Under the pieces are notes generated by a model. The model was given only the letters and a program-made list of their open reading frames with translations. It ran no database searches and had not been told where the DNA came from. DNA of 64,000 nucleotides from the NCBI GenBank assembly GCA_965261085.1, contig OZ253442.1, positions 96,001 through 160,000 of the forward strand, in the 5' to 3' direction. This stretch comes from a bacterium. GTDB lineage: Bacteria > UBA8248. A program made the translations under genes and the position numbers. Positions 1 to 64,000 of the stretch are shown piece after piece (the first letter of the stretch is position 1; every line of letters starts with the position of its first letter).

Positions 1-889
1 AGGAGAGGAGCTTTTCGAGCGACGTGCGGTTCGCCTCCACCCCGTAGGGCCAGAAATCATCCCCGAAGATCTCCCGCGTCTCGTCCATGACCGCCGGCAG
101 AAACGGGATCATGGCCGATAGCGCGCCGTTGTCATTCAGCGATTCGAGGGTCTTCTCCCGCGCCTCGCACATGGCCTGGTAAATGGCCTTGAGCGCCCAG
201 GGGTTTCGTTCTTGAATTTCTTTTCGCAGCACGACGCAGTGCATCATGGGGTGGACACCCGTTCTCTTGTAATACTCGGTCTCGGCGGTCTTGTAGTCCG
301 GGAACAGGCGCTTCACGCGTGGCGAGCCTGTTGCGAAACACGCAGGCACCTGGTGTATCAGGGCGCCATCCACCTCGCCCGATTCGAACATGTTCGATAC
401 CGTCTGGCCGGGCTTCATATAGCGGATGCGCGCGCCGGGCGGCATGGGTATCGGCACGCGCGGCTCAATCGCCGCCACCCAATCCACCGAACTCACGTCG
501 AGACCGTATTCTTCAGCGAGAATGCCCACGATCCACACGACCGCCGTCATCCCCCATTCGCGGATCGCGATTCGCTTGCCGTTCAGATTCGCCACCTCAT
601 CGACGCCCGCATCCGCGTTGGCGTAGACCATCGAATGCCGGAATACGCGGCTCGGGAAGGCGGGCATCCCCACGAAGGGACTCTCTCCTCCCCCGAGCAG
701 GAACATATGCGCGCCCATCGACATTTCGGATAAATCGAACTCCTGGTATCTGCACATGCGGAAGAATATCTCGGTGGGCGGCAGGGAGAGCACCCTGAGA
801 TTCACCCCCTGCGGGCGCACGGAGCCCATTTTGAGAATGTTGGTCCTGTCGTAATCGCCAAACGCCGCCGTAAGCTCCAGATCCGGCAT
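1..889 (-). CDS. 4,5-dihydroxyphthalate decarboxylase-like / PBP2-fold protein (runs off window start)
   Basis: Not in the ORF track; manual translation from ATG at 889 gives MPDLELTAAFGDYDRT...PPTEIFFRMCRYQEFDLSEMS...AFPSRVFRHS...DFWPYGVEANR, typical of this family. AGGGAGAAGG RBS upstream. Confidence 0.75.
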   Translation of the reverse strand, partial: MPDLELTAAFGDYDRTNILKMGSVRPQGVNLRVLSLPPTEIFFRMCRYQEFDLSEMSMGAHMFLLGGGESPFVGMPAFPSRVFRHSMVYANADAGVDEVANLNGKRIAIREWGMTAVVWIVGILAEEYGLDVSSVDWVAAIEPRVPIPMPPGARIRYMKPGQTVSNMFESGEVDGALIHQVPACFATGSPRVKRLFPDYKTAETEYYKRTGVHPMMHCVVLRKEIQERNPWALKAIYQAMCEAREKTLESLNDNGALSAMIPFLPAVMDETREIFGDDFWPYGVEANRTSLEKLLS

Positions 890-1093
890 ACCTTCTCCCT
901 TTCGCGTCATAAATCGTGAAAGCGCATATCATGGTAGTGGAACGAGCAACAGATTTCTCATAGTTTTCCCCGCTCGGCAACGAGACGAGTCCTTCTATGC
1001 GGAAAAGCCCCGAGTTGACCACCCCCCGCCCGGCGTGGCATGAAGGGTCGGGCAGTCTTGGGACCCCGCATCTACAACCGAAAAGGATGGCGC

Positions 1094-2137
1094 TTGGCTG
1101 AGAAGATAAGAGTGATCGTATGCGGATTCGGGCGCGTGGGGCGTGAATTCGCGAGACTCATCCATGAAAAAACAAATTTCATGCGCACCGCCTATGGTCT
1201 CGAGCTATCCATCGTCGGCGTGGGCGAGTTGACCGGAAGCCTCCACCGCCCCGGCGGACTCGACCCCGCAGAATCCGCGGATGCCTTCGAGCGCGAGGGC
1301 GGTTTCGCAGGCCATCCGAATCTGGAAGCCGACTGGCGGGGGCTCGACCTGATACGCTCGGCAAGCGCCGACGTTCTCATCGAGACGACGCCCACGGATA
1401 TCCAAACGGGCGAGCCCGCCATGAGCCACATACGCGAAGCGCTTTCAAGGGGAATCCACGTGGTGAGCGCGAACAAGGGGCCCTTCATCCGCGCCTACCG
1501 GGAACTGACAGGGTTGGCCAGGGAGAATAACGCGAGGTTAAAAATATCGGCGGCCGCCGCAGCCGCCCTCCCGACCATCGACGTGGCCGAAACGTGCCTC
1601 GCGGGCGCAGAGATTCTCGGCATCGAGGGCGTGCTGAACGGGACGACGAACTTCATCCTCTCGCGCATGAGAACGAGCGGCCAGAACTATGAGGAGGCGC
1701 TTGCAGAAGCCCAGGCGCTCGGCATCGCGGAGACCGACCCCACGCTCGACGTGGAGGGCTTCGACACGGCGAACAAACTCGCGCTCATCACGAACGTCTG
1801 CATGGGAGCGGATATCAAGCCTGAGGACGTAGAGCGGACGGGCATCGCCGGGATATCCCTGGCCGAAGTGCAAAGCGCGAGTGCTGAGGGCAAAATCATG
1901 CGCCTGGTGGGCGTCTCGAGGCGAGACGAAAGCGGGCGCGTCTCGGCCAGCGTCGCGCCCCAGCTTCTTACGCCCGATCATCCCCTGGCGGGCGTGGAAG
2001 GGGCGGAGAAGGGAATCACATACACGAGCGATACGATGGATCGCGTCACCGTGGTGGGCGGCAAGAGCGACCCGCGGGGCGCCGCCGCCGCGCTCCTCAA
2101 GGACCTCATCAATATCTATCGCCATTCTTCATCCTGA
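1094..2137 (+). CDS. Homoserine dehydrogenase family protein (no ACT domain)
   Basis: GFGRVG Rossmann motif, VSANKGP, GVLNGTTNFIL, DPTLDVEGFDTANKL. Likely TTG start at 1094 after AAGGA. Confidence 0.85.
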   Translation: MAEKIRVIVCGFGRVGREFARLIHEKTNFMRTAYGLELSIVGVGELTGSLHRPGGLDPAESADAFEREGGFAGHPNLEADWRGLDLIRSASADVLIETTPTDIQTGEPAMSHIREALSRGIHVVSANKGPFIRAYRELTGLARENNARLKISAAAAAALPTIDVAETCLAGAEILGIEGVLNGTTNFILSRMRTSGQNYEEALAEAQALGIAETDPTLDVEGFDTANKLALITNVCMGADIKPEDVERTGIAGISLAEVQSASAEGKIMRLVGVSRRDESGRVSASVAPQLLTPDHPLAGVEGAEKGITYTSDTMDRVTVVGGKSDPRGAAAALLKDLINIYRHSSS

Positions 2138-2152
2138 ATCCGGAGATTTTCC

Positions 2153-3754
2153 ATGAACAACGCGGACCTGATCGTCAAAACCATGAAGGAAGCGGGCGTC
2201 ACGCACTGCTTCGGTATCCCGAGCGGAAACGTCCTGCCCATGCTCGAGGCCATGCGCAAGGGGGGCCTCACCTTCGTCCTCACCGCGCATGAAGGCTCCG
2301 CGAGCTTCGCCGCCGACGTGATGGGCCGCCTGACGGGCGCGCCGGGCTTTTGCATCGCCACCCTCGGTCCCGGCGCCACCAACCTCTCGACCGGCGTGGG
2401 CAACGCCTATCTGGACCGCTCCCCGCTCATCGCCCTCACCTGCAACCTGCATACGCACCAGCTCGGGCGCCGCATCCAGATGTATATCGACCACCACACC
2501 CTCTACCGGCCCATCAGCAAGGCGAGTCTTCCGCTCAGAAAAGGCCGCGTCGCCTCGGTATTGGAAGAAGCAATGGGCCTGGCGATGAGCGAGCCGCACG
2601 GTCCGGTGCATCTGGACCTGCCCGAAGACGTATCGCTCGCGCCCGCCACCGAGGAGCTTCCCCCGCTTCCCCAGGGAAAGCGCTACCGGGCGGCGCCCGA
2701 GAGCGCATTCAAAAAACTGGAATCCCTTCTCCAGAACGCCAAACGGCCCATCGCCGTCCTGGGCTCGACGAGCATGCGGATGGAAAACCCCGCACTCCTG
2801 CGCGCCTTCATCGACAAGCACCAGCTCCCCTTCGCCACGACCACCATGGCCAAGGGGATGATAGATGAGGATCATCCGCTATCCATAGGCTGCATCGAAC
2901 GCGGAAAGCGCCAGGTGCAGCGCGAGTTCCTGAGAAGCGCAGACCTGATCCTCGGAATCGGCTACGACGTGATCGAGGTGGAATACGAACAATGGATAAA
3001 AGACGCGCCGCTCGTAAGCGTGGACATCGACCCGGTGGACGCGGACTCTTCGGTCGACATCGCACACGAGGTGGTGGGCGACCTGGATGCTTCCCTAAAG
3101 CGCATGACCGACTTCACGCCCGGCAGCTACGAATGGCCGTCTGACGCCGCCTTGCGGCACAAGGAGAAATTCCAGAAGGCGCTACGTCCCCAGGTTCCGC
3201 ATTTCGCGGCCCACGAGGCCATCGACGTGGTGCGCGAGGTGACGCCCAGGGAGGGGATACTCTCTTTCGACGTAGGCGCGCACACGCACCAGATAGCCAG
3301 CCAGTGGACGGTGCATGAGCCGCGCACCTTCCTGATCACGAACGGGTGGTCCTCGATGGGCTTCGGCCTGCCGGGCGCCATCGCCGCCAAACTCGCGCAT
3401 CCCGAAAAACCCGTCGTCGCCCTCATTGGAGATGGGTGTTTCCAGATGACGTGCGGTGAGGTGGCCGTCGCCAAGAGAATGGGTCTCGCCATCCCCATCG
3501 TCGTCCTGGACGACCGCTGGCTCTCGCTCATCCAGGTCAAGCAGGACAGGCGGGAGTACGGCCGCTACGGAACCGAACTCCAGGCCGAGGAATACCAGGC
3601 GCCGCCCGCTCATTATTTCGGCGTGCCAGCGGTAGGCGTGCGAACGCCCGAGGAACTGCAAAAGGCGCTCCGCCAGGCCTTCGACGCCGACGGGCCGACC
3701 GTCATCGAAGCGGTGGTGGATTCCGCGCATTATGACGACACGGTGTTCGACTAG
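2153..3754 (+). CDS. Thiamine diphosphate-dependent enzyme (acetolactate synthase-like superfamily)
   Basis: HEGSASFAAD, GPGATN, SMGFGLPGAIAA and GDG ThDP motif; GGAG RBS. Confidence 0.9.
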   Translation: MNNADLIVKTMKEAGVTHCFGIPSGNVLPMLEAMRKGGLTFVLTAHEGSASFAADVMGRLTGAPGFCIATLGPGATNLSTGVGNAYLDRSPLIALTCNLHTHQLGRRIQMYIDHHTLYRPISKASLPLRKGRVASVLEEAMGLAMSEPHGPVHLDLPEDVSLAPATEELPPLPQGKRYRAAPESAFKKLESLLQNAKRPIAVLGSTSMRMENPALLRAFIDKHQLPFATTTMAKGMIDEDHPLSIGCIERGKRQVQREFLRSADLILGIGYDVIEVEYEQWIKDAPLVSVDIDPVDADSSVDIAHEVVGDLDASLKRMTDFTPGSYEWPSDAALRHKEKFQKALRPQVPHFAAHEAIDVVREVTPREGILSFDVGAHTHQIASQWTVHEPRTFLITNGWSSMGFGLPGAIAAKLAHPEKPVVALIGDGCFQMTCGEVAVAKRMGLAIPIVVLDDRWLSLIQVKQDRREYGRYGTELQAEEYQAPPAHYFGVPAVGVRTPEELQKALRQAFDADGPTVIEAVVDSAHYDDTVFD

Positions 3755-3829
3755 AAAGGTCCTCGAACCGGGCAATTCTGGTAATGTTTCCTCAAAAGAA
3801 TTTGCGACACACTTCGAGGAGAAAACGTC

Positions 3830-4771
3830 ATGCCCAAAACTTGCAATCAGTTTCGATATTGGTCCCAAATGGTCTTTGTTGCGGCGATATCGGCCGTCGC
3901 GGCGGCTTCATCCGTCGATGCCGCGCCATACGACATCGTTGTGAAAAGCATGAAGACCAAAATCCGAATCGGCGGTTACGATTATTCGCTGGAAGGAAGA
4001 TTGTTTCGTCCCGAAGGCAAGGGCAGGTTTCCCCTGGTCGTCCTCGCGCACGGTACATGCGGCAAAAGATGCAGGCGCAAGTATCCGGAAAGTCGCATGG
4101 CTTCTCCCGCGCTGGTCTTCGCTCGATCCGGCTACGCCGCATACACGTTCAATAGAATCGGGTACGGGAACTCCGACGGTTACGAGTGGGACGACCACAA
4201 ACCATTCGAACGTTCTGGGGGGTGCAATGAGCAAAATTACCTCCAAGCGGCGAGAGGTAGCGGATTACAAATCCGGCTGGTCATAGAAGCCTTAGTCCGG
4301 CAAAAACTAAAATACGTGGATACCGGGAAAATACTGGCGGTGGGCCAATCCGGAGGAGGCCTGGCCGTATTCGGCTTGACTGAAGGCCCGAAACCGCATG
4401 AACACCTGGCGGGCTTAAAGGGGGTGATCAGCACGGCCGGCGCGCTGGGAGGAGGCTGCGCAAATGGCGATTATCTGGGTCCTCATTTTTTCAACGAGAA
4501 TATGGTTGAAATGTACAAAACATTCGGTCGAAAATCCAAAACGCCGGTTCTGATGGTTTATGCGAAAAACGACCCCCGAACGGTCAGGGCCACATCCTGG
4601 CGAGATGCGTACAACCAGAGCGGAGGCAATGCCAGGCTGATCATCCTGCCCGATCAAGGCAGCTCACCGAAGCAAGCGCATGGGTACTTTTACAAGGAAT
4701 GGTCGACGGAAGCATGGAAACCCCATTTCAGCGCGTTTCTCTCCTCGCTCGGTTTGCCAAAGCTGAATTGA
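3830..4771 (+). CDS. Secreted alpha/beta hydrolase (dienelactone hydrolase/peptidase S9-like)
   Basis: Signal-peptide-like N-terminus, PLVVLAHG, GQSGGG nucleophile elbow, candidate Asp (KND) and His (AHG) residues. Confidence 0.7.
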   Translation: MPKTCNQFRYWSQMVFVAAISAVAAASSVDAAPYDIVVKSMKTKIRIGGYDYSLEGRLFRPEGKGRFPLVVLAHGTCGKRCRRKYPESRMASPALVFARSGYAAYTFNRIGYGNSDGYEWDDHKPFERSGGCNEQNYLQAARGSGLQIRLVIEALVRQKLKYVDTGKILAVGQSGGGLAVFGLTEGPKPHEHLAGLKGVISTAGALGGGCANGDYLGPHFFNENMVEMYKTFGRKSKTPVLMVYAKNDPRTVRATSWRDAYNQSGGNARLIILPDQGSSPKQAHGYFYKEWSTEAWKPHFSAFLSSLGLPKLN

Positions 4772-4850
4772 CACCGGACGGCGGCGAGCGCCTCGTTGAC
4801 GCCGGAGATTCCTCTCCCGGCGCGCCGTTCCACCGGGCGAATTCAGACTT

Positions 4851-5073
4851 TATCCTTGTAAATTGAAAGTCTGATTTTTAATTTACAAGGATACTGTATC
4901 TTCTTTAGTTCCAAAATGAGCCTGACCGCCCCGATCCGGGCAGATTCCGAGCTTCCAGCCAGCGTTGAGTCGCCTCATCTATCTTGTTTAATGAAAGTTA
5001 AATTTTTGATTTACTAGAATAATATAATATTATCCTTGCAAATTAAAAATGTATGTTTTAGTTTACAAGAATG
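4851..5073. promoter_or_regulatory. Three copies of a ~43-bp palindromic unit upstream of the AAA ATPase
   Basis: 4851-4893 TATCCTTGTAAATT-N15-AATTTACAAGGATA (perfect 14-bp arms); degenerate copies at ~4980-5021 and 5031-5073, the last ending on the ATG. Confidence 0.65.
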
Positions 5074-6249
5074 ATACGTCGCCGCTCAAATCAAAACGTG
5101 CTGAACGCGCTCGGACGCCAAGCCGCCGTGGTCTTGCTCGGCGCTCGCCAAGTCGGAAAGACAACGCTGGCGCTCGACATCGCCGAAAACGCGGACGCGG
5201 TTTATCTCGACCTCGAATCCCGCGCGGACCGGGAGAAGCTCGCCGAGCCCGCGCTCTACCTCGACGAATACGAGGATCGCCTCGTCATCCTCGACGAGAT
5301 TCACCGCGCGCCGGAATTGTTCCAGGAACTACGCGGACTGATCGACCGGGGCCGGCGGCGGGGAAAGCGGACGGGCCGCTTCCTGATATTGGGATCGGCC
5401 TCGCTGGACCTGCTCCGGCAATCGGGGGAGAGCCTCGCCGGGCGAATAGAATACGTCGAACTCGACCCGCTCGACGTAAGCGAAGCCGCGCCCGACGCGC
5501 GGGCCATGACGTCGCTATGGGTACGCGGTGGTTTCCCGGACAGCTTCCTGGCCGCCGACGACCCCGACAGCATGACCTTCCGGCGGAATTTCGTCCGTTC
5601 CTATCTGGAGCGCGACGTAGCGCAGTTCGGCCGGCGCATCCCGGCGGAGACGCTGGAGCGGTTCTGGACCATGCTGGCGCACGGCCAGGGCACGCTGCTC
5701 AACGCATCGAAGCTGGCCGCAGGCCTTTCGGTCAGCGCCCCGACGGTGAGCAGCTACATCGACCTGCTGGTCGACCTGCTTCTCGTCCGCCGCCTGCGCC
5801 CGTTCCACGCGAACGTGAAAAAGCGCCTCGTCAAATCACCGAAAATCTACGTGCGCGACAGCGGCATCGTCCATGCCCTGCTCGGGGTCGAGGACCATGA
5901 CGCGCTCGCCGGTCACCCGGTCGTCGGCGCTAGTTGGGAGGGTTTCGTCATCGAGAACCTCCTCGCTGTCGCCCCGCCCCGGACCATGGCGAGCTTCTAC
6001 CGCACTCTGGCGGGCGCGGAAATCGACCTGCTGCTCGAACTCCCGGGGAAGCGGGGCCCTTGGGCAATCGAGATCAAGCGCGGCCTCTCCGCAGGCCCCG
6101 GAAGGGGCTTCCACCACGCCCGTGAGGACGTGAAGCCCGAGCGCGCCTTCATCGTCTATTCCGGCGAGGAGCGCTACCCCATCGCAAAAGACGTCGAGGC
6201 CATCGGCCTCCGGGAGATGGCCTCCCTCATAGAGCGTGGAGAGGAGTAG
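5071..6249 (+). CDS. AAA+ ATPase, AAA_14 + DUF4143 family
   Basis: GARQVGKT Walker A, ILDEIH Walker B, KSPKIYVRDSG, WEGFV, EIDLL...IEIK nuclease-like tail. Confidence 0.9.
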   Translation: MIRRRSNQNVLNALGRQAAVVLLGARQVGKTTLALDIAENADAVYLDLESRADREKLAEPALYLDEYEDRLVILDEIHRAPELFQELRGLIDRGRRRGKRTGRFLILGSASLDLLRQSGESLAGRIEYVELDPLDVSEAAPDARAMTSLWVRGGFPDSFLAADDPDSMTFRRNFVRSYLERDVAQFGRRIPAETLERFWTMLAHGQGTLLNASKLAAGLSVSAPTVSSYIDLLVDLLLVRRLRPFHANVKKRLVKSPKIYVRDSGIVHALLGVEDHDALAGHPVVGASWEGFVIENLLAVAPPRTMASFYRTLAGAEIDLLLELPGKRGPWAIEIKRGLSAGPGRGFHHAREDVKPERAFIVYSGEERYPIAKDVEAIGLREMASLIERGEE

Positions 6250-6274
6250 GCGAGAGCGAACTCAGCGAGCGTCC

Positions 6275-6652
6275 TCAAAGAAACTGCGCGTTCTCGATGA
6301 TCGCCTCATCGAAATTCACGCCCTCGATGTCGGCGCCGGTCAACTCCGCGTCCCGGAAGCTCGCGCCGGCGACATCCGCATCACAAAGGTTCGCGTCGCG
6401 GAGGATGGCCCCGTCCAGATCCGCGTTTCGCAGATCCGCCTCGCGCATGTCCGCGCCCGAGAGATCCGCACCGCTCAAGTTCGCGCGCACCAGACTCGCA
6501 CCTCTCAGATTGGCGTCCGTGAGGTCGCACCCGCTCAAGTTCGCCCAGGAGAGGTCCTTTCCCTCCATCGAAAGAGGTTCGCCCCTTCGAGCGGCGTGTT
6601 CGATGATTTTCTCCAACTCTTCTCGCCGCATGTTCATGATGGGGAAAATCAT
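6275..6652 (-). CDS. Pentapeptide repeat protein
   Basis: Tandem A(N/D)LxG/A(D/N)LR pentapeptides. Confidence 0.85.
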   Translation of the reverse strand: MIFPIMNMRREELEKIIEHAARRGEPLSMEGKDLSWANLSGCDLTDANLRGASLVRANLSGADLSGADMREADLRNADLDGAILRDANLCDADVAGASFRDAELTGADIEGVNFDEAIIENAQFL

Positions 6653-6851
6653 AAATCAGATCGGTAAACTTGCAAGGCCGGATTGACAAGAATCCGGCGC
6701 GAAGCCTACAAAGAGACCCATGCGCGAACACTTTGAAGATGAGCAACCGCCCCTCTTCGAAGAATCATCAAACTGAAAATGCGCTCTACAAGCAGCCAGA
6801 ATCCAGGCTGGGGAGAACGTCCCCGCCGGTGATAATCGACAGGAGAATTCC

Positions 6852-8633
6852 ATGAAGGTTCAAAAGGTAGGCGTCGTCGGTTTGGGAACGATGGGCTCGA
6901 ACATCGCTATCGTATGCGCCCGGGGCGGCAAGGAGACGGTGGTGTTCGAGGCCAACCCCGCGGCCATGGAATCCGGCATGGGGCGGGTGCGCGCCTTCCT
7001 CGACGCAGGCGTGCAAAAGGGCAAAACCTCCCCCGAGGAGAGAGACGCGATGATGGGCCGGATTAGTCAGGCCGGGTCGCTCTCCGGGCTCGAGGATTGC
7101 GATTTGGTGATCGAGGCCATCACCGAAGACCGCGAGGAGAAGAACAAGCTGCTCAGGAGCCTGAACGCCGTCCTGGGCAAGCGCGCCATCATCGCGTCCA
7201 ACACGAGCACGCTATCCATCTCCCACATGGGGGCGGCGTCGGGGCGGCCGTCCAAGACCATCGGCGCGCATTTCTGCCTGCCCGCAGCACTCAACAAGCT
7301 CGTGGAAGTCGTCCCCGGCCTCCTCACGAGCGATGACACCACAAGCGCGACAAGCGCCTTTCTGGAAGAAGTCGGCCAGACGCCCGTCACGGTCAAGGAT
7401 GCGCCCGGCTTCGTACTCAACTATTTCCTCGTGGCGTTTCAGAACGACTGCATCCGCCTCATCGAATCGGGCTACACCAACCCGGCGGACCTGGACGCGG
7501 GCGTGCGGCTCGGCCTGGGCTACAGGATGGGCCCCATGCGCCTGCTCGACATCGAGGGGCTCGACATTCACCGAACGGTCTCGCTCTCGATGTACGAACA
7601 ATTAAAGGACTCGCGCTACATCCCCCCGCCGCTGGTGGACCGCATGATAGACGGAGGCCATCTGGGCGCTAAGACGGGAAAGGGGTTTTACACCTATAAA
7701 TCCGCGGGCGTGTTCGGCGTCGCGGAACCCGAAGAAGACGCCGCGCATGCGCGCGACCTCTCCCGGGGACAACCCATCGCTGACGCGGTGAAAAAAGTGG
7801 GCGTGGTCGGCCTGGGCGCCATGGGTTCGGGCATCGCGCAGGTCTGCATCACCGCGGGGCTTGCGGTCACCGGCGTCGAGGTGAACCCGGACGCCCTGGA
7901 AGCGGGCCTCACCCGCATTCACAGGAACCTGGGCGGCGCGGTAAAACGCGGCAAGATGGATGAGGCCCGGAAAGAGGAAACGCTCGCGCGCCTGAGCGGG
8001 TCGACCGATCTGGACGCGCTTTCCGATTGCGACCTCATCATCGAGGTGATCGTCGAGAATCTGGACGCCAAGCTCGTGTTGTTCGAAAAGCTTGGGGCCA
8101 TCGCGAAAGAAGGCACCATCATCGCGTCGAACACCTCGTGCCTGTCGGTGACCGCCATGGCGGCCAAGACGAAAACCCCCGAGCGCGTGCTCGGCCTTCA
8201 CTTCTTCAACCCGCCCTACGCCATGCGGCTCGTCGAGGTGGTCGAGGCCATCCAGACGGCGCCCGAGATCACCGAGTTCGGGATCGCGTTCTGCCGCCGC
8301 ATCGGCAAGACGCCCATTCCCGTGAAGGACAGGCCGGGGTTCCTGGTGAACCGCCTCCTGGTGCCCTATCTCAACCACGCCGCCCATGCGTTCGATGAGG
8401 GACTCGCGGACAGAGAGAGCATGGACAAGGCTATCAGCATGGGACTCGGACACCCCATGGGCCCGCTCACGCTCATCGACCTGGTGGGCGTGGACGTGCA
8501 GACCTTCGTCGCCGATTCGATGGCCGACGAACTGGGCGAGGCCAGGTTCTACGCGCCGCCCATCCTGCGCCGGATGACCTCGGCGCAGTGGCTGGGGAGA
8601 AAGACGGGCAAGGGCTTTTATGATTACGCATAG
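6852..8633 (+). CDS. Tandem (double) 3-hydroxyacyl-CoA dehydrogenase
   Basis: Two complete units, each with GxGxMG, ASNTS, HF.., PGF..N, MGP..L.D and G.KTGKGFY. Confidence 0.9.
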   Translation: MKVQKVGVVGLGTMGSNIAIVCARGGKETVVFEANPAAMESGMGRVRAFLDAGVQKGKTSPEERDAMMGRISQAGSLSGLEDCDLVIEAITEDREEKNKLLRSLNAVLGKRAIIASNTSTLSISHMGAASGRPSKTIGAHFCLPAALNKLVEVVPGLLTSDDTTSATSAFLEEVGQTPVTVKDAPGFVLNYFLVAFQNDCIRLIESGYTNPADLDAGVRLGLGYRMGPMRLLDIEGLDIHRTVSLSMYEQLKDSRYIPPPLVDRMIDGGHLGAKTGKGFYTYKSAGVFGVAEPEEDAAHARDLSRGQPIADAVKKVGVVGLGAMGSGIAQVCITAGLAVTGVEVNPDALEAGLTRIHRNLGGAVKRGKMDEARKEETLARLSGSTDLDALSDCDLIIEVIVENLDAKLVLFEKLGAIAKEGTIIASNTSCLSVTAMAAKTKTPERVLGLHFFNPPYAMRLVEVVEAIQTAPEITEFGIAFCRRIGKTPIPVKDRPGFLVNRLLVPYLNHAAHAFDEGLADRESMDKAISMGLGHPMGPLTLIDLVGVDVQTFVADSMADELGEARFYAPPILRRMTSAQWLGRKTGKGFYDYA

Positions 8634-8707
8634 GCGGCCTTAGCCGTAGCCGCCCCGGAATTCACGATGCCGACCGCCGCCACGCCCATCGCCCGGGGAG
8701 AGGCGCA

Positions 8708-9658
8708 GTGAGCCGAGCGTTCGCAAAACCCATCGTCGTGGTGAGCAAGTGCCTCGAGTTCGAGGCATGCCGCTACAACGGCGAGCGAATTTCATCGCGC
8801 TTCATCGAACGGCTCAACCCGCACGTCCGCTTCCGGCCGGTATGCCCCGAGGTGGAGATAGATCTCGGCACGCCGCGAGACCCGATACGAATCTATTTAG
8901 AAGACGAAAAGAAGGCCCTCTACCAGCCCGGCACGCGCAAACACCTGACCCAGAAGATGAACGCCTTTTCCGGGCGGTTTCTCGCGAGTCTCGAAGAGGT
9001 CGACGGCTTTATCCTGAAAGCGAAATCCCCGTCTTGCGCGATTACGGACGCCAAGATATTTCCCGCTCCCGCCTCGACCGGCCACATCGCCCAGGGGTCG
9101 GGCGTGTTCGCCGAGGCTGCGCTCGAAAAGTTCAGCAAGCACGCGTTCGTGGATGAGACGGGGCTGAACTACAGGCAAGTTCGCGCGGGTTTTCTCACCA
9201 GAATCTTCGCGCTCGCCGGCTTCCGCGAAGCCGGGAAATCAGGCCGCCCCGCCCGCCTCGTCCGCTACCACGCGGAGAACAAACTCCTGTTCATGGCCTA
9301 CCATCAAGAGACCATGCGTGAGATGGGGAGAATCATGGCGAATCACCAAACGCGCGAATTCAGCGAGGTCGTCTCCGCTTACGAAAGCGCGCTCACGAGA
9401 CTCCTCTCCCATCCGCCTGCGCGCGCCTCATACGTGAACGCCCTCACCCACGCAATGGGGCATTTTTCCGAGAAAACCAGCAGGGAAGAGAAGAGTCGCT
9501 TTCTCGCTACGCTCGAAGAATACCGGGAGGGAAAAATTCCGCTGAGCGAACCGCTCGAAATGCTTGAAGACTGGACGGCGCGCCTGGGCTCAGAGTACCT
9601 GGAAGCGCAGACTCTCTTCGAGCCCTATCCGAGGGTGTTGGGGGGTGGGGGGGAATGA
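8708..9658 (+). CDS. DUF523 (2-thiouracil desulfurase-like) + DUF1722 (YbgA) protein
   Basis: SKCL...CRYNG, CPEVE...GTPRDPIR, KSPSC; C-terminal YHAENKLLFMAY...HAMGHF...FEPYP. Confidence 0.85.
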   Translation: MSRAFAKPIVVVSKCLEFEACRYNGERISSRFIERLNPHVRFRPVCPEVEIDLGTPRDPIRIYLEDEKKALYQPGTRKHLTQKMNAFSGRFLASLEEVDGFILKAKSPSCAITDAKIFPAPASTGHIAQGSGVFAEAALEKFSKHAFVDETGLNYRQVRAGFLTRIFALAGFREAGKSGRPARLVRYHAENKLLFMAYHQETMREMGRIMANHQTREFSEVVSAYESALTRLLSHPPARASYVNALTHAMGHFSEKTSREEKSRFLATLEEYREGKIPLSEPLEMLEDWTARLGSEYLEAQTLFEPYPRVLGGGGE

Positions 9659-9860
9659 TCGAAAATACAATCAAAGTACTTCCAGATGGCCGATATTCCG
9701 CTCCCACTGTGTGGAAAATACAAGTACATGACCGATATAACCGAATATTAATGCACAGCTTAAAACAACGATATTGCATTATTGCTTGACAAAATGTTAT
9801 ATTTCTGCAAATTAAGCTTTATCTTGGCGCATTCATCGTCAAGAAAAGGAGAGAATCGAC

Positions 9861-11144
9861 ATGTTGCTCCGCTTTGGCGTCTCCAACCATCTCTCGATAC
9901 GTGATTACCAGGAATTGTCGCTAGCGGCGTCTTCGCTGAAGGAGCGACAAGAAGAAAAACTCATCCGCTGCGAAGCGGTACCCACTAAACATGTTGTGCC
10001 ATCAGTCGTGATCTACGGCGCAAATGCATCGGGCAAGAGCAACCTCATCGACGCGATAGCAACCATGCGGGGCATGGTTTTACTGTCTCAAACCAAAGGG
10101 GAACCAGACGGAGGGGTACCCCGCCATCCTTTCAGGCTAGATGAGAACAGCCCCCGGTTGCCGACTCGTTTCGATATCGATTTTCTCATTGACGGTGTAC
10201 GATACCACTACGGCTTTGAGGCGTCAGACTCTGCGTTCGAGTCTGAATGGCTATACACCATTCCCAAGTCCCATCGCCAGATGTTGTTCGAACGCACAGG
10301 TGATGAATTTCGTTTTGGGCGTGGGCTGAGAGGACAAAACAGAGTTATCGCCCGCTTGACGAGACCTAACAGCCTGTTCGTGTCCGCAGCGGCTCAAAAC
10401 GGCCACGAACAGCTTTCAAAAGTGTTCGGGTATTTTTCCTCGCTCCGCGCCATCTGGAGCATCGCTGTCCCCGAGGAGGCGGTTTCATCGCGAATATCCG
10501 AGGATAAACTGGATGACCGGGTGATCGACTTCCTTGGCAAGATCGATACTGGGGTCATTGGCTACCGACAAAAAGAATCCGAACTGTCTGAAGAAATGCA
10601 AGGAATTCAACGAGAGTTATTCACGTTGTTTAAGAAGATAAGCGGCACTGAAACACCGGAAGTTAAAGATAAGCATGTCACCATCGAACTCCGCCATCGT
10701 GGGCGAGGAGGCTCGCCGTTCTACCTTGAATTGGACAGTGAGAGCGCCGGAACAAGGAGGCTACTGATCGTGCTTGACCTTGCATTTCGCGCGCTCGACG
10801 AAGGCGCGCCCTTGTTCATCGACGAACTGGACGCCAGCCTGCACACCCGGGCCGCCGAGGCGGTTCTGAAACTGTTCTGCTCGCGGGAGACCAATCCCAA
10901 AGGCGCGCAACTCATCTCGACGACTCACGACACCAATTTGCTAAACTCGTCCTTACTGCGGCGCGATGAGGTCTGGTTCACTGAAAAAGACGCTGACGGC
11001 GCGACCCAACTCTATCCGCTAATCGACATTCGAACCCGCAGGGGCGATAACATCGAGAAGGGGTATCTCCAGGGCCGTTACGGCGCAGTTCCCTTCGACG
11101 ACCCCATCTCGGCTCTCGGCTCGACCCTTGGCGCGTCGAACTAA
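9861..11144 (+). CDS. RloA-like AAA_21 ATPase
   Basis: YGANASGKSN, ESAGTRR, FIDELDASLH, AQLISTTHD, RRDEVWFTEK, YLQGRYGAVP. Confidence 0.85.
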   Translation: MLLRFGVSNHLSIRDYQELSLAASSLKERQEEKLIRCEAVPTKHVVPSVVIYGANASGKSNLIDAIATMRGMVLLSQTKGEPDGGVPRHPFRLDENSPRLPTRFDIDFLIDGVRYHYGFEASDSAFESEWLYTIPKSHRQMLFERTGDEFRFGRGLRGQNRVIARLTRPNSLFVSAAAQNGHEQLSKVFGYFSSLRAIWSIAVPEEAVSSRISEDKLDDRVIDFLGKIDTGVIGYRQKESELSEEMQGIQRELFTLFKKISGTETPEVKDKHVTIELRHRGRGGSPFYLELDSESAGTRRLLIVLDLAFRALDEGAPLFIDELDASLHTRAAEAVLKLFCSRETNPKGAQLISTTHDTNLLNSSLLRRDEVWFTEKDADGATQLYPLIDIRTRRGDNIEKGYLQGRYGAVPFDDPISALGSTLGASN

Positions 11145-11799
11145 AGCCGCCAAGCGCGCAACCCCGAACCTAAAGCGTCGCCGCTATCGGCGTGAACCGA
11201 AGCGGAGCTTTATCGTGTTTTGCGAAGGCAAGAATACGGAGCCGGCCTATTTCGGTGCAGTGAAGCGCGCCTACAGAGACACCTTAATTTCCGTGGAAAT
11301 AGTCCCCGCCGTGGGCGTTCCCTACACCATCGCGAAAAAAGCCGTTGAGCACGCCCGAGATTTGGGACTCGACCGGCGCAGTCGCCGTAAAAAGGACTCG
11401 TTCGAGAAAAACGACCAGGTCTGGGCCGTGTTCGACAGAGACGAACATCCTCATTTCGACGAAGCGGTGGCATTTTGCCAACAGCGCGGCGTCCACGTCG
11501 GCCGCTCCAACCCATGTTTCGAGCTTTGGTTAGTTCTGCATGAGATGGATTTCGACCGGACCGAAGATCGACACGAGATGCAAAGGATATTAAAAAAACT
11601 GCGACCGGAATATGACATGAACAGTGAGAAAACGCCCGACTGCGACGAGATGGTCACGCGAGTGGAAGAAGCTGAGGAACGCAGCGAAAGACAACTACGA
11701 AAACACGAACAGGGGGGCAATCCATACGGCAACCCTTCGACTACCGTAGGCCGTCTGACCCACGCGATCCGTGAAGCCGCTAAGTTAGCCGGGGGTTGA
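11128..11799 (+). CDS. RloB family protein
   Basis: VFCEGKNTEPAYF, WAVFDRD, SNPCFELWLVLH, NPSTTV; overlaps the ATPase stop. Confidence 0.85.
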   Translation: MARRTKAAKRATPNLKRRRYRREPKRSFIVFCEGKNTEPAYFGAVKRAYRDTLISVEIVPAVGVPYTIAKKAVEHARDLGLDRRSRRKKDSFEKNDQVWAVFDRDEHPHFDEAVAFCQQRGVHVGRSNPCFELWLVLHEMDFDRTEDRHEMQRILKKLRPEYDMNSEKTPDCDEMVTRVEEAEERSERQLRKHEQGGNPYGNPSTTVGRLTHAIREAAKLAGG

Positions 11800-11917
11800 C
11801 TCGACGACGCCTCGTGCTTTCATCACCTATGCCCGCCCTAATCACCTCCACTACCTACATTGCTTCACCGGGAGTCAAGTTTTTTTGTCGGCTCTAAAGC
11901 CCCTCCGGGCCGCACCC

Positions 11918-13222
11918 TCAAATGCCGTCGACCTCTGATTCTGCCGAGGAGGGATCGTAGAAGTTGAAATCGTCCGCATCGAGATCCGCGACGTCGAAAC
12001 CCTCCAGCCGGATCGTGCCGCCTCCTTGCGAGGTCAGGTCGATGACGGCGTCGGTTCCATCGGCGCTTATGGTCAGATCCTCAAAACCGGTAATGCCCGT
12101 GATCGCCGTGAGGTCAATGGCGTCCTCCCCGTCGGTGAAGTCGGTGATCGTGTCGGTTCCGAAGCTGCCGTTGAAATAGAAGGTGTCCGCATCGGCGCCG
12201 CCCGTGAGCGTGTCGTCCCCGAGCCCGCCGTTCAGCGAATCGGCGCCCGCGCCGCCAAAGAGTTCATCCGTGCCGGAGCCGGCGACAATCCTGTCGTTGT
12301 CCGCGCCGCCGTAGAGTTCGTCATCGCCTGAGCCGCCGACGAGCCAGTCGTTGCCGGCGTCGCCGAAGATCGTGTCATCGCCTGCGTCGCCAAGGAGCGA
12401 ATCCTTGCCCTCGCCGCCCCGGATACTGTCGTCACCGCCGCCGCCGAAAACCGTGTCGTCGCCCCCCAGGGCGTCGATGTTCTCGGCGGTCGCGTCACCC
12501 AGAATCCTGTCGTTGGATCCTGTGCCGTATTCCCAACTAGTGGCGAAGATGAAATCGTCGGCATCCAGATTGTCCGCCGTAAACCCTTCGAGAAATATCG
12601 TGCCGCCGCCGTGTTCGGTCAGATCGATTGTGACGCCGTCGTCGCTGGAGGTGATGGTCAGGTCATCGAAACTGGAGATATTGTTGAAACTCAGTTCGAT
12701 CTTGTCTTCTCCGGAGGTGAAATCGTAGACGACGTCGTTTCCGTGGCCCGGTGCGAACACGAACGTATCGGCTCCAGCGTCGCCATACATTTCATCGTCG
12801 CCCGTTCCGCCGGAAATGGTGTCGGCTCCTGCACCACCCTCCAGCATGTCATTACCCTCGCCGCCATAAAGAACATCGTCGCCCTCGTGGCCCGCAAGGC
12901 TGTCTGCCTCGGCACCACCTCTTAAAGTGTCATTACCTGCGCCGCCCCCGAGAAAATCAGCACCCTCACCGCCATCGAGTTCGTCGTTCCCCTCTCCTCC
13001 TTCTATCCAATCCTGACCTTCGCCGCCCGTGATGGTATCGTTGCCCACCCCGCCGTAGAGCGCGTCCCAGCCGGCCCCACCCGTGATGCTGTCGTCCCCT
13101 CCGCCACCTTCGATCCGGTCTCCGTCATCATCGGCCTGGAGAACGTCGTCTCCCGAGGTGCCGGTAATCGTGTTTTGCTGAGGCGTGTTTTCCTCGCCCA
13201 CGTTTTCATCAGGCACGTCCAT
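11918..13222 (-). CDS. RTX/hemolysin-type calcium-binding repeat protein
   Basis: Many GGxGxDxLx nonapeptides; two repeated DFTxGEDxI...DLTI...IDL...GGGTIxLEGF...LDADDF modules. Confidence 0.9.
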   Translation of the reverse strand: MDVPDENVGEENTPQQNTITGTSGDDVLQADDDGDRIEGGGGDDSITGGAGWDALYGGVGNDTITGGEGQDWIEGGEGNDELDGGEGADFLGGGAGNDTLRGGAEADSLAGHEGDDVLYGGEGNDMLEGGAGADTISGGTGDDEMYGDAGADTFVFAPGHGNDVVYDFTSGEDKIELSFNNISSFDDLTITSSDDGVTIDLTEHGGGTIFLEGFTADNLDADDFIFATSWEYGTGSNDRILGDATAENIDALGGDDTVFGGGGDDSIRGGEGKDSLLGDAGDDTIFGDAGNDWLVGGSGDDELYGGADNDRIVAGSGTDELFGGAGADSLNGGLGDDTLTGGADADTFYFNGSFGTDTITDFTDGEDAIDLTAITGITGFEDLTISADGTDAVIDLTSQGGGTIRLEGFDVADLDADDFNFYDPSSAESEVDGI

Positions 13223-13825
13223 TTCTCCTCATTCAGGAACCAGTCGACGACTCGAGCGCGACGGGCACCCTCTCGCCCGGAACGGATAACGGGTTAAAAT
13301 TCAAGCATACATTAACTTTTAACTATCAAATTTTAATATTCCGGCGAAAGCTGCGTCAAGAAAAATTTTTGGGGAAAGAGTACCTATTCCACCTCGCAAA
13401 ATGAATTTCAACCGGAGCCATCCGAAAACGACGGGAACAATCCCTCCCCCGCATCTCCCCGTATTTGCCGTTATCGCGTCATCAAGGGAATCCGCCAGAA
13501 TCTCCTGCGAGGAGGCATTCTCATGAATGCAAACTATATGGAAAAAGGAAATGCGCTGCGCCTCTCTCCCCGATCGGGATTGAAGTGCGCCAAAGGATGC
13601 GCCATGAATTTCGATAAAATAGTGAAAAATCAGGTAAATATCGATAAATTCACGATGTTTTTCGATAAAATGCTCGCCGGTAAAATCATCGTAAGATATT
13701 GAAATTAAAAGTAAATCAATACAAATCTTAGCGCAGACGACTCAAATAAACGCCAAAAAAAATCAAACGCATCGCATTTGCCCGCAACTTCCCGCATCTG
13801 CCCGCTTTGGCCTGAAAGGCGGGCC

Positions 13826-14728
13826 TTAGGAGGTGGGCTTGATCCTCGAAGGCAGACCCCCCATCTCGCGCAGCACCTCGTAGAAGGCGACGGTGTCCTC
13901 TTCCGCATAACCCCGCTCATAGGCCATCTGCACCACCTGGGACCAGAGGTTCGTCATCAGCATGGGCGAGCCGTGGAGTTGGCCTTGCTCCAGCATGAGG
14001 CGCGAATCCTTAAGCGAGGTCTTCACCTGGCCCTGTTTCGAGTAATCCGCGTGAATCATCTTGGGACCCTTGTCTATCATCGTTTTGGAGGAACACGCCC
14101 CGTCTTTGAGCACTTCCAAAAGGGTGTCCATCTCGAGACCCACCTTCGTGCCGAGCATCAGCCCCTCGGCCAGGGCGAGCCGGTTGCCCGCCAGGATCAT
14201 GTTGATGACGAGCTTCGTCCGTGCGCCCGAGCCCACCGGCCCCATATAGTACGCCGCCCGGCTGAAACCGGCGAAAACAGCGCGGCAGGCGTCGAAATCC
14301 TCCGCCTCACCGCCCGCGATGACCACCAGATCCTTCGCCACGGCCATGGTGCTCGTCCCGCTCACGGCGGAATCGAGAAATCGGATTCCCCGCTCTTTCA
14401 AATCCCCGGCGAGACGAACCGAATCCTCAGGACGCGAGGTCGTCGTATCGAGGTGGTAGAGACCCTCTTTCGCCCCCTCGGCGATGCCGCCCGCCCCGAG
14501 AGTGGCCTCGCGCGCAACGTCGCTGTTGGGCAAAGAGGTGATGACGAAGTTCACGCCTCTGGCGGCTTCAGCGGGCGTCTCGGCGGGATGGCCGCCTTTT
14601 TCGCGCAAATCATCCATGCGAGCGGAGTCCACGTCGAAGCCCTGCACCTCGAAGCCCGTCTCATGCATGTTCTTGATGAACGCCTGGCCCATCAGTCCCA
14701 TGCCCACGATACCCACACGTTGCGACAT
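13826..14728 (-). CDS. NAD(P)-dependent oxidoreductase, 3-hydroxyisobutyrate dehydrogenase family
   Basis: GMGLMG, LDSAVSG, GSGARTKLVIN. Confidence 0.85.
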   Translation of the reverse strand: MSQRVGIVGMGLMGQAFIKNMHETGFEVQGFDVDSARMDDLREKGGHPAETPAEAARGVNFVITSLPNSDVAREATLGAGGIAEGAKEGLYHLDTTTSRPEDSVRLAGDLKERGIRFLDSAVSGTSTMAVAKDLVVIAGGEAEDFDACRAVFAGFSRAAYYMGPVGSGARTKLVINMILAGNRLALAEGLMLGTKVGLEMDTLLEVLKDGACSSKTMIDKGPKMIHADYSKQGQVKTSLKDSRLMLEQGQLHGSPMLMTNLWSQVVQMAYERGYAEEDTVAFYEVLREMGGLPSRIKPTS

Positions 14729-14881
14729 ACTTCTTTCTCCTCTCATGGCAGTGAATTTCGCTCCCTTTTAGGACGTTCGCCCCCCGAGAACAAGCCGCGC
14801 GGCTCCCCCAAAAGCATTTCGCGCCGCGAAAACCCCTAAAGGCGCTTTCAGAACCATCCCCAGCCGTTGTATTCTTCTCAT

Positions 14882-14978
14882 GGGAGCGCATCGGTGCTGG
14901 TGTGCCGCCTGGACTTCAAATCCAGTGGACGGGGCTAATCACTTCGTCGGTGGGTTCGACTCCCACGCGTTCCCGCCA
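14882..14978 (+). tRNA. selC: tRNA-Sec (anticodon UCA)
   Basis: 97 nt; 8-bp acceptor stem GGGAGCGC/GCGTTCCC plus GCCA end; anticodon arm CTGGA-CTTCAAA-TCCAG; long variable arm; T-arm GTGGG-TTCGACT-CCCAC. Confidence 0.93.
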
Positions 14979-15032
14979 GTTTTGCCACCCTCCCGCCAGA
15001 TTCACGGCAGTGAGATGACCCGCTAAAAAACA

Positions 15033-15776
15033 TCACACAATCGTCAAACCGCCATCTAATACCAGAATCTGGCCCGTCATGTAGGATGAGCGGGGCGTCA
15101 CCAGATACTCCATGGCGTCGAGCACTTCATCGACCCGCCCGAACCTGCCCATGGGCGATTTGCGGTAGCGCTCCGCCAGGTTCTCGGGGTCGCCGTCTCC
15201 TTGAGTTTCCCTGAGCTTCGTCAGCACCGGACCCGCAGCTATGGCGTTCACGCGTATGTTCCAATCCGCCAGTTCGACGGCCAGCGCACGAGTGAGGCCC
15301 TCCACCCCGCCCTTTACGGCGACGTACACCACGCGCTCCTTGGCCGGCGTGTGCGCGTAAAAACTCGACATGTTGACGATGGCGCCGCCGCCTCGCTTAT
15401 TCATCTCGGCAGCCGCACGCTTCGCGCACAGGATGTTGCCCTTGAGACCCACGGCCAGCGCCAGGTCGATCGTGGCCTCCTCGACCTCCGCCAGAGGGCC
15501 GTTCCCCCGAATGACGGCGCAATTGATCAGAACGTCCACGCCACCGAATTTCCCGACCACCGCGTCGAAAGCGTCCTCGACGCCCTTTTCATTAGAGAGG
15601 TCCCCCTTTACGCCAAAGATGGCGCCGGGCGATTCCGCTTCGAGCCTGCGCAGGCCCTCTTCGTCCACGTCCACGGCCGCTACTTTCGCTCCCATGCCCG
15701 AAAACCGTCGCGCGGCGTCCGCCCCGATTCCCCGGGCCGCGCCCGTGATGACGAAAATTTTCCCGTTCAGTTCCAT
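15033..15776 (-). CDS. SDR family oxidoreductase
   Basis: TGAARGIG, YVAVK, NIRVNAIAAG. Confidence 0.9.
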   Translation of the reverse strand: MELNGKIFVITGAARGIGADAARRFSGMGAKVAAVDVDEEGLRRLEAESPGAIFGVKGDLSNEKGVEDAFDAVVGKFGGVDVLINCAVIRGNGPLAEVEEATIDLALAVGLKGNILCAKRAAAEMNKRGGGAIVNMSSFYAHTPAKERVVYVAVKGGVEGLTRALAVELADWNIRVNAIAAGPVLTKLRETQGDGDPENLAERYRKSPMGRFGRVDEVLDAMEYLVTPRSSYMTGQILVLDGGLTIV

Positions 15777-15822
15777 AGCGGTCCTTCCACTCACCGACCA
15801 ACGAGAGGCGCAAGATTCCCGC

Positions 15823-16833
15823 TCACAACGAGAGCACCCCCTCGCCTCGTGAAATTTCCAGCCGCGTTCCCAGTTTCTTGGAGAGTGATTCGAGGGTGCT
15901 CAGGATTTCCGCCGATTTGGGCTCCTCCGCGGCGAGAATACGCGGGCTTCCGTCCTCTTCGATCAACACGGGCGCTAAAGCCACCCGGCTGAGCGCTCCT
16001 CCCCTAAGACTTATCTTCAGGCAAATCGACTCGCGCACTGTGGGCATGAACATCGGGTGGTCATGATCCAGCACAAAATTGCCCAACGCATAGAAAACAG
16101 GCCGGCCACGATAGACCTCGATTCCTTGCAGGATATGGGGGTGATGGCCGACGACGATGTCCACCCCCGATTCGATGGCCGCATGAGCAACGGCTTGCTG
16201 GGAAAGCGTGAGCGTACGGCTCTGGCTCGCGCCCCAGTGGAACGACGCCAAAAGAAAATCGACTCTCGGACGCGCGCGCTCAATGTCGGCGGCCATCGCC
16301 TCCATGTCCTCTTCATTCACATAAGGGGGGCCATAGAGCGCATCCTGCCGGATGGGGGTGACGCCCGGCTTCTCAGGGCCCGCCCCCCAGCCCATGGGCA
16401 ATTCGAGCACGTAGGATAAAAACCCGTATCGTACTCCTTTTCGCTCCATAACGGCGGGCGTTCGCGCTTCCTGGATATTCCGGCCCGCTCCCGAGTATGC
16501 GATTCCGTTTCGCTCGAGAAGTTCCATCGTCTCGACAAATGGTTCGACCCCGTAGTCCATGCAGTGGTTGCTGGCGAACGCCAATACGTCGAAGCCTCCT
16601 GCGAGATATCCCCGAATCATGTTCGGGCTATGGCGCATCACGATCTTCCCGCTCGCGGGTTCACCCAGATGAGACATCGACGCCTCGAGGCCACCGAAGC
16701 GCAGATCGGCCGCATCCAGAAAAGAGGCGACCTTCGAAAAAGTGTCTCCTGGTTCGGGGCGATCGATTTCCATATCGCCCACCACGACGAGCGTGGACTC
16801 GCTATCCGCTAAATCTTGCGCTTCACTAGGCAA
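15823..16833 (-). CDS. CapA/PgsA-like metallophosphoesterase family protein
   Basis: VVGD, ASNHCMDYG, SFHWG, GHHPHILQGIE, YALGNF. Confidence 0.85.
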   Translation of the reverse strand: MPSEAQDLADSESTLVVVGDMEIDRPEPGDTFSKVASFLDAADLRFGGLEASMSHLGEPASGKIVMRHSPNMIRGYLAGGFDVLAFASNHCMDYGVEPFVETMELLERNGIAYSGAGRNIQEARTPAVMERKGVRYGFLSYVLELPMGWGAGPEKPGVTPIRQDALYGPPYVNEEDMEAMAADIERARPRVDFLLASFHWGASQSRTLTLSQQAVAHAAIESGVDIVVGHHPHILQGIEVYRGRPVFYALGNFVLDHDHPMFMPTVRESICLKISLRGGALSRVALAPVLIEEDGSPRILAAEEPKSAEILSTLESLSKKLGTRLEISRGEGVLSL

Positions 16834-16955
16834 CGGTCACCCCCATTCTTGAAATACCGCGCATCTCGCCCCTCATCCGTTAAAAAGGCGCAGCGGCTTC
16901 AACCAGTTCGCGGGCGCGCTCCATTCATCCGATGAGAACGCACGGACGAGTTCTT

Positions 16956-17870
16956 CTATTTTTTATTCTCTCGATCCAGATATGATAAATAAACCGCCGC
17001 GCTGTCCAACTCTCCATTGCCTGCACGCGCGCCTTCCCTGTACAGCGGCGCGCATGCGTTGCCTACCGGCGTCACGGCATTGTGTCTCCTGGCCAGTCTG
17101 AGACCAAGCCCGATGTCCTTCAAGATGACGTTCAAGGTGCTCCGGGGACGGCGATACCGGCCCCGCACCATGATACCGCCGTGGCCATGGAACCCGCTTG
17201 AGTCGCCCGCGCGGCTTCTCTTGAGCGTGTCGAACAAAAAATCCTTCCCGAATCCGCTGCGCATCCCCAGCCGCAAGCCCTCGGCGATGACGCAGCGCCC
17301 CATGGAGGTCATGTAGTTCACGACCACTTTCATCGCGGCCCCTGAGCCGGAAGGTCCGCAATAAACCTGATCTGATAGCATCGTCTCCAAAAGCGGCGCC
17401 ACCTTCTCGTAGGCTTTCCTGTTCCCGCCCACGAGAAACAAGCCTTCCCGATTCGCCACGTAGTCGCTGTTGCCGCTTACGCTGGCGTCCAGATAAGGAA
17501 TTCCCCTCTCCCGGCACAGCCCAGCGTGTTTTTTCGAATCCTCCGGGTCCGACGTCGTCGTGTCGAGCACGACTTCGGGCGCTAATTCCGGCGAGCAAGC
17601 CAGATAACCGTCTTTCCCACGCGCGGTCTGAAGCGATATTTTCGAGTCGGGAACGGAGATGAACACGACCTCGGCGGCTTCGGCCACGGCGCGGGGCGTT
17701 TGGAGGGCCTCTCCTCCGAGGCGCTTGAATTTCCGCATCGCCCTGGCCTGCAGGTCGGTTCCCACGAGGCGATGCCCATCTGCGATGAGGTTTTTGGAAA
17801 ACGCCTGGCCCATGAGCCCTAAGCCGATGAAGCCGATGGTTTTAATCGTGCTCTTCCTTGAGGACATCAT
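16956..17870 (-). CDS. NAD(P)-dependent oxidoreductase, 3-hydroxyisobutyrate dehydrogenase family
   Basis: GLGLMG, LDASVSG, GSGAAMKVVVN. Confidence 0.85.
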   Translation of the reverse strand: MMSSRKSTIKTIGFIGLGLMGQAFSKNLIADGHRLVGTDLQARAMRKFKRLGGEALQTPRAVAEAAEVVFISVPDSKISLQTARGKDGYLACSPELAPEVVLDTTTSDPEDSKKHAGLCRERGIPYLDASVSGNSDYVANREGLFLVGGNRKAYEKVAPLLETMLSDQVYCGPSGSGAAMKVVVNYMTSMGRCVIAEGLRLGMRSGFGKDFLFDTLKRSRAGDSSGFHGHGGIMVRGRYRRPRSTLNVILKDIGLGLRLARRHNAVTPVGNACAPLYREGARAGNGELDSAAVYLSYLDRENKK

Positions 17871-17924
17871 TCACCTCCCATCAAGCGAGAAGATAGAGAA
17901 ACGCGAAGCAGGAGATGCGAGGAT

Positions 17925-18686
17925 CTATTCGCTCACGAGTTCCACGCTGTATCGATGCTGATCTCCGCGATAATAGATTTGGGAGAATTCGACAGGCTCG
18001 CCGTTTCTACTGTGGACGAAGGTCTCCACGTATAAAACCGGCGCCAGGACACCGATGGAAAGACGGTCGGCGACCTCACTATCGGCGACACGGGCTTCGA
18101 GCGTCTGTTGTATCTTGCCCAGCGGTATACGCAGTCGACTTTTGAGGATGTGGAGCATACTGCGGGTGCGAATATCCTCGTGCGGAATGTCTTTCGCGAG
18201 CTTTTCGGGCAAATAATTCATCACATAACAAAGGGGTGTTTTCTCCGTCATTCTCAGCCGCTGAACCCTGGTCAACTTCTCCCCAACGTCCAAGCCGAAG
18301 AATTTCTGCAATCGAGACGAAGCATCCACATCCTCTATCGATATGATGCGCATCTCCTCACCGCCGGCGTTCTCTTCCCAGACGACACCGGTGAGTTGAA
18401 TCATCTTCGATTTCACGCCCCCGCGGTTGACGAACGTGCCCTTTCGGCGTTCGCGCGTCACGAGCCCTTCTTTCTCCAATATGGCGAGGGCTTGCCGTAA
18501 GGTGACCCGGCTGACGCCGAAATGTTTGGAAAGGTCCAACTCCTTGGGGAGCTTTATGCCCGCAATCAATTCCCCGTTTTCAATCTTACCGCGCAAGAGA
18601 TTGGCGATTTGGTAGTAATAGGGGATGAATTCGTTCGACAGCGGTTGTTCCGCAATCAGTTCCCGCATTCTTTCCTCATTTCCCAT
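17925..18686 (-). CDS. GntR-family regulator (HutC/UTRA subfamily)
   Basis: PYYYQI...LPKELDLSKHFGVSRVTLRQAL...KGTFV wHTH followed by a UTRA-like domain. Confidence 0.9.
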   Translation of the reverse strand: MGNEERMRELIAEQPLSNEFIPYYYQIANLLRGKIENGELIAGIKLPKELDLSKHFGVSRVTLRQALAILEKEGLVTRERRKGTFVNRGGVKSKMIQLTGVVWEENAGGEEMRIISIEDVDASSRLQKFFGLDVGEKLTRVQRLRMTEKTPLCYVMNYLPEKLAKDIPHEDIRTRSMLHILKSRLRIPLGKIQQTLEARVADSEVADRLSIGVLAPVLYVETFVHSRNGEPVEFSQIYYRGDQHRYSVELVSE

Positions 18687-18781
18687 GGCCTCGTAAACCG
18701 ACGGGCTTCAGGCCTTGAGCAAGGCGCAAGTTTTACATATTGCAACTTCGTTGAAAATGAGCCTCTTCCCTAAAATTACAC

Positions 18782-18817
18782 TTGCGATTCTTAATGGTAT
18801 TAAATATAATACCATTA
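18782..18817 (+). promoter_or_regulatory. Sigma70 promoter overlapped by a palindromic operator (probable GntR site)
   Basis: TTGCGA(18782)-17 bp-TATAAT(18805); perfect inverted repeat TAATGGTATTA-N4-TAATACCATTA at 18792-18817. Confidence 0.75.
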
Positions 18818-18929
18818 TTCAAGGTTTAATTTGAGCGATTCTTCCGCATCTAGATTTAAAAAAGCCGAAACTATTTTCGTTGATTTTGAGGATTCATACT
18901 TTTTCGTTCACCCGTTGGATGAGTTCCGC

Positions 18930-19682
18930 ATGAAACTCGAAGGACACACAGCGCTCGTCACCGGCGCCACGCGCGGCATCGGCAAAGCCATCGCCCTCGC
19001 ATTGGCCCGCGCAGGGGCCGTCGTCGCCGTGCATTACCACGCGGGTGAAGCGGCGGCGCAAGGGATAGTGGGAGACATTCGCAATGAAGGCGGCAGGGCC
19101 TTTAGCGTCCAGGCCGACGTAAGCCGCCTCAACGAGGTGGAGCGCATGTTCGGGGAATGTGAAAAGGAAATGGGAGGCGTCGATATCCTCGTCAACAACG
19201 CGCGGCGATTGGTGAAGGGCAGAGCCTTCCTGGAGATGAACTGGGAGGAGGATTACGAGCCGCAGATCCAGGTGATGCTCAAAGGCGCTTTCCATTGTTG
19301 TCAGGCGGTGTTGCCGGGCATGCGGGAAAAGGGCTGGGGCCGCATCGTCAACGTTCTTTCCACCGTCCTGGGCGAGAAACGCCCGCGCACGAATTCCTAC
19401 GGGGCGGTCAAATCCGCCCTTTTATATTTCTCGCAAAACCTGGCCGCGGAAATGGGCCCCTACGGCATCACGGTCAACATGGTTTCGCCCGGCCTCACCG
19501 AAACGGAGCGGCCCATCCTCCATTCGGATGATTTTCAGAAAAATTATATCGACACCATTCCGATGAAGCGCCTGGGGCGCTCGGAAGACGTCGCCGGCGC
19601 CGTGGTGTTTTTTTGCAGCGATGAGGCCGCCTATGTCACCGGCGTCAACATGGCCGTCTCGGGCGGCAAGGTGATCTTTTAA
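18930..19682 (+). CDS. SDR family oxidoreductase (FabG-like)
   Basis: TGATRGIG, LVNNA, YGAVK; likely start MKLEG at 18930. Confidence 0.9.
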   Translation: MKLEGHTALVTGATRGIGKAIALALARAGAVVAVHYHAGEAAAQGIVGDIRNEGGRAFSVQADVSRLNEVERMFGECEKEMGGVDILVNNARRLVKGRAFLEMNWEEDYEPQIQVMLKGAFHCCQAVLPGMREKGWGRIVNVLSTVLGEKRPRTNSYGAVKSALLYFSQNLAAEMGPYGITVNMVSPGLTETERPILHSDDFQKNYIDTIPMKRLGRSEDVAGAVVFFCSDEAAYVTGVNMAVSGGKVIF

Positions 19683-19709
19683 CGACCCGCAACCCGGAGG
19701 AAACGAAAG

Positions 19710-20852
19710 TTGGGACTATCGACCAAAGAGCGTGATCGTCGCCATGCGAATCTAAGAGAAGCCATGGAGCGTGAGGGGCTGGATGTTCTCGTCGTCTACG
19801 GCAACAGCGGCCGCCAGGGACCGCGCACGGGGAACCTGGCCTACGTCAGTAATTTCATTTCATTCTCCGGCCAGCAAATCCTGGTTTTTCCGCACGAAGG
19901 AGAACCCGTCTTGTTCGTGGGGGTGGAGAACCAACGAATCGAATCCCTGCGAAACGGGTGGATATCCGACACCCGTTGCGAGGCCATGACGCCCGTACCA
20001 CAGCAGGCGTGCCATTATTTGAACCAAATCGCCCCCTCGGGTGCGAAAATCGGAATTTCCTCGCTCGCCATCATCCCCGTGGCCTGGCACCAGCAGATTC
20101 AGGGCCAGGTGAACGCGAGCGAATGGGTGGAGGCGGGCGACCTCGTCTGGAAGCTGCGTCTGGTGCAAAGCGAAGAGGAAGTAGCGATGTCGCGCCACGC
20201 GGCCAAACTCGGCGACAGGGTGTGGAATCACCTCCGCGACTTCATTCGTGAAGGGGTGACGGAACTCGACATGCGCGCCGAAATGGACCGGGTGATCATC
20301 CCCGAGGGCGGGACCGAGAACTTCAACATGATGGGCCTGGCGGGCATGGCCAACGGAGGAGAAGCGCCCTGGGGCTACGTCATCCCTCAGACGGATCGGC
20401 CCATCAAGAACGGCGACGCCGTCTTGCTCGAGATTTCCCCGCGCGTTCAGGGGTACTGGAACCAGATCGTGCGGGTTCTGGCGCTGGGTGAGGCGGAAAA
20501 ATGGCTGGTCGACGCCCATCAGGTGGTGCGCGAGGCGCGCGACGCCTCTTTGGAGCATCTCAGGCCGGGGAAGCCGATGGTCGGCATGGTCACGGCGATG
20601 AACGATGTTTTCGAAAAACACGGTTACGAGGTATGGCCCTACGGGCTGGTGCACCTCACGGGCCTGGACCTCACGGATTACATGATCACCCCGGTATCCG
20701 AGGGAGACCTTGAACCCGGAATGGTGGTGACGACGCATCCCATGTTCAACCTGGGACCCAACCGCCAGATTTTCTGGGGTGAAACCTATCTGGTCACGGA
20801 CGATGGCTATGACCCGCTGAACACGAGTACGGATGAATTGGTTTGTCTCTAA
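19710..20852 (+). CDS. M24 (Xaa-Pro peptidase/creatinase-like) hydrolase with altered metal ligands
   Basis: Creatinase-N-like N-terminus and pita-bread C-terminal domain; motifs EISP..GYWNQ, HLTGL, TTHP, GET. Confidence 0.75.
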   Translation: MGLSTKERDRRHANLREAMEREGLDVLVVYGNSGRQGPRTGNLAYVSNFISFSGQQILVFPHEGEPVLFVGVENQRIESLRNGWISDTRCEAMTPVPQQACHYLNQIAPSGAKIGISSLAIIPVAWHQQIQGQVNASEWVEAGDLVWKLRLVQSEEEVAMSRHAAKLGDRVWNHLRDFIREGVTELDMRAEMDRVIIPEGGTENFNMMGLAGMANGGEAPWGYVIPQTDRPIKNGDAVLLEISPRVQGYWNQIVRVLALGEAEKWLVDAHQVVREARDASLEHLRPGKPMVGMVTAMNDVFEKHGYEVWPYGLVHLTGLDLTDYMITPVSEGDLEPGMVVTTHPMFNLGPNRQIFWGETYLVTDDGYDPLNTSTDELVCL

Positions 20853-20890
20853 TGGCTTGGTTGATTCTTATTTAAAAGGAGGAACACGAG

Positions 20891-22405
20891 ATGAAGAGGC
20901 TATGGCTTTGGATGGTTGTTCTGTCGTTGCTGTTGCTCCCCGCGGGAGTGAAGGCGGCGCCCAAGGGGAAGGTGGTGCTGGGCATGGCCGGCTCCTTGAC
21001 CACGTTCGATCCGCACACCTTCAGTTCCCTGCCGATTTCGATGCACCACCCGAACGTCTTCGAGACGCTGCTCGCGCGCGCTCCCGACGGCTCCATGACA
21101 AACCAACTCGCCGAGAGCTACAAGATGGTGAGCCCCAAGGTGTGGGAGTTCAAAATCAGGAAGGGCGTGAAATTCAGCAACGGGGATCCCTTGAACGCGG
21201 AGGCCGTGAAGTTCAGCTTCGAGCGGATTCTCGACCCCAAGATGAAATCGAGGCAATACCGCTACTTCAAGAGCATCGCGAGCGTGGAGGCGGTCGACGC
21301 GAATACGGTCCGGATTCACACGAAAAAGCCAGACCCCATGCTCCCGCCGTTTCTCGCGATCTACGGCTTTATCGTGCCGCCCAAGTATTACAAGAAACAC
21401 GACAAGAAATACCTCTCCCGCAATCCCGTGGGCAGCGGCCCGTTCGTGCTGAAGAAATGGCGCAAGGGGCAGGAAGTCGTCTATGAGGCGAACCCCAACG
21501 CCTGGAGAAAACCCAGGGTGAAGACGGCCGTCGTGAAATTCATTCCTGAGTCCACCACGCGCGTCTCCGCGCTCATCTCGGGCGACGTGGACGTCATCGA
21601 CAACCTGCCTCCCGGCTTGAGCGGCCGGGTCAAAGCGGGCGGCAAAACGCGCGTCATCGCCAAGCAATCGCCGCGCACCAACTACATCTTGATGGTCATT
21701 AAAGAGGGCGCTCCCTGGATGGACGTGAGAGTCCGCAGGGCAATGAACCTCGCGATCAACCGCGAGTCCATCACCAAGAACGTGATGATGGGCTTCGCCA
21801 AACCGGTGGCGATCATTCAGGGTCCCGCGAGCTTCGGCTTCAACCCCGAGCTCAAGCCCTACCCCTACGATCCCGCCAAGGCCAAGAAGCTGCTCGCCGA
21901 GGCCGGATTCGCGAAGGGATTTTCGTTCGACGTGTATATTCCCCGCGGACGCTTCATGATGGGCAAAGAGGCGCTCGAGGGCATCGCGGGCCAGTGGGCG
22001 CAAGTCGGCATCAAGGCGAACGTCCGCGTGATGGAATGGGGCGCGATGAAGAAGATAATCTTCAGCAAGTACAAGAAGAACGTAAAACCGTTCTTGTACT
22101 ATCTGGCGCGCATGAACACGGCATTCAGCGCGGAGCACATGTTCGCAGGCGCCATCAGCAGCCGTTCGGCCTACGGCGGATTCCGCGACAAGGCCGTGGA
22201 CACGATGATCAACGACGCACGCTCCACGCTGGACGACAAGGCGCGGGAGAAGAAGTACCAGGAAATCGCCCGCGTTCTGCGTCACGAGAAAGTGCCGATC
22301 GTTCCGCTGTATCAGACTTTCCGCATCTTCGGCGCGAACAAGAAGATCGACTGGAAACCACGCGCCGATGGCAAGCTGATAGCCGCCGAAGTCGGCCTCA
22401 AATAG
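20891..22405 (+). CDS. ABC transporter substrate-binding protein, family 5 (DppA/OppA-like)
   Basis: Signal peptide, FDPH, GVKFSNG.PL.AE.VKFS, PVGSGPF, VRRAMNLAINR, YDPAKAKKLLAEAG. Confidence 0.92.
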   Translation: MKRLWLWMVVLSLLLLPAGVKAAPKGKVVLGMAGSLTTFDPHTFSSLPISMHHPNVFETLLARAPDGSMTNQLAESYKMVSPKVWEFKIRKGVKFSNGDPLNAEAVKFSFERILDPKMKSRQYRYFKSIASVEAVDANTVRIHTKKPDPMLPPFLAIYGFIVPPKYYKKHDKKYLSRNPVGSGPFVLKKWRKGQEVVYEANPNAWRKPRVKTAVVKFIPESTTRVSALISGDVDVIDNLPPGLSGRVKAGGKTRVIAKQSPRTNYILMVIKEGAPWMDVRVRRAMNLAINRESITKNVMMGFAKPVAIIQGPASFGFNPELKPYPYDPAKAKKLLAEAGFAKGFSFDVYIPRGRFMMGKEALEGIAGQWAQVGIKANVRVMEWGAMKKIIFSKYKKNVKPFLYYLARMNTAFSAEHMFAGAISSRSAYGGFRDKAVDTMINDARSTLDDKAREKKYQEIARVLRHEKVPIVPLYQTFRIFGANKKIDWKPRADGKLIAAEVGLK

Positions 22406-22589
22406 GGTTCGATTTTTCAGGTAGAGACAAAGCTCCGGCCAGGGACGCGTGAACTTCGCTCTGGCCGGAGCCGTTCTCTAAACCGGGGCGCTTCCCCGCC
22501 AATGCGTGGTTTGAATAAAGCGCGCTCCCTTGGTGAGGCGGGCGTCGCCGCCCTCGAAACAAGATGTATTCCTGCTGCTGGGTAGCTCT

Positions 22590-23507
22590 ATGGCCGGATA
22601 TGTTGTCAAGCGCTTGATTCAGGCGGTAGTCCTCCTCAAGTGCGTCATGATCATCGTGTTTCTCCTGCTTCACATGACGGGCGACCCCGTCCTGGTGATG
22701 CTCGACACCGATGCGACCTACGAAGACATCGAGCACTTGAGAAAACTCATGGGGTTCGACCAGCCGCTGCACGTGCAGTACGGGCGTTTTTTCACCAACG
22801 CCCTGCAAGGGAATTTCGGGGAATCCACCGAACACGGCGAATCGGCCATGGGCCTCGTTCTGGAGCATTTCCCGGCGACGATAGAGATGGCGGTCGGCGC
22901 CTTCGTTTTCGCCGTCATCATCGGGGTTCCCTTCGGCTGCCTGGCGGCTTTCAAGGAAGGCTCGGTTTACGACAAAGGCTGCGTGGGCATTACGGTGCTG
23001 ATGCAGGCGATTCCCGATTTCTGGCTGGCGATCATGTTCATCATGTTCTTCTCCGTGACCCTGGGGCTCTTGCCCTCTTTCGGACGAGGGGGTTGGGAGC
23101 ATTTCATCATGCCGGCTTTCGCCGCGTCCACGTATCACCTCGCCCGGCTCGCAAGGCTCATGCGCTCCCAGATGCTCGAGGTGCTGCGCCAGGACTACAT
23201 TACGACGGCGCGGGCGAAGGGGCTGAGTGAAAAAGTCGTGCTCATGGTGCACGCCTTAAAGAACTCCTCGATCCCCATCGTCACCGTCATGGGGCTGGAT
23301 TTGGGCATTCTCCTCGGAGGAACCGTGATCATCGAGGTCGTTTTCGCCTGGCCGGGGCTCGGGCGCCTGGTGGTGGAGGCGATCGCGAATCGCGACTTTC
23401 CGATCGTCCAGTCCGCCGTGTTCATCCTGGCGTCGGGGTTCGTGGTCATCAATCTGACGGTGGACCTCGTCTACGCCTATCTCGATCCGCGGATTTCATA
23501 CGAATGA
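22590..23507 (+). CDS. ABC permease, DppB/OppB-like
   Basis: GDP, DQPL.VQY, ARLMRSQMLEVL.QDYI.TARAKGL, IEVVFAWPGLG, LDPRI. Confidence 0.92.
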   Translation: MAGYVVKRLIQAVVLLKCVMIIVFLLLHMTGDPVLVMLDTDATYEDIEHLRKLMGFDQPLHVQYGRFFTNALQGNFGESTEHGESAMGLVLEHFPATIEMAVGAFVFAVIIGVPFGCLAAFKEGSVYDKGCVGITVLMQAIPDFWLAIMFIMFFSVTLGLLPSFGRGGWEHFIMPAFAASTYHLARLARLMRSQMLEVLRQDYITTARAKGLSEKVVLMVHALKNSSIPIVTVMGLDLGILLGGTVIIEVVFAWPGLGRLVVEAIANRDFPIVQSAVFILASGFVVINLTVDLVYAYLDPRISYE

Positions 23508-24409
23508 GAGAACAAGCGCTGACCTTTCAGGACCCGATGGAGATAGAAGAACTCCCCAAGCGCGCGAAGATATGGACGTCCCTGTGGAAGGACAAATCAG
23601 CGCTTCTGGGCTGCATCATTCTCCTCAGCGTGGTGATAATGGCGCTATTCGCACCACTGCTCGCGCCGATGGACCCCCATGCCCAACTCCTGGACAGGAA
23701 CCTCAAACCACCCATGTGGTCGGACGGCGAGCGAATCTTCCTGCTCGGTACGGACCACCTGGGGCGGGATTTTCTGAGCAGGCTCATCTACGGCGCGCGC
23801 ATCTCACTCATGGTGGGCTTCTTCTCCGTTTTGCTCACGGGATGCTTCGGGCTTTTCGTGGGGCTGGTGGCGGGCTACTTCGGCGGAAAGGTGGATTTTC
23901 TGCTCATGCGGTTCGTGGATCTGGTCCTCTCCTTTCCGTTCATCCTGCTGGCCCTGGCGACCATCGCCATCGTGGGGCCGAGTCTGGTCGTGCTGATACT
24001 CGTGATGTCGATGCGCATCTGGGTCATCTACGCCCGCGTCGTGCGCGGCGAGGTGCTCACGTTGCGCGAGCAGGAGTTCGTCCAGGCGGCGCGGAGCATC
24101 GGCAGTAGCCATTTCCGCATCATCATCCGCCATATTCTCCCGAACGTCCTGGCGCCCGTCATCATCATCGCGTCCCTGTATCTGGGGCGGATGATCATCA
24201 TCGAGGCGGGCCTGAGCTTCCTGGGCCTCGGGGTGCCGCCGCCCACGCCCACCTGGGGCGGTTTGCTCAGCGACGGGAAGGTGCATCTCTACACCTCCTG
24301 GTGGGTCGTCACCCTGCCCGGCCTGGCGATTACGGTGACGGTTCTGGGGGCGAATCTGGTGGGTGACTGGCTGAGAAACGTGTTGGACCCGCGTTTGAAA
24401 TCGTTGTGA
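23504..24409 (+). CDS. ABC permease, DppC/OppC-like
   Basis: LGTDHLGRD, EFVQAARSIG, HILPN, LSFLGLG. Confidence 0.92.
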   Translation: MREQALTFQDPMEIEELPKRAKIWTSLWKDKSALLGCIILLSVVIMALFAPLLAPMDPHAQLLDRNLKPPMWSDGERIFLLGTDHLGRDFLSRLIYGARISLMVGFFSVLLTGCFGLFVGLVAGYFGGKVDFLLMRFVDLVLSFPFILLALATIAIVGPSLVVLILVMSMRIWVIYARVVRGEVLTLREQEFVQAARSIGSSHFRIIIRHILPNVLAPVIIIASLYLGRMIIIEAGLSFLGLGVPPPTPTWGGLLSDGKVHLYTSWWVVTLPGLAITVTVLGANLVGDWLRNVLDPRLKSL

Positions 24410-24438
24410 GTTCGTTACGGAATGAGGAGAAAAACCAG

Positions 24439-25470
24439 ATGAGCGATCCATTGAGAGTGGGCGTGGTCGGGCTGGGCCGCTGGGGCAACACCCTGTCGTC
24501 CTATATCGAAAGAACGCCCGGGATGCAAATCGCCACGTGCTTCACGCGAACGCCCGAAAAACGCCGGGCGTTCAGCGAAAAATTCTCATGCGGCGAGGAG
24601 GAAAGCTACGAGGCGGTCATCGAACGCCCGGACGTGGACGCCGTGGTCATCGCAGCGCCCAACAACAAGCACGCGGAACTCGCCATGGCGGCCGCCGCAC
24701 AGGGAAAACACGTGTTCGTCGACAAGCCGATCGCCGCCACCATCCCGGATGCGAAGAAGATGATACGCGCGTGTGAGGACGCCGGCGTCACCCTGGCGGT
24801 CGGCGCGAGTTCGAGGTGGCTCCGGGGCCATCGCCTCTTCAAGCAACTGCTCGATGAGGGAACCATCGGCACCCTGGCGATGGCCGAGACCAACTACTCG
24901 AACGACCGGGGGCTTCACTACACTCCGGACAACTGGCAATGGTATGCGGAAGGCTCCCCCGGCGGCCCGCTGCTCCAGGTGGCCATCCACCAGGTGGACA
25001 ACCTCTTGTACCTCTACGGGCCGATAAAGCGCGCTTCTGCGGCGTTCAGCAAAATAAAGACAAAATCGGAAATTCCCGACGTGAGCGTCGTATGGTTCGA
25101 GTTCGAATCCGGCCTGCTCGGCACGCTGGGAACGAGCTTCATCAGCCCGCGCACGCCGAACGGGCGATACACCTATTTCATGAACGCCTACGGGGATGAG
25201 GCGAACCTCTACCACGACAGGTGGGAGGGAATCAAAATCCTCAAAAAAGACGGGGAGAAGCGCGAGGAAATTCCCTACGAGGAATACCCCAGGCAGGATT
25301 ACCTGATAGAGGAATTCAGGGATTTCGAAGGCGCCGTGCGGGATAATCGCCCGCCCGAGGTGGGCGGGCCCGAAGGACTCCACGTTCTGGGCGCCGTATG
25401 GGCGGCCATGCGCTCCTGGGAGCGGGGCGAGCCCGTGGAAGTGGCCGAGGTACTGGAGGAAGACGACTAG
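24439..25470 (+). CDS. Gfo/Idh/MocA oxidoreductase
   Basis: GLGRWG, GKHVFVDKP, GGPL....H. Confidence 0.88.
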   Translation: MSDPLRVGVVGLGRWGNTLSSYIERTPGMQIATCFTRTPEKRRAFSEKFSCGEEESYEAVIERPDVDAVVIAAPNNKHAELAMAAAAQGKHVFVDKPIAATIPDAKKMIRACEDAGVTLAVGASSRWLRGHRLFKQLLDEGTIGTLAMAETNYSNDRGLHYTPDNWQWYAEGSPGGPLLQVAIHQVDNLLYLYGPIKRASAAFSKIKTKSEIPDVSVVWFEFESGLLGTLGTSFISPRTPNGRYTYFMNAYGDEANLYHDRWEGIKILKKDGEKREEIPYEEYPRQDYLIEEFRDFEGAVRDNRPPEVGGPEGLHVLGAVWAAMRSWERGEPVEVAEVLEEDD

Positions 25471-25525
25471 ACGCGAATGGCTGCGGCGGGGTAGACCCGC
25501 CCAATACCTAGAAGGAAGGAGACCC

Positions 25526-26803
25526 ATGTTCGACTACCGAATGACGGATGAACAAGAGGAGTATCAAAGAATAGCGCATGAATTCGCGCGGGATGAAATC
25601 CGGCCCATCAGCCTGGAGCTGGACCACCAGCAAGACCCGCTCAAGTGCGCCTATATGCCCCATCTTCTCGAAAAACTCGACAAGACCGGCCTGAGAACGA
25701 TGAGCATTCCCAAGGAATACGGCGGAGGCGGCGTGGACGATTTGCTCACGCACTGCATCGTGGGCGAGGAGATTTCCTGGGGCGACAGGGGCGCCACGGG
25801 GTTCATGCTCTCCTCCACGAAGATCTCCCACATCCTCACGAGCGAGCTTTTGGGGGACCCGGAACTGGCGGACTACTGGATGCGCGAGTACGTGAGCGAC
25901 CCCACGTTCCTCATCGGCACGGCGACGACCGAGCCCGCCTCGGGCTCCGAGAACCAGATTCCCTACAACGGGGCGGACGGCGGATACCAGACCACCGCCG
26001 TGCTCGACGGCGACAATTACATCGTGAACGGAAAGAAACATTTTATATCCAACGTGGGCTGGGCGCGGCTCATGTTCACGTTCGTTCGCACGAACCCCGA
26101 CGTGGGCGTCGAGCAGGGAGCTTCTCTCCTCATGGTGCCGATGGACACGCCCGGCGTCCGCATGGGCAAGGCGCACAACAAGATGGGCTACCGTCTGAAC
26201 CAGAACGCGGAGATCATCTTCGAGGACGCGATAATCCCCGCGAAATACCGCCTAGGCCCCGAGAACTGCGGCGTCTCCTACATCAGACGCCATCTGCGCG
26301 GCGACGCCCTCATCAACGCGGCGGGCCAGATTGGCGTGGCGCGCGCCGCGTATGAAAAATCACTCGAATTCGCGCAAAACCGGCTCCAGAGCGGACGCCC
26401 CATCGCGCACCACCAGTCGATCGGCATCAAGCTCGTCGACATGTACACGAAAATACAGGCGGCGCGCGCCTATGTGCACTACGCGGCATGGCGTCAGGAC
26501 ATGCGCCACGAGATTCCCGTCGACCCGCCCATGACGCTCTCCGCCAGCGCCTTCGCGCACGAAATCTCCTGCGACGTCACCAAGATGGCGATGGAGATAC
26601 ACGCGGGCGTGGGCGTTCAGCGCGAGAATTTTCTCGAAAAATGGTTCCGAGATACCCACAACATGCTCTTCTCGAGCGACGGCGGTAACAACATGAAGAA
26701 GGTGCGCGCGATGTACGCCATCACGGGCGAGTGGGGCGCGCGAAGCGATGATGAAAACCCCGTGCCCGGCGGCGCATACGTCTCCGCCGGAGACGGCCTC
26801 TAG
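25526..26803 (+). CDS. Acyl-CoA dehydrogenase family protein
   Basis: TEPASGS, NGKKHFISN, KMGYR, R.Q.GRPI..HQ. Confidence 0.9.
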   Translation: MFDYRMTDEQEEYQRIAHEFARDEIRPISLELDHQQDPLKCAYMPHLLEKLDKTGLRTMSIPKEYGGGGVDDLLTHCIVGEEISWGDRGATGFMLSSTKISHILTSELLGDPELADYWMREYVSDPTFLIGTATTEPASGSENQIPYNGADGGYQTTAVLDGDNYIVNGKKHFISNVGWARLMFTFVRTNPDVGVEQGASLLMVPMDTPGVRMGKAHNKMGYRLNQNAEIIFEDAIIPAKYRLGPENCGVSYIRRHLRGDALINAAGQIGVARAAYEKSLEFAQNRLQSGRPIAHHQSIGIKLVDMYTKIQAARAYVHYAAWRQDMRHEIPVDPPMTLSASAFAHEISCDVTKMAMEIHAGVGVQRENFLEKWFRDTHNMLFSSDGGNNMKKVRAMYAITGEWGARSDDENPVPGGAYVSAGDGL

Positions 26804-26831
26804 GCCCATCAAGAACAAGGGAGGAAAAAGG

Positions 26832-27212
26832 GTGGCCTCACGAACCCATCACGTGCACCATGTCGCCAAGGACCCCCAGGCGGCGGCCGATTTCTACATC
26901 AACCATTTTGGCGGCGAGTTGTTCACACCCGAGATAAAATACAGGGGTTCTCCCTACATCAGCGTGATGCTCGGGGAGGTGGAGATTCGCATTCGCGGCT
27001 TGAGAGCCGATGAGGACGATACGATGGCGAAGGTGGGCCGCGGCCTCCACCATTTCGGGATTCAGGTCGAAGGCATCGACGAAGTGGCCGAACGCCTGGA
27101 GAAAGCGGGCGTCGTCTTCACGAAAAAACCCGGAGACGGCGTTCTGGGCTCGAAGACGGCCTTCATCATAGCGCCCGATAACGTCGTGATCGAACTGGTG
27201 GAAGAACCTTAA
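26832..27212 (+). CDS. VOC/glyoxalase family protein
   Basis: HHVH, GLHHFG, APDNVVIELVE; GTG start after GGAGG. Confidence 0.85.
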   Translation: MASRTHHVHHVAKDPQAAADFYINHFGGELFTPEIKYRGSPYISVMLGEVEIRIRGLRADEDDTMAKVGRGLHHFGIQVEGIDEVAERLEKAGVVFTKKPGDGVLGSKTAFIIAPDNVVIELVEEP

Positions 27213-27297
27213 AAACGATTCGCTTTTTCACGAGAACCATTCGGGGCGCTATACGCGGTTTCCCATTCTCGCCGCAAGGGCGTCCCCGCCAGAGGAG

Positions 27298-28527
27298 ATG
27301 AAAATCATGCCGGGATTCGCACGGGGCCAATTCAACGTCGACTACGAGGAGCGCGTCGACGTGAGCGCGCTTCGCCAGAAGCGCGTGGACAAGGCGCAAA
27401 AAGCGATGGCCGAGGAGGATATCGACGCCCTTTTCCTCTGGAAGGTCGAGAACGTGCGCTACCTCACGAGCATGCGCTCTTCTTTTCTGGCCCACCGCGA
27501 GGGAACGAGGAACGCCGTCATCCTCCCGCGAGAGGGAAGAGCGCACGTCATGACCAACGGCGGGGAGATACCCCGCGTCTCGCGCGACATGCCCTGGATA
27601 GAAAAATTCCATCACTTGGCGAAGATGGAAGAACAACCCCTCGTCGACAAGATGATCCGAGAAACCCTTCGCCCCCTGTTCGAGGAGTTGGGCCTCATCG
27701 GCAAGAAGGTGGGCCTCGACCTGATGACGTTCATCCAGTTCAGCGCCTACCAGAAGCATCTGGACGACGTGGAGTTCGTGAACGGCGATTCGTTCATGCA
27801 CAAGGTGCGCCGGCACAAGATACCCGAGGAAATCTATATGATTCGCGAGGCCTGCGCGATAGCCGACGCCGTGAACGAGGAGGCCATGGACAGCGTGCGG
27901 GCGGGAAAACGCGAGTGCGACGTGGCAGCGGACGCGATGAAGGTGCTCCACCACTACGGGGGGGAAATGGCGCATCTCGTCTCCCCCTTCGTCGCCTCGG
28001 GCGAGCACATGTCGCCGCCCTACCGCTTCGCGAGCGATAAAATCATCCGAAGCGGCGACATGGTGTTCATCGACATCGGCGCGCAGTGGAACGGATATTT
28101 CGGCGACGTGGCCCGAACGATGATCTGCGGAAAACCCTCAAAACGGCAAAAGGAAATCTATACCGCCGTCCATGAATCCCTACAGTTGGGGCTCGAGCGC
28201 ACCCGCCCCGGATTCACGAACAAACAGGTGGCCGATCGAATCTGGGAGACGGGCGAGAAATACGATTTAAGAAAAAACTGGTTTTCACTCAGCATCGGCC
28301 ACGCGTTGGGCACCTCGCCCAACGAACCTCCCTACATCGGAGAGCCCGATCCGGACTCGGAAGAAGTCGACCTGGAACCCGGCATGGTATTCGCCATCGA
28401 GCCTCTCATCTGGGTGCCGGACGTACCCGGAGGCGGCGGCGTGCGCATCGAGGAGACGGTGCTCATCACCGAAGACGGCCATGAGGTATTGACGCGCTCG
28501 CGCATGGACGACCGCCTGCTTCTTTAA
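27298..28527 (+). CDS. M24 Xaa-Pro peptidase family protein
   Basis: Canonical ligands in IDIG...GYFGD, GHALG, AIEP, GVRIEE. Confidence 0.88.
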   Translation: MKIMPGFARGQFNVDYEERVDVSALRQKRVDKAQKAMAEEDIDALFLWKVENVRYLTSMRSSFLAHREGTRNAVILPREGRAHVMTNGGEIPRVSRDMPWIEKFHHLAKMEEQPLVDKMIRETLRPLFEELGLIGKKVGLDLMTFIQFSAYQKHLDDVEFVNGDSFMHKVRRHKIPEEIYMIREACAIADAVNEEAMDSVRAGKRECDVAADAMKVLHHYGGEMAHLVSPFVASGEHMSPPYRFASDKIIRSGDMVFIDIGAQWNGYFGDVARTMICGKPSKRQKEIYTAVHESLQLGLERTRPGFTNKQVADRIWETGEKYDLRKNWFSLSIGHALGTSPNEPPYIGEPDPDSEEVDLEPGMVFAIEPLIWVPDVPGGGGVRIEETVLITEDGHEVLTRSRMDDRLLL

Positions 28528-28613
28528 GGTGAGCTTCTCCTGATTCCGGCTAGACGCCGAAAAACACTCAAAAAAAAACTACGCCGCACCTTCTGTGGGA
28601 TTCTCGATCCCGA

Positions 28614-28642
28614 TTGAAGGCGAGGAACTCGCGGCGTAGAAT
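28614..28642 (+). promoter_or_regulatory. Putative sigma70 promoter
   Basis: TTGAAG-17 bp-TAGAAT about 40 bp upstream of the CDS at 28684. Confidence 0.5.
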
Positions 28643-28683
28643 GCCCGCGCCGTTCCCATCCAACATCATTCAGGAGGCTCGCG

Positions 28684-29784
28684 TTGGCGCTTTTCGATAG
28701 AAACGAACTAGGTATCGCCGTCGTGGGCGCCGGACGCATCGGCACGCACCGCTCCCGCCTCGCCGCGCAACACCCCGCCGTTCGCTTTCTCGCTATCTCC
28801 GATGCCGACCCCGAACGCGCGAAAACACTCGGCGCGCGCGTGGGCGCGCAAGTCGCCTCGGGAAGCAACGAGGAGGTCATCTCCCATCCCGACGTCGGCG
28901 CCGTCATCGTCTCGACTTCAGAGTTCGCCCACGTCGAGCCGGTGCTTCAGGCTCTGGAACTCGGCAAGCCCGTGCTGGTGGAAAAACCCATCGCGATGAC
29001 TCTGGAGGACGCCGATAAGCTGCTCAGCGCAGCGGAAAAATACGAGACCGACCTCCGCGTGGGCTACATCATGCGCTACAAGCGGCGCTATTTTCTTGGA
29101 AAAGAACAGATACAGCAGGGCCGGCTGGGGAGACTCATCGGCGCGACGGGCCGGGTATTCAACACCAGGGCGCAGGCGTTCGAGATATTAAAGCGCTCGG
29201 CAGACGCCACGCCCATTCTTGACGTGCTCACCTACTGGGTCGACATGATGTGCTGGTTCATGGAGGGAAATCCGCCCGTGGAGATCATCTGCCGGGGTGG
29301 AGGCATCGTCTTCAAGGAGGCGGGCTATCCGAACGTGGATGACGTGAGCTGGTCGATCATCACCTTCGCCGACGGCGCCACCGTGAACCTGGGCATCTGC
29401 TACGCGCTGCCTGCGAAATACCCCACCGCCGGGCAGAGCATCCGCCTCGAAATCATCGGTACGGACGGGGTGATGCTCTTCGATGAGGATCACAAGGAGA
29501 ACATCCTCTACACCGAAAAAGGCTATCCGCACGCCTATGTTCCCGACCATAACCTGCCGATGGTCTTCCTCGGCAGCACTTCTTCGGGCGACTGGGCGCT
29601 CGACACCATGTACGGCCCCATCGGCGATGAGACCAGGAGTTGGCTGGATCACCTCTCCACGGGGCGGCCCTGCCATCTCGCCACGGCGGAAGAAGCGCGC
29701 CAGACCCTGGAGGTGACCATCGCCATGGTGGAATCGGCGCGCACCGGGGATGCGGTGAAACTTCCCCTGGGAGAGGGGCACTAG
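28684..29784 (+). CDS. Gfo/Idh/MocA oxidoreductase
   Basis: GAGRIG, GKPVLVEKP; AGGAGG RBS. Confidence 0.88.
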   Translation: MALFDRNELGIAVVGAGRIGTHRSRLAAQHPAVRFLAISDADPERAKTLGARVGAQVASGSNEEVISHPDVGAVIVSTSEFAHVEPVLQALELGKPVLVEKPIAMTLEDADKLLSAAEKYETDLRVGYIMRYKRRYFLGKEQIQQGRLGRLIGATGRVFNTRAQAFEILKRSADATPILDVLTYWVDMMCWFMEGNPPVEIICRGGGIVFKEAGYPNVDDVSWSIITFADGATVNLGICYALPAKYPTAGQSIRLEIIGTDGVMLFDEDHKENILYTEKGYPHAYVPDHNLPMVFLGSTSSGDWALDTMYGPIGDETRSWLDHLSTGRPCHLATAEEARQTLEVTIAMVESARTGDAVKLPLGEGH

Positions 29785-29920
29785 CCCACAACCCGCTCCG
29801 GGGCTTGAATTATACGGCGCGCGCCATGCTATATGAGTATGCAGGCGGCGAACCCGGGGCCGCGCCCGCACAAGGTGAACCGAAGGTGCGGAAAATTTCT
29901 CCAGTGAATGAGTCTTGAAC

Positions 29921-31447
29921 ATGAACCCGACGAATCCGTTTCACGCCAGAAAGAGCGGCATCCTGCTCCACCCCACCTCACTGCCGAACGAGGCGCGCTT
30001 CGGTGACCTGGGACCCAGGGCGTTCGAGTTCGTCGATCTGCTCGCATCCTCCGGCCAGAGCTGGTGGCAGATGCTGCCCATATGCCCTGCGGACGAGACG
30101 GGCTCTCCTTACGTGTCCTCATCCACGTTTGCGGGAAACCCCCTGCTGATATCGCTCGATAGGCTGGCCGAAGAAGGCCTGCTCTCTCCGAAAGATTTGG
30201 AGACCCACCGCCCGCCCGCAAAGGAGCAAATCGAGCCAGCACAAGCGCTCCAAGCCCATGAATCGCTGCTTGCAAGGGCTTACGAGGCGTTCTCGAACGA
30301 TGGCGGGGGGCGCGACGCGGAATTTACGGAGTTTTGCGAAGCGCATTCGGGCTGGCTGGCCGATTACGCGAGGTTCGGGGCGCTCAAGCGCGCTTTCGGC
30401 GACTCCCACTGGTGGGAATGGCCCGAGGACGCAGGACACAGGAACCCCGGGGATCCCGTATTCGAAGAAAACATGCGCTACACGCATTTCGAGCAATTCA
30501 TTTTTCACCGCCAATGGAACGCGCTCAAGGATTACGCCGCGCAAAAAGGGGTCGGCTTAATCGGCGACATCCCCATCTACGTCGCCCATGATTCAGCGGA
30601 CGTATGGGCGCTGACGCATCTGTTCGAACTCGATGAATCGCGCCGCCCGAGCGCCTACGCGGGCGCGCCGCCCGATTACTTCAACCACGAGGGCCAGCAC
30701 TGGGGAAATCCCCTGTATGACTGGGCGGCGCACCGGGAAGAGAATTTCGCATGGTGGAAGATGCGCTTATCCGTGAACATCGCCCGGTTCGACGCCTTGC
30801 GCCTCGATCACTTCATCGGCTTCGCGCGCTTCTGGGCGATCCCGGCCGACGCGGAATCGCCCAAGGACGGCGCCTGGCGCGAGGGGCCGGGAGAGGCCTT
30901 CTTCAGCGCCATGGAAGAGGAATTCGGCGCCCTGCCGCTCATCGCCGAGGATCTGGGCGCAGTGGGCGACGACGTCCACGCCCTGCGGGATCGCTTCGGT
31001 CTGGCGAGTATGCGCGTCTTGCAGTTCGCCTTCGACGGCAGCCCGGACAACCCCCATCTCCCCCACAACATCCCCGAGAACGCGGTGGTCTACACCGGAA
31101 CGCACGATAACGACACGGCTCTCGGCTGGTTCCACGGCGCAGACCCGATTCTCCGCAACGAAACGCCCGCCGGCTTCGCCATCTCGCGCGCCATGGCGCT
31201 CAGGACCTTCGGGGGCGAACCGGAAGACATTCACTGGTCGATGATCCGCACGGCGCTCAATTCACGCGCCGCACTCGCCATCATCCCCGCGCAGGACGTC
31301 CTGGGTCTCGGCAACGAAGCCCGCATGAACCGCCCCGGCGTACCCCAGGGCAACTGGGTCTGGCGGATGAAGGCGGGCGCATGGAACGGGGAAATCCAGG
31401 AAAGACTCCGGAACATGACGCAGCGCAGCGGCCGCGCGCCTGAGTGA
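29921..31447 (+). CDS. malQ: 4-alpha-glucanotransferase (amylomaltase, GH77)
   Basis: GILLHPTSLP, GDIPIYV, GQHWGNPLY, RLDHF, IAEDLG, YTGTHDND, RMN.PG. Confidence 0.95.
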   Translation: MNPTNPFHARKSGILLHPTSLPNEARFGDLGPRAFEFVDLLASSGQSWWQMLPICPADETGSPYVSSSTFAGNPLLISLDRLAEEGLLSPKDLETHRPPAKEQIEPAQALQAHESLLARAYEAFSNDGGGRDAEFTEFCEAHSGWLADYARFGALKRAFGDSHWWEWPEDAGHRNPGDPVFEENMRYTHFEQFIFHRQWNALKDYAAQKGVGLIGDIPIYVAHDSADVWALTHLFELDESRRPSAYAGAPPDYFNHEGQHWGNPLYDWAAHREENFAWWKMRLSVNIARFDALRLDHFIGFARFWAIPADAESPKDGAWREGPGEAFFSAMEEEFGALPLIAEDLGAVGDDVHALRDRFGLASMRVLQFAFDGSPDNPHLPHNIPENAVVYTGTHDNDTALGWFHGADPILRNETPAGFAISRAMALRTFGGEPEDIHWSMIRTALNSRAALAIIPAQDVLGLGNEARMNRPGVPQGNWVWRMKAGAWNGEIQERLRNMTQRSGRAPE

Positions 31448-31522
31448 GGATGATCCGGCGCGCTATTTCTTTAATTGCAGGGAAAGGGATTTTTATTGGT
31501 CAAAAAAACGAGCGGGCATAAT

Positions 31523-32062
31523 TCACAAATCCGACAAACTGCTTCTTAATTTAGAGATAAACTCAACGGCTTTCCCAGCCTCACTTGGACTGATATGGGG
31601 TTTTAGTTCGACGATTTTGGTTGCTATTTCACCAGGAGCAATTTCTTTATTATTTTCAGAAACATAGTATGCCGTGGCGTATCTCTCCAAATCCCTCACA
31701 CCCATATAGGCGATTTTCTTCGCGATTTTCTCCACTTCGTCGGCATACCGTTCCATTGGTTTGGGGTATGTTTTCTTCAAGAGTTCCGCATTTTCTCCGG
31801 GTACCAGTTTCGGTCCATACGGCCTTTGCTGAGGCTGCAATTTCAAAAGATCATGCGCCCGCATCCAGGATATTTCATCGCTCAAGTCGAAGGAAAAGGG
31901 GCCATGTTTGTAAAGAATAAAATCGAACTCAAGTGGGACTTCCAGTAAATCTTGCAAAAAATAAGTCCCTTTCTGAACGTGCGTTTCCCCACACCAACTA
32001 TCGCCATCTCTTAGCTTCTCAATCAAAGACAACAAAACGGCAGCTCTCTCGAATCGCTCCAT
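31523..32062 (-). CDS. Small YwgA/Panacea(SocA)-like protein
   Basis: HVQKGTYFLQ...FILYKHGPFSFDL motif; AT-rich; 4 bp downstream of the HD gene. Confidence 0.6.
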   Translation of the reverse strand: MERFERAAVLLSLIEKLRDGDSWCGETHVQKGTYFLQDLLEVPLEFDFILYKHGPFSFDLSDEISWMRAHDLLKLQPQQRPYGPKLVPGENAELLKKTYPKPMERYADEVEKIAKKIAYMGVRDLERYATAYYVSENNKEIAPGEIATKIVELKPHISPSEAGKAVEFISKLRSSLSDL

Positions 32063-32066
32063 GTTT

Positions 32067-33404
32067 TTAACTCCCTTCGACGGATGAAAGGATTCTCTCC
32101 CTATTTTCACTCAGCCAGGCATCGGCCTGATCTCTCATCTCAGGTGAAACGAACACATGATCACAAGATGCCGGTGGAACTCTTGAAAATGTTTCTTTCT
32201 CGCTCGTTGCTTCCGTGATTCTCGCGCCTCGTATGAGAACCGGAAAGTTATTTTCGCTACTCTCCTGAGTTACTTGGACATGTTTCACATTTTCCTTACC
32301 AAATTCCTTGGATACGGCCTCATATGTTTTCTTGCCCGGTTCTAAAAGTTTCCTGTCTTCAGCAGTGGGCCTATAAATGTTTTTGAAATGTCGTCGATGA
32401 ACTATACGGTCAGCATATAAATGGGCGGGATCAGATTTATTTCTGGCTGCGGATAACATGGCGGATATTACTTCATTATCCGTATATTTCAAATGTTCTT
32501 CATAATCTATCGGAAACATTCCCCCATCCAACCAGGATTTCAAAAAATCCGCCAAGTGCTGATCATAAATGAGCCGGACAGGATGAAAATATATTTGCGA
32601 GAACATGAAATACCGCGCGAGCAGTAATGCTTCCGCAGATTCCAAACCACCTTCTTCGACACCCAAAACTGGTTCTTCAGAACCATAAGTTCTTTTTTGA
32701 GAATCATCCATTCCTTCTTTCGGCAATATCCTCATCGTATCAATCAAACGGTAATGATCAAATTTTCCGTAAGCAACGCCCGTGTGATACGAATCCCGCA
32801 ATAAATAATCCATCCTGTCGGCACCGAAAACATCTCCTGTGATAATTTCCGATAAAATACTTTCCCACACATCTAGCTCAACTCCCATATAGGCTTTCGA
32901 TTTCTTAGAGCCAATCGCCAATTTCGCAACATGCTCTGGCTGCACATCAATTTCTTTCCAGATATCCGACATTTCCTCGCTCAAAATTACTTTCATCGTT
33001 ATGCGTTCATGATCCCAACCCTCTGGTAACAATTCTTCTGAAACATGGGAAAATGGAAGATGCCCCAGGTCATGGCACAATGCCGCAAGTCTCAACGTCC
33101 TTTTCCATTTTAGATGCTCTAATTCTCTATATTTTGGAATGATATCCCTAACAGCTTTTGATTCCTGATAAATATTTTCCGGTTCCGTCACGACATCATA
33201 AATCCTGCTGGCGAGCTCCATCACACCAAGCGAATGCTCGAATCTCTTGTGGGTTGCACCTGGATAGACGAGATAGGTTAGGGCCAGTTGGTGAATATGG
33301 CGCAATCGCTGAAAGGGAGGCGAATCAAGAATTTTCCTCTCATCAGAATCCAGTCTGATGAACACATGGATGGGATCTCGTATTTCGTGAATATTTTTTG
33401 CCAT
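32067..33404 (-). CDS. HD-domain phosphohydrolase, SAMHD1/YwfO-like dNTP triphosphohydrolase
   Basis: DPIH, FQRLR.I.QL, H.RFEHSLG, HDLGH.PFSH, ADRMDYLLRD, YFHP; AT-rich. Confidence 0.88.
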   Translation of the reverse strand: MAKNIHEIRDPIHVFIRLDSDERKILDSPPFQRLRHIHQLALTYLVYPGATHKRFEHSLGVMELASRIYDVVTEPENIYQESKAVRDIIPKYRELEHLKWKRTLRLAALCHDLGHLPFSHVSEELLPEGWDHERITMKVILSEEMSDIWKEIDVQPEHVAKLAIGSKKSKAYMGVELDVWESILSEIITGDVFGADRMDYLLRDSYHTGVAYGKFDHYRLIDTMRILPKEGMDDSQKRTYGSEEPVLGVEEGGLESAEALLLARYFMFSQIYFHPVRLIYDQHLADFLKSWLDGGMFPIDYEEHLKYTDNEVISAMLSAARNKSDPAHLYADRIVHRRHFKNIYRPTAEDRKLLEPGKKTYEAVSKEFGKENVKHVQVTQESSENNFPVLIRGARITEATSEKETFSRVPPASCDHVFVSPEMRDQADAWLSENRERILSSVEGS

Positions 33405-33549
33405 GGGAAAAGAATACCATACTTTCGTTTTATTGTCGCTAACTAATTCACGAGATTCATATTAGGTTTGTCACCCAAGAAAGAGCTTAGATAGCAAAAT
33501 GAGTAAAACCATCATATATTCCGCTCACACAAAATCAAACCTTTCCCCC

Positions 33550-34077
33550 TCACGTCACGGGCGGTATCTCGAAGGCGTTCAGGGTCAAGGAGATGGCCGA
33601 ATAAAAGCCCACGAGGGCGGTGAGGTCGACCACGCCCTTCTCCCCGAGCAGAGAAAACGCCTCCTGGTAGAGGGCTTCGGACACCTTTCGAGTTTCGAGC
33701 AATTCGGCGCAATACCTGTGAACGCAAAGCTCGAGGGGGGTGCCCTCGGTGGGCGTTTCCTGCGCCATCACGGCGGCCACGAGAGCGGGCGTCAGACCGC
33801 TGGCGAGAGCCTGCGCCTCGTGGGCGGCGTAGGCGTAGGTCGCCCCCCAGTGGCGCGTGGTGATGATAATGGTGAGTTCGCGGATGTCTTCGGTGATGAC
33901 GCTTTCTTCTAAATAAAACTTCATCAGCCCGCGCTGGGCGATGACGAGGCCCGGGCTGCGTACCCAGACGCCGAAAGGCCCGCGCACGCCGCCGCGCTGG
34001 TGGGCGATGAGAGCCTCATACGCATCTCGTTGACGGGGCGGCATGTTTTCCGGTGCAAGCGGTGCAAGACGGCTCAT
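33550..34077 (-). CDS. Carboxymuconolactone decarboxylase (AhpD-like) family protein
   Basis: GPF.VW.RSP, RELTI, AH...A...G, LGEKGVVDL.ALVGFY. Confidence 0.8.
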   Translation of the reverse strand: MSRLAPLAPENMPPRQRDAYEALIAHQRGGVRGPFGVWVRSPGLVIAQRGLMKFYLEESVITEDIRELTIIITTRHWGATYAYAAHEAQALASGLTPALVAAVMAQETPTEGTPLELCVHRYCAELLETRKVSEALYQEAFSLLGEKGVVDLTALVGFYSAISLTLNAFEIPPVT

Positions 34078-34165
34078 CGGCAACTCTCCTTATGGCGTTG
34101 TTCATCCAGAAATTTTGCTACAATGGCGAAAACATCCTTTTCTCTCATTCCTAGCGAGGTATCTC

Positions 34166-34591
34166 ATGAACTTCGAAGATGCAAGGCCGTTTATGGAGAA
34201 AAGCCACAAGGGCATGGTCACAACCTTAAGGCCGGACGGCTCGGCGCAATCGAGCATCATCGTGTGCGGAGCCTATGAGGATTGCGCCGCGTTCGTCATC
34301 GTGCGCGGCCGGTCGGTGAAGCTCAAGAACCTGCGCGCGAACCCGCAGTGCACGGTGCTCTACGTCACCCCCGACTGGCGCACTTGGGTGAGCGTGGAGG
34401 GCAAGGCCAGACTGTTCGACTACGAGAATACCGAAAAAGAGCAAATGCGCGTGATGTTCCGCGAGGTGTTTCGCGCCTGCGGGGATTCGGACCATTCCGA
34501 TTGGGAAGAATACGACCAGGCGATGGTGGATCAGGGCGCGGTCGCCGTGCTGGTCACGCCCGAGCGCGTCTACGGGCGTCTGCCGGCTTAA
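34166..34591 (+). CDS. PPOX-class (pyridoxamine 5'-phosphate oxidase-like, possibly F420-binding) protein
   Basis: TLRPDGS.Q.S, KLKNLRANP, WVSVEG. Confidence 0.8.
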   Translation: MNFEDARPFMEKSHKGMVTTLRPDGSAQSSIIVCGAYEDCAAFVIVRGRSVKLKNLRANPQCTVLYVTPDWRTWVSVEGKARLFDYENTEKEQMRVMFREVFRACGDSDHSDWEEYDQAMVDQGAVAVLVTPERVYGRLPA

Positions 34592-35517
34592 TTTTCGAGC
34601 GATCCCACAAAAGCGGCGATTCCCTCATCAAGTGTGTAGCGGGGCCGCCAGCCGGTTTTTTGCTCGAACGCGCGCGCGTCGAGACCGATTCTGAACACCT
34701 CGCCCGCGCGCAGTGGGGCGCGCTCAACGCTTACGGGTTTTTTACCCAAGTGACGGCAGAGGACTTCCAGCAGCGTCTCCACTTCGGTGACGACGCCGGT
34801 GCCGATGTTATAGACCCCGCCGTCCACACCACCCTTCCCCGCCGTCATGAAAGCCGCGACCACGTCTCTCACGTAGACGTAATCCCGCCCCGCGCGTCCG
34901 TGCCCGTAGAGAGTAAGGGGCTCACCCCTGATGAGTTTTTCCGCGAAAATCGATATCACGCCCGCATCCAGGTCCGCGCGCTGCCTCGGCCCGTATACGT
35001 TGGCGAGGCGCAGCGATACGGCGCGCAGCCCGAAATGCTCCCCGTAGAAAGTGAGATACCGCTCGCCCGTCACCTTGCTCATCCCGTAGTGGGAAGCGGG
35101 GGCGAGCGGACAGCCCTCGTCCACAATCTCTTCTTCGGGGTCGCCGTAGCACGCCCCGCCCGTGGCGGCGTAGACGACTCTCGGCTGCGTATCGACGCTT
35201 CTGGCCGCTTCCAGGACGCTGAGCGTGCCCATGACGTTCACGCGCGCGTCGCGTGAGGGATCGGCCAGGCTGTGCGTCACGCTCGCCTGGGCCGCCAGAT
35301 GGTGGATGACCGCCGGGCGAATCTCTCTCACCAGACGGCGCATGAACCCCGCATCGGCCACGTCGCCCTCTTGAAATACGACTCCCGGGGGGAGGTTCGC
35401 TGCTTCGCCGGAAGCGAGATTATCCACCACCCAGACGGAATCGCCCGCTTCCAAACAGGCCTCCGCTACATGGGAGCCGACGAACCCGGCCCCTCCCGTC
35501 ACCAACACGTTCGCCAT
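34588..35517 (-). CDS. NAD-dependent epimerase/dehydratase (UDP-glucose 4-epimerase-like)
   Basis: TGGAGFVGSH, HLAAQ, YGMSK, NVYGPRQ, RDYVYV. Confidence 0.9.
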   Translation of the reverse strand: MANVLVTGGAGFVGSHVAEACLEAGDSVWVVDNLASGEAANLPPGVVFQEGDVADAGFMRRLVREIRPAVIHHLAAQASVTHSLADPSRDARVNVMGTLSVLEAARSVDTQPRVVYAATGGACYGDPEEEIVDEGCPLAPASHYGMSKVTGERYLTFYGEHFGLRAVSLRLANVYGPRQRADLDAGVISIFAEKLIRGEPLTLYGHGRAGRDYVYVRDVVAAFMTAGKGGVDGGVYNIGTGVVTEVETLLEVLCRHLGKKPVSVERAPLRAGEVFRIGLDARAFEQKTGWRPRYTLDEGIAAFVGSLEN

Positions 35518-35673
35518 GTGAAATCCCAACCCATGTCATATCAAAATACGGTATACCAGTATGAAACCAACCATTGCGGATCGCGGCGTGAATTTCAACC
35601 ACAAACCCCACTTTGCCGGAATGACGGATATCTTCGATTCAGGGATTGCCCTGCGATCCGCCTTCCAGAATCG

Positions 35674-36145
35674 CTCCCCCCTTGAGGGTCATTTCCGACT
35701 AATGCAAGAGGGAATGTCGTAGAAGCCGAGCGTTTTGTGCGAAGGCTGATGCGGTGGGGGGTCAACTCGACCGATGAGGGGCTGTTGAAAAAGCCTTTGT
35801 CAAGGGAGCAACCCCCCTGTCCCCCCTTGTCAGGGGGGTAAAGGCGATGCCCCCCGACGAGGGGGTGGAAGAAAAGCCCCCCTGACAAGGGGGGACAGGG
35901 GGGTTGCTTTTACCAGTCGAAAGGGGTGTCCCCTCTACTCTCTAAAAAGGGGTCTTTTTCAACAACCCCATGAGAGAGGGTTTGCTGCGGATGAGAAACT
36001 AATCGGTACGCAATTCCTAGCTTCTCGCTCGAAAGAATTCCTCCTTCTTCAGTCGGAATTCACCCCCCACCGGCGCGACCTCAGGCTTCGCCCTCGTCTT
36101 GCCGACGGACTTTCCCCTCGGAAAGCCCGACCCTCAAGGGGGGAG
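35674..36145. repeat. Pair of inverted REP-like palindromic elements flanking a MITE
   Basis: Perfect 17-bp inverted repeat CTCCCCCCTTGAGGGTC (35674-35690) / GACCCTCAAGGGGGGAG (36129-36145); also CGGTGGGGGGT (~35752) / ACCCCCCACCG (~36062). Confidence 0.7.
35778..35969. mobile_element. MITE (192 bp) with 16-bp terminal inverted repeats, ATGA target-site duplication and an internal 32-bp hairpin
   Basis: ATGA|GGGGCTGTTGAAAAAG...CTTTTTCAACAACCCC|ATGA (15/16 match); internal perfect inverted repeat at 35807-35838 / 35877-35908. Confidence 0.8.
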
Positions 36146-36261
36146 TAATTCCAAACAAGAGGAAAACCCGCAGTCGCACCGGTCGTTTTGCCTGAACCAC
36201 CCGCTCCTGATAGCCTTGGCACCGGTTCCTGCGCAAACAGGCATATTGGGAGAAAACCGGA

Positions 36262-37257
36262 TTGGCCAGATACCTCGTCACGGGCGCTGCGGGCTTCATC
36301 GCCTCGAGAGTTTGTGAATTTCTGATGGATGGAGGCCACGCCGTCGTCGGCCTGGACGACATGAACGACGCCTACGACACCCGGCTGAAAGACTACCGGC
36401 TCGCGCGCCTGAAAGCGCAGCCCGGCTTTGTTTTTCACCAAATGGATATCGCCCGTCTCGACTCCTTGCGCGCGTTGTTCGCGGAAAACGCCAGCGGCGG
36501 CGCGCCGCCTTTCGACGCCGTGCTGAACCTGGCCGCGCGCGCAGGGGTGCGGCAATCCATCGAGAACCCCTGGGCGTATTTCGAAACCAACGTCACCGGT
36601 GCGCTGAACCTCCTCGAATTGTGCAAGGATTTCGGCGTCATGAAGTTCGTGCTCTCCTCCACCTCGAGCGCCTATGGAGCGGGGGCGCCCATGCCGTTTC
36701 GAGAGGACGCCCCGAGCGACAGGCCGCTTTCCCCCTATGCGGCTTCCAAAATAGCGGCCGAAGCGCTCTGCCACACCTATCACCATCTGTTCTGGATCGA
36801 CGTGACGGTGCTGCGCTATTTCACCGTCTACGGCCCGGCCGGGCGGCCCGACATGAGCCTTTTCCGCTTCACGCAGTGGATAGCCGAGGGAAAGCCCGTT
36901 CTCGTCTATGGCGACGGAACGCAAGCGCGCGATTTCACATATGTGGACGACATCGCCCGGGGCACGATTGCGGCCTTAAAGCCGGTTTCTTATGAAATCA
37001 TCAACTTGGGATCGGATGAGCCCGTCGTCTTGAACGAGGCGATCACCCGCATCGAAGCCCTGGTGGAGAAAAAAGCCCACATCCGCCATGAGGAGAGCAA
37101 CCCCGCCGACGTCAAGGCCACGTGGGCGAACATCGAGAAGGCGGAGAGGCTGCTGGGCTGGCGGCCCCGGGTGAGGCTCCGAGAGGGCCTCGCGCATCTG
37201 GTGGAGTGGTACACCGCCAACCGCGAATGGGCGAAAGAGGTCCGAACCGACGAGTGA
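36262..37257 (+). CDS. NAD-dependent epimerase (UDP-glucuronate 4-epimerase-like)
   Basis: TGAAGFI, LAARAGVR.S, SPYAASK, FTVYGPAGRPDM, RDFTYVDD. Confidence 0.9.
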   Translation: MARYLVTGAAGFIASRVCEFLMDGGHAVVGLDDMNDAYDTRLKDYRLARLKAQPGFVFHQMDIARLDSLRALFAENASGGAPPFDAVLNLAARAGVRQSIENPWAYFETNVTGALNLLELCKDFGVMKFVLSSTSSAYGAGAPMPFREDAPSDRPLSPYAASKIAAEALCHTYHHLFWIDVTVLRYFTVYGPAGRPDMSLFRFTQWIAEGKPVLVYGDGTQARDFTYVDDIARGTIAALKPVSYEIINLGSDEPVVLNEAITRIEALVEKKAHIRHEESNPADVKATWANIEKAERLLGWRPRVRLREGLAHLVEWYTANREWAKEVRTDE

Positions 37258-37361
37258 AACCCGGGCGCTTCGGCGCTTTCTTTTGCGCCACGCGTTACCG
37301 CTTAGGAGCTTGATGCACTAAATTGGCCGGAAAACTTCACCCACTACCGGCAGGAGATGAT

Positions 37362-38396
37362 ATGAAAGCGATGGTATTGGCGGAACCGGGCGCGCCCTTT
37401 GTACTGGAGGAGCGGCCCATCCCCGTAGCGGGACCCGGCGAGGCCGTGGCGCGCGTGCTGGCCTGCGGCGCGGGCCTTACTATTGAACACACCCGGGCGG
37501 GCCGCATGGGCGGAAATTTTCCGCTCGTGATAGGCCACGAAATCACGGGCGAGATCACCCAAGTGGGCGCGGGCGTGGAGGGGCTCAGGGAAGGCGCGCC
37601 CGTGACGGCGTATTACTATTTCACCTGCGGGCGCTGCCGCTGGTGCCGCATCAACCGCGAGACCTTGTGCGAGAATCTCGCCGGCCAGGTCGGCCGCCAG
37701 ATGGACGGCGGCTACGCCGAGTACATCAAGCTGCCCGCCCGGAATTTCATCCCCCTGCCCGAGGAGCTGGACTACAAGGCGCATCCCGCCGAGGTCGGCG
37801 TCATCTCGGACGCCATAGCCACGCCGTACAAGGTGATCGGCCACGCGGGAATTCGCCCGATGGAGAACGTGGCCGTGGTGGGCGCGGGCGGCGGCGTGGG
37901 AATCCACATGGTGATGATGGCGCGCTGGGCGGGCGCGCGCGTCATCGCCGTCGATATCGCGGCCGAAAAACTGGGCAAATGCCGCGACATGGGCGCGCAC
38001 GAGACGGTGGATGCGTCTCAGGAAAACCTGGGCGAGGCGCTGCGGGATTTGACCGGGGGGGCGGGCGTGGACGTCGTCGTCGATTTCGTCTGCACCGCAG
38101 AGGGTGTCGAGGGCGGGTTGCGCGGACTGGGCAAGGGGGGCCGCTTCCTCGCCATGGGCGCCAACCGGATAGAGCGCTTCCCCTTTTCTCCCCGGGAGTT
38201 GCTTCGCGAGGAACAGCAGATCATGGGCAGCCGCTACGCCACCAAGCAGGAGGTCATCGACTCGCTCGAACTCGTGGCGCGCGGCGAGGCCTGGCCGCTG
38301 GTGAGCGAAACCTACCCGCTCGAAGAAGCCAACCTCGTACATGAACGCTTGAAAGAGGGCCGCGTCACCGGACGCGCCGCTCTGGTGATGTCTTAG
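37362..38396 (+). CDS. Zinc-binding alcohol dehydrogenase (MDR) family protein
   Basis: GHE, CGRCRWC.......C structural zinc site, GAGGGVG. Confidence 0.88.
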   Translation: MKAMVLAEPGAPFVLEERPIPVAGPGEAVARVLACGAGLTIEHTRAGRMGGNFPLVIGHEITGEITQVGAGVEGLREGAPVTAYYYFTCGRCRWCRINRETLCENLAGQVGRQMDGGYAEYIKLPARNFIPLPEELDYKAHPAEVGVISDAIATPYKVIGHAGIRPMENVAVVGAGGGVGIHMVMMARWAGARVIAVDIAAEKLGKCRDMGAHETVDASQENLGEALRDLTGGAGVDVVVDFVCTAEGVEGGLRGLGKGGRFLAMGANRIERFPFSPRELLREEQQIMGSRYATKQEVIDSLELVARGEAWPLVSETYPLEEANLVHERLKEGRVTGRAALVMS

Positions 38397-38503
38397 ACCC
38401 AAGAGACGCTTTCAGGTGGTCGGGGAAACGCACCCTGTGAGAGAGAAGCGGCGAAGGGCGACACCGGCTCGGCACGAGAAAGGCGACGGCGTCACAGAAC
38501 GAT

Positions 38504-39526
38504 TCATTTTATCTTCTGGTAAATACCAGCGCCAACCACGAAAAGTTGATCTCTGTCCGGCAAGGTAAAGCCTATGGCGTAGCTTTGTTTGGGCGAACCG
38601 GCGGCTTCGTCTCCTTTCACAGCCGGATTGTCCCAATAATAATCGACGAAGCCGCCTCCCGCTTTCGCCGCACCGATCAAACCTCTAATGAATTTGAATC
38701 CATTTATGTCTTTATAACCAAGCACGGTTTTACCCTCTTCGGATTGAGTACCCCCGTGAAAAAGCACGAAACCCTCATCGCTTATCACGAAGACATACAT
38801 GGAGCCGGACTTCCAATGCCCTCCCTCTACCCTGAATGCATTCTTCACGTGTGCGAGATTGGAGTAGTCTTTGCTGAGCAGGGCCTTGCGAAAAGTCAGG
38901 AGCGCTTCTCGCACGAATATCTTCAACGTTTCTTTACTCTTCACTTCACTGGCCGTTATCTTGGGACGCTCCATCTTGGGGATTTTGGTAACTACATTCG
39001 ATACATCCTGATAATAGCCACCGACCAGGATGAGGTTTTTGCCCGACAAGCCTGAAACATATCCGACGGCGTAGCTCAACTTGGGATTGGCATCCCCTTC
39101 CACCGAGGGATCGTCCCAATGATAATCGACAAAGTCGCCACCCCTGGCAGCCGCGGCGAGGAGTTCTTCCACCACTTTCTTTCCTTTGCCGTCTTCGACG
39201 TCAATCAGGTTTTTGTTCTCTATTTTGGCATCACCTCCGTGGAGGAGGACCGCGCCGCTTTTGAGTAGAATAGAGAGGAACATGGAGCCAGACTTCCACT
39301 CCCCCTCGGCCCTGAAGATATCACGGAGTTTTGCAGTCTCGGTAAGAGTGCGAATCCCCTCCAGAAACTTTTTCCCCCGGAGGACAAAGGCCTTCAGGGT
39401 TTTCCGATCCACGACCTCACCGGCTGATATCTTCCGGCCCTGAGCTACGGCGGGGCGCACGTCACAGAAAACACCGAGTAGCCCCAAGATACCGACCAAA
39501 GATATCACCAACACCATTCGCTTCAT
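38504..39526 (-). CDS. Secreted protein with two tandem single-Cache (Cache_2-like) domains
   Basis: Signal peptide; two repeats of WKSGSM...HGG...D..G...L..AA..GG.FVDY.WD.P...K.SYA...G.YQ; no second TM helix or output domain. Confidence 0.75.
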   Translation of the reverse strand: MKRMVLVISLVGILGLLGVFCDVRPAVAQGRKISAGEVVDRKTLKAFVLRGKKFLEGIRTLTETAKLRDIFRAEGEWKSGSMFLSILLKSGAVLLHGGDAKIENKNLIDVEDGKGKKVVEELLAAAARGGDFVDYHWDDPSVEGDANPKLSYAVGYVSGLSGKNLILVGGYYQDVSNVVTKIPKMERPKITASEVKSKETLKIFVREALLTFRKALLSKDYSNLAHVKNAFRVEGGHWKSGSMYVFVISDEGFVLFHGGTQSEEGKTVLGYKDINGFKFIRGLIGAAKAGGGFVDYYWDNPAVKGDEAAGSPKQSYAIGFTLPDRDQLFVVGAGIYQKIK

Positions 39527-39603
39527 GATAACTCCCTTACTCCGTAAGTTGATGGCATGTATCCACCGCAACGGTCATAGCAGAAACGTCCGGAGGAGAC
39601 CTC

Positions 39604-41064
39604 CTAACCATTCTCCTTCTCCAAAGCCTCCCTGCCGAACCGCTCTATTGTCTCGAGCGTTTCGCGCACGTCGTCCCAGGTCGTATTATGATTGATGATG
39701 CAGAGCCTGAGCGCAAACTTTCCCTTGAGAAGCGTCGATGAGAAGAAGGCTCGGTCGTCCCAGAAGATGCAGGCGAGCATCGTCTTGTTGATCTCCCCCA
39801 GGGCTTCCTCGCCGGGGTCTGATTCCGCCGGATTGACCCGGAAGCACACCACCCCAAGCGAGACGGGCGTCAACATCTCCAGAACCAGGCTCTCGCGAAC
39901 GTACTCCTCGGCACGCTCGGCCAGCTCCATTCCCTTCGAGACGGCTCGGCGGAACGCGGCCATCCCGAAGGTCTGCACCGACATCCAGACTTTCAAGGCC
40001 CGGAACGAGCGGCTCAGTTGCAGGCCGCGATCCGAGAAGTTCGGGTGGTTCGCGCCCCATATCGTATCCTGGAGAATATCGTGCCGCACCGCGAAGGCGC
40101 GCTCAAGCATACTCGTGTCCTTCACGAGCAAGGCGCCCGCCTCGTAGGGCTGAAAGAACCACTTGTGCGCGTCCATTCCAATCGAATCGGCGCGCTCCAT
40201 GCCGCGCATGAGTTCCTTGCCCCGCTCGGTCACGACCGCGAAGCCGCCGTAGGCGGCGTCGACGTGCAGCCAGATGTCTTCCGCCTCGCAGAAATCCGCC
40301 ATCGCCTCGAGCGGGTCGACCGCTCCCGTGCTGACCGCTCCGGCGTTGGCGCACACCGCGATGGGGTGAAGCCCCGCCGCGCGGTCTTCGGCCACGGCGC
40401 GCGCGAGGGCTCCCATATCCAGGCGGAAATCTCCGTCGCTCGGGAGCACCCTGATGCGCTCGGGCTTGACGCCGATGATCCGCACCGCGCGTATGTGGGC
40501 GCTGTGGCTCTGGTCGCTCATGTAGACGCTCGCGCGATCGGGATGCCCCGCGCTTTCACGCGCCGTAACGAAGGCATCCAGGCTGGCCGCCGAGCCTCCG
40601 CTCGTCAGGAGTCCGCCCGCGCCCTCGGGATAGCCGACCCAGCGCCGGAACCAGTCGATGACGACCAATTCGAGCTGGCTCGGGCCGCTCGCGATGAGCC
40701 AGGTGGCCGAGTTGACGTTGAAGCCCGCGGCCAGGAAGTCGGCCAGTACGCCGGGCCAGGTGGGTGAGGTGGGAATGAAGCCGAAGAAGCGGGGATGATC
40801 GTTGCGCCCCGTGAGAGGGAGAATATCGCGCGCGGCCCGCTCGAGAACATCCATCGCCGGCCGTCCCTCCTCGGGCGGAGCCTCCAGCAACTGTTTCTCG
40901 AGTTCCTGCTGGAAATCTCCATCCCAGGCCCCTTCTCCCGGCAGCTTCTCGATTCGCTCCACCAGGAGTTCCGCCGCCCTGCGCGCCAGATCGAGCATCT
41001 CTTCGGGAGCCATCCGGAGATCATCGCCTCCCGGGCCAGACGCTTCTCTTCTTGAGTCTTCCAT
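39604..41064 (-). CDS. PLP-dependent group II amino-acid decarboxylase (aromatic L-amino acid decarboxylase-like)
   Basis: HPRFFGFIP, TSGGS, WLHVDAAYGG, DAHKW PLP lysine, LSRSFRALKVW. Confidence 0.88.
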   Translation of the reverse strand: MEDSRREASGPGGDDLRMAPEEMLDLARRAAELLVERIEKLPGEGAWDGDFQQELEKQLLEAPPEEGRPAMDVLERAARDILPLTGRNDHPRFFGFIPTSPTWPGVLADFLAAGFNVNSATWLIASGPSQLELVVIDWFRRWVGYPEGAGGLLTSGGSAASLDAFVTARESAGHPDRASVYMSDQSHSAHIRAVRIIGVKPERIRVLPSDGDFRLDMGALARAVAEDRAAGLHPIAVCANAGAVSTGAVDPLEAMADFCEAEDIWLHVDAAYGGFAVVTERGKELMRGMERADSIGMDAHKWFFQPYEAGALLVKDTSMLERAFAVRHDILQDTIWGANHPNFSDRGLQLSRSFRALKVWMSVQTFGMAAFRRAVSKGMELAERAEEYVRESLVLEMLTPVSLGVVCFRVNPAESDPGEEALGEINKTMLACIFWDDRAFFSSTLLKGKFALRLCIINHNTTWDDVRETLETIERFGREALEKENG

Positions 41065-41555
41065 AGAGCCCCTCCTATCGTCCCAGAATAATTTGGAACA
41101 CATAACGGGTCCGATGGCACTAAAAGTGAATGGAGCCCTCGTTGCTCCATTCCCAACCGGGTTCGGAACTCGAACACATGAATATAAAACATTCTTTCCG
41201 ATTGTATGTCCCGAAACTATGATTAATTCAGATCATCGAGTCAAGATGCCGCTCGAAATTCCCGCTCCCGCCCCGGCCACCGGGCGTATCCGGCGCAAGG
41301 CGCCCACAACTACATTGAACCAACAATAAGGCGATGAGTTGCCAAACACGGAGAAATTCTATATGTTGAGAAGCACTTTTTTCAAAGAAATGGTCCTGTA
41401 TGACTAAGTTGCCTGTCCGAGAATTAGTGGGGTAGACTTGCGTTCATGCAAGAAGAGGTGTTGCGCTAGGTGTATTGAATTTGCTATCTGTTCAAACACC
41501 CTCGGGGTATTGGGTCAATAAAGAAACCTCACGCTGTTGGGAGGCAGAGCCAAGC

Positions 41556-41894
41556 ATGGAAATCAAGACTGAGCAGGAAAACGGGACCTTGGTTGTGCAG
41601 GTTGATGGCCGCATCGACGGGGCTACCGCCCCTGAATTCGAGAGCATGATTAAGAACGTCATCAGCGACGACGACCGCGCCGTCATCGTCAATTTCGAGG
41701 GTGTCTCATATATCAGCAGCGCCGGCCTCCGCGCCGTCCTGCTGGTCGCCAAGCAGCTTAGTCAAAGCAATACGAAGTTCGCCCTGTACGCGCTCGGGGA
41801 ACTGACGCGCGAAGTTTTCGAGATATCCGGTTTCGACCGCATCATCCAGATCCACGGCTCGAAAGCGGACGCGCTCGCCTCAACCGCGAACTGA
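41556..41894 (+). CDS. STAS-domain anti-sigma factor antagonist (RsbV/SpoIIAA-like)
   Basis: GRIDG, VSYISSAGLR phospho-Ser motif, EVFEISGF. Confidence 0.92.
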   Translation: MEIKTEQENGTLVVQVDGRIDGATAPEFESMIKNVISDDDRAVIVNFEGVSYISSAGLRAVLLVAKQLSQSNTKFALYALGELTREVFEISGFDRIIQIHGSKADALASTAN

Positions 41895-42037
41895 CGGCCC
41901 GAAGGCAAGGAGCGAAAACGCCCTTCTCGCCGTTTCGCGTTGTGGATTCGCGCGTCGCGGTTCTTGCCGCGACCGCAACAATCCTTCATCTCTCTCTAAA
42001 TTATTTCAGAACTTTTTAGGTGGAAAGCCGCGGCGGA

Positions 42038-44227
42038 TCACCGAGGCAACTCGATGATCATTTCCGTGAACTCATCAGGCTCGGTTTCCACTCGTATGCT
42101 TCCCCCATGCTGACGAATAATGTCGCTGGATAGGGAAAGGCCGAGCCCGGTGCCCTTGTCCGTCGGCTTGGTCGTGAAGAAGGGGTTGAATATCTTCTCG
42201 ACGACTTCGGGCGGCATACCGCTCCCGTTGTCACGAATGCGGATCTCGATGCCGTCCGGCCTGCACCTGGTGAAGAGGCGAAGGGTGGGGTCGTAACGCG
42301 GCGCATCTTCGGCGGCTGAGGCGGCGTGACTTTTTCGTCTCTCGTCCGTGGCGTAGCTGGCGTTGCTCACCATGTTCAGGAAGACACGGCCCAAATCCTG
42401 TGGAATGACCTCGCACTCCACCATGTCGGGGTCCAAATCCCAATCGATCGTGAGGTTGAAATTCGGGTCGGCCGCCCGGGCGCTGTGATAGGCGAGACGC
42501 GCGTGCTCTTCGAGCAGGGTATTGATATTGGTCGGCTGCGCTTCGCCTGAACCCCGGCCCATCTGGAGCATGCTCTCCACGATGTTGTTGGCCCGTTCCC
42601 CGTGTTCGCGGATGCGCTTGAGGTTGCCGGTGAGGTCCTCTCCGATTTCGTTGATGATCTCGATCGGATCTTCCTCGTCCTTTTTTTTCTCCTCCTTATC
42701 CGTTTCTTGCCCATTTTCCTGTCCGTTGCCGCCGAGTTGCGCCACCTTCTCCAACTCTTCCAACAATTCCTCCATCAGCTCCTCGGAGACTTCCGAGAAG
42801 TTCTTGATGAAGTTCAGCGGATTCCTGATCTCGTGGGCCACGCCCGCCGTCAACTCACCGAGCGCCGCGAGTTTCTCGCGCATGACGATCTGATCCTGCG
42901 CCTTCTCCAGATCGCCCAGCGCGCTTTCGAGTTCCTCATTCTTGCCCTTGATCTCCTCGGCCAGCTTCTCCACCAGGTTCAGGCGCTGCACCTCCAGGGC
43001 GTGGCGGCGGAAGATTTCGAGCGCCGCGGCCATTTCCGCGACTTCGTCCTGCCCGCCGATGTCGACCTTCTCCTCCAGATCGCCGTCGGCCATTCGGCGC
43101 ATGCGGTCCGAGAGCCGCCCCAGCCGGCGCGACAGCACCCGGCCGATGAACAGCCAGCCGATCAGTACGGCGCCGATGAAGCTGATTGCGCTCAGCGCGA
43201 GCAGGATGTTGCCGCCCGTGCTGACGGCTTGGGCGGAATCCTGGGTGGCCTGCCGCGCGCTCTTGCGGGCCGTGCTCACCAGCGTTTCGGTGGCGGCCAG
43301 GATTTTCGCTTCCAGAGATTCGTGAAACGCGAGCAACTCACTCTGTTTCCTCTCGAGCTCCAGTTCACCCGCGCGCAGGTTGAAGCCCCCATCCTCCCCG
43401 ATGCTCAGTTCGATCATCTGCTCGAAGAGAGGCTCGAGAGCGGTGCGCACCGGAACCTCCCCGAGCGCGGCAAGACGCCGCCTGATGCCGCGCACCGTGG
43501 CCTCGAAACGCTCGCTCAGCGGTTCGAGCAGGGCGGCGTCCGATACGCTGAAGGCGGTGGCGAAAAGCTGCGTCGCGATGGTGGCGTCCGACCTTAAACC
43601 GGCGATGTAACGGTAGAGGTTGATTCCCTCTTCGGAGAAGTGTTTCTCGCGGGGGACGGCAGCCTCGTCGATTTTGCGATAGCCCGTTATCGCGTAGAAC
43701 AACTGATCGTCGATGGCGGGAACCATGACGTTGTTCAGCTCCTTGCGCACCCATGTGAGCTGGAGTTGCAGCGTATCGCGCTGATCGGTGAGGTCGAAGC
43801 GCTGCAACACCAATTGTTTGATGGCTCTGAGGTTCTCGATTAGCACGTCGCCGAGCTTCTTGATGCGCAGGGAGATTTCCTCGTTTACTCCCTGTCGTAT
43901 CAGCGCCGCCAGCGCAGTCTCGAACGCCTCCTGGTCATTGGCGACTTCGGTGGCGATCTGGTCCAGATTGTCGGGATTCACGACTGCGGCCAGGCGCGGC
44001 GCGGCGGCCACCAGGGCGCTGCTTTTCTGGGCGGTCTCGAAGGCGCTCGCCAGGAACGGAACGGTGCCCTCGTTCACGCGGTTCTGCACCTCTCCCACGA
44101 AAGCGAACGAGACCCATGCGACCACGCTCGCTATGACGGTGAGAGAGGCGGCGGCGCCGATGCTGAGGTAGAGTTGCATCGATATCTTGTAACGCTTGTC
44201 CAGGAGGTTTTTCAGCGCGCCTTTCAT
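42038..44227 (-). CDS. Membrane sensor histidine kinase (TorS-like helical periplasmic region, HAMP, HisKA, HATPase)
   Basis: Two TM segments, HAMP (DEVAEMAAALEIFR), AGVAHEIRNPLN H-box, DNGSG, FNPFFTTK, GTGLGL; start coupled to the upstream stop. Confidence 0.88.
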   Translation of the reverse strand: MKGALKNLLDKRYKISMQLYLSIGAAASLTVIASVVAWVSFAFVGEVQNRVNEGTVPFLASAFETAQKSSALVAAAPRLAAVVNPDNLDQIATEVANDQEAFETALAALIRQGVNEEISLRIKKLGDVLIENLRAIKQLVLQRFDLTDQRDTLQLQLTWVRKELNNVMVPAIDDQLFYAITGYRKIDEAAVPREKHFSEEGINLYRYIAGLRSDATIATQLFATAFSVSDAALLEPLSERFEATVRGIRRRLAALGEVPVRTALEPLFEQMIELSIGEDGGFNLRAGELELERKQSELLAFHESLEAKILAATETLVSTARKSARQATQDSAQAVSTGGNILLALSAISFIGAVLIGWLFIGRVLSRRLGRLSDRMRRMADGDLEEKVDIGGQDEVAEMAAALEIFRRHALEVQRLNLVEKLAEEIKGKNEELESALGDLEKAQDQIVMREKLAALGELTAGVAHEIRNPLNFIKNFSEVSEELMEELLEELEKVAQLGGNGQENGQETDKEEKKKDEEDPIEIINEIGEDLTGNLKRIREHGERANNIVESMLQMGRGSGEAQPTNINTLLEEHARLAYHSARAADPNFNLTIDWDLDPDMVECEVIPQDLGRVFLNMVSNASYATDERRKSHAASAAEDAPRYDPTLRLFTRCRPDGIEIRIRDNGSGMPPEVVEKIFNPFFTTKPTDKGTGLGLSLSSDIIRQHGGSIRVETEPDEFTEMIIELPR

Positions 44228-45411
44228 CACTTCTCCGGTCGCCGGATTTTTTCGGTCGGAATGTAACGGCCGCCCTCTCCGATGACGGTGAGGAAAACGG
44301 CGTCCGAGCCCTGGTTGTCGTCCTTGCCGTAGCGGAGCTTGAATCCGCCGAGGTCGATGTTGGCCGCACGGCGCAGACCCTTGAGAAGACAGTCGCGATC
44401 GGGCTTGCGCCCGCACAACTCAAGAGCACGAATGGCCAGTCTGCCGGCCATGTAGCCCTCGAAGGAAACGAAGCTGGGAGCCGCACCGGGCTTGTGGGCT
44501 TCCAGATCCCGGCGGTAGTCCGCCGCGATCTGGAGGTTCTCCGTCGTCGGGAATGGAACCACCTGGGTGACGTAGATACCAATGCCGGCGGGGCCGAGTT
44601 CACGCACGAGCGCATTGCTGCCCACGAAGGAGATCGTCACGAAAACCGGATTGAAATTCATATGGCGCGCCCAGGCGATGAAGGAAGCGACCGGCTTGTA
44701 GGCTCCCACGAGGACCACCGCCCCGGGGTTCGCGCGCCTGATGTCGAGCAGAGCCGTTTTGACCGCCGTCGTATTTCGTGGATAGACTCCGGTGACCGCC
44801 GGTTTGAGTTTGCGCCGCGCGAGGGCGCGACGAACGCCCCGGTAGCCCGCCAGACCAAAAGAATCGTCCTGATAGAGAACGGCTATCTTCTTGATGCCCA
44901 GGTCATTGATCAGCCGGTTCACCATCTCCTCGGTTTCCTGGAAGTAGGAAGCGCGCAGGTTGATGATGTTCTTCCACTTCGGATCGCGAAGGAAGGCGGC
45001 GCCGGTGAAGGGCGCGATATAGGGGACGCCCGCCTTCGCGGCGACCGGGGTGGCCGAGCGCGAGGTGGGCGTGCCGACGGCCCCGATGAGGGCGAAGACC
45101 TTGCTCTGTTCTATCAACCGGCGGGTGTTCAGGATGGCGGCTTCAGGCTCATACGCATCGTCGAGGGAGGTGATTTCGAGCCGGCGCCCGTGAATGCCGC
45201 CACGCACGTTCGCCGCGCGAAAGGCGGCTTCGATGCCGAGGCGCATCTCCTCGCCCAGAGCCCTCGCGGGTCCGGTGAAGGCGGCGGACTGGCCGAAAAG
45301 AATCCGCTGGGGGGAAACCCCGGGCACGGCCGCGTGCGCCCCCGGCGCCGAACAGATAATCACTCCGGCAAGAAGGGAAAGCGCCCGGCGGATTCGGAGC
45401 GGGAGCCTCAT
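44227..45411 (-). CDS. Periplasmic ligand-binding protein (branched-chain amino acid / PBP1 type)
   Basis: Signal peptide, GQSAAFTGP, GGIHGR, DDAYEP, GTPT, RASY, YQDDSFG. Confidence 0.88.
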   Translation of the reverse strand: MRLPLRIRRALSLLAGVIICSAPGAHAAVPGVSPQRILFGQSAAFTGPARALGEEMRLGIEAAFRAANVRGGIHGRRLEITSLDDAYEPEAAILNTRRLIEQSKVFALIGAVGTPTSRSATPVAAKAGVPYIAPFTGAAFLRDPKWKNIINLRASYFQETEEMVNRLINDLGIKKIAVLYQDDSFGLAGYRGVRRALARRKLKPAVTGVYPRNTTAVKTALLDIRRANPGAVVLVGAYKPVASFIAWARHMNFNPVFVTISFVGSNALVRELGPAGIGIYVTQVVPFPTTENLQIAADYRRDLEAHKPGAAPSFVSFEGYMAGRLAIRALELCGRKPDRDCLLKGLRRAANIDLGGFKLRYGKDDNQGSDAVFLTVIGEGGRYIPTEKIRRPEK

Positions 45412-45827
45412 TCACTCCTCCGCTTGACAAGGCGCATATGGTTCTTGTTCTCCTCCCGTCGATAGGACACCTCGTCCATCATCGTCCGCACCAGATGGAT
45501 GCCGAGCCCGCCCACGGCGCGGTCTTCGATGCTCGATTCGGTATCCGGTTCGGGCGCGTCGGTGAGAGGGTCGAACGGCCGGCCGTCGTCGATGATCTGG
45601 ATGCTCACCGCTTTCTCGTCCGAGACGAGTTCGATTTTGATTTCACCCTCTCCGCCGCCGCTGCCGTGGTTCACGACGTTGAGGACTAATTCTTCGAGCA
45701 CGAGGTCGACCTGGAATTCGATGTCGGGCGGCCAATCCTGCTCCCGGCTGAATTCCCCGATGGCGGCTTGAATGCGTGGGAGGTCGGCGACTTCAAACCC
45801 CATTTTCAAGGAAAGTTTCGCGCTCAT
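45408..45827 (-). CDS. Anti-sigma factor / Ser kinase (RsbW-like HATPase_c_2)
   Basis: EELVLNVVNHG, DDGRPFDP, GGLGIHLVR. Confidence 0.92.
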   Translation of the reverse strand: MSAKLSLKMGFEVADLPRIQAAIGEFSREQDWPPDIEFQVDLVLEELVLNVVNHGSGGGEGEIKIELVSDEKAVSIQIIDDGRPFDPLTDAPEPDTESSIEDRAVGGLGIHLVRTMMDEVSYRREENKNHMRLVKRRSE

Positions 45828-47041
45828 TCACTCCCTCCGCGGCGATAAAGGGTCAGGCAGGTAATATCATCGAATTGGGGTGCTCTGCCCGCGAAATCCT
45901 TCACCGACTCGAAAACCTTCGTGTTGATCTCCTTGGCGGAGGTCGGCGGCGAACCCCCGAGAATCCCCCGGAGGCGATCGAGACCGAACTGCTCGGTCTT
46001 CTCGTTCTCGGCCTCCGTCACGCCGTCGGTGTAGAGCACGAGGGCGTCACCTCTCGCGAGAGTCGCATTGTACATGTCGTAGTCGAATTCAGGCGCGATC
46101 CCCAGAGCGACCCCCGGAGCCTGGGCAAGCAGACTCGAGGAGCCGTCGGCATGGAGGATGACCGGGGGATTGTGCCCGCCGTTGGCGTAAACGAGTTCCC
46201 CGGTTGTGGAGTCGAAAATGGCGAAGAAGACGGTGACGAACATCACGGCGTCGTTGTTCTCCTGAAGGAGGCGGTTCACCTCGCTCAGCACGTCACCGGG
46301 CCGGAGCAGACGATTCACCTCGCCGAGCACGTCGCCCGGATTGGCGCGCGCGACGGCGACGCTGTTGAGCAGCGTGCGGCTCGACATCATGAAAAGGGCG
46401 GCGGCCACCCCCTTGCCCGAAACGTCGGCGACCATGATTCCGATGCGGTCGTCGGCCAAATTGATGACGTCGAAGAAATCACCCCCCACGTCACGGGCGG
46501 GTTCCATACCCCCGAATATCTCGTAGTGAGGGCTTTCGGGAAATTGGGTCGGCAGGATCGATTGCTGCATCCTGCTGGCCAGGTCGAGATCGCTCCTGAG
46601 CGCGACCAGCTTGTCGCGCGCATCAAGGGCCTCGCGCAGCATGGCGAGGTGCTCCAGTGTCCGCTCTATGGTGATCCGCAAATCCTCGAAGTCGATCGGC
46701 TTGGTGACGAAGTCGAATGCGCCCCTGTTCATCGCCGTGCGGATGTTCTTCATGTCCCCGTAGGCCGAGACGACCACGGAGCGCACATTGGGGTCGACCG
46801 AGGGGATTTGCTTGAGCAGCGTGAGGCCGTCCATCTCCGGCATGTTGATGTCGGTGAGCACCATGTCGATAGGCTCGCCGCCGCCGTTATCGTTGAGGCG
46901 CTCGAGCGCCTCGACCCCGTTGCGCGCGAAGACGAACGAATAGCGGCCCCGCCGAATCTCGCGCCGCATGCGCTGGAGCACGAGTTGTTCGAGATCGGGC
47001 TCGTCGTCCACCACGAGTATCCTGTGGGGCTCTTCCATCAC
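45824..47041 (-). CDS. Receiver + SpoIIE/PP2C phosphatase (RsbU/RsbP-like)
   Basis: VVDDE, TDINMP, FDFVTKP; VGGDFFD, ADVSGKG, GGHNPP, YTDGVTEA, DDIT. Confidence 0.92.
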   Translation of the reverse strand: MMEEPHRILVVDDEPDLEQLVLQRMRREIRRGRYSFVFARNGVEALERLNDNGGGEPIDMVLTDINMPEMDGLTLLKQIPSVDPNVRSVVVSAYGDMKNIRTAMNRGAFDFVTKPIDFEDLRITIERTLEHLAMLREALDARDKLVALRSDLDLASRMQQSILPTQFPESPHYEIFGGMEPARDVGGDFFDVINLADDRIGIMVADVSGKGVAAALFMMSSRTLLNSVAVARANPGDVLGEVNRLLRPGDVLSEVNRLLQENNDAVMFVTVFFAIFDSTTGELVYANGGHNPPVILHADGSSSLLAQAPGVALGIAPEFDYDMYNATLARGDALVLYTDGVTEAENEKTEQFGLDRLRGILGGSPPTSAKEINTKVFESVKDFAGRAPQFDDITCLTLYRRGGSE

Positions 47042-47478
47042 GGCCTCCCTTCAGCCAGCATCTTGTCACGCGCCTCGAACGCCTCCCGCATATTAGCGAG
47101 ATGCTTCACGGACTTGTCGATGGTCAACCGCAGATCCTCGAAATCGATCGGTTTGTTGAGAAAATCGAACGCGCCCCGGTTCATCGCCGTGCGGATGTTC
47201 TTCATGTCCCCATAGGCGGAGACGATCACGCAGCGGACCTTGGGGTCGTAAGCCGGGATTTGTTCGAGCAGCGTGAGGCCGTCCATCTCCGGCATGTTGA
47301 TGTCCGTAATGACGATGTCGATTTCACCGTCCTCTTTCAGGCGTTCGAGCGCCTCGACCCCGTTGCGCGCGAAGACGAACGAATAGCGTCCGCTGCGAAT
47401 CTCGCTCCGCATGCGCTGCTTCAAGAGGTCTTCCAGGTCGGGTTCGTCGTCGACTACGAGTATCTTGTGCGAATCCAT
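47038..47478 (-). CDS. Stand-alone response regulator receiver protein
   Basis: VVDDE, TDINMP, FDFLNKP; near-identical to the REC domain of the downstream gene. Confidence 0.88.
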   Translation of the reverse strand: MDSHKILVVDDEPDLEDLLKQRMRSEIRSGRYSFVFARNGVEALERLKEDGEIDIVITDINMPEMDGLTLLEQIPAYDPKVRCVIVSAYGDMKNIRTAMNRGAFDFLNKPIDFEDLRLTIDKSVKHLANMREAFEARDKMLAEGRP

Positions 47479-47885
47479 CGTCCTGGTCTCCCCAACTCTC
47501 AGACTTTGCCCGACCAACGCTCAAACATTTTCGAACGCCCGCTCAATGTATATAAGACTCGCGCGTCGCGCAACTCATTTCTCACTCCGCCTCGTGTCCG
47601 AACGAGGCTGCGCGGCGGCCCGCAACCCCCTGAAACCAGGGCTTCACCGGCGCTCGCTCCCGGCTCGACACCGCTCGACCGGCGGATTTCATCCATCCCG
47701 ATTTCTCCTCCCGCGAGTGTTCCGACCTCCCGATCCCGTGAACCGATTCTGCGCCGAATGGAGATGAAGCCGTGAAAATTTCATCCGCCGCCGGTTGTTC
47801 CGGCCCTCTCGTTTGCGTATCTTGGAGTAGCCATCCGCCAGGATGGCGTGCGCCGCCGACAGCACTTGAAGAGAAAGGCCCTGCC

Positions 47886-48473
47886 TTGTCCCGCAAACAA
47901 TCAAGAAAAATGAAAAATCCCGGTCCCACAGGGCGCGGCGCTTCGCGTCCGGCGGCGGCCATAGGTTCAAAGAACAACAGCACGGCCCCGCTCGTCTGGG
48001 CGAGCGTCATCGTCGCGGTCGTCTTCGGCATCTATTACTTATCGGGCGCATCCGCGAACAAGGCGCGCGACGCGCCCTCCCTCGGCAACCGCCACATCCG
48101 CGTCGGCACGAGCCCCGCCATCTCCTATAATACGGACCCTCCCACCTCGGGGCCCCATTATCCGACCATCGTCCGCTGGGGCGTGCACCAAAGGCCCATC
48201 GACAAGGGCTTCCAGGTGCATAACCTCGAAGACGGCGGCGTGCTCGTTCAGTATAACTGCGGCGATTGTCCCGAACTCGTGAAAAAACTCAGAAATCTGG
48301 TGCTCGGCTACCCGAAGTTCGTCATCCTCGCCCCCTACCCGTCCATGAAACACAGAATCGCGCTCACCGCCTGGGGCAAAATAGATACGCTGGACGCTTT
48401 TGATGAAAAGCGCATCACCTCCTTCATAAACGACTTTCGCGGCATCGACCACCATGTGCGGGGAAGCAGATAA
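47886..48473 (+). CDS. DUF3105 family membrane-anchored protein
   Basis: TM helix, YNTDPPTSGPHY, VHNLEDGGV.VQYNC, IALTAWG; start uncertain. Confidence 0.8.
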   Translation: MSRKQSRKMKNPGPTGRGASRPAAAIGSKNNSTAPLVWASVIVAVVFGIYYLSGASANKARDAPSLGNRHIRVGTSPAISYNTDPPTSGPHYPTIVRWGVHQRPIDKGFQVHNLEDGGVLVQYNCGDCPELVKKLRNLVLGYPKFVILAPYPSMKHRIALTAWGKIDTLDAFDEKRITSFINDFRGIDHHVRGSR

Positions 48474-48479
48474 GGCTTC

Positions 48480-50252
48480 TCAACTCCCCCCGCCGCGCGC
48501 CGCGCCTGCGGCTTCCACGCGAACCGTCACGATGTCCGTATCGTGGTATTGCTGGTGGCGAACCGAGGAGGCGAGGTGGCGCAGCAGTCTGAGCGAGACT
48601 TCTCTCTCGATCGGCGCGGCTGCCGTCTGCTCGCCGAGCAGCGCGATTTTATCCTGGAGATTCTCCTCACCGCCCGCGGCGACGAACTCCAACACCGCGC
48701 CGCCGTCTTCTTTGTGGGCCACCACGAGCAGACGCCGCCGCTCGCGACCCTCGTCGGCTTCCTCCTGGCGCAGAAGCGTCAGCAGCGTCTCCTCACCCGC
48801 GGCGTCCAGGCGATGCGCCATCGCCGCATCCCAGCCACCGGCCGAGGCGAACTCGCCGAGAAACTCCCTTATCTTCGGTAAGGCCGAGAGGTCGAACGCC
48901 ACTTCGAGCCTGCTGCGCCGCGGTTCGGTGAGCTCGACGAACAGGGTCATGATCATGGCGACGAGGCCGCCGGCGGTCATTCCGTTACCCAGCAGGCCGC
49001 CCGCGAACGTGGAGAAATACTCAGGGTAAATCACTCCGTTCTGAAAGCCGACGCCCGCCCAGAACGCGACGCCCGCGACCAGCCCCTTGCGGTAGTCGAC
49101 TCCGTCCTGAACGATCATCCGCATGCCGACCACGAAGAGCATCGCCAGCAATACGGTGATGTAGGCCGCGGCGACCGGACCCGGTATCGCGAGCACCACG
49201 GCGACGAGCTTGGGAAGAAACGCCAGGGAGAGGAACACCAGCCCGGCGGCGACTCCGACGCTGCGCGCGCCGACGCCGGTGAGTTCGGTGACGGACACGC
49301 TCGTCGAATAGGTCGTGTTCGGCACCGTCGCCAAAAGGCCGGAGAGCAGGTTGCCCACCCCGTCGGCGGCCACCGCGCCCTGCACCGCCTTAAAATCCAC
49401 CGCCCGGGGCCGCCGCCAGGACACGCGCTGGATGGCGGCGGCGTCGCCCACGGTTTCGATGGCGCCGATCAGGGTCACGAACACGAACCCGGGAAGAAGC
49501 GCCCAGAAAACCGGCCCGAAGCTCAGATCCAGGCCCGGCCACGCGCCGTGGGGAAGGCCGATCCACGAGGCCCCGGCGACGCGGGCCGTATCGTAGATGC
49601 CGAAATAGCCTCCGATGAGCGAGCCCGCGACCACGCCGACCACCGGCGCCCACAGGCGCAGCGCCCCCGTCGCCTTGAGCGCGATGCCGACGATGACGGC
49701 CACTGTCGCCAGAGCGCTCAACGGGGCGGCGAGCGGCGGGCTGTCCTTCGGCACGTCCTTGAGCATGCCGAAGACTATCGGCATCACCGTCACCGCTATC
49801 AGCATGATGACGGTCCCCGCGACCGTCGGCGTCAGCACCCTCCTGAACAGGGAGAGGCGTTCTGAGAGCACGAACTGAAACAGCGAGGAGGCGAGAACCA
49901 GCGTGGCGAGCATCGCAGGTCCTCCCTGGGCGAGCGCCGCGATGCATACCGCGATGAAGGCGCCCGAGGTGCCCATGATGAGCACGTAGCCCGCGCCGAA
50001 ACGGCCGATGCGCACCGCCTGGAGCACCGTAGTCGCGCCGCAGACCGCCACCGCGGCGAACACGGCCCACGAGAGATAGGCCTCGGTTCCGCCGGCGGCC
50101 CGCACCACGATCGCAGGCGTGAAAACGATACCGCCCACGCAGAGGATGGCGAGTTGCAAACCCAGACCGAACGCGAGAAAGAACGGCGGTTTTTCGTCGG
50201 CTTCGTAGCGTACGCCGGTGTTCACGTGCTGGCCGGAATCCCTGGCGCTCAT
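48480..50252 (-). CDS. NCS2 (xanthine/uracil) family permease with C-terminal degenerate RsbW-like domain
   Basis: Y..DEKPP, LGLQ, IETVGD, ADGVGN, PNTTYS...LTGV NCS2 signature; ~140-aa soluble tail that aligns with the RsbW at 45408. Confidence 0.82.
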   Translation of the reverse strand: MSARDSGQHVNTGVRYEADEKPPFFLAFGLGLQLAILCVGGIVFTPAIVVRAAGGTEAYLSWAVFAAVAVCGATTVLQAVRIGRFGAGYVLIMGTSGAFIAVCIAALAQGGPAMLATLVLASSLFQFVLSERLSLFRRVLTPTVAGTVIMLIAVTVMPIVFGMLKDVPKDSPPLAAPLSALATVAVIVGIALKATGALRLWAPVVGVVAGSLIGGYFGIYDTARVAGASWIGLPHGAWPGLDLSFGPVFWALLPGFVFVTLIGAIETVGDAAAIQRVSWRRPRAVDFKAVQGAVAADGVGNLLSGLLATVPNTTYSTSVSVTELTGVGARSVGVAAGLVFLSLAFLPKLVAVVLAIPGPVAAAYITVLLAMLFVVGMRMIVQDGVDYRKGLVAGVAFWAGVGFQNGVIYPEYFSTFAGGLLGNGMTAGGLVAMIMTLFVELTEPRRSRLEVAFDLSALPKIREFLGEFASAGGWDAAMAHRLDAAGEETLLTLLRQEEADEGRERRRLLVVAHKEDGGAVLEFVAAGGEENLQDKIALLGEQTAAAPIEREVSLRLLRHLASSVRHQQYHDTDIVTVRVEAAGAARGGGS

Positions 50253-50637
50253 CTCGCATCCTTCCCGGCTGGAAAGCGGGTCTTCGGTGGAGCGGAAACC
50301 TGCGTTCGATGTGGTCGCAACCGAACCGGATTTTCTCACACCTCTTTTTGTCCCTCAAGAAAAAAGGCCTGCGAAGGACATCGATGGGCGAATGTTCAGG
50401 GTTTGAGGCGAAAATCGCATTTTTTGCGTATTTTTTTGGCGGGCAATTACAATTTTGTTGACGAAACGAACACGCCATATATACTTTTCGGGTAACGTCT
50501 TCTTATTTTGCCTGGACATAAGGGCGGCAAAGCAACCACTCTCTCCCGGACACGGCGGCTATGGAGCCCCGGCGGGAGAAAGTGAGGAAGCACTGCCCGC
50601 TTTTGGAGCAGGCTTATCATCTGGAGAACTCGAAACA

Positions 50638-50925
50638 GTGAAAACCGTAGAGGAAGTGCGCGAGGAAATTATCAGAAAGGCGAGCGAGAACGAGGCGTTC
50701 CGCTCCGAATTGCTGGCCGACCCCAAGGCCGCCATTGAACGGGAATTGGGGGTCACCATTCCCGATGGGTTCAAGATCGGCGTGCACGAAGACAACATCA
50801 TGAGCTTTCACCTGGTGTTGCCGCCGGCCGAGTTGAGCGAGGCGGACCTGAGCGCCGTCGTGGCCGGAACGCAGACGATGCAAGACTTCGCCAACGCCTG
50901 GAACAACTTGAACCAGAACTCCTGA
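50638..50925 (+). CDS. NHLP (nitrile hydratase-like leader) RiPP precursor peptide
   Basis: IIRKA.ENEAFRSELLADPKAAIERELG..IP....VHED....HLVLP..ELSEADL.AV.AG leader; core TQTMQDFANAWNNLNQNS; GTG start after GGAG. Confidence 0.88.
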   Translation: MKTVEEVREEIIRKASENEAFRSELLADPKAAIERELGVTIPDGFKIGVHEDNIMSFHLVLPPAELSEADLSAVVAGTQTMQDFANAWNNLNQNS

Positions 50926-51019
50926 TACGATATACCGAAAGAGTTCCATAATCTGATCGACAGGTTTGCCGAAAAACCCTGAGAGGGGATTGGTTCGGGA
51001 TGCCGCTTTGTGGGTTTGA

Positions 51020-51062
51020 ACGGCTCTGCGGTCCACTTCGTTGAAGGGAGACCGAAGAGCCG
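51020..51062 (+). other. Intergenic stem-loop between the RiPP precursor and the enzyme gene
   Basis: CGGCTCT-G-CGGTC..CTTC-GTT-GAAG..GACCG-A-AGAGCCG; no U-tract. Confidence 0.5.
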
Positions 51063-51120
51063 AACTTGCTCATCGTCGTCTTGACCCCAATGTACGTATC
51101 CCGCTCAGAAACAGGATTCG

Positions 51121-52218
51121 ATGATGTCTGAGAATTTCGGGGACGTCTTTCCAAGGTTGCGCCGCTTTTTCCCATCCTCCCTGCTTGACGACCCGTGGTG
51201 GGATCGGCTGGTGGAGCGCGTCGGCGAACTTCCGAGTTGGCTGACCCTGAACTACGCAGCCTTCGAGTTCCGGTTGGGAGACCCTGCGCCCGCCGCCGAT
51301 TATTTCGTCTCGGTTACGCCCGGGCGTCCATCCATGGAGTATTACGTCCACCTGGGCGAGGACGCAAAACCGGACTCCGCCGAGGCGGCCCTCGCCCGGG
51401 TCTACGCCCGCATGAACGGGGCGGGCTCCCCTTCCGAATCCTCTCTCGCCGGCTGGTTCAGAGCGTCGATGCTCGAATACGACATCGCGGAGATTCCTTT
51501 GAACCAGCGACAGCCCCCGGGCGTGTTCCTGGCGCTTCAGCCTCAATCCGAACTGGATGAAAACCTCGTGGGTTCGCGAACTCCTGACCGCCTGGCCGCC
51601 ACCATAGTGAGCGCGGTCGGGTGGGACGAGGACGAGGAAGAGCGCCGCGCCGTGGAACGGGCCTTCGCCGCCTTGCCCCGGGACGGCGTGGTGGATCAGA
51701 TCGGCGCCGCGGCGCAGCGCGAGCCGCGCTCCATCCGCCTCATCGTGGACGGGTTGAAAGGGCGCAACATGCCGGCTCTCCTGAAGCGGCTGAAATGGGA
51801 AGGCCCCACCCGGAAGGTGATGGACGTTTTAGAGGAGATGCGCGACGTGACGCCGGTCTTCCGGCTCGCGGTGGACGTCGGCGCGCACGGCGTGGGGCCG
51901 CGCCTGGGCCTCGAGATGTACAGGCCGAGAAAACCCTCGAACCTCGACTACTGGCTGACCTCGGGGCGCAACGCCTGGCGTCCCGTCGTGGACTACCTCG
52001 AAGAGATGAAATGGTGTCTGCCGGAAAAGGGAGACGGCCTGCGCGCATTCCCGGGAATCGAGCGAATTTTCGATGAAAACGGCATGTCCATCCTGTATAA
52101 GGGAATCAACCACTTCAAGCTGTCCATCGAGGGCGACGCCGTCGAGGCCAAGGCCTACGCCGCCCTCGCCTACTTCCGGCTCTACGCTCCCTCCGAGGAA
52201 GAATCTGAGCCGGCGTGA
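51121..52218 (+). CDS. Uncharacterised protein, putative RiPP maturase (PT-barrel prenyltransferase-like)
   Basis: Codon usage matches the backbone; directly follows the NHLP precursor; strand-like motifs FEFRL, LEYD, PGVFL, QIG..R...IRL, GPRLGLE, NHFKL...AKAY. Confidence 0.55.
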   Translation: MMSENFGDVFPRLRRFFPSSLLDDPWWDRLVERVGELPSWLTLNYAAFEFRLGDPAPAADYFVSVTPGRPSMEYYVHLGEDAKPDSAEAALARVYARMNGAGSPSESSLAGWFRASMLEYDIAEIPLNQRQPPGVFLALQPQSELDENLVGSRTPDRLAATIVSAVGWDEDEEERRAVERAFAALPRDGVVDQIGAAAQREPRSIRLIVDGLKGRNMPALLKRLKWEGPTRKVMDVLEEMRDVTPVFRLAVDVGAHGVGPRLGLEMYRPRKPSNLDYWLTSGRNAWRPVVDYLEEMKWCLPEKGDGLRAFPGIERIFDENGMSILYKGINHFKLSIEGDAVEAKAYAALAYFRLYAPSEEESEPA

Positions 52219-52309
52219 TCGGGGGGGGCGGGGGGCGGTCAATCAGACGGCGGGGTGGTTTTTTGGAGAAGTAATTATACGCTTGTCTAACTATATAAGG
52301 AATTTATAT

Positions 52310-53560
52310 TCAAATTGATATTTTGGTTTGCTTGGGCAACAATTTGTCAAAATCACTTTTATTAATCAAATTATCAGCAAATCCTCTCATGACAATATAT
52401 GGCCGCATCAGTGGACTGTTAAAACGATAGCGTATCTGACGTTTTGGACCCGTTCGATAAAGAAGTCCTCCACGTTCTTTACCACTCAATTCTTTCAGGT
52501 GACGGGCGAAATTTGGAATATCATATGAGCGATTCGTGATAATTCGCAAAGGTTCCCGAACATTCGCTGCAGAGAAATATCCGAGGTCGTCATTCTCAGC
52601 GAATGCACAAGCCAAAACAACTTCTCTGAAGATGTGACCTGGTTGCTGGCTCTTGGTTGCACGATAATACGCCATCTTGATTGATTCTTGCCATTGTTCG
52701 AGGGCTCTTTCCATTCCTTCGTTTACGTCTTGATTTTCAAGCTCTTTACTTTCTCTCTTTATTGCCACCTTTGTAGCGTGAAGCGCGAGCAGGTGGGTAA
52801 CATATGGCAAACCCTGAGACAGGCTAACAATTTCTGATTTTGCATCATCTTTAATTTTCATCTGTAGTCGCCCCATGCCTTTTGCAACAATTTCGGCAAT
52901 TTCAGTGTTTGACATACGCGGCATCGGTACTTGGACAAGCGCTCGTTCGATGGATTGATGCTCGCTGATCAATTCGTCTACAGAATCTGCGACACCGATC
53001 AGAAGAATTGTAGCTTTAACACTATAATCAGAAAGACTTTTGATTGTGTCAGCCATTACGGCGGGAATTTCACTGTTCACTGTCCGATCGAACTCATCAA
53101 ATACTGGAACAAGAATAATTCCGTGTGAAAATTCATCTAAAATTCTACGAATATCTTCTGGAGATAAATTTTCAGGAAGGCTCTCCACAAGTTTCCGTCT
53201 AACACTAACTTCTTGTTTGGTAAATCCAACCCCAGGACGTGTCGCAGTTAAGGTGATGTTGTCAAACTGTTTTTTCCACAGACTTGTGAATGTATCAGTT
53301 GTGTCACAATTTACGCGTGGAAGGAGAAATCTTCCGCCAGTTTTGTGCAAAAAACTTAAAAGGACATTAGATAATGAAGTCTTTCCAACTCCACGCTCAC
53401 CATAAAGAACCGCATGGTAACCACGCTGAGAAATAGTGTCGATTATCTTATTTACTTGGTCAATCCTACCCGAAAATAATTCAGCCTCACTGATTGGGGC
53501 ACCCGGCGTGAACACTTGGTTCGCATTAAACTCTAACTCAGCCCAATAATCGCTCGCCAT
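52310..53560 (-). CDS. AAA+ ATPase (ORC1/Cdc6- or STAND-like) with probable C-terminal winged helix
   Basis: FTPGAP, FSGR, GERGVGKTS, VFDEFD, SQGLPY..H; AT-rich. Confidence 0.8.
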   Translation of the reverse strand: MASDYWAELEFNANQVFTPGAPISEAELFSGRIDQVNKIIDTISQRGYHAVLYGERGVGKTSLSNVLLSFLHKTGGRFLLPRVNCDTTDTFTSLWKKQFDNITLTATRPGVGFTKQEVSVRRKLVESLPENLSPEDIRRILDEFSHGIILVPVFDEFDRTVNSEIPAVMADTIKSLSDYSVKATILLIGVADSVDELISEHQSIERALVQVPMPRMSNTEIAEIVAKGMGRLQMKIKDDAKSEIVSLSQGLPYVTHLLALHATKVAIKRESKELENQDVNEGMERALEQWQESIKMAYYRATKSQQPGHIFREVVLACAFAENDDLGYFSAANVREPLRIITNRSYDIPNFARHLKELSGKERGGLLYRTGPKRQIRYRFNSPLMRPYIVMRGFADNLINKSDFDKLLPKQTKISI

Positions 53561-53588
53561 ACGCCACCTCAAGCGTCTAGTAAAGAAG

Positions 53589-53735
53589 TAAACTCATATA
53601 ATAACACCTTAATCTTGTCAAGTATTAGGCTGAACGCCGTCGTTTCGCCTTGCGACTAATAAACTGCTAAACTCATATAGTAATGCCTTAATCTTGTCAA
53701 GTATGAGACTGAACGCCGTCGTTTCGCTTTACAAC
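53589..53735. repeat. Imperfect tandem duplication (79-bp period)
   Basis: TAAACTCATATA.TAA..CCTTAATCTTGTCAAGTAT.AG.CTGAACGCCGTCGTTTCGC at 53589 and 53668; each copy has TTGACA on the minus strand. Confidence 0.8.
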
Positions 53736-53857
53736 CCGAGGGTAAGCTTTGCCTAACGCGGAAGGAGCTAATCAACGATGCAGTAGATCGTCAGGCAAAG
53801 CGCATCGCCTTCGTGGACGAGAATCTGACTAATCCTTCTGCCGGAGCAATCCAATGA
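53729..53857 (+). pseudogene. Probable C-terminal remnant of an upstream DUF488 gene
   Basis: Frame reads LQPEGKLCLTRKELINDAVDRQAKRIAFVDENL...Q*, with its TGA overlapping the next ATG; resembles the tail of the first gene of tandem DUF488 pairs (recalled, not searched). Confidence 0.45.
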
Positions 53858-54291
53858 AATTATTCACCACCGGATTTACCAATAAGTCGGCATGCCGTTT
53901 CTTTGACCTACTTCTGGAATCGCGTGTGAAAAGGATTTTGGGCGTTCGAATCAACAACGGGTCGCAACTCGCCGGTTTCGCCAAGAAGGACGATCTCTCG
54001 TACTTCCTCGAAAAGATTTGTGGAATGGATTATGTTCATCTGCCAGACCTCGGCGCCACGAAGGAGTTATTACGGGAGTATCAAGCAGGAAACTTAGATT
54101 GGGAGACCTATGAAAAGCGTTTCACAGAGTTGATGCGTGAACGACGCATTGAGGAAACGACTCCAAAAGATGTTCTAAGCGATGGCTGTCTTTTGTGTAG
54201 CGAAGATCAGCCACATCATTGCCACCGTCGACTCGTAGCGGAATATCTAAACGAACATTGGAGAGACATCGATATCTCCCACTTGCGTTAA
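53854..54291 (+). CDS. DUF488 family protein
   Basis: FT.GFT.KSA..FF, VR.NN.SQLAGFAK, LLCSE..PHHCHRRLVAEYL. Confidence 0.88.
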   Translation: MKLFTTGFTNKSACRFFDLLLESRVKRILGVRINNGSQLAGFAKKDDLSYFLEKICGMDYVHLPDLGATKELLREYQAGNLDWETYEKRFTELMRERRIEETTPKDVLSDGCLLCSEDQPHHCHRRLVAEYLNEHWRDIDISHLR

Positions 54292-54680
54292 TCGGCGAAT
54301 ACGCAGGTAAGAGAACATCGTATGTTCAGAAACTCCATAAGAAAAGCTAACCTAAAATAGAAACCGAGTAACACGAAAATCACGACACCAGCACAACATG
54401 GTCGGGCAGACGCGCTCACGGAAACCTATCAGCAATCATTCTTCCCCCTCATCCTCCCCGATGAAATTCGTGATGGCGACGCTCGCTCCCGAAACCCAGC
54501 GGTGATGTGACCGACACGTCGTTTCCTGAAACTTTGCATTCGAATGTGGCAACCGCAAGGTCAACCAATCACGCGCTCCTCCAACTCGGAAAAGAAAGGC
54601 CGCTCCTCCCGGAACGGGGAGAAGGGATATGCCGGCGCAGGTGAAAGATTGACAAGTGTCGATTGACACATTACATCTGA

Positions 54681-54806
54681 CTGCTCCACGCGCTCAAAGG
54701 CGAATGGAGAGGCTATTGGCCGGTCACCGTGAATGCGAACCGGCGCATCATCTTCCGCTTCGAGGGTGAGGATGCGCACGACGTTGAACTCATCGACTAT
54801 CACTGA
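54681..54806 (+). pseudogene. higB: Truncated HigB (RelE-family killer) toxin, C-terminal half only
   Basis: LLHALKGEWRGYWPVTVNANRRIIFRFEGEDAHDVELIDYH*, preceded by an in-frame TGA and with no start codon. Confidence 0.8.
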
Positions 54807-54821
54807 ATAAAGGAGTGCCCC

Positions 54822-55115
54822 ATGCCCATGAAGAATCCGCCGCATCCCGGCAAGGTCGTGCGCGTCTCCTGTCTGGAGCCGCTGGGCCTGAGCGTGACCG
54901 AAGGCGCCAAAGCGCTGGGCGTCAGCCGCCAAGCCCTCTCGAACCTGGTGAACGGGCGCGCGCGGGTGTCCTCCGAGATGGCGATTCGCCTCGCCAAGGC
55001 CTTCGGCTCCACGACGGAGACCTGGATACGCCTTCAGACGGCTTATGACATCGCCCAAGCACTTGAACGCGAGGATGAAATCGAGGTCAAACGCTACGAG
55101 CCGCAACCGGCGTGA
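54822..55115 (+). CDS. higA: HigA addiction module antitoxin
   Basis: [43 protein letters not shown]. Confidence 0.92.
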
Positions 55116-55181
55116 GAGGAGCCGGCTGCAATTTAGCCGCGCGGGCCAACCTCGACCGGAGAAGGAGGACTCCTGTGTCCC

Positions 55182-55502
55182 CTACGAAATCGCGGCGTCC
55201 CCCGCCACGAGCACGACGTGATCGGTTTCAATGCGCCGCCTGAAATGCTCGGGCACGGAATCCCACACGAATACGTCCACGCGAAAAGGCAGGCTGCTCT
55301 CCTCTAACGCTTCTTTGAGATCGTAGACTCTTCGGCTTTGGGCGGGCTCGGCGAACACGACCATATCCAGATCGGATTTGGGGCGCGCTTCTCCCCTCGC
55401 GCGGGAGCCGTACACCCAGGCGGCGGTGTTCGGCAGATGCTTATCGAGCAAACCCAGAATGAGCGCGCGCTGCGCCTCGGTGACGTCGATGGTCTTGGTC
55501 AT
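55182..55502 (-). CDS. Minimal nucleotidyltransferase (MNT antitoxin)
   Basis: YGSRARG....SDLD, LPFRVD; its ATG overlaps the upstream HEPN stop. Confidence 0.88.
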   Translation of the reverse strand: MTKTIDVTEAQRALILGLLDKHLPNTAAWVYGSRARGEARPKSDLDMVVFAEPAQSRRVYDLKEALEESSLPFRVDVFVWDSVPEHFRRRIETDHVVLVAGDAAIS

Positions 55503-55911
55503 TCCCATGTCCGTTTGGTCATGGTTTGGTAGAGACCCGCGGCGTCTTCAATGAAATCACCCACTATCTCCAAAGCGGCTCGCGCCTTTTCGCCGCTGTA
55601 GGCGTGGGCGGTATCGCGGCATAGCCCAGCCATCGCTCCAGAGGCGCAGGGAGCATCAAATCGTTCTCGAAGGCGAGTCTGAAGACGGGCTTGGGGCTGT
55701 TGGGCGCATTCGCGACGCCCAACTCTTCGACCAGGTATCGCTTGGGCACCTTCCAGAGGCAGTCGTAGCAGGTCTCGAAACGCTGGATGACCGACTCGGC
55801 GACGGCTTCTCTGAGCAGTTCGGGTAGTACGGCGTCGGGTTTCCGATAATTCTCATACTGCTCTTCCAGACGTTTGAGGGACATCCGAAAATTGTCGTAC
55901 TCAACCATCAT
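55499..55911 (-). pseudogene. HEPN / nucleotidyltransferase substrate-binding (HI0074-like) toxin, frameshifted
   Basis: IQRFETCY..LWK, SPKPVFR; after WLGY the homologous tail RDTAHAYSGEKA...FIEDA..LYQTMT...WE* continues in another frame. Confidence 0.78.
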
Positions 55912-56322
55912 ACGCCTCACAACGTCGAAAAACCTTCATCCGCATCGGGCCTCGACCATCATCCCACAAGGCATGAATTTGTCAATAAATCGCACAGGCG
56001 CATTTGCCCGCATCTGCGGTGCGGCGGGACCGGGCCGGTTCGGGTAGATTCCGGGAAGCGTTTCTTGGAGGAGAACACATGCGTAGATGCCGAAATTCAG
56101 AGGGCGCGCTTCACTTTAGAGATCGCACGAGGGACGCAAGAATTCAGAATAATGCAAATAATCAAATTTCCTGTAAAATTAGATAAATTGACGAGGTTAT
56201 TCGATAAATTAACGGGGTATTTCTAAAAATAAACGAACCATAAAACGGCTCTTTTTCAGCGCAAAACGGCCCTTTTTCGGCTGAAAACCTGGGCTTTCGC
56301 CCCTTTTCGGGGCTAAACGGCC

Positions 56323-57540
56323 CTATAGCGCGCCTGCGAAGGCCTCTCCCGCCAGGAGCCTGCCGAGTTTCAGGCGCGTCGTGTCGTTCAGGCCGTCAAT
56401 GTGGTAGCACATCATCGCGTCGCGCAGGTGCCGCTCGGCCGGATGGGTGTCCATGTAGCCGTTTCCGCCAAAAATGTTCATCGCCTTGATGCAGACCTGG
56501 GGCGCCATCTCGGAGGCGAACAGGGCGCAGCGCATGCCCTCCTTGTGGTCGTATTCGCCCTCAGCCGCCGTATCCGCATGCCAGGCCGCGCGCCAGACAG
56601 CGTCTCGCGCGACGGTGATGTTCACGTACATGTCGGCGAGAATCTCACGAATCCGCGCGTGCTCGATGATGGGCTTTCCGCCCTGGACGCGCTCCCTCGC
56701 GTAGGTCATGGCGTCTTCAAAAGCGGCCCGCGCGATGCCGACGCCGAAAGTCGCCGTGGTGGGCGAATGACGCGAGAAGACGCGGGCCATATAGGGAAGC
56801 CCCCCGTCCACCTCGCTAAGCCGCCATTTTTCGGGCACTTCGGCGTTTTCGTAGATGAGCTCGGCGTTCATCAAAAGGCGCGCGCCGAGCTTTCCGTGGA
56901 TGGTTCCGCGCCGGAAGCCGGGTATCTCGTCCGTCATGATGAACGCAGTGATCCCCTCGTTGACGGGAACGTTCGGGTTGGTTCTCGCGAGCACGAAATT
57001 GATGTTGCTCATCGCCGCGCAGGCGATGAAGTGCTTCTTACCGTTCAGTATCCAGGTATCGCCTTGTTTTACGGCGGATAGCCGCGCTCCCCCGTCGATG
57101 TTCGTGGCGGGCATGATGTTGTCCGTACCCGCCTGGGGTTCCGTCAGGCCGATGGCCATGGTGGAGGTGTCCACGTCCATGTAACGGGGCAGAAATTCCG
57201 CCAACTGCTCTTCGGTTGTGAAGTGGCAGAGCATCTTGGCGAGCTTCCAGTTCTGGTGGATGACGGAGGCGAAGCCCGCCTCGCCCTGAAAAAGCTCCTC
57301 CAGCAAGACCACGTGCGCGAAAATGCCCAAGCCCTCCCCGCCCATTTCCTTGGGCGTCGTGAGCGTCCTGATGCCCGCCGCGGAGGCCTTCTTCAAGGCT
57401 TCCACTGGAAAGGGATGCGCCGGATCGACACCGTTTTGGCGATCCCACTCGGCCGCATAGGGCTTCAACTCGTTTTTGGAGAATTCAGCGATTTTGCTCT
57501 GCCAGCCTTTTAGTTCGTCGTCCAGAATGTAATCCACCAT
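56323..57540 (-). CDS. Acyl-CoA dehydrogenase family protein
   Basis: LTEPQAGTD, LNGKKHFI, RVQGGKPI, IFGGNGY. Confidence 0.9.
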   Translation of the reverse strand: MVDYILDDELKGWQSKIAEFSKNELKPYAAEWDRQNGVDPAHPFPVEALKKASAAGIRTLTTPKEMGGEGLGIFAHVVLLEELFQGEAGFASVIHQNWKLAKMLCHFTTEEQLAEFLPRYMDVDTSTMAIGLTEPQAGTDNIMPATNIDGGARLSAVKQGDTWILNGKKHFIACAAMSNINFVLARTNPNVPVNEGITAFIMTDEIPGFRRGTIHGKLGARLLMNAELIYENAEVPEKWRLSEVDGGLPYMARVFSRHSPTTATFGVGIARAAFEDAMTYARERVQGGKPIIEHARIREILADMYVNITVARDAVWRAAWHADTAAEGEYDHKEGMRCALFASEMAPQVCIKAMNIFGGNGYMDTHPAERHLRDAMMCYHIDGLNDTTRLKLGRLLAGEAFAGAL

Positions 57541-57562
57541 GACGGCTCCCTCGCATGAAGGT

Positions 57563-58537
57563 TCACGAACCTGATTTTCGCTCCGTTTCGTGTTCCAAAG
57601 CGTTGTTTTGTCTATACCAACGAATCAACTCCGAATCCCGCGCCCGCGCCGCCTCCCGGGCCGATTCCTCCGTCCATTTATAAAACCCCTCGCCGCTCTT
57701 GATACCAAGCAGGTTCTTCTCCACCATCTCATCCATCAAAGGCGAGGGCTCGGGGCGGTGATCGAGAGAGGGCTGAATATGCCCATGCACGTCGCGCAAA
57801 ACGTCCATTCCAGAGAAATCGTTGAGCATGCAAAGCCCCAGCGGCGGAAAAAGAGGGGCGATGGCGCGCCACACGGCATCGACATCCTCAGGGCTGGCAT
57901 AGCCTTTCTCCACGATATGAAAGGCCTCGCGCCTGAGCGCCGTCGTGAGCCTCACACCGATGTGCCCAGGCACTTCGCGGCACACGATGGGTTTCTTGCC
58001 CGATTTTTCCAACAGCGCGCACGTGATTCGCGTCGTCTCCTCGCTCGTTTGGCGACCGGGGGAAACCTCCACGACGGGGATCAGATGCGGCGGGGTGTAA
58101 TTGTGCGTGACGATACAGCGCTCGGGATGCTTCGTTCGCGCGGAAATATCCGTCATCCCCAGGCCCGAGGTCTCGCTCGCCAGGATCACGTCCGGCGGGG
58201 ATATTTCATCTATTTTTTCGAAAACTTCCTGTTTGAGTGATAAATTCTCACTCACCGCTTCCACCACGAAATCACCGCCCCGCACGGCTTCGTGAAAATC
58301 CTGCGTCGAGTCGATGCGCTCTAAAATATCGCGCGCCTCCCCTGCGCCCAACACATCCGCATCAATAAGTATATCGAGGCTTTTTTCGATTTCAGAACGC
58401 GCGCGCGCCGCGCTCTCGGAGCTTCGGTTGTACATGAGAACGCGAAAATTCGCCTGAGCGAACTGCAACGCCACGCCCCGGCCCACATATCCACCCCCGA
58501 TGACCGCGATGTTTTGAATATCGCCCGCCTCGCGCAT
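57563..58537 (-). CDS. 3-hydroxyacyl-CoA dehydrogenase family protein
   Basis: GGGYVG, EAVSENL..K, ASETSG, H...PPHLIP.VE, G.KSGEGFY. Confidence 0.88.
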   Translation of the reverse strand: MREAGDIQNIAVIGGGYVGRGVALQFAQANFRVLMYNRSSESAARARSEIEKSLDILIDADVLGAGEARDILERIDSTQDFHEAVRGGDFVVEAVSENLSLKQEVFEKIDEISPPDVILASETSGLGMTDISARTKHPERCIVTHNYTPPHLIPVVEVSPGRQTSEETTRITCALLEKSGKKPIVCREVPGHIGVRLTTALRREAFHIVEKGYASPEDVDAVWRAIAPLFPPLGLCMLNDFSGMDVLRDVHGHIQPSLDHRPEPSPLMDEMVEKNLLGIKSGEGFYKWTEESAREAARARDSELIRWYRQNNALEHETERKSGS

Positions 58538-58660
58538 AATGGCTCCTGGTATAGAAATGGACTCAAGGTATGAGTCAAGATGTATCATAGACGAGTTCCC
58601 AAAGCCATGAGAGCATCTGGAAGCCTCCTGTTCCAAGTAGCCCGAACCCAAGGGAGTACG

Positions 58661-59761
58661 ATGGCAAAGCGAACGATCACATGTTTCTTGCTCGGTATCG
58701 CCCTGGCCGCCTGTGGCGGCGAGGGGGATTTCTCCTCCACGGGAAACATGAATACCCCCCGTCATGGGCACACGGCCACAAAACTCGAGTCAGGTGAAAT
58801 ACTCATCACCGGCGGACTCACCAAAACTTCTCCGCTCGATGATTTCGAGATATACGATCCGGTCCAGGGAATCTTCAAACCCTACAAGATTCAAGGCTTG
58901 CAGGCCCGGGGGTGGCATAAGGCCATCCTGCTGAAAGGAGGAGTGCTGATTTCCGGGGGCTGGACGAATGGCGGCAAAGCGCTCAGAGACGCTTTTCTCA
59001 CACAACCCGGCGCGGGGCTTCGCGCACGCGCCATGATGAAATACGGCCGTTATGATCATACGGTGACAAAGCTGCCTACCGGAGACATACTCATCGCAGG
59101 CGGCAACGATGGAAAACGCGCCATCCCCCACTTGGAAATATATGCGCCCGACAAAAAGCGTTTCATGCCTGCGCGAAGGCCCATGCTCATGGCGCGCCAG
59201 CAGCACAGCGCCACCATGTTGCACGGAGGCGCCGTGCTGATCCTCGGCGGCGCGGAAGGAAAAGGGGCACGATACGCGGAGCTGTACCTGCCTACTCAAG
59301 GAAGAACACGCCTGGTTCGAAGCCTGACGACACAAAGGAGCCGCCATAGCGCCACACGACTGAAGGATGGGGAGGTCCTCATTGCAGGCGGCCTGGGCAA
59401 AGATAAAACGCTCGATAGCGCTGAAATCTTCGACCCGGCGACGGGAAAATTCATCCCGTTAAAAAACAAACTGCACGCCAAGCGCCAGCAGCATACCGCC
59501 ACATTACTCTCGGACGGCAGAGTCGTTCTCATCGGCGGCTGGGGTGGCGAGGGGCGGACCCTGGCCAGCGCGGAAGTGTTCGAGCCCGAAAAAAGATGTT
59601 TCTGGCTGCTGGGAGTCGAGATGAAGTTTCCCAGACGCCTTCATTCGGCCACTTCACTGGGAGGAGGGCGGGTTCTCATCGCTGGGGGCGCATCTGACAG
59701 CGAAGTTCTGAAATCAGCGGAAATTCTCACCATCACGCGCGAAGGAAAAAGCGGATGCTGA
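58661..59761 (+). CDS. Kelch-repeat lipoprotein
   Basis: LAAC lipobox; repeats of R..H.AT.L..G.VLI.GG...AE.(Y/F)DP. Confidence 0.88.
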   Translation: MAKRTITCFLLGIALAACGGEGDFSSTGNMNTPRHGHTATKLESGEILITGGLTKTSPLDDFEIYDPVQGIFKPYKIQGLQARGWHKAILLKGGVLISGGWTNGGKALRDAFLTQPGAGLRARAMMKYGRYDHTVTKLPTGDILIAGGNDGKRAIPHLEIYAPDKKRFMPARRPMLMARQQHSATMLHGGAVLILGGAEGKGARYAELYLPTQGRTRLVRSLTTQRSRHSATRLKDGEVLIAGGLGKDKTLDSAEIFDPATGKFIPLKNKLHAKRQQHTATLLSDGRVVLIGGWGGEGRTLASAEVFEPEKRCFWLLGVEMKFPRRLHSATSLGGGRVLIAGGASDSEVLKSAEILTITREGKSGC

Positions 59762-59823
59762 GCTTTCAAGATATCCCGATAAAACTGGGCAATCATAAAA
59801 CCTGACCAAACGAGGATAATCAC

Positions 59824-61029
59824 ATGTCTTTGAAACACGTACGCCGCCGGGACAATCAGCAATGGATACTGGATTACATCGCCAAAACGGCAGGAATGGT
59901 CCAAAACCTTGAAGACGATAAGTTCGAGCTTCCCAAGGGCGTCAAGAACTACAAGATGATCAGCAAGCTCCAGGGCGAGGACGCGGAACACAAAGAAAAA
60001 ATCGCGCAGGCGGCGGAAGAGGCCGGCATGCGGGAAACAGCGCTTGAACTCTACATCCAGGCGACTGAATCATACCGCAAAGGACAACACGTCATCTTTG
60101 AAGATGACCACCCGCAGAAGATCAAACTTCACGCCGGATTGATCCGCTGCTATGACCGGGCGATTGCCTTGGCCGATTATCCAGTTGAGCGCATCGAGGT
60201 TCCTTTCGAGGGCCAGGAGATTCAAATTATTCTTCATCTCCTGCCGGAGAAGAGAAAAGCTCCCTGCATCATCTATATTCCCGGCATGGACCAGACAAAA
60301 GAATTCTATCCCTACATCCTGCAGAACGACATGATTCGGCGAGGTATGCACGCATGCGCCATCGACGGTCCCGGGCAGGGCATCTCCAACATGCGCAAAA
60401 TTCGCGTAACCGAAAACAATTATGAACGCGCCATTTCGGCGGTGATTGATTATCTGGTGACTCGCGAGGAAATAGATGCGGATAAAATCGGCGTATTCGG
60501 CATCAGCATGGGTTCTTATTGGGCGCCGATCGCCGCATCGATAGATGAGAGAATCAGGGCTTGCGCGGGAGGCAGCGCCACCTTTTCGGACAAACACGTC
60601 ATCTTCGGCGAAGCGTCTCCTCGCTTCAAACAGATATTCATGTACATGGCCGGATACACCGACGAAGATGCATTTGATGAAATGGCCGGGAAAATGACGC
60701 TTAAAGGCTGCGGTGAGAAAATCACCTGCCCAACGCTATTGGCCACCGGGGAATTCGACCCGCTGAGCCATTTGGAAGATGCTTTCCGCTTTTTCGACGA
60801 GATCACAGCCCCCAAGGAATTCTGGGTGCTGGAGAACGAGTTCCACAGGGTATGGGGAATGCAGGGACTCGGTGGTCTGGACCTGAACCCTTGGGCCGTG
60901 GATTGGTTAAGAAAAGCATTAAACGGAGAAATTCCCGAGGACCACGACAAGACCGTCTACATCAAACAAAAATCAGGCCGAGGCGCCTTCAGCGACGCTA
61001 TGCCGGATGATCATCCCAAACGATGGTAA
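59824..61029 (+). CDS. Alpha/beta hydrolase (FrsA / 2,6-dihydropseudooxynicotine hydrolase-like)
   Basis: PGMDQTKE, DGPGQG, GISMGSY, GEFDPL. Confidence 0.82.
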   Translation: MSLKHVRRRDNQQWILDYIAKTAGMVQNLEDDKFELPKGVKNYKMISKLQGEDAEHKEKIAQAAEEAGMRETALELYIQATESYRKGQHVIFEDDHPQKIKLHAGLIRCYDRAIALADYPVERIEVPFEGQEIQIILHLLPEKRKAPCIIYIPGMDQTKEFYPYILQNDMIRRGMHACAIDGPGQGISNMRKIRVTENNYERAISAVIDYLVTREEIDADKIGVFGISMGSYWAPIAASIDERIRACAGGSATFSDKHVIFGEASPRFKQIFMYMAGYTDEDAFDEMAGKMTLKGCGEKITCPTLLATGEFDPLSHLEDAFRFFDEITAPKEFWVLENEFHRVWGMQGLGGLDLNPWAVDWLRKALNGEIPEDHDKTVYIKQKSGRGAFSDAMPDDHPKRW

Positions 61030-61044
61030 CAAGCTTGAGAATAA

Positions 61045-61812
61045 TCAAGGAGCCATCGATAGCTGGCTCACGGAAGCGCCGAGCAGCTTCGATATGTTGC
61101 GCGTTACTTCCAATACGGCTTCGATATGCTCCTCCCACCGCTCCTCGTTCATTCGAGATGCGGGGGTAGCCGTGCTGATGGCGCCCACCACCAACCCCCT
61201 CGCGTCGAAAATCGGGGCCCCCACGCCGCACACGTCCTCTCTGAATTCCCCTTTGTTAAGGGCATAACCCCGCACTCTGATCATTTCGAGTTCTTCACGC
61301 ATTTTTGGAGGGTCAACAATGGTGTGAGACGAATAACTTTTTAATTCAGACGCCAGAACACGCTCCACAAGTTCTGGATGATACGCCAGCATCGCCTTGC
61401 CACTGGAGACGCAATACGCAGGAGCCGTTGCCCCTACGTTCATTTGGGTGACCACCGCTTGCGTACTTTCCATCATTTCCAGATAGGTGATTCGATCACC
61501 CTCCAGCACCGTCAAAAGCACATTCTCGTTAATGGCGTCTCTTAATTTCGCCATGTGCGGAATCGCGATTTCCCTTAAATCCATATCCTCGATGGCCCTG
61601 CAACCCAACTCGAAGAGTTTCAAACCCAGGCGAAATTTCCCACTCCCCGGTTCTCTTCTCACGAAACCCAGGGCTTCCATCGTGGAGAGAAAGCGCGAAA
61701 CCGTGCTTTTGGGCATATCGAGTTTCCGCGCGAATTCATTCACGCCAACGGGATTATTCTCCGCCATGAGGGTATCGAATATCTGCGCCGCTTTCATGAG
61801 CGAACGATTCAT
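61045..61812 (-). CDS. IclR family transcriptional regulator
   Basis: HTH PKSTVSRFL.T, SSGKAMLA, RGYA...E, GAPIFD. Confidence 0.92.
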   Translation of the reverse strand: MNRSLMKAAQIFDTLMAENNPVGVNEFARKLDMPKSTVSRFLSTMEALGFVRREPGSGKFRLGLKLFELGCRAIEDMDLREIAIPHMAKLRDAINENVLLTVLEGDRITYLEMMESTQAVVTQMNVGATAPAYCVSSGKAMLAYHPELVERVLASELKSYSSHTIVDPPKMREELEMIRVRGYALNKGEFREDVCGVGAPIFDARGLVVGAISTATPASRMNEERWEEHIEAVLEVTRNISKLLGASVSQLSMAP

Positions 61813-61947
61813 CACAAAACCCCCACGTCACCCGCAAATTCAAGTTTTCGCAACTGCTCGATCATCGCATTCATTCTTGTTAAACCCATGCTTTTTGAAA
61901 CACATTCCAAAAGAATTGAGCAGTATTGCGAAGCGATTCCAACTTTG

Positions 61948-62018
61948 TTGACTTCTCAATCCAAATCCATTATCTTGAATAAAACCAAAATATGCAACAT
62001 AGTTCCATTATTTAGAAC
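61948..62018 (+). promoter_or_regulatory. Sigma70 promoter and candidate IclR operator
   Basis: TTGACT(61948)-17 bp-TATCTT(61971); downstream GTTC-N9-GAAC at 62002-62018. Confidence 0.55.
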
Positions 62019-62108
62019 AAAATACGCCAAATTCGTTCGTGGATATCAGTCCTTTCTAATTCGAGGTTGGCAGATATTCTGGCGTATCCTCACAAGGCTG
62101 GAGAAAAC

Positions 62109-63200
62109 TTGGCCGTTCAATTTCATTGGGCCTTATGCTCTTTCAATGCAGGCGATGGGCACCAAATCAACCCTGCCGTTCCCGAGCGTCCCGCCAAACT
62201 GGATTATCTGGCTCGGGTCACGCAGGCGGCTGAAGACGCCGGGTGCGTCAACATCCTGGTGCCGACGGGTACGCATTGTCTGGATGCCTGGCAGACCGCA
62301 TCCGCCCTGGCGATGCAAACAAAGAAAATCAAATTTCTGGTCGCCTTTCGCCCCGGTTTGGTTGGTCCGGTCTACGCCGCCCAGCAAGCGAACACGCTCG
62401 ATTACTTCACGAAAGGACGCCTTTCACTCAATGTCGTCTCGGGCGCGAACTCCGCGGATCTGAGACGTTACGGCTACCATGCGCCTCATGATGAAAGATA
62501 CGAGGTGACCGAGGAATTTTTGGACCTGGTACATCAACTTTGGGAGGAAGACGGACCCATCGATTACAAGGGCCGCTTTTTCCATGTGGAAGACGCCCAC
62601 GTCTGGCCGAAGCGTTACTCGGATCCCCATCCGACCATCTTCTTGGCAGGCAGTTCTCCAGGAGGGAAGCGCGTTGCTGCGCGCTTCGGTGACGTTCACG
62701 TCTTTTTCGCCTATGAACCGGAAACGGTGGCGAAAGAAATTCAAGAGGTCAGAAAGCTGGAAGAAGAATTCGAACGGGGAGCTCCTCTCGAATTCGGGGT
62801 GCGCCACTGCGTTTGCGTGCGGGAGACAAGACAAGAGGCAAGGCGTGCCGTGGAGGGCTGGCTGAACGACAGCGACATCGGCAATACCGCCACCTGGGCG
62901 GATTCGGTTCGCCTGAGCGAATCCACGAGCCAATCGCGCATCAACGAAATGGCGTCGAGGGAATCACTTTGGCTCACCGATACCATCTGGATGGGCGTGA
63001 ACAAGGTGCGAGCCGGCGGGGCCACCACGTTCGTGGGCACGCCACAGATGGTGGCGAACCAGTTCCGTGAATACATCGACGCCGGAGTGACTCATTTCAT
63101 CATGCACGGCTGGCCATACCTGGAGGAAGCGCAGATTTTCGGTCGCGAGGTTTTGCCGCTGCTCAAGGATGTGGAGCCGGTGATTTTGGCTGATCCCTGA
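62109..63200 (+). CDS. LLM-class flavin-dependent monooxygenase (SsuD-like)
   Basis: L.PTG..C.DAW, FLVAFRPG, GRLSLNVVSG, HDERY, VGTP..VA, GWPYLEEA; likely TTG start after GGAG. Confidence 0.88.
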   Translation: MAVQFHWALCSFNAGDGHQINPAVPERPAKLDYLARVTQAAEDAGCVNILVPTGTHCLDAWQTASALAMQTKKIKFLVAFRPGLVGPVYAAQQANTLDYFTKGRLSLNVVSGANSADLRRYGYHAPHDERYEVTEEFLDLVHQLWEEDGPIDYKGRFFHVEDAHVWPKRYSDPHPTIFLAGSSPGGKRVAARFGDVHVFFAYEPETVAKEIQEVRKLEEEFERGAPLEFGVRHCVCVRETRQEARRAVEGWLNDSDIGNTATWADSVRLSESTSQSRINEMASRESLWLTDTIWMGVNKVRAGGATTFVGTPQMVANQFREYIDAGVTHFIMHGWPYLEEAQIFGREVLPLLKDVEPVILADP

Positions 63201-63394
63201 GAAGGCAAGCGAGAAACATTCTTTGGCATGTCTTCTTCATGTGGCGACAGAACAAGGAAAATGGGTGGGGTATGGGATGAATAAAACATTCCCCGCGCGA
63301 TGAGCGAATAAATGCGCAACTGGAAAATTGACGCGAGGTTCTCATTTTCGCCGAACCGACGTCAGGCGATGAAAATCCATAAAAGGAGGTTGTA

Positions 63395-64000
63395 ATGCCA
63401 GGCTATCCCGTAAACAGCAATTTGGAATCTACCACCGAGCACTGGAGAATATCGCAGCATTGCTTCTCCGAGGAAATCCGCTCGCAGATGACGCTTCCGG
63501 AGAAGTTTCAGCTTTGCGATATCACCTTGAGGGAAGGCAGGCAGTTGCCCGGCGTGTCCTTGAGGCGGGATGAGGTCATCCGCATCGCCGATGCGCTCGT
63601 CGACGCCGGTGTGAGCATGGTGCAGATGCACCACGACGACCCCCTGGAAATGGAGGAGGTGAAAAAGCGGCATCCGGACCTCATCGTGGAAGCCCTCGTG
63701 CACCCCACCGCTGTCTTAAACCCCGAACTCGCCAAAGTGGAAGTCGACCTGAACGTGGACCACGGCGCGGATTATACGACCCTTTGTTTTTCATTCTCGC
63801 CGAACCAGATGTGCCTGTTCGAATCGATGGCCGGAGACCCGAACATCACCATCGAACAGGCCATCGAGCGCGCTTGCGGCTCCGTGGCCTACGCCCGGAA
63901 GAAATCAGGCCCCGACAGGAAAGTGGGCTGCCTGATTCAGGACTGCACACGCATCCCTATCGAACGGCTGGCTGAAGTATGCGGCAAACTCGTGGACTCG
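63395..64000 (+). CDS. DRE-TIM metallolyase (homocitrate/isopropylmalate synthase or HMGL-like), runs off window end
   Basis: Not in the ORF track; ATG after AAGGAGG translates to ...CDITLREGRQLPGV...IADALVDAGV. Confidence 0.75.
   Translation, partial: MPGYPVNSNLESTTEHWRISQHCFSEEIRSQMTLPEKFQLCDITLREGRQLPGVSLRRDEVIRIADALVDAGVSMVQMHHDDPLEMEEVKKRHPDLIVEALVHPTAVLNPELAKVEVDLNVDHGADYTTLCFSFSPNQMCLFESMAGDPNITIEQAIERACGSVAYARKKSGPDRKVGCLIQDCTRIPIERLAEVCGKLVDS

Follow-up and report, generated by a model that had tools for sequence, protein, structure and literature searches.

A large family of NCS2-fold permeases with a predicted non-catalytic RsbW-type domain after the last transmembrane helix

Gene organization of the locus

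The window, by which we mean the whole stretch of 64,000 nucleotides that was analyzed, carries a gene for a fusion of an NCS2-type permease and a C-terminal RsbW-like domain (hereafter, the tail), together with a set of signaling genes (Table 1). The open reading frame (ORF) of the fusion gene covers 48480..50339 on the minus strand, and its in-frame ATG at 50252 gives a protein of 590 aa, a length common to many of the closest homologues. The ORF and its translation confirmed the gene coordinates of the original prediction, which had been made from the letters of the window. An Rfam scan found no riboswitch upstream of the gene.

Table 1. Features of the fusion gene and its neighbors in the window
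Feature	Position	Strand	Evidence and remarks
Fusion gene	48480..50252	-	590 aa + stop; NCS2-type permease and C-terminal RsbW-like domain
Permease domain, residues 1-444	48921..50252	-	14-helix UraA/UapA fold; PF00860; Foldseek; phmmer
Tail, residues 445-590	48483..48920	-	GHKL (Bergerat) domain of RsbW/SpoIIAB type without ATP-binding motifs, from sequence profiles, AF2 and Foldseek
DUF3105 gene	47772..48473	+	PF11303 E 8.9e-26; between fusion gene and signaling operon, on the opposite strand
Single-domain response regulator	47038..47517	-	PF00072 E 4.7e-27; end overlaps next gene by 4 bases
Response regulator + PP2C (SpoIIE) phosphatase (RR-PP2C)	45824..47041	-	SpoIIE E 4.1e-52; Response_reg E 1.2e-23
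RsbW-type serine kinase/anti-sigma-like protein	45408..45827	-	PF13581 E 7.4e-27, 94.3 bits; N, G1 and G2 motifs intact
Periplasmic binding protein (Peripla_BP_6)	44227..45411	-	PF13458 E 5.4e-57
Histidine kinase	42038..44416	-	TorS-like periplasmic sensor, HAMP, HisKA, HATPase_c; Pfam; TIGR02956
Single-domain STAS protein (anti-sigma-factor antagonist)	41556..41894	+	PF01740 E 1e-19; conserved Ser-Ser-Ala-Gly loop

The neighboring genes encode a partner-switching set, consisting of a STAS protein with a phosphorylatable Ser loop, an RsbW with intact motifs, and a PP2C phosphatase. The STAS protein scored 78.4 bits on TIGR00377 (cut-off, 53.45) and its S54 and S55 were invariant in an 11-sequence alignment, while N50, D80, G82, G106, G107, and G109 of the RsbW were invariant in an alignment of 28 sequences. 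The RR-PP2C protein resembles RssB and SiaA of Pseudomonas at scores below the NCBIfam cut-offs. The binding protein has a distant similarity to LivK/UrtA, far below the NCBIfam cut-offs, and no membrane or ATPase component of an ABC transporter is encoded beside its gene. Residues 78-499 of the histidine kinase matched TIGR02956 (TorS) with an E value of 1.7e-48, below the cut-off of that model; because the kinase ORF overlaps the binding-protein gene, its true start probably lies downstream of 44416. None of the 56 window ORFs scanned, a set that leaves out the ORFs at 37323-38396 and 58580-59761, matched a sigma-factor family; a sigma factor could lie at some other place in the genome.

The permease domain

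Residues 30-402 of the fusion protein matched PF00860 (Xan_ur_permease) with an E value of 9.4e-43 and 146.8 bits, against a gathering cut-off of 27, and a phmmer comparison with PDB sequences gave UapA at E 8e-16. A Foldseek search with the full-length AF2 model (pLDDT 82.2, pTM 0.74) returned UapA (5i6c, E 2.4e-16, TM 0.63/0.77, the latter on the target), then UraA (TM 0.82-0.83) and SVCT1, and then SLC26 proteins (SLC26Dg 5da0, E 1.1e-8), in line with the original view that the NCS2 and SLC26 transporters share a fold. Judged by sequence, the permease is a divergent NCS2 branch that stays below the NCBIfam cut-offs for ncs2 (162.7 versus 291.8), pbuX (185.6 versus 414.15), and NCS2_1 (36.8 versus 40).

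Transporters of the NAT family carry a signature, Gln/Glu/Pro-Asn-x-Gly..., in TM10. In the phmmer alignment to UapA, this signature is absent from TM10 of the permease, where TSVS stands opposite the QNNG of UapA, so that transport of a compound other than a nucleobase is conceivable. The same alignment shows that the permease retains the TM8 Glu and Asp of UapA. The PF00860 match and the 14-helix fold are shared with the NCS2/NAT transporters (SLC23: UapA, UraA, XanQ, SVCT1), whereas the solved members of that family lack the GHKL domain that occupies about 146 aa after TM14 in the fusion protein; the listed structural matches span about 440-490 columns of the 590-residue model.

The C-terminal tail

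In the full-length model, TM14 corresponds to the helix at 424-442 and is followed by a strand at 447-452, so that a linker of four residues connects the membrane domain to the tail. The tail of the window alone matched no model of Pfam, even at E<=10, or of NCBIfam. Its relation to the RsbW encoded nearby was nevertheless detected by BLASTP, which aligned 48 positions without gaps (13 identical, 28 positive, pairwise E 6e-7) and reproduced exactly the pairing of the tail segment with RsbW that had originally been noticed. Profile comparisons extended this alignment: an alignment of 50 tail sequences matched the single RsbW sequence over 50 columns (80% probability, E 1.4e-5) and, in hhalign, the 28-sequence RsbW alignment over 78 columns (90.7%, E 1.2e-6), and a forced global profile alignment covered 128 columns at E 1.7e-6. 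HATPase_c_2 (PF13581) was matched by nine of the 50 tail-family members at E<=1; the best of them aligned to profile positions 5-123 of 127 and scored 26.2 bits (cut-off, 27.4), and none of the 50 tested reached the gathering score. When the tail alignment profile was searched against PDB sequences, GAL4 at E 0.19 was the sole match, and the solved RsbW proteins were not reached by the sequence profile alone.

The AF2 model of the tail (pLDDT 86.0, pTM 0.81) gave 18 Foldseek matches at E<=1e-3, and all 13 listed were chains of UsfX, RsbW, SpoIIAB, or SigF anti-sigma proteins, headed by UsfX (8ih8_C, E 7.2e-7) and followed by RsbW (6m37) and SpoIIAB (1th8/1l0o). The listed anti-sigma kinases had query TM scores of 0.51-0.65 and target TM scores of 0.63-0.76, while histidine-kinase CA domains appeared only at E>=7e-3. 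Some of the matched anti-sigma structures are complexes with STAS proteins. The profile alignments and the model support the assignment of the tail to the GHKL domains of RsbW/SpoIIAB type, the anti-sigma kinase fold that the original prediction called for, and Pfam, profile alignments, and AF2/Foldseek agree on its central claim of an NCS2 permease fused to an RsbW-like domain. A single-sequence search of PDB sequences with the tail matched designed armadillo-repeat proteins (E 6e-10) and nothing else; we rejected these matches, which were scattered across many repeated stretches, because they reflect the Ala/Gly/Glu composition of the tail.

The tail shares with RsbW, SpoIIAB, and UsfX the fold and the order of the secondary-structure elements, and its sequence homology to these proteins is most pronounced along the N-terminal strand and two helices; the conserved Trp and Glu-Glu of the RsbW N-box helix are also present. 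It differs from them in being covalently joined to a transporter and in an invariant motif of its own near the C-terminus (search pattern SV[RYH]HQQYH).

Loss of the ATP-binding motifs and conservation of the tail

Residues of RsbW that bind Mg-ATP have been replaced in the tail. In the profile alignments, Asn50 of the RsbW N box pairs with Thr48 of the tail, and across the family this position is Asn in only one of 134 representatives (Thr in 59, Ser in 43), as the substitution first seen in the window had suggested. Asp80 of the G1 box pairs with Ala81, and none of 146 representatives has Asp there. The original statement that the DxG motif is lost therefore holds for the Asp, but the Gly that follows the G1 position is retained in the tail of the window, although just 14 of the 146 representatives have it. 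The glycine-rich G2 stretch of RsbW pairs with a glycine-free stretch of the tail; at the five G2-aligned positions Gly occurs in 6, 0, 3, 0, and 0 of about 140 representatives, counts that may be out of register by about one residue because alignment confidence is low there. The replacement of G2 thus stands as far as the glycines are concerned, although the global alignment shifts the stretch by one residue relative to the pairing first given. Taken over the family, the alignments show that the Asn, Asp, and Gly residues for Mg-ATP binding have been lost from the predicted GHKL domain.

We rejected the reading of the tail as a degenerating remnant because it is conserved as strongly as the membrane domain: over 3003 pairs, mean pairwise identity was 0.675 in the tail and 0.674 in the membrane domain. 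Several polar residues are nearly invariant, namely E44 (131/133), N87 (143/147), D90 (135/146), S109 (132/139), R111 (134/139), H122 (131/133), and D129 (120/130). We infer that the tail is not a kinase and that it is, as predicted from these alignments, a non-catalytic protein-interaction module under the gate domain.

Distribution of the fusion and its gene neighborhood

Sequence and model data together place the protein in a large and so far undescribed group of NCS2-fold permeases with a predicted RsbW/SpoIIAB-type GHKL domain (~135 aa) after TM14. The family comprises at least 3543 clusters at 90% identity and at least 577 genome loci, the loci having been searched with an 8-sequence alignment as the seed. 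A further homologue search from a divergent member gave three matches and added nothing. For the neighborhood survey we used 16-kb loci, the best 80 of the at least 577, and considered neighbors within 8 kb of the fusion gene. The permease and the tail lie in a single ORF at all 80, as in an obligate fusion.

Homologues of the STAS protein, RsbW, RR-PP2C, binding protein, and TorS-like kinase were all found within 8 kb of the fusion gene at 20 of the 80 loci. Two further short contigs end inside the module set, and locus L064 has RsbW alone. At the other 57 loci, phmmer (E<=1e-3) detected no homologue of STAS, RsbW, or SpoIIE within 8 kb, and Pfam revealed no further family of these types among 42 representatives of recurrent neighbors; a general role of the tail therefore cannot depend on an adjacent module. 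The linkage to STAS/RsbW/SpoIIE genes proposed at the outset is thus real in the window and its Nitrospirales relatives, while most of the family is unlinked, a situation that the original prediction had itself named as evidence against it. Neighbors of the fusion gene vary widely and include TRAP transporters, P-II/ammonium transporter genes, polyamine enzymes, and others, and a DUF3105 homologue occurs at nine of the 80 loci, all within the lineage of the window.

The linked loci form two separate clades with different gene orders, the lineage of the window and the Nitrospirales, which belong to a second phylum; they represent no more than two events, and possibly a single ancestral linkage that was later lost. 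Unlinked paralogues of the fusion are present in both lineages too. In both, the fusion gene forms a transcription unit apart from the module: in the window the opposite-strand DUF3105 gene intervenes, and in the Nitrospirales the RsbW gene is convergent. Between the two lineages, the STAS protein is 35-37% identical, RsbW 31-33%, and the kinase 37%, versus 67-71% for the permease and 70% for the tail. No residue in the conserved core of the tail tells the linked from the unlinked clades; only four of the 590 positions of the protein qualify in total.

Possible roles of the tail

The reading that we favor, tentatively and with somewhat less than even confidence, is that the non-catalytic tail regulates or holds the permease and that, in the lineage of the window and the Nitrospirales clade, the neighboring module acts through it. 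The tail would be an interaction module beneath the gate domain, comparable to the STAS domain that follows TM14 in SLC26 transporters. An external ligand would be sensed by the binding protein and the TorS-like kinase, the RR-PP2C would then dephosphorylate the STAS protein, and the unphosphorylated STAS (or free RsbW) would bind the tail and change uptake. The tail would be unable to phosphorylate, and so release, the bound STAS or RsbW. In these two lineages the module would thus act on the permease post-translationally. That STAS or RsbW docks on the tail is what we infer here; an alignment-based prediction of the tail-STAS complex gave scores of 0.06 and 0.09 versus a mark of 0.32, which under the rule of the method count neither for nor against binding. 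A more specific form, which we consider unlikely, makes the permease a direct output of partner switching, with dephosphorylated STAS, or RsbW freed from STAS, docking on the dead RsbW domain and gating uptake.

Several known systems offer partial parallels. In Pseudomonas, the SiaABCD and HptB-HsbR-HsbA systems use partner switching with non-sigma outputs, a diguanylate cyclase or FlgM. They resemble the module in combining a PP2C with an RsbW-type kinase and a STAS-like protein while targeting something other than a sigma factor, and differ in that the proposed output here is a permease; we found no description of a permease output. The SLC26/SulP transporters have the same class of membrane fold and a cytoplasmic alpha/beta domain directly after TM14, but the appended domain of the fusion is the kinase-type partner (GHKL) rather than STAS, and Pfam detected no STAS domain within the fusion protein. 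Among RsbW-family proteins, RsbW1 and RsbW3 of Mycobacterium smegmatis are described, in the passages of the source that deal with them, as not phosphorylating the STAS protein RsfB in vitro; RsbW1 forms a complex with RsfB, and RsbW3 binds RsbW1, presumably as a heterodimer according to the authors (PMC7693655). On that description they act by binding only, as we propose for the tail, although they are soluble, have a sigma factor as the target, and are not attached to a transporter.

If the unlikely, more specific form is correct, an extracellular binding-protein/kinase sensor would switch a carrier on or off within seconds and without transcription. NCS2 permeases with an RsbW-like tail and SLC26 transporters with a STAS tail would then, more broadly, complement each other as the two members of an ancient partner-switching pair borne by transporters. 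If STAS or RsbW does dock on the tail, a two-component sensor would have a direct route to a carrier that operates after translation. That the SLC26 STAS domain is akin to anti-sigma antagonists was recognized in 2000 (Aravind and Koonin, cited in PMC8256260), and the role of that domain is described in a passage of the same article as not fully explored. Here the sister transporter family carries the opposite partner, an RsbW-type domain that has lost its catalytic motifs and is conserved like the carrier itself, and such docking would offer a clue, open to testing, to the repeated recruitment of partner-switching domains by this transporter fold. Some observations speak against the link to the module. 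A tail identity of 70% beside 31-37% for the partners STAS and RsbW is unexpected for tight co-evolution, most surveyed loci (57/80) are unlinked, both linked lineages have unlinked paralogues as well, the two linked clades amount to two events at most, co-transcription of the fusion gene with the module is excluded by the gene arrangement in either lineage, and the tail has no linked-clade signature.

A purely structural or dimerizing role, with the module unrelated and controlling something else, is somewhat unlikely but the strongest competitor. RsbW and SpoIIAB are homodimers, and NCS2 transporters function as dimers via their gate domains. An RsbW-type dimer under the gate domains could stabilize the permease dimer. 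Besides this dimer biology, a structural role is consistent with the tether of four residues to TM14, with conservation of the tail irrespective of linkage, with the separate transcription units, and with the many loci that have no module; STAS domains of bacterial SLC26 proteins are likewise stated to be required for stability in a passage of PMC8256260. However, the same six-gene set adjoins the fusion in two phyla with differing gene orders, its usual output, a sigma-factor gene, is absent from the 56 window ORFs scanned, and the many invariant polar residues point to a specific surface or site for binding more than to a passive scaffold.

We regard as improbable a small-molecule sensor, in which the former nucleotide pocket has been rebuilt for another ligand, such as the transported compound or a metabolite, that feeds back allosterically on transport. 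This proposal accounts for the conservation of the tail at loci without the signaling module, and it fits the replacement of the ATP motifs by near-invariant polar residues (N87, D90, S109, R111, H115, H122, and D129) and the retention of the ATP-lid segment, where pLDDT falls below 50 at residues 529-556 of the full-length model, as expected of a mobile lid. The widely varying neighbors, however, suggest no ligand, and conserved residues lie on both faces of the beta strand at 121-126, which fits an interface at least equally well.

The transceptor that was originally suggested, in which the transport cycle would alter sequestration of STAS or RsbW by the tail and so make solute flux an input to partner switching and gene expression, is very unlikely: linkage to the module at 20 of 80 loci in two clades and the RsbW-type fold, a known platform for binding STAS and RsbW (Foldseek complexes; passages of PMC7693655), are compatible with it, but the module has its own sensor in the binding protein and TorS-like kinase that feed the RR-PP2C, no sigma factor or other output gene for the permease to control lies nearby, most family members have no adjacent module, and the label is unsupported because there is no sign that the permease is the sensor and not the regulated partner.

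Annotation of the family in public databases

The architecture had originally been taken to be uncharacterized, and this view held: the public names of the cluster members seen mention the permease and never the tail, and we found no paper describing a fusion of a permease and an RsbW-type tail. No cultured organism occurred among the clusters looked up, and every organism-bearing name was marked as a MAG. A domain that is present in thousands of database proteins, and that neither Pfam nor NCBIfam recognized in those checked, deserves a family model, even if its role is merely structural. Most of the short tail entries (<200 aa) are fragments because they start inside TM14, and one such cluster also contains a 489-aa member. 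A few entries, such as P0175 on a contig of 31 kb, begin right at the domain boundary and may or may not be fragments. One entry of 397 aa (P0261) has no second domain, and the sequence past its tail appears to be out of frame.

The fusion protein and its C-terminal tail

The fusion protein has a size (590 aa) common to many of its closest homologues, and its residues 30-402 matched Xan_ur_permease of Pfam (146.8 bits, E 9.4e-43). When a full-length model (pLDDT 82.2, pTM 0.74) was searched with Foldseek, UapA (E 2.4e-16), UraA, and SVCT1 were followed by SLC26 proteins from E 1.1e-8, the listed matches covering about 440-490 columns of the 590-residue model. In a phmmer alignment, the TM8 Glu and Asp of UapA were retained, while TSVS stood opposite the TM10 QNNG. 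The predicted carrier qualifies as NCS2 by Pfam and by fold, but it departs from the TM10 signature and scores too low for the ncs2, pbuX, and NCS2_1 models of NCBIfam. It is a divergent NCS2 branch, for which a nucleobase substrate is an assumption. In the model, TM14 (helix 424-442) is joined by a four-residue linker to the first strand of the tail (447-452), and residues 529-556, which correspond to the ATP lid, have pLDDT <50.

For the last ~146 residues, no Pfam model matched even at E ≤ 10, and no NCBIfam model at E ≤ 1. The tail segment quoted in the original prediction is present at its position in the gene and gave an ungapped alignment with the N-terminus of the RsbW-type protein whose gene lies 2.6 kb away (13/48 identical, 28/48 positive, pair E 6e-7), which is better than chance. 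A profile of 50 tails matched this single RsbW over 50 columns (80% probability, E 1.4e-5) and a profile of 28 RsbW-type proteins over 78 columns (90.7%, E 1.2e-6); a forced global alignment extended over 128 columns (E 1.7e-6). PF13581 (HATPase_c_2) was matched at E ≤ 1 by 9 of the 50 family tails, the best being that of the database relative P0204 (26.2 bits, where the gathering score is 27.4; alignment spanning positions 5-123 of the 127 in the profile). An AlphaFold2 model of the tail built on the 50-sequence alignment (pLDDT 86.0, pTM 0.81) consists of a strand, two helices, a hairpin, a helix, another helix, and a hairpin. Foldseek found 18 PDB matches at E ≤ 1e-3, and all 13 listed were anti-sigma serine kinases, namely UsfX (8ih8; best, E 7.2e-7, TM 0.65/0.73), SigF anti-sigma factor (8jzt), RsbW (6m37/6m36), and SpoIIAB (1th8/1l0o/1til/1tid/1thn); catalytic domains of histidine kinases and CheA appeared only at E ≥ 7e-3. 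In ESM Atlas, the neighbors of the tail were small-protein clusters, with HATPase_c_2 on 15% of the members of one of the three listed clusters, which we treat as a lead only. The profile, Pfam-on-relatives, structural, and language-model lines are independent and agree that the tail is an RsbW-like domain, and the RsbW-like fold of the original prediction is borne out at the level of models. The tail shares fold and ancestry with RsbW/SpoIIAB but misses all their catalytic motifs and the Pfam threshold, and is therefore named RsbW-like rather than an RsbW member.

Loss of the ATP motifs and conservation of the tail

In the profile alignments, the invariant Asn50 of the RsbW N box is opposite Thr48 of the tail (numbered within the tail), Asp80 of G1 is opposite Ala81, and the GGLG stretch of G2 is opposite a glycine-free stretch. 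We audited these motifs in the best 150 representatives of a 50%-identity library. The N-box position held Asn in 1 of 134 tails (Thr in 59, Ser in 43), the G1 position held Asp in none of 146 (Ala in 91), and Gly occurred at the five G2-aligned positions in 6, 0, 3, 0, and 0 of about 140. Since these residues are nearly absent across the representatives, the loss is old and family-wide, and the sequences of both the window's protein and its family agree with the predicted dead kinase. The tail is not a decaying remnant, because it is conserved like the membrane domain (mean pairwise identity 0.675 vs 0.674; 3003 pairs from 78 fusion proteins) and has near-invariant polar residues of its own (E43/E44, E78, N87, D90, S109, R111, H115, S119, H122, Y125, H126, and D129). 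The analysis demonstrates that the NCS2-fold carrier is obligately fused, under strong selection, to an RsbW-type domain that is non-catalytic and tethered to TM14, and we hold the architecture and the pseudokinase reading together with high confidence.

Distribution of the fusion

With the tail as query, at least 3543 of 8000 scored 90%-identity clusters of fusion-length candidates matched at E ≤ 1e-3. In the best 120 of these, tail identity was 68-97%, and precomputed domains were PF00860 alone in 119 and a HATPase family in none. An exhaustive search of 50%-identity representatives gave 587 matches at E ≤ 1e-3, of which 355 reached E ≤ 1e-10. The tail was C-terminal in every full-length entry checked (about 570-600 aa); most short entries begin within TM14 and are therefore fragments. 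Scanning one genome per species confirmed at least 577 fusion loci, of which the best 80 (L001-L080) were analyzed. All 80 carry permease and tail within a single ORF and come from metagenome-assembled genomes, assigned by their titles to Pseudomonadota (33), Nitrospirota (16), Nitrospinota (6), Latescibacterota (4), Binatota (3), Verrucomicrobiota (3), Spirochaetota (2), and four other phyla (1 each), with 9 lacking a phylum label. Public names of the fusion are 'purine/pyrimidine permease', 'xanthine/uracil/vitamin C permease', and 'hypothetical protein'. As the original prediction had supposed, a full-text literature search, with most subscription journals outside its scope, found no paper describing this architecture, its single hit being unrelated.

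The fusion is unusually alike across phyla, the window's membrane domain being 60-79% identical to those of Acidobacteriota, Actinomycetota, Verrucomicrobiota, Binatota, and Latescibacterota loci, and the protein tree departs from taxonomy (e.g. it intermingles rows of Spirochaetota, Actinomycetota, and Alphaproteobacteria), which together suggest horizontal spread of the gene. Four assemblies contain two paralogous fusion genes in different tree clades (L002/L018, L003/L014, L008/L062, and L061/L073). In three pairs, one copy falls in the clade of the window's lineage, with the module in L003 and L008 and without it in L002 (a short contig), and the other in an unlinked clade; both copies of L061/L073 are unlinked.

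The partner-switching module and its linkage

Downstream of the fusion gene, the same strand carries an operon of five genes with overlaps of a few bases at their ends.

Features of the window, from the fusion gene through the module to other features
Feature	Position	Strand	Remark
Fusion ORF	48480..50339	-	590 aa from the in-frame ATG at 50252
DUF3105 gene		opposite	Between fusion gene and five-gene operon
Response regulator		same as fusion	First of the five operon genes
RR-PP2C (SpoIIE) phosphatase		same as fusion	
RsbW-type kinase	45408..45827	-	Motifs intact
Peripla_BP_6 binding protein		same as fusion	
Histidine kinase		same as fusion	N-terminal half TorS-like (TIGR02956, E 1.7e-48, below cut-off)
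Single-domain STAS protein		opposite	After histidine kinase gene
PLP-dependent decarboxylase and secreted double-Cache protein	38504-41103	-	Adjoining STAS gene; decarboxylase PF00282, E 1.4e-65
NHLP leader-peptide RiPP precursor ORF	50455-50925	+	Divergent from fusion gene; TIGR03793, 65.8 bits (cut-off 50.9)
365-aa ORF	51121-52218	+	No Pfam/NCBIfam match
AAA_21 ATPase (AbiEii-like) and RloB-like protein	9861-11799	+	
434-aa protein	11918-13222	-	Mostly RTX calcium-binding nonapeptide repeats, 11 matched stretches
Selenocysteine tRNA gene	14882-14974	+	RF01852, 75.9 bits; sole Rfam match in window
Low-G+C stretch	32001-34000		0.47
Low-G+C stretch	52001-54000		0.45
Nucleotidyltransferase and substrate-binding partner	55182-55920		Beyond low-G+C stretches

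None of the 56 window ORFs scanned (two further ORFs were left out) matched a sigma-factor family. Homologues of the decarboxylase flank the fusion in 6/80 loci, all of the window's lineage, and the sensing module or the permease might conceivably have an amine-related substrate.

We searched six-frame ORFs within 8 kb on each side of the fusion in these 80 loci, the best among at least 577, with the window's proteins, mainly by single-sequence phmmer (E ≤ 1e-3). The original prediction had tied fusion homologues to STAS/SpoIIE genes; this held in part, as 20/80 loci (8 of the window's lineage and 12 Nitrospirales) contained STAS, RsbW, RR-PP2C, binding protein, and kinase, whereas 57 contained no STAS, RsbW, or SpoIIE gene by this search. 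Among the 57, L068 had kinase and binding proteins only and L028 a receiver-domain ORF only. L064 had RsbW alone, and L010 and L011, of the window's lineage, lie on short contigs ending inside the module set; an 'RsbW' match in L072 was that locus's own tail. Association with a sigma-less partner-switching module is therefore recurrent but confined to a minority. Other recurrent neighbors were of diverse kinds (TRAP transporter parts, YCII, P-II together with an ammonium transporter, polyamine enzymes, and a cell-shape operon), and Pfam detected no further STAS, HATPase_c_2, or SpoIIE families among 42 representatives of neighbors recurring in at least 3 loci.

Gene order is fusion, DUF3105, RR, RR-PP2C, RsbW, binding protein, kinase, and STAS in the window's lineage, and fusion, convergent RsbW, STAS, RR-PP2C, binding protein, and kinase in Nitrospirales. 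In a maximum-likelihood tree built by a quick method from 78 fusion proteins, with three loci with ORFs <450 aa left out, the sister group of the Nitrospirales clade has 39 rows, comprising the window's lineage and 28 unlinked rows (supports 89 and 94). The linked loci form two separate clades that are not sisters, so that either a single ancient linkage was lost later or the linkage was gained twice. From one linked group to the other, identity was 67-71% for the fusion, 58-60% for the binding protein, 46-48% for RR-PP2C, 37% for the kinase, 35-37% for STAS, and 31-33% for RsbW. We found no tail residue separating linked from unlinked clades.

Possible roles of the tail

We infer that the tail is a protein-interaction domain below the gate domain that would stabilize or regulate the carrier, as a possible counterpart of the SLC26 STAS domain after TM14. 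In loci with an adjacent module, the tail may be the target of that module: an external compound would be sensed by the binding protein and the TorS-like kinase, the STAS protein would be dephosphorylated by RR-PP2C, and either STAS or RsbW freed from it would dock on the tail, which could hold but not phosphorylate it. Soluble proteins of M. smegmatis offer a precedent for both docking modes; neither RsbW1 nor RsbW3 phosphorylated RsfB in vitro, RsbW1 is presented as bound to RsfB, a STAS protein, and RsbW3 bound RsbW1, which the authors assumed to be heterodimerization (PMC7693655). Against a direct link between module and tail, most family members lack such neighbors, the fusion and module genes are not co-transcribed, and the supposed partners of the tail are conserved far less than the tail itself; we consider this link tentative and rather doubtful. 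That the tail is instead a purely structural, dimerizing domain is nearly as probable as this link, and that it is a rebuilt ligand pocket is quite improbable. Signaling in the transceptor direction originally proposed is highly improbable.

Other features of the window

Homologues of the RiPP precursor and of the 365-aa ORF that follows it co-occur in 8/80 fusion loci. The AAA_21/RloB-like pair looks like a small defense or toxin-antitoxin-type module. The two low-G+C stretches, which compare with about 0.6 elsewhere, encode an HD-domain protein, an nSTAND1-type NTPase, and a DUF488 protein and, together with the nucleotidyltransferase pair, are probably acquired islands.

Follow-up and report, generated by a model that had tools for sequence, protein, structure and literature searches.

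A predicted PT-barrel enzyme of an unannotated family encoded beside a tryptophan-containing NHLP precursor, and its proposed role as a leader-guided prenyltransferase

Results

The locus pairs an NHLP precursor with an unannotated gene

The locus lies in a window of 64,000 nucleotides (contig OZ253442.1, assembly GCA_965261085.1), the whole stretch of DNA that was analyzed, and consists of a precursor peptide gene followed in the same direction by a gene for an unannotated protein (Table 1). The leader of the precursor ends in ...ELSEADLSAVVAG and is followed by the core TQTMQDFANAWNNLNQNS, which contains five Asn, three Gln and one Trp among its 18 residues and is free of Cys. This lone Trp is residue 88 of the precursor (codon 50899-50901) and lies internally, seven residues before the C-terminus, while about half of the cores in the family carry Trp as the last residue. 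Residues 4-77 of the precursor match positions 2-77 of the NCBIfam model TIGR03793 (leader_NHLP) with 67.5 bits, and since this score exceeds the curated cut-off (50.9 bits) the assignment of an NHLP leader is not due to chance. Coordinates, composition and score all agree with the preliminary description, in which the peptide had been read as an NHLP leader with an Asn/Gln-rich core that lacks Cys and has a single Trp. In a scan of the whole source genome the precursor was the sole match to TIGR03793 above the cut-off, and no Nif11 leaders were found in this genome.

Table 1. Features of the locus, in positions of the window
Feature	Position	Strand	Remarks
Sigma-70-like promoter candidate	50458..50485	+	TTGACG-16-TATACT, 10/12 matches; upstream of precursor gene; consensus match only
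Precursor gene, 95 aa	50638..50925	+	Translation; GTG start at 50638, stop at 50923-50925
NHLP leader, 77 aa	50638..50868	+	TIGR03793; L(X)4L motif LSEADL; AG cleavage-type end
18-aa core TQTMQDFANAWNNLNQNS and stop	50869..50925	+	Translation; Trp88 as proposed modification site
Intergenic spacer, 195 nt	50926..51120	+	Conserved; predicted structured
PT-barrel (ABBA-fold) enzyme, 365 aa, unannotated family	51121..52218	+	Predicted fold; proposed leader-guided Trp prenyltransferase

The leader terminates in VVAG, and relatives have GG or AG at this position. In an alignment of 36 precursor sequences (alignment A4) L66 never changes and only rare exceptions occur at L71, E68 and G77; the L(X)4L motif is described in the available text of an earlier report as a contact for both the enzyme and the C39 protein (PMC10858898). 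The Trp88 column is invariant in the same 36 sequences, the cores being otherwise unalignable, and the block [FL][AV]NAWN[SN]L around this Trp is kept in all orthologues of the precursor within the genus.

Promoter-type sites were found three times versus 0.7 expected from shuffled sequences, and the start of an RNA-library contig of 1743 nt lies at 50526, 41 nt downstream of the promoter candidate. Metatranscriptome contigs on the gene pair come from libraries of three studies. The spacer between the two genes has a minimum free energy of -70.2 kcal/mol (z -2.44 relative to shuffles), and an alignment of 11 orthologous loci gave 26 consensus pairs, seven of them with compensatory changes, although the covariation term was small. 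In 15 related records the pair occupies the same place in the chromosome, the precursor being 71-98% and the enzyme 71-94% identical, and the order of the two genes is preserved within the genus.

The flanking genes encode a xanthine/uracil-type permease, a STAND NTPase, a DUF488 protein and toxin-antitoxin-like proteins, and no peptidase, exporter, YcaO or halogenase gene was found among these neighbours, which bears out the earlier remark that neither a peptidase nor an exporter adjoins the pair. An orphan operon of the NHLM type (HlyD/C39-peptidase-ABC/ABC), the only one in the genome, is located approximately 377 kb from the locus. Its products reach 983 bits with TIGR03796 (cut-off 853) and 783 bits with TIGR03797 (cut-off 709), Peptidase_C39 and HlyD being present as well, and this operon may serve the peptide. 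The preliminary notion of a minimal two-gene locus therefore holds in cis, but not for the genome as a whole.

The enzyme is predicted to adopt a PT-barrel fold

Searches of Pfam and NCBIfam gave no match for the 365-aa enzyme at E<=1, consistent with the initial observation that radical SAM, YcaO, LanM, halogenase and GNAT motifs are lacking, and nothing at E<=0.1 for 20 distant members of its family. Even at E<=10 none of 121 aligned members (0/121) matched an ABBA family of Pfam. Neither the enzyme nor these members matched the named families Trp_DMAT (PF11991), PTase_Orf2 (PF11468) and DUF5838 (PF19156), and no polyprenyl-synthase match in Pfam was obtained for the enzyme. Sequence searches of the PDB with two profiles of the enzyme family yielded nothing relevant, the sole match, NifA (E 0.41), being taken as chance, and comparison of the enzyme alignment with itself by hhalign revealed no internal repeats.

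PT-barrels are antiparallel beta-barrels built from five alpha-alpha-beta-beta repeats, with the helices arranged around the barrel. An AlphaFold2 model of the enzyme based on 121 sequences (pLDDT 93.6, pTM 0.92) contains five such repeats, and the short segments FEFRL, LEYD, IRL, PRLGLE, HFKL and KAY, from which a resemblance to this fold had originally been suspected, are found in its strands E46-51, E113-120, E205-210, E257-267, E321-337 and E340-353. A Foldseek search of the PDB with the model returned 82 matches at E<=1e-3, and those listed were all aromatic prenyltransferases, including AmbP1 (2.7e-7), NphB, AmbP3, EpzP, TleC, IptA and FamD1 as well as CloQ, PriB, AnaPT, DMATS1 and AtaPT, at identities of 5-15%, TM values of 0.40-0.55 and rmsd values of 7-9 A. 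When the model was compared by VIA-align with all 48,161 representative PDB chains, ranks 1 to 19 were occupied entirely by PT-barrel prenyltransferases (Z 16.0-11.3, rmsd 4.2-5.2 A), while the Z value fell to 5.6 at rank 20. MpnD (Z 16.0, rmsd 4.8, 302 aligned residues), CymD (15.1) and FgaPT2 (15.0) were at the top of this ranking, followed by NphB (14.2) and CloQ (12.4) and by PatF (12.3), PagF (12.0) and DciF (11.3), which are PT-barrels that modify ribosomal peptides. A second structural comparison gave 131 chains at Z>=8, again led by indole/Trp prenyltransferases. The trans-isoprenyl-diphosphate-synthase-like class of PalQ and ComQ is marked by an all-helical fold with an Asp-rich motif, and no isoprenoid-synthase structure was present among the best 50 VIA-align matches. 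The PT-barrel put forward in the preliminary description was thus recovered in the model, with DMATS-type indole prenyltransferases, NphB/CloQ and PatF/PagF as best matches.

Two independent, weak leads point towards the same fold. For P0019 and P0165, which are 27% identical to the window enzyme, the only families named among protein-language-model neighbours were Trp_DMAT, PTase_Orf2 and DUF5838, and mean-field coevolution couplings speak for strands that adjoin in sequence being joined into a closed ring (P 0.009-0.04). The alignment (Meff 193, 347 columns) has too little depth for a contact map, so that only the tally of strand neighbours was used. A structure search of the ESM Atlas with P0019 found no ABBA family among the 30 nearest models, which, given the PDB results, we treat as a miss of that service.

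The predicted fold supports the identity of the enzyme as a prenyltransferase. However, fold alone does not prove function, because PatF, reportedly an inactive PT-barrel, shares it. The presence of PatF-type proteins among the structural matches is what might be expected if the window protein were likewise catalytically dead and only bound the leader or peptide, as a scaffold or a chaperone that might hand precursors to the exporter, with Trp being kept for the activity of a mature, otherwise unmodified peptide. The ESM Atlas lists this fold fused to radical SAM/SPASM and nitroreductase/ThcOx proteins, as would also be understandable for a module that docks peptides, and the many conserved basic residues could bind the acidic leader. 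Even so, we consider such a dead barrel improbable in view of the residue conservation and of the gene and core comparisons described below.

Conserved residues suggest a possible active site

In the 121 sequences E49, D60, E119, D121, R200, R206, K303, H331, K333, K344, Y346 and W286 are conserved to at least 90%, and the polar residues among them share a register on each strand when the alignment is combined with the AlphaFold2 strands. In ABBA enzymes basic and Tyr residues in the lumen bind the prenyl diphosphate, and an acidic residue contacts the acceptor. Judged from its sequence, the conserved charged and Tyr set is active-site-like and would provide candidate contacts to a prenyl diphosphate and an indole. 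That eleven charged or aromatic residues are retained at this level and in a shared strand register, down to approximately 25% identity, argues against a mere scaffold.

Position 119 is Glu in 70 of the enzymes encoded at the loci surveyed and Ala in six, and all six Ala119 enzymes belong to the one clade with precursors that have Tyr as their last residue (xAPTxxSY). Because a single clade is concerned, the coupling of the Glu119-to-Ala change with Tyr-ending cores counts as one evolutionary event, and as a possible specificity signal it provides a hint; a pure binder would leave this change unexplained.

The enzyme family recurs beside precursors that keep Trp

The family comprises 961 cluster representatives (about a thousand clusters at 50% identity), with one copy in the source genome. 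Among 75 loci from records of Nitrospinota, Chloroflexota, Pseudomonadota, Acidobacteriota, Spirochaetota and Binatia, an NHLP precursor was located within 6 kb of the enzyme gene in 71, representing at least six phyla, and these loci contained 232 precursor ORFs in all (1-14 per locus). At the loci of the same genus a precursor lay within 1.5 kb in 29 of 31 cases, two of the 31 being the window's own locus. Trp was found in 148 of 151 distinct cores, in 73 of them as the last residue, and it makes up 10% of core residues versus 0.07% of leader residues; apart from this one common residue the core sequences are hypervariable. The association of homologues with NHLP precursors carrying a conserved Trp, which had been suggested as a check, is therefore borne out by both counts.

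These data bear directly on the question of whether the two genes are functionally linked. The top-ranked solved structural relatives all have small molecules or free amino acids as substrates, and the enzyme could accordingly be an aromatic prenyltransferase for small molecules whose gene lies beside that of the precursor without any functional link. We regard a chance neighbourhood of this kind as very improbable, since 71 of 75 loci show the same pairing, the phyla concerned (at least six) are intermixed in a quick tree of the enzymes, the gene order is kept within the genus and an RNA-library contig spans both genes.

A YcaO gene was present in only one of the 75 loci and NHLM-type ABC genes in 38, while homologues of the other srp-locus genes tested were found in none (0/75). 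According to Pfam annotation of 73 ORFs from 13 loci, the enzyme is the only non-transport gene common to the loci, and in many of them it is the sole maturase candidate beside NHLM-type exporters. This is difficult to reconcile with a catalytically dead binder, which would also leave the single invariant Trp in hypervariable cores unexplained.

The structural comparisons and the cores also speak to the target of a putatively active enzyme. The PT-barrel enzymes of cyanobactin pathways attach prenyl groups to Ser, Thr, Tyr, Arg, His, Trp and the peptide termini, and with such a range of acceptors in mind the window enzyme might modify the N-terminus, an Asn, Gln, Thr or Ser side chain or Tyr, or might transfer a group other than a simple isoprenyl. 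The clade that pairs with Tyr-ending cores, some of which lack Trp, is in keeping with this possibility. However, Trp alone is conserved over the 148 of 151 cores and forms an invariant alignment column, and the best structural matches are indole/Trp prenyltransferases, so that we judge a different target or group to be unlikely.

In the fused protein P0209 (660 aa) the family domain spans residues 322-656 (hhalign probability 100). Its N-terminal 320 residues matched nothing in Pfam at E<=10 and nothing in the PDB, and a single-sequence AlphaFold2 model of this part was uninformative (pLDDT 35.5). A search with alignment A3 at lengths of 756-2155 aa found no longer fused forms. The ESM Atlas label "squalene cyclase C-terminal domain", attached to 22% of one cluster, is taken as a lead only.

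Discussion

We propose that the locus is a two-gene RiPP cassette with a leader-guided Trp prenyltransferase from a new, divergent ABBA sequence family, a reading we consider likely. The enzyme probably attaches a lipid to the conserved Trp, because it has the predicted shape of a prenyltransferase and is constantly paired, in many phyla, with peptides that keep a Trp. Starting from the established leader family, fold, gene association and Trp conservation, the following scheme may be envisaged. The NHLP precursor would be made first, and the soluble PT-barrel enzyme would bind its long leader, with L(X)4L probably being part of the contact, so that the core could be threaded into the barrel. 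An isoprenyl group would then be transferred from a prenyl diphosphate to the indole of Trp88, and the modified peptide would be cut after the ...VVAG motif and exported, presumably by the single, distant NHLM-type HlyD/C39-peptidase ABC/ABC system of the genome. The low similarity to the structural matches, the internal position of Trp88 and the loss of four residues in srp-type paralogues weigh against this scheme.

According to the available portions of the respective reports, leader-dependent Trp prenylation in long-leader RiPPs already has precedent in MppC (PMC12715784) and PalQ (PMC10853753), which are the closest known analogues. The initial expectation of a class missed by standard annotation thus stands with regard to the new sequence family, whereas the chemistry is not new. 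As described in the accessible text, MppC from Moorena producens is an ABBA prenyltransferase that requires a Nif11-type leader, including L(X)4L, and geranylates Trp at C5; it resembles the window enzyme in being a soluble PT-barrel encoded beside a long-leader RiPP precursor and in prenylating the indole of one specific Trp, but it belongs to the cyanobactin prenyltransferase family and has a lanthionine-cyclised core (PMC12715784). In contrast, the window enzyme matches neither a cyanobactin nor another prenyltransferase model, which sets it apart from MppC by description, and the window system has no LanM, linear hypervariable cores and an NHLP leader. The PalX precursor, as far as its accounts are available, shares the NHLP leader and has a conserved C-terminal Trp, the leader enhancing prenylation, and a single maturase is encoded in a cluster of three genes (PMC10853753, PMC13290415). 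However, in the same available text PalQ has an all-helical trans-isoprenyl-diphosphate-synthase-like fold, as opposed to the beta-barrel of the window model, and requires Trp at the C-terminus (PMC10853753), while the window Trp is internal. PalQ and the window family appear to have arrived at one substrate logic by convergence.

The DMATS-type enzymes MpnD, CymD, FgaPT2, 6-DMATS, IptA and PriB, with their indole substrates, are the best structural matches (Z 14-16, approximately 290-308 aligned residues, spanning enzyme residues 1-354), but they are only 5-12% identical to the window enzyme, which has no PF11991 match, and their substrates are free Trp or small indoles, with no leader peptide involved. 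Cyanobactin prenyltransferases such as PagF are described, in the text available, as leader-independent and as acting after macrocyclisation (PMC12715784), and the window enzyme differs from them in matching no Pfam or NCBIfam model.

Taken together, the data allow a broader but more tentative reading, which we hold to be plausible without yet calling it probable, namely that the PT-barrel family is the class-defining enzyme of widespread, undescribed prenylated linear proteusins. At each locus one leader-guided enzyme would then add a lipid to a single Trp of as many as 14 hypervariable precursors, giving a natural library of combinatorial lipopeptides comparable with that of the prochlorosins, and symbionts of at least six phyla would have exchanged the family among themselves. 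The very diverse cores arrayed behind one leader suggest that the catalyst takes its guidance from the leader and tolerates many core sequences, and such an enzyme would lend itself to lipidating genetically encoded peptides at defined sites. If active, the family would represent a third independent protein solution for Trp lipidation in ribosomal peptides, in addition to the ABBA enzymes of the cyanobactin type and ComQ/PalQ. It is invisible to Pfam and NCBIfam and is therefore missed by rule-based BGC finders.

Moreover, paralogues of the family occur in clusters resembling those of srp, the sponge-derived RiPP proteusins. As given in the available text, srp clusters encode SrpE (LCCCW core), the YcaO protein SrpC and the brominase SrpI (PMC10858898, PMC10286304), and they share with the loci described here the theme of an NHLP precursor that retains a Trp at its end. 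The window locus lacks these srp traits, its core being TQTMQDFANAWNNLNQNS instead of LCCCW and neither a YcaO nor a halogenase gene being a neighbour, and its genome has no srp-type locus and no Trp_halogenase match. A 461-aa FAD oxidoreductase encoded near an srp-like locus was ruled out as the brominase, because the window genome contains a 97% identical gene yet no srp-type cluster. In the tentative broader reading, srp products would carry bromine as well as a prenyl group on one and the same terminal Trp, which offers a testable function for an unexplained gene of the srp clusters, themselves widely expressed in sponge microbiomes. In 11 loci of the same genus, family paralogues directly follow a YcaO gene and are convergent to an LCCCW NHLP precursor, and a Trp_halogenase gene is located approximately 12.5 kb from the srp-type paralogue in the three genomes checked. 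These srp-type paralogues have lost R51, R261, E265 and Y267.

Locus organization

The two co-directional open reading frames that the preliminary description had claimed as a minimal RiPP cassette are present in the window exactly as described (see table). Residues 4-77 of the precursor match NCBIfam TIGR03793 (leader_NHLP; 67.5 bits against a curated cut-off of 50.9), its leader ends in ELSEADLSAVVAG with an L(X)4L motif within, and the 18-aa core, TQTMQDFANAWNNLNQNS, lacks Cys and carries a single Trp at residue 88 (Trp88, codon 50899-50901). Metatranscriptome-library contigs from three studies map onto the locus, and one 1743-nt RNA-library contig (97% identical) covers 50526-52205, comprising both genes and the spacer; since such libraries can contain DNA, this contig is a hint, not proof, of a bicistronic transcript. 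The 195-nt spacer (50926-51120) is kept in 11 orthologous loci and folds more stably than shuffled sequences (z -2.44), with a few compensatory pairs, and may represent a processing or attenuation element setting the precursor-to-enzyme ratio.

Positions of the cassette, its downstream neighbors and the distant export operon
Feature	Position	Strand	Size or basis
Promoter-like site	50458-50485		sequence match
NHLP precursor gene	GTG 50638 to stop 50923-50925	+	95 aa; ORF translation
Window enzyme gene	51121-52218	+	365 aa; ORF translation
STAND/AAA NTPase gene	52310-53572	-	in low-GC segment 52230-54500
DUF488 gene	53854-54291		in low-GC segment 52230-54500
Export operon (HlyD, C39-peptidase ABC, second ABC)	window genome, G000:C1 ~522.3-528.6 kb		TIGR03796, TIGR03797 matches

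Neither the upstream neighbors (two response regulators, DUF3105, permease) nor the downstream ones (STAND NTPase, DUF488, toxin-antitoxin-like genes) have a connection to peptide maturation. Across 15 related records, the gene order RR-SpoIIE, RR, DUF3105, permease, precursor and enzyme is retained wherever the flanks are present, and the downstream side differs. The STAND/DUF488 segment has a GC content of 0.41-0.48 versus about 0.62, and because the 15 records sharing the upstream synteny lack counterparts of both genes, it probably represents a recent insertion at a variable site immediately behind the cassette. Further along (54822-55920) lies a pair made up of an HTH (HigA-like) and a nucleotidyltransferase/substrate-binding (HEPN-like) gene, as is typical for toxin-antitoxin modules, which was found at varying distance in several relatives. 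In one genus member (L045 5149-5792, L017) the precursor gene is present twice in tandem; the upstream copy, with leader changes and a long C-terminal extension past NAWN, looks like a decaying duplicate.

Sequence family and predicted fold of the enzyme

At E<=1 neither Pfam nor NCBIfam matches the enzyme, and profile searches against PDB sequences yielded nothing relevant. Pfam and NCBIfam assign no family to any of 20 distant members, and not one of the 121 aligned members matches a prenyltransferase family up to E<=10. The word index returned 62 relatives (E<=0.001), and exhaustive phmmer against 1.84 billion cluster representatives returned 961 at the same threshold, 312 of them with E<=1e-10 and 98 with E<=1e-30. 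Residues conserved to at least 90% in the 121-sequence alignment include E49, D60, E119, D121, R200, R206 and W226 in the first half and W286, K303, H331, K333, K344 and Y346 in the second. The family occurs in 16 of 61 searched genomes (the window's own counted), all in the window's genus. A quick maximum-likelihood tree does not separate the phyla, Pseudomonadota needing at least five changes, and in it the window enzyme clusters with a Chloroflexota clade (SH-aLRT 98); this is the pattern that gene exchange between co-resident bacteria would be expected to leave. Two members are fused forms, P0209 (660 aa) and P0134 (449 aa, partial), in which an unassigned N-terminal region of about 320 aa precedes the family domain, and in the ESM Atlas the listed models include fusions to radical SAM/SPASM and to nitroreductase/ThcOx proteins.

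Alignment-averaged propensities and hydrophobic periodicity indicated ten beta strands in five pairs with helix pairs between them. Coevolution analysis, shallow at 299 sequences (Meff 193), places the strongest strand-strand couplings between strands adjacent in sequence, strand 1 and strand 10 among them, in excess of random ring orders (P 0.009-0.04). Among the language-model neighbors of two family members the only Pfam-bearing clusters were Trp_DMAT (0.89), PTase_Orf2 (0.88) and DUF5838, with scores that count as leads only. AlphaFold2 on the 121-sequence alignment gave a model of mean pLDDT 93.6 and pTM 0.92, in which two helices precede each strand pair (strands E46-51, E59-65, E113-120, E134-139, E190-196, E205-210, E246-254, E257-267, E312-318, E321-337 and E340-353). 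Foldseek against 350,542 PDB chains returned 82 matches at E<=0.001; those listed were all aromatic prenyltransferases, with AmbP1 best (E 2.7e-7) and TM 0.40-0.55 at 9-15% identity among them. Independently, VIA-align, run over the full set of 48,161 representative chains, placed PT-barrel prenyltransferases at ranks 1-19, covering residues 1-354: MpnD (Z 16.0), DMATS1 (15.9), FunA (15.5), AuraA (15.2), CymD (15.1), FgaPT2 (15.0), NphB (14.2), CloQ (12.4), PatF (12.3), PagF (12.0) and DciF (11.3) were among the matches, and rank 20, a generic beta-barrel, dropped to 5.6. Re-examination of Foldseek's best 1000 chains gave 131 at Z>=8, with indole/Trp prenyltransferases on top. These structural matches identify the predicted fold as the PT-barrel that the preliminary description had proposed from residue patterns, and as modeled the enzyme is structurally a member of the ABBA superfamily, outside all its named sequence families.

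Association with Trp-bearing precursors

Of 31 same-genus loci (two of them the window's own locus), 29 have an NHLP precursor at a distance of no more than 1.5 kb. A pattern scan with one genome per species yielded 75 distinct loci, from records titled Nitrospinota, SAR202/Dehalococcoidia, Alpha- and Gammaproteobacteria, Binatia, Spirochaetia and Vicinamibacterales/Acidobacteria; in 71 of these, one or more NHLP precursors (E<=1e-10) occur within 6 kb, amounting to 232 ORFs, with a single precursor in 33 loci and 10-14 in the largest arrays. Beside these figures, that the enzyme is a small-molecule prenyltransferase unlinked to the peptide seems very improbable.

The cores are hypervariable (median length 13-15 residues), and Trp is present in 148 of 151 distinct cores, C-terminal in 73, so that homologs do adjoin precursors with a conserved Trp, as had been anticipated. 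Asp (39) and Asn (25) are the residues that most commonly precede the last core Trp. When the core was delimited more crudely, Trp was found in 169 of 177, at a frequency of 10% in cores versus 0.07% in leaders, and when 36 precursors were aligned with MAFFT the Trp88 column proved invariant. Those that deviate belong to a single clade, with precursors ending in xAPTxxSY; enzyme position 119 is Ala in six locus enzymes, all of this clade, and Glu in the other 70, a correlation that counts as one event since the Ala119 enzymes are a single clade. This clade (L075, L079, L081, L086, L088, L089, L100), which may be a Tyr-directed branch, has a single precursor about 5.7 kb from the enzyme gene on the opposite strand, and in L086 the next gene upstream of the enzyme encodes a SAM-methyltransferase. 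For the window enzyme itself, an active barrel with another target or another transferred group is unlikely.

Other genes and proposed pathway

By Pfam, among 73 ORFs of 13 loci from different phyla, an ABC protein of about 980 aa, a C39-peptidase ABC protein and HlyD recur beside the enzyme, with no further recurring maturase. ABC genes of this type lie within 6 kb in 38 of 75 loci, YcaO in one. Because the loci share no other maturase, the enzyme is the only shared candidate for the modifying activity. An inactive docking barrel is about as unlikely as an active one with another target or transferred group.

In the window genome the enzyme family is single-copy, the precursor is the sole NHLP match over cut-off, and no Nif11 leader was found. 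The export operon, whose C39-peptidase ABC protein scores 983 bits (TIGR03796, cut-off 853) and second ABC protein 783 bits (TIGR03797, cut-off 709), has no precursor or maturase close by and would be the natural candidate to cleave the leader after VVAG and export the peptide. Elsewhere (G000:C1:322589-322984) a single 266-aa open frame contains two NHLP-leader matches below threshold (36 and 28 bits) and is possibly a genuine nitrile-hydratase-like or a tandem NHLP-like domain protein.

The interpretation of the preliminary description, a maturase prenylating the core Trp, is thus supported as far as computation can go, and the window enzyme is probably a leader-guided Trp prenyltransferase. 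It would bind the NHLP leader, bring the core into the barrel and there prenylate the Trp88 indole, after which the C39 exporter would cut off the leader and secrete the product. Among the closest analogs, MppC, of the ABBA type, depends on its own Nif11-type leader and geranylates Trp C5 (PMC12715784), and PalQ, acting on an NHLP precursor with C-terminal Trp, has an isoprene-synthase fold (PMC10853753). The literature searched, covering few subscription papers, yielded only PalQ, of another fold, as a prenyltransferase on an NHLP/proteusin precursor, and no ABBA-fold enzyme on one. The fold and general chemistry are already known; the sequence family, its pairing with linear Trp-bearing proteusin precursor arrays across phyla and its presence inside srp (sponge-derived RiPP proteusin) clusters appear undescribed.

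Srp-like paralogs

At 11 same-genus paralog loci the NHLP precursor ends LCCCW (LSCCW in one), LCCCW being the published SrpE core (PMC10858898, PMC10286304 and bioRxiv 10.1101/2023.06.09.544420). These paralogs are very divergent (branch length 1.9 in the quick maximum-likelihood tree), with R51, R261, E265, Y267 and C299 replaced, and the gene was not found as SrpD in the literature searched. Trp_halogenase matches lie about 12.5 kb from the paralog in all three checked genomes, with none in the window genome. Beyond YcaO, none of the further srp-like-locus genes tested has a homolog in any of the 75 loci. At one of the 11 loci the paralog is the last gene of an operon convergent to the precursor, preceded by genes for an ABC protein, an NHLP-like protein, a desaturase/GlnE-like fusion and YcaO. 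In the srp literature consulted we know of no role given to the fusion or the NHLP-like protein; in the srp-like operon of L107 (G021:C1:1405000-1424999; 12824-16688) the former is an 812-aa fatty-acid-desaturase/GlnE-like nucleotidyltransferase and the latter, of 447 aa, has an NHLP-leader-like N-terminus with an NHase_alpha match at residues 34-88.
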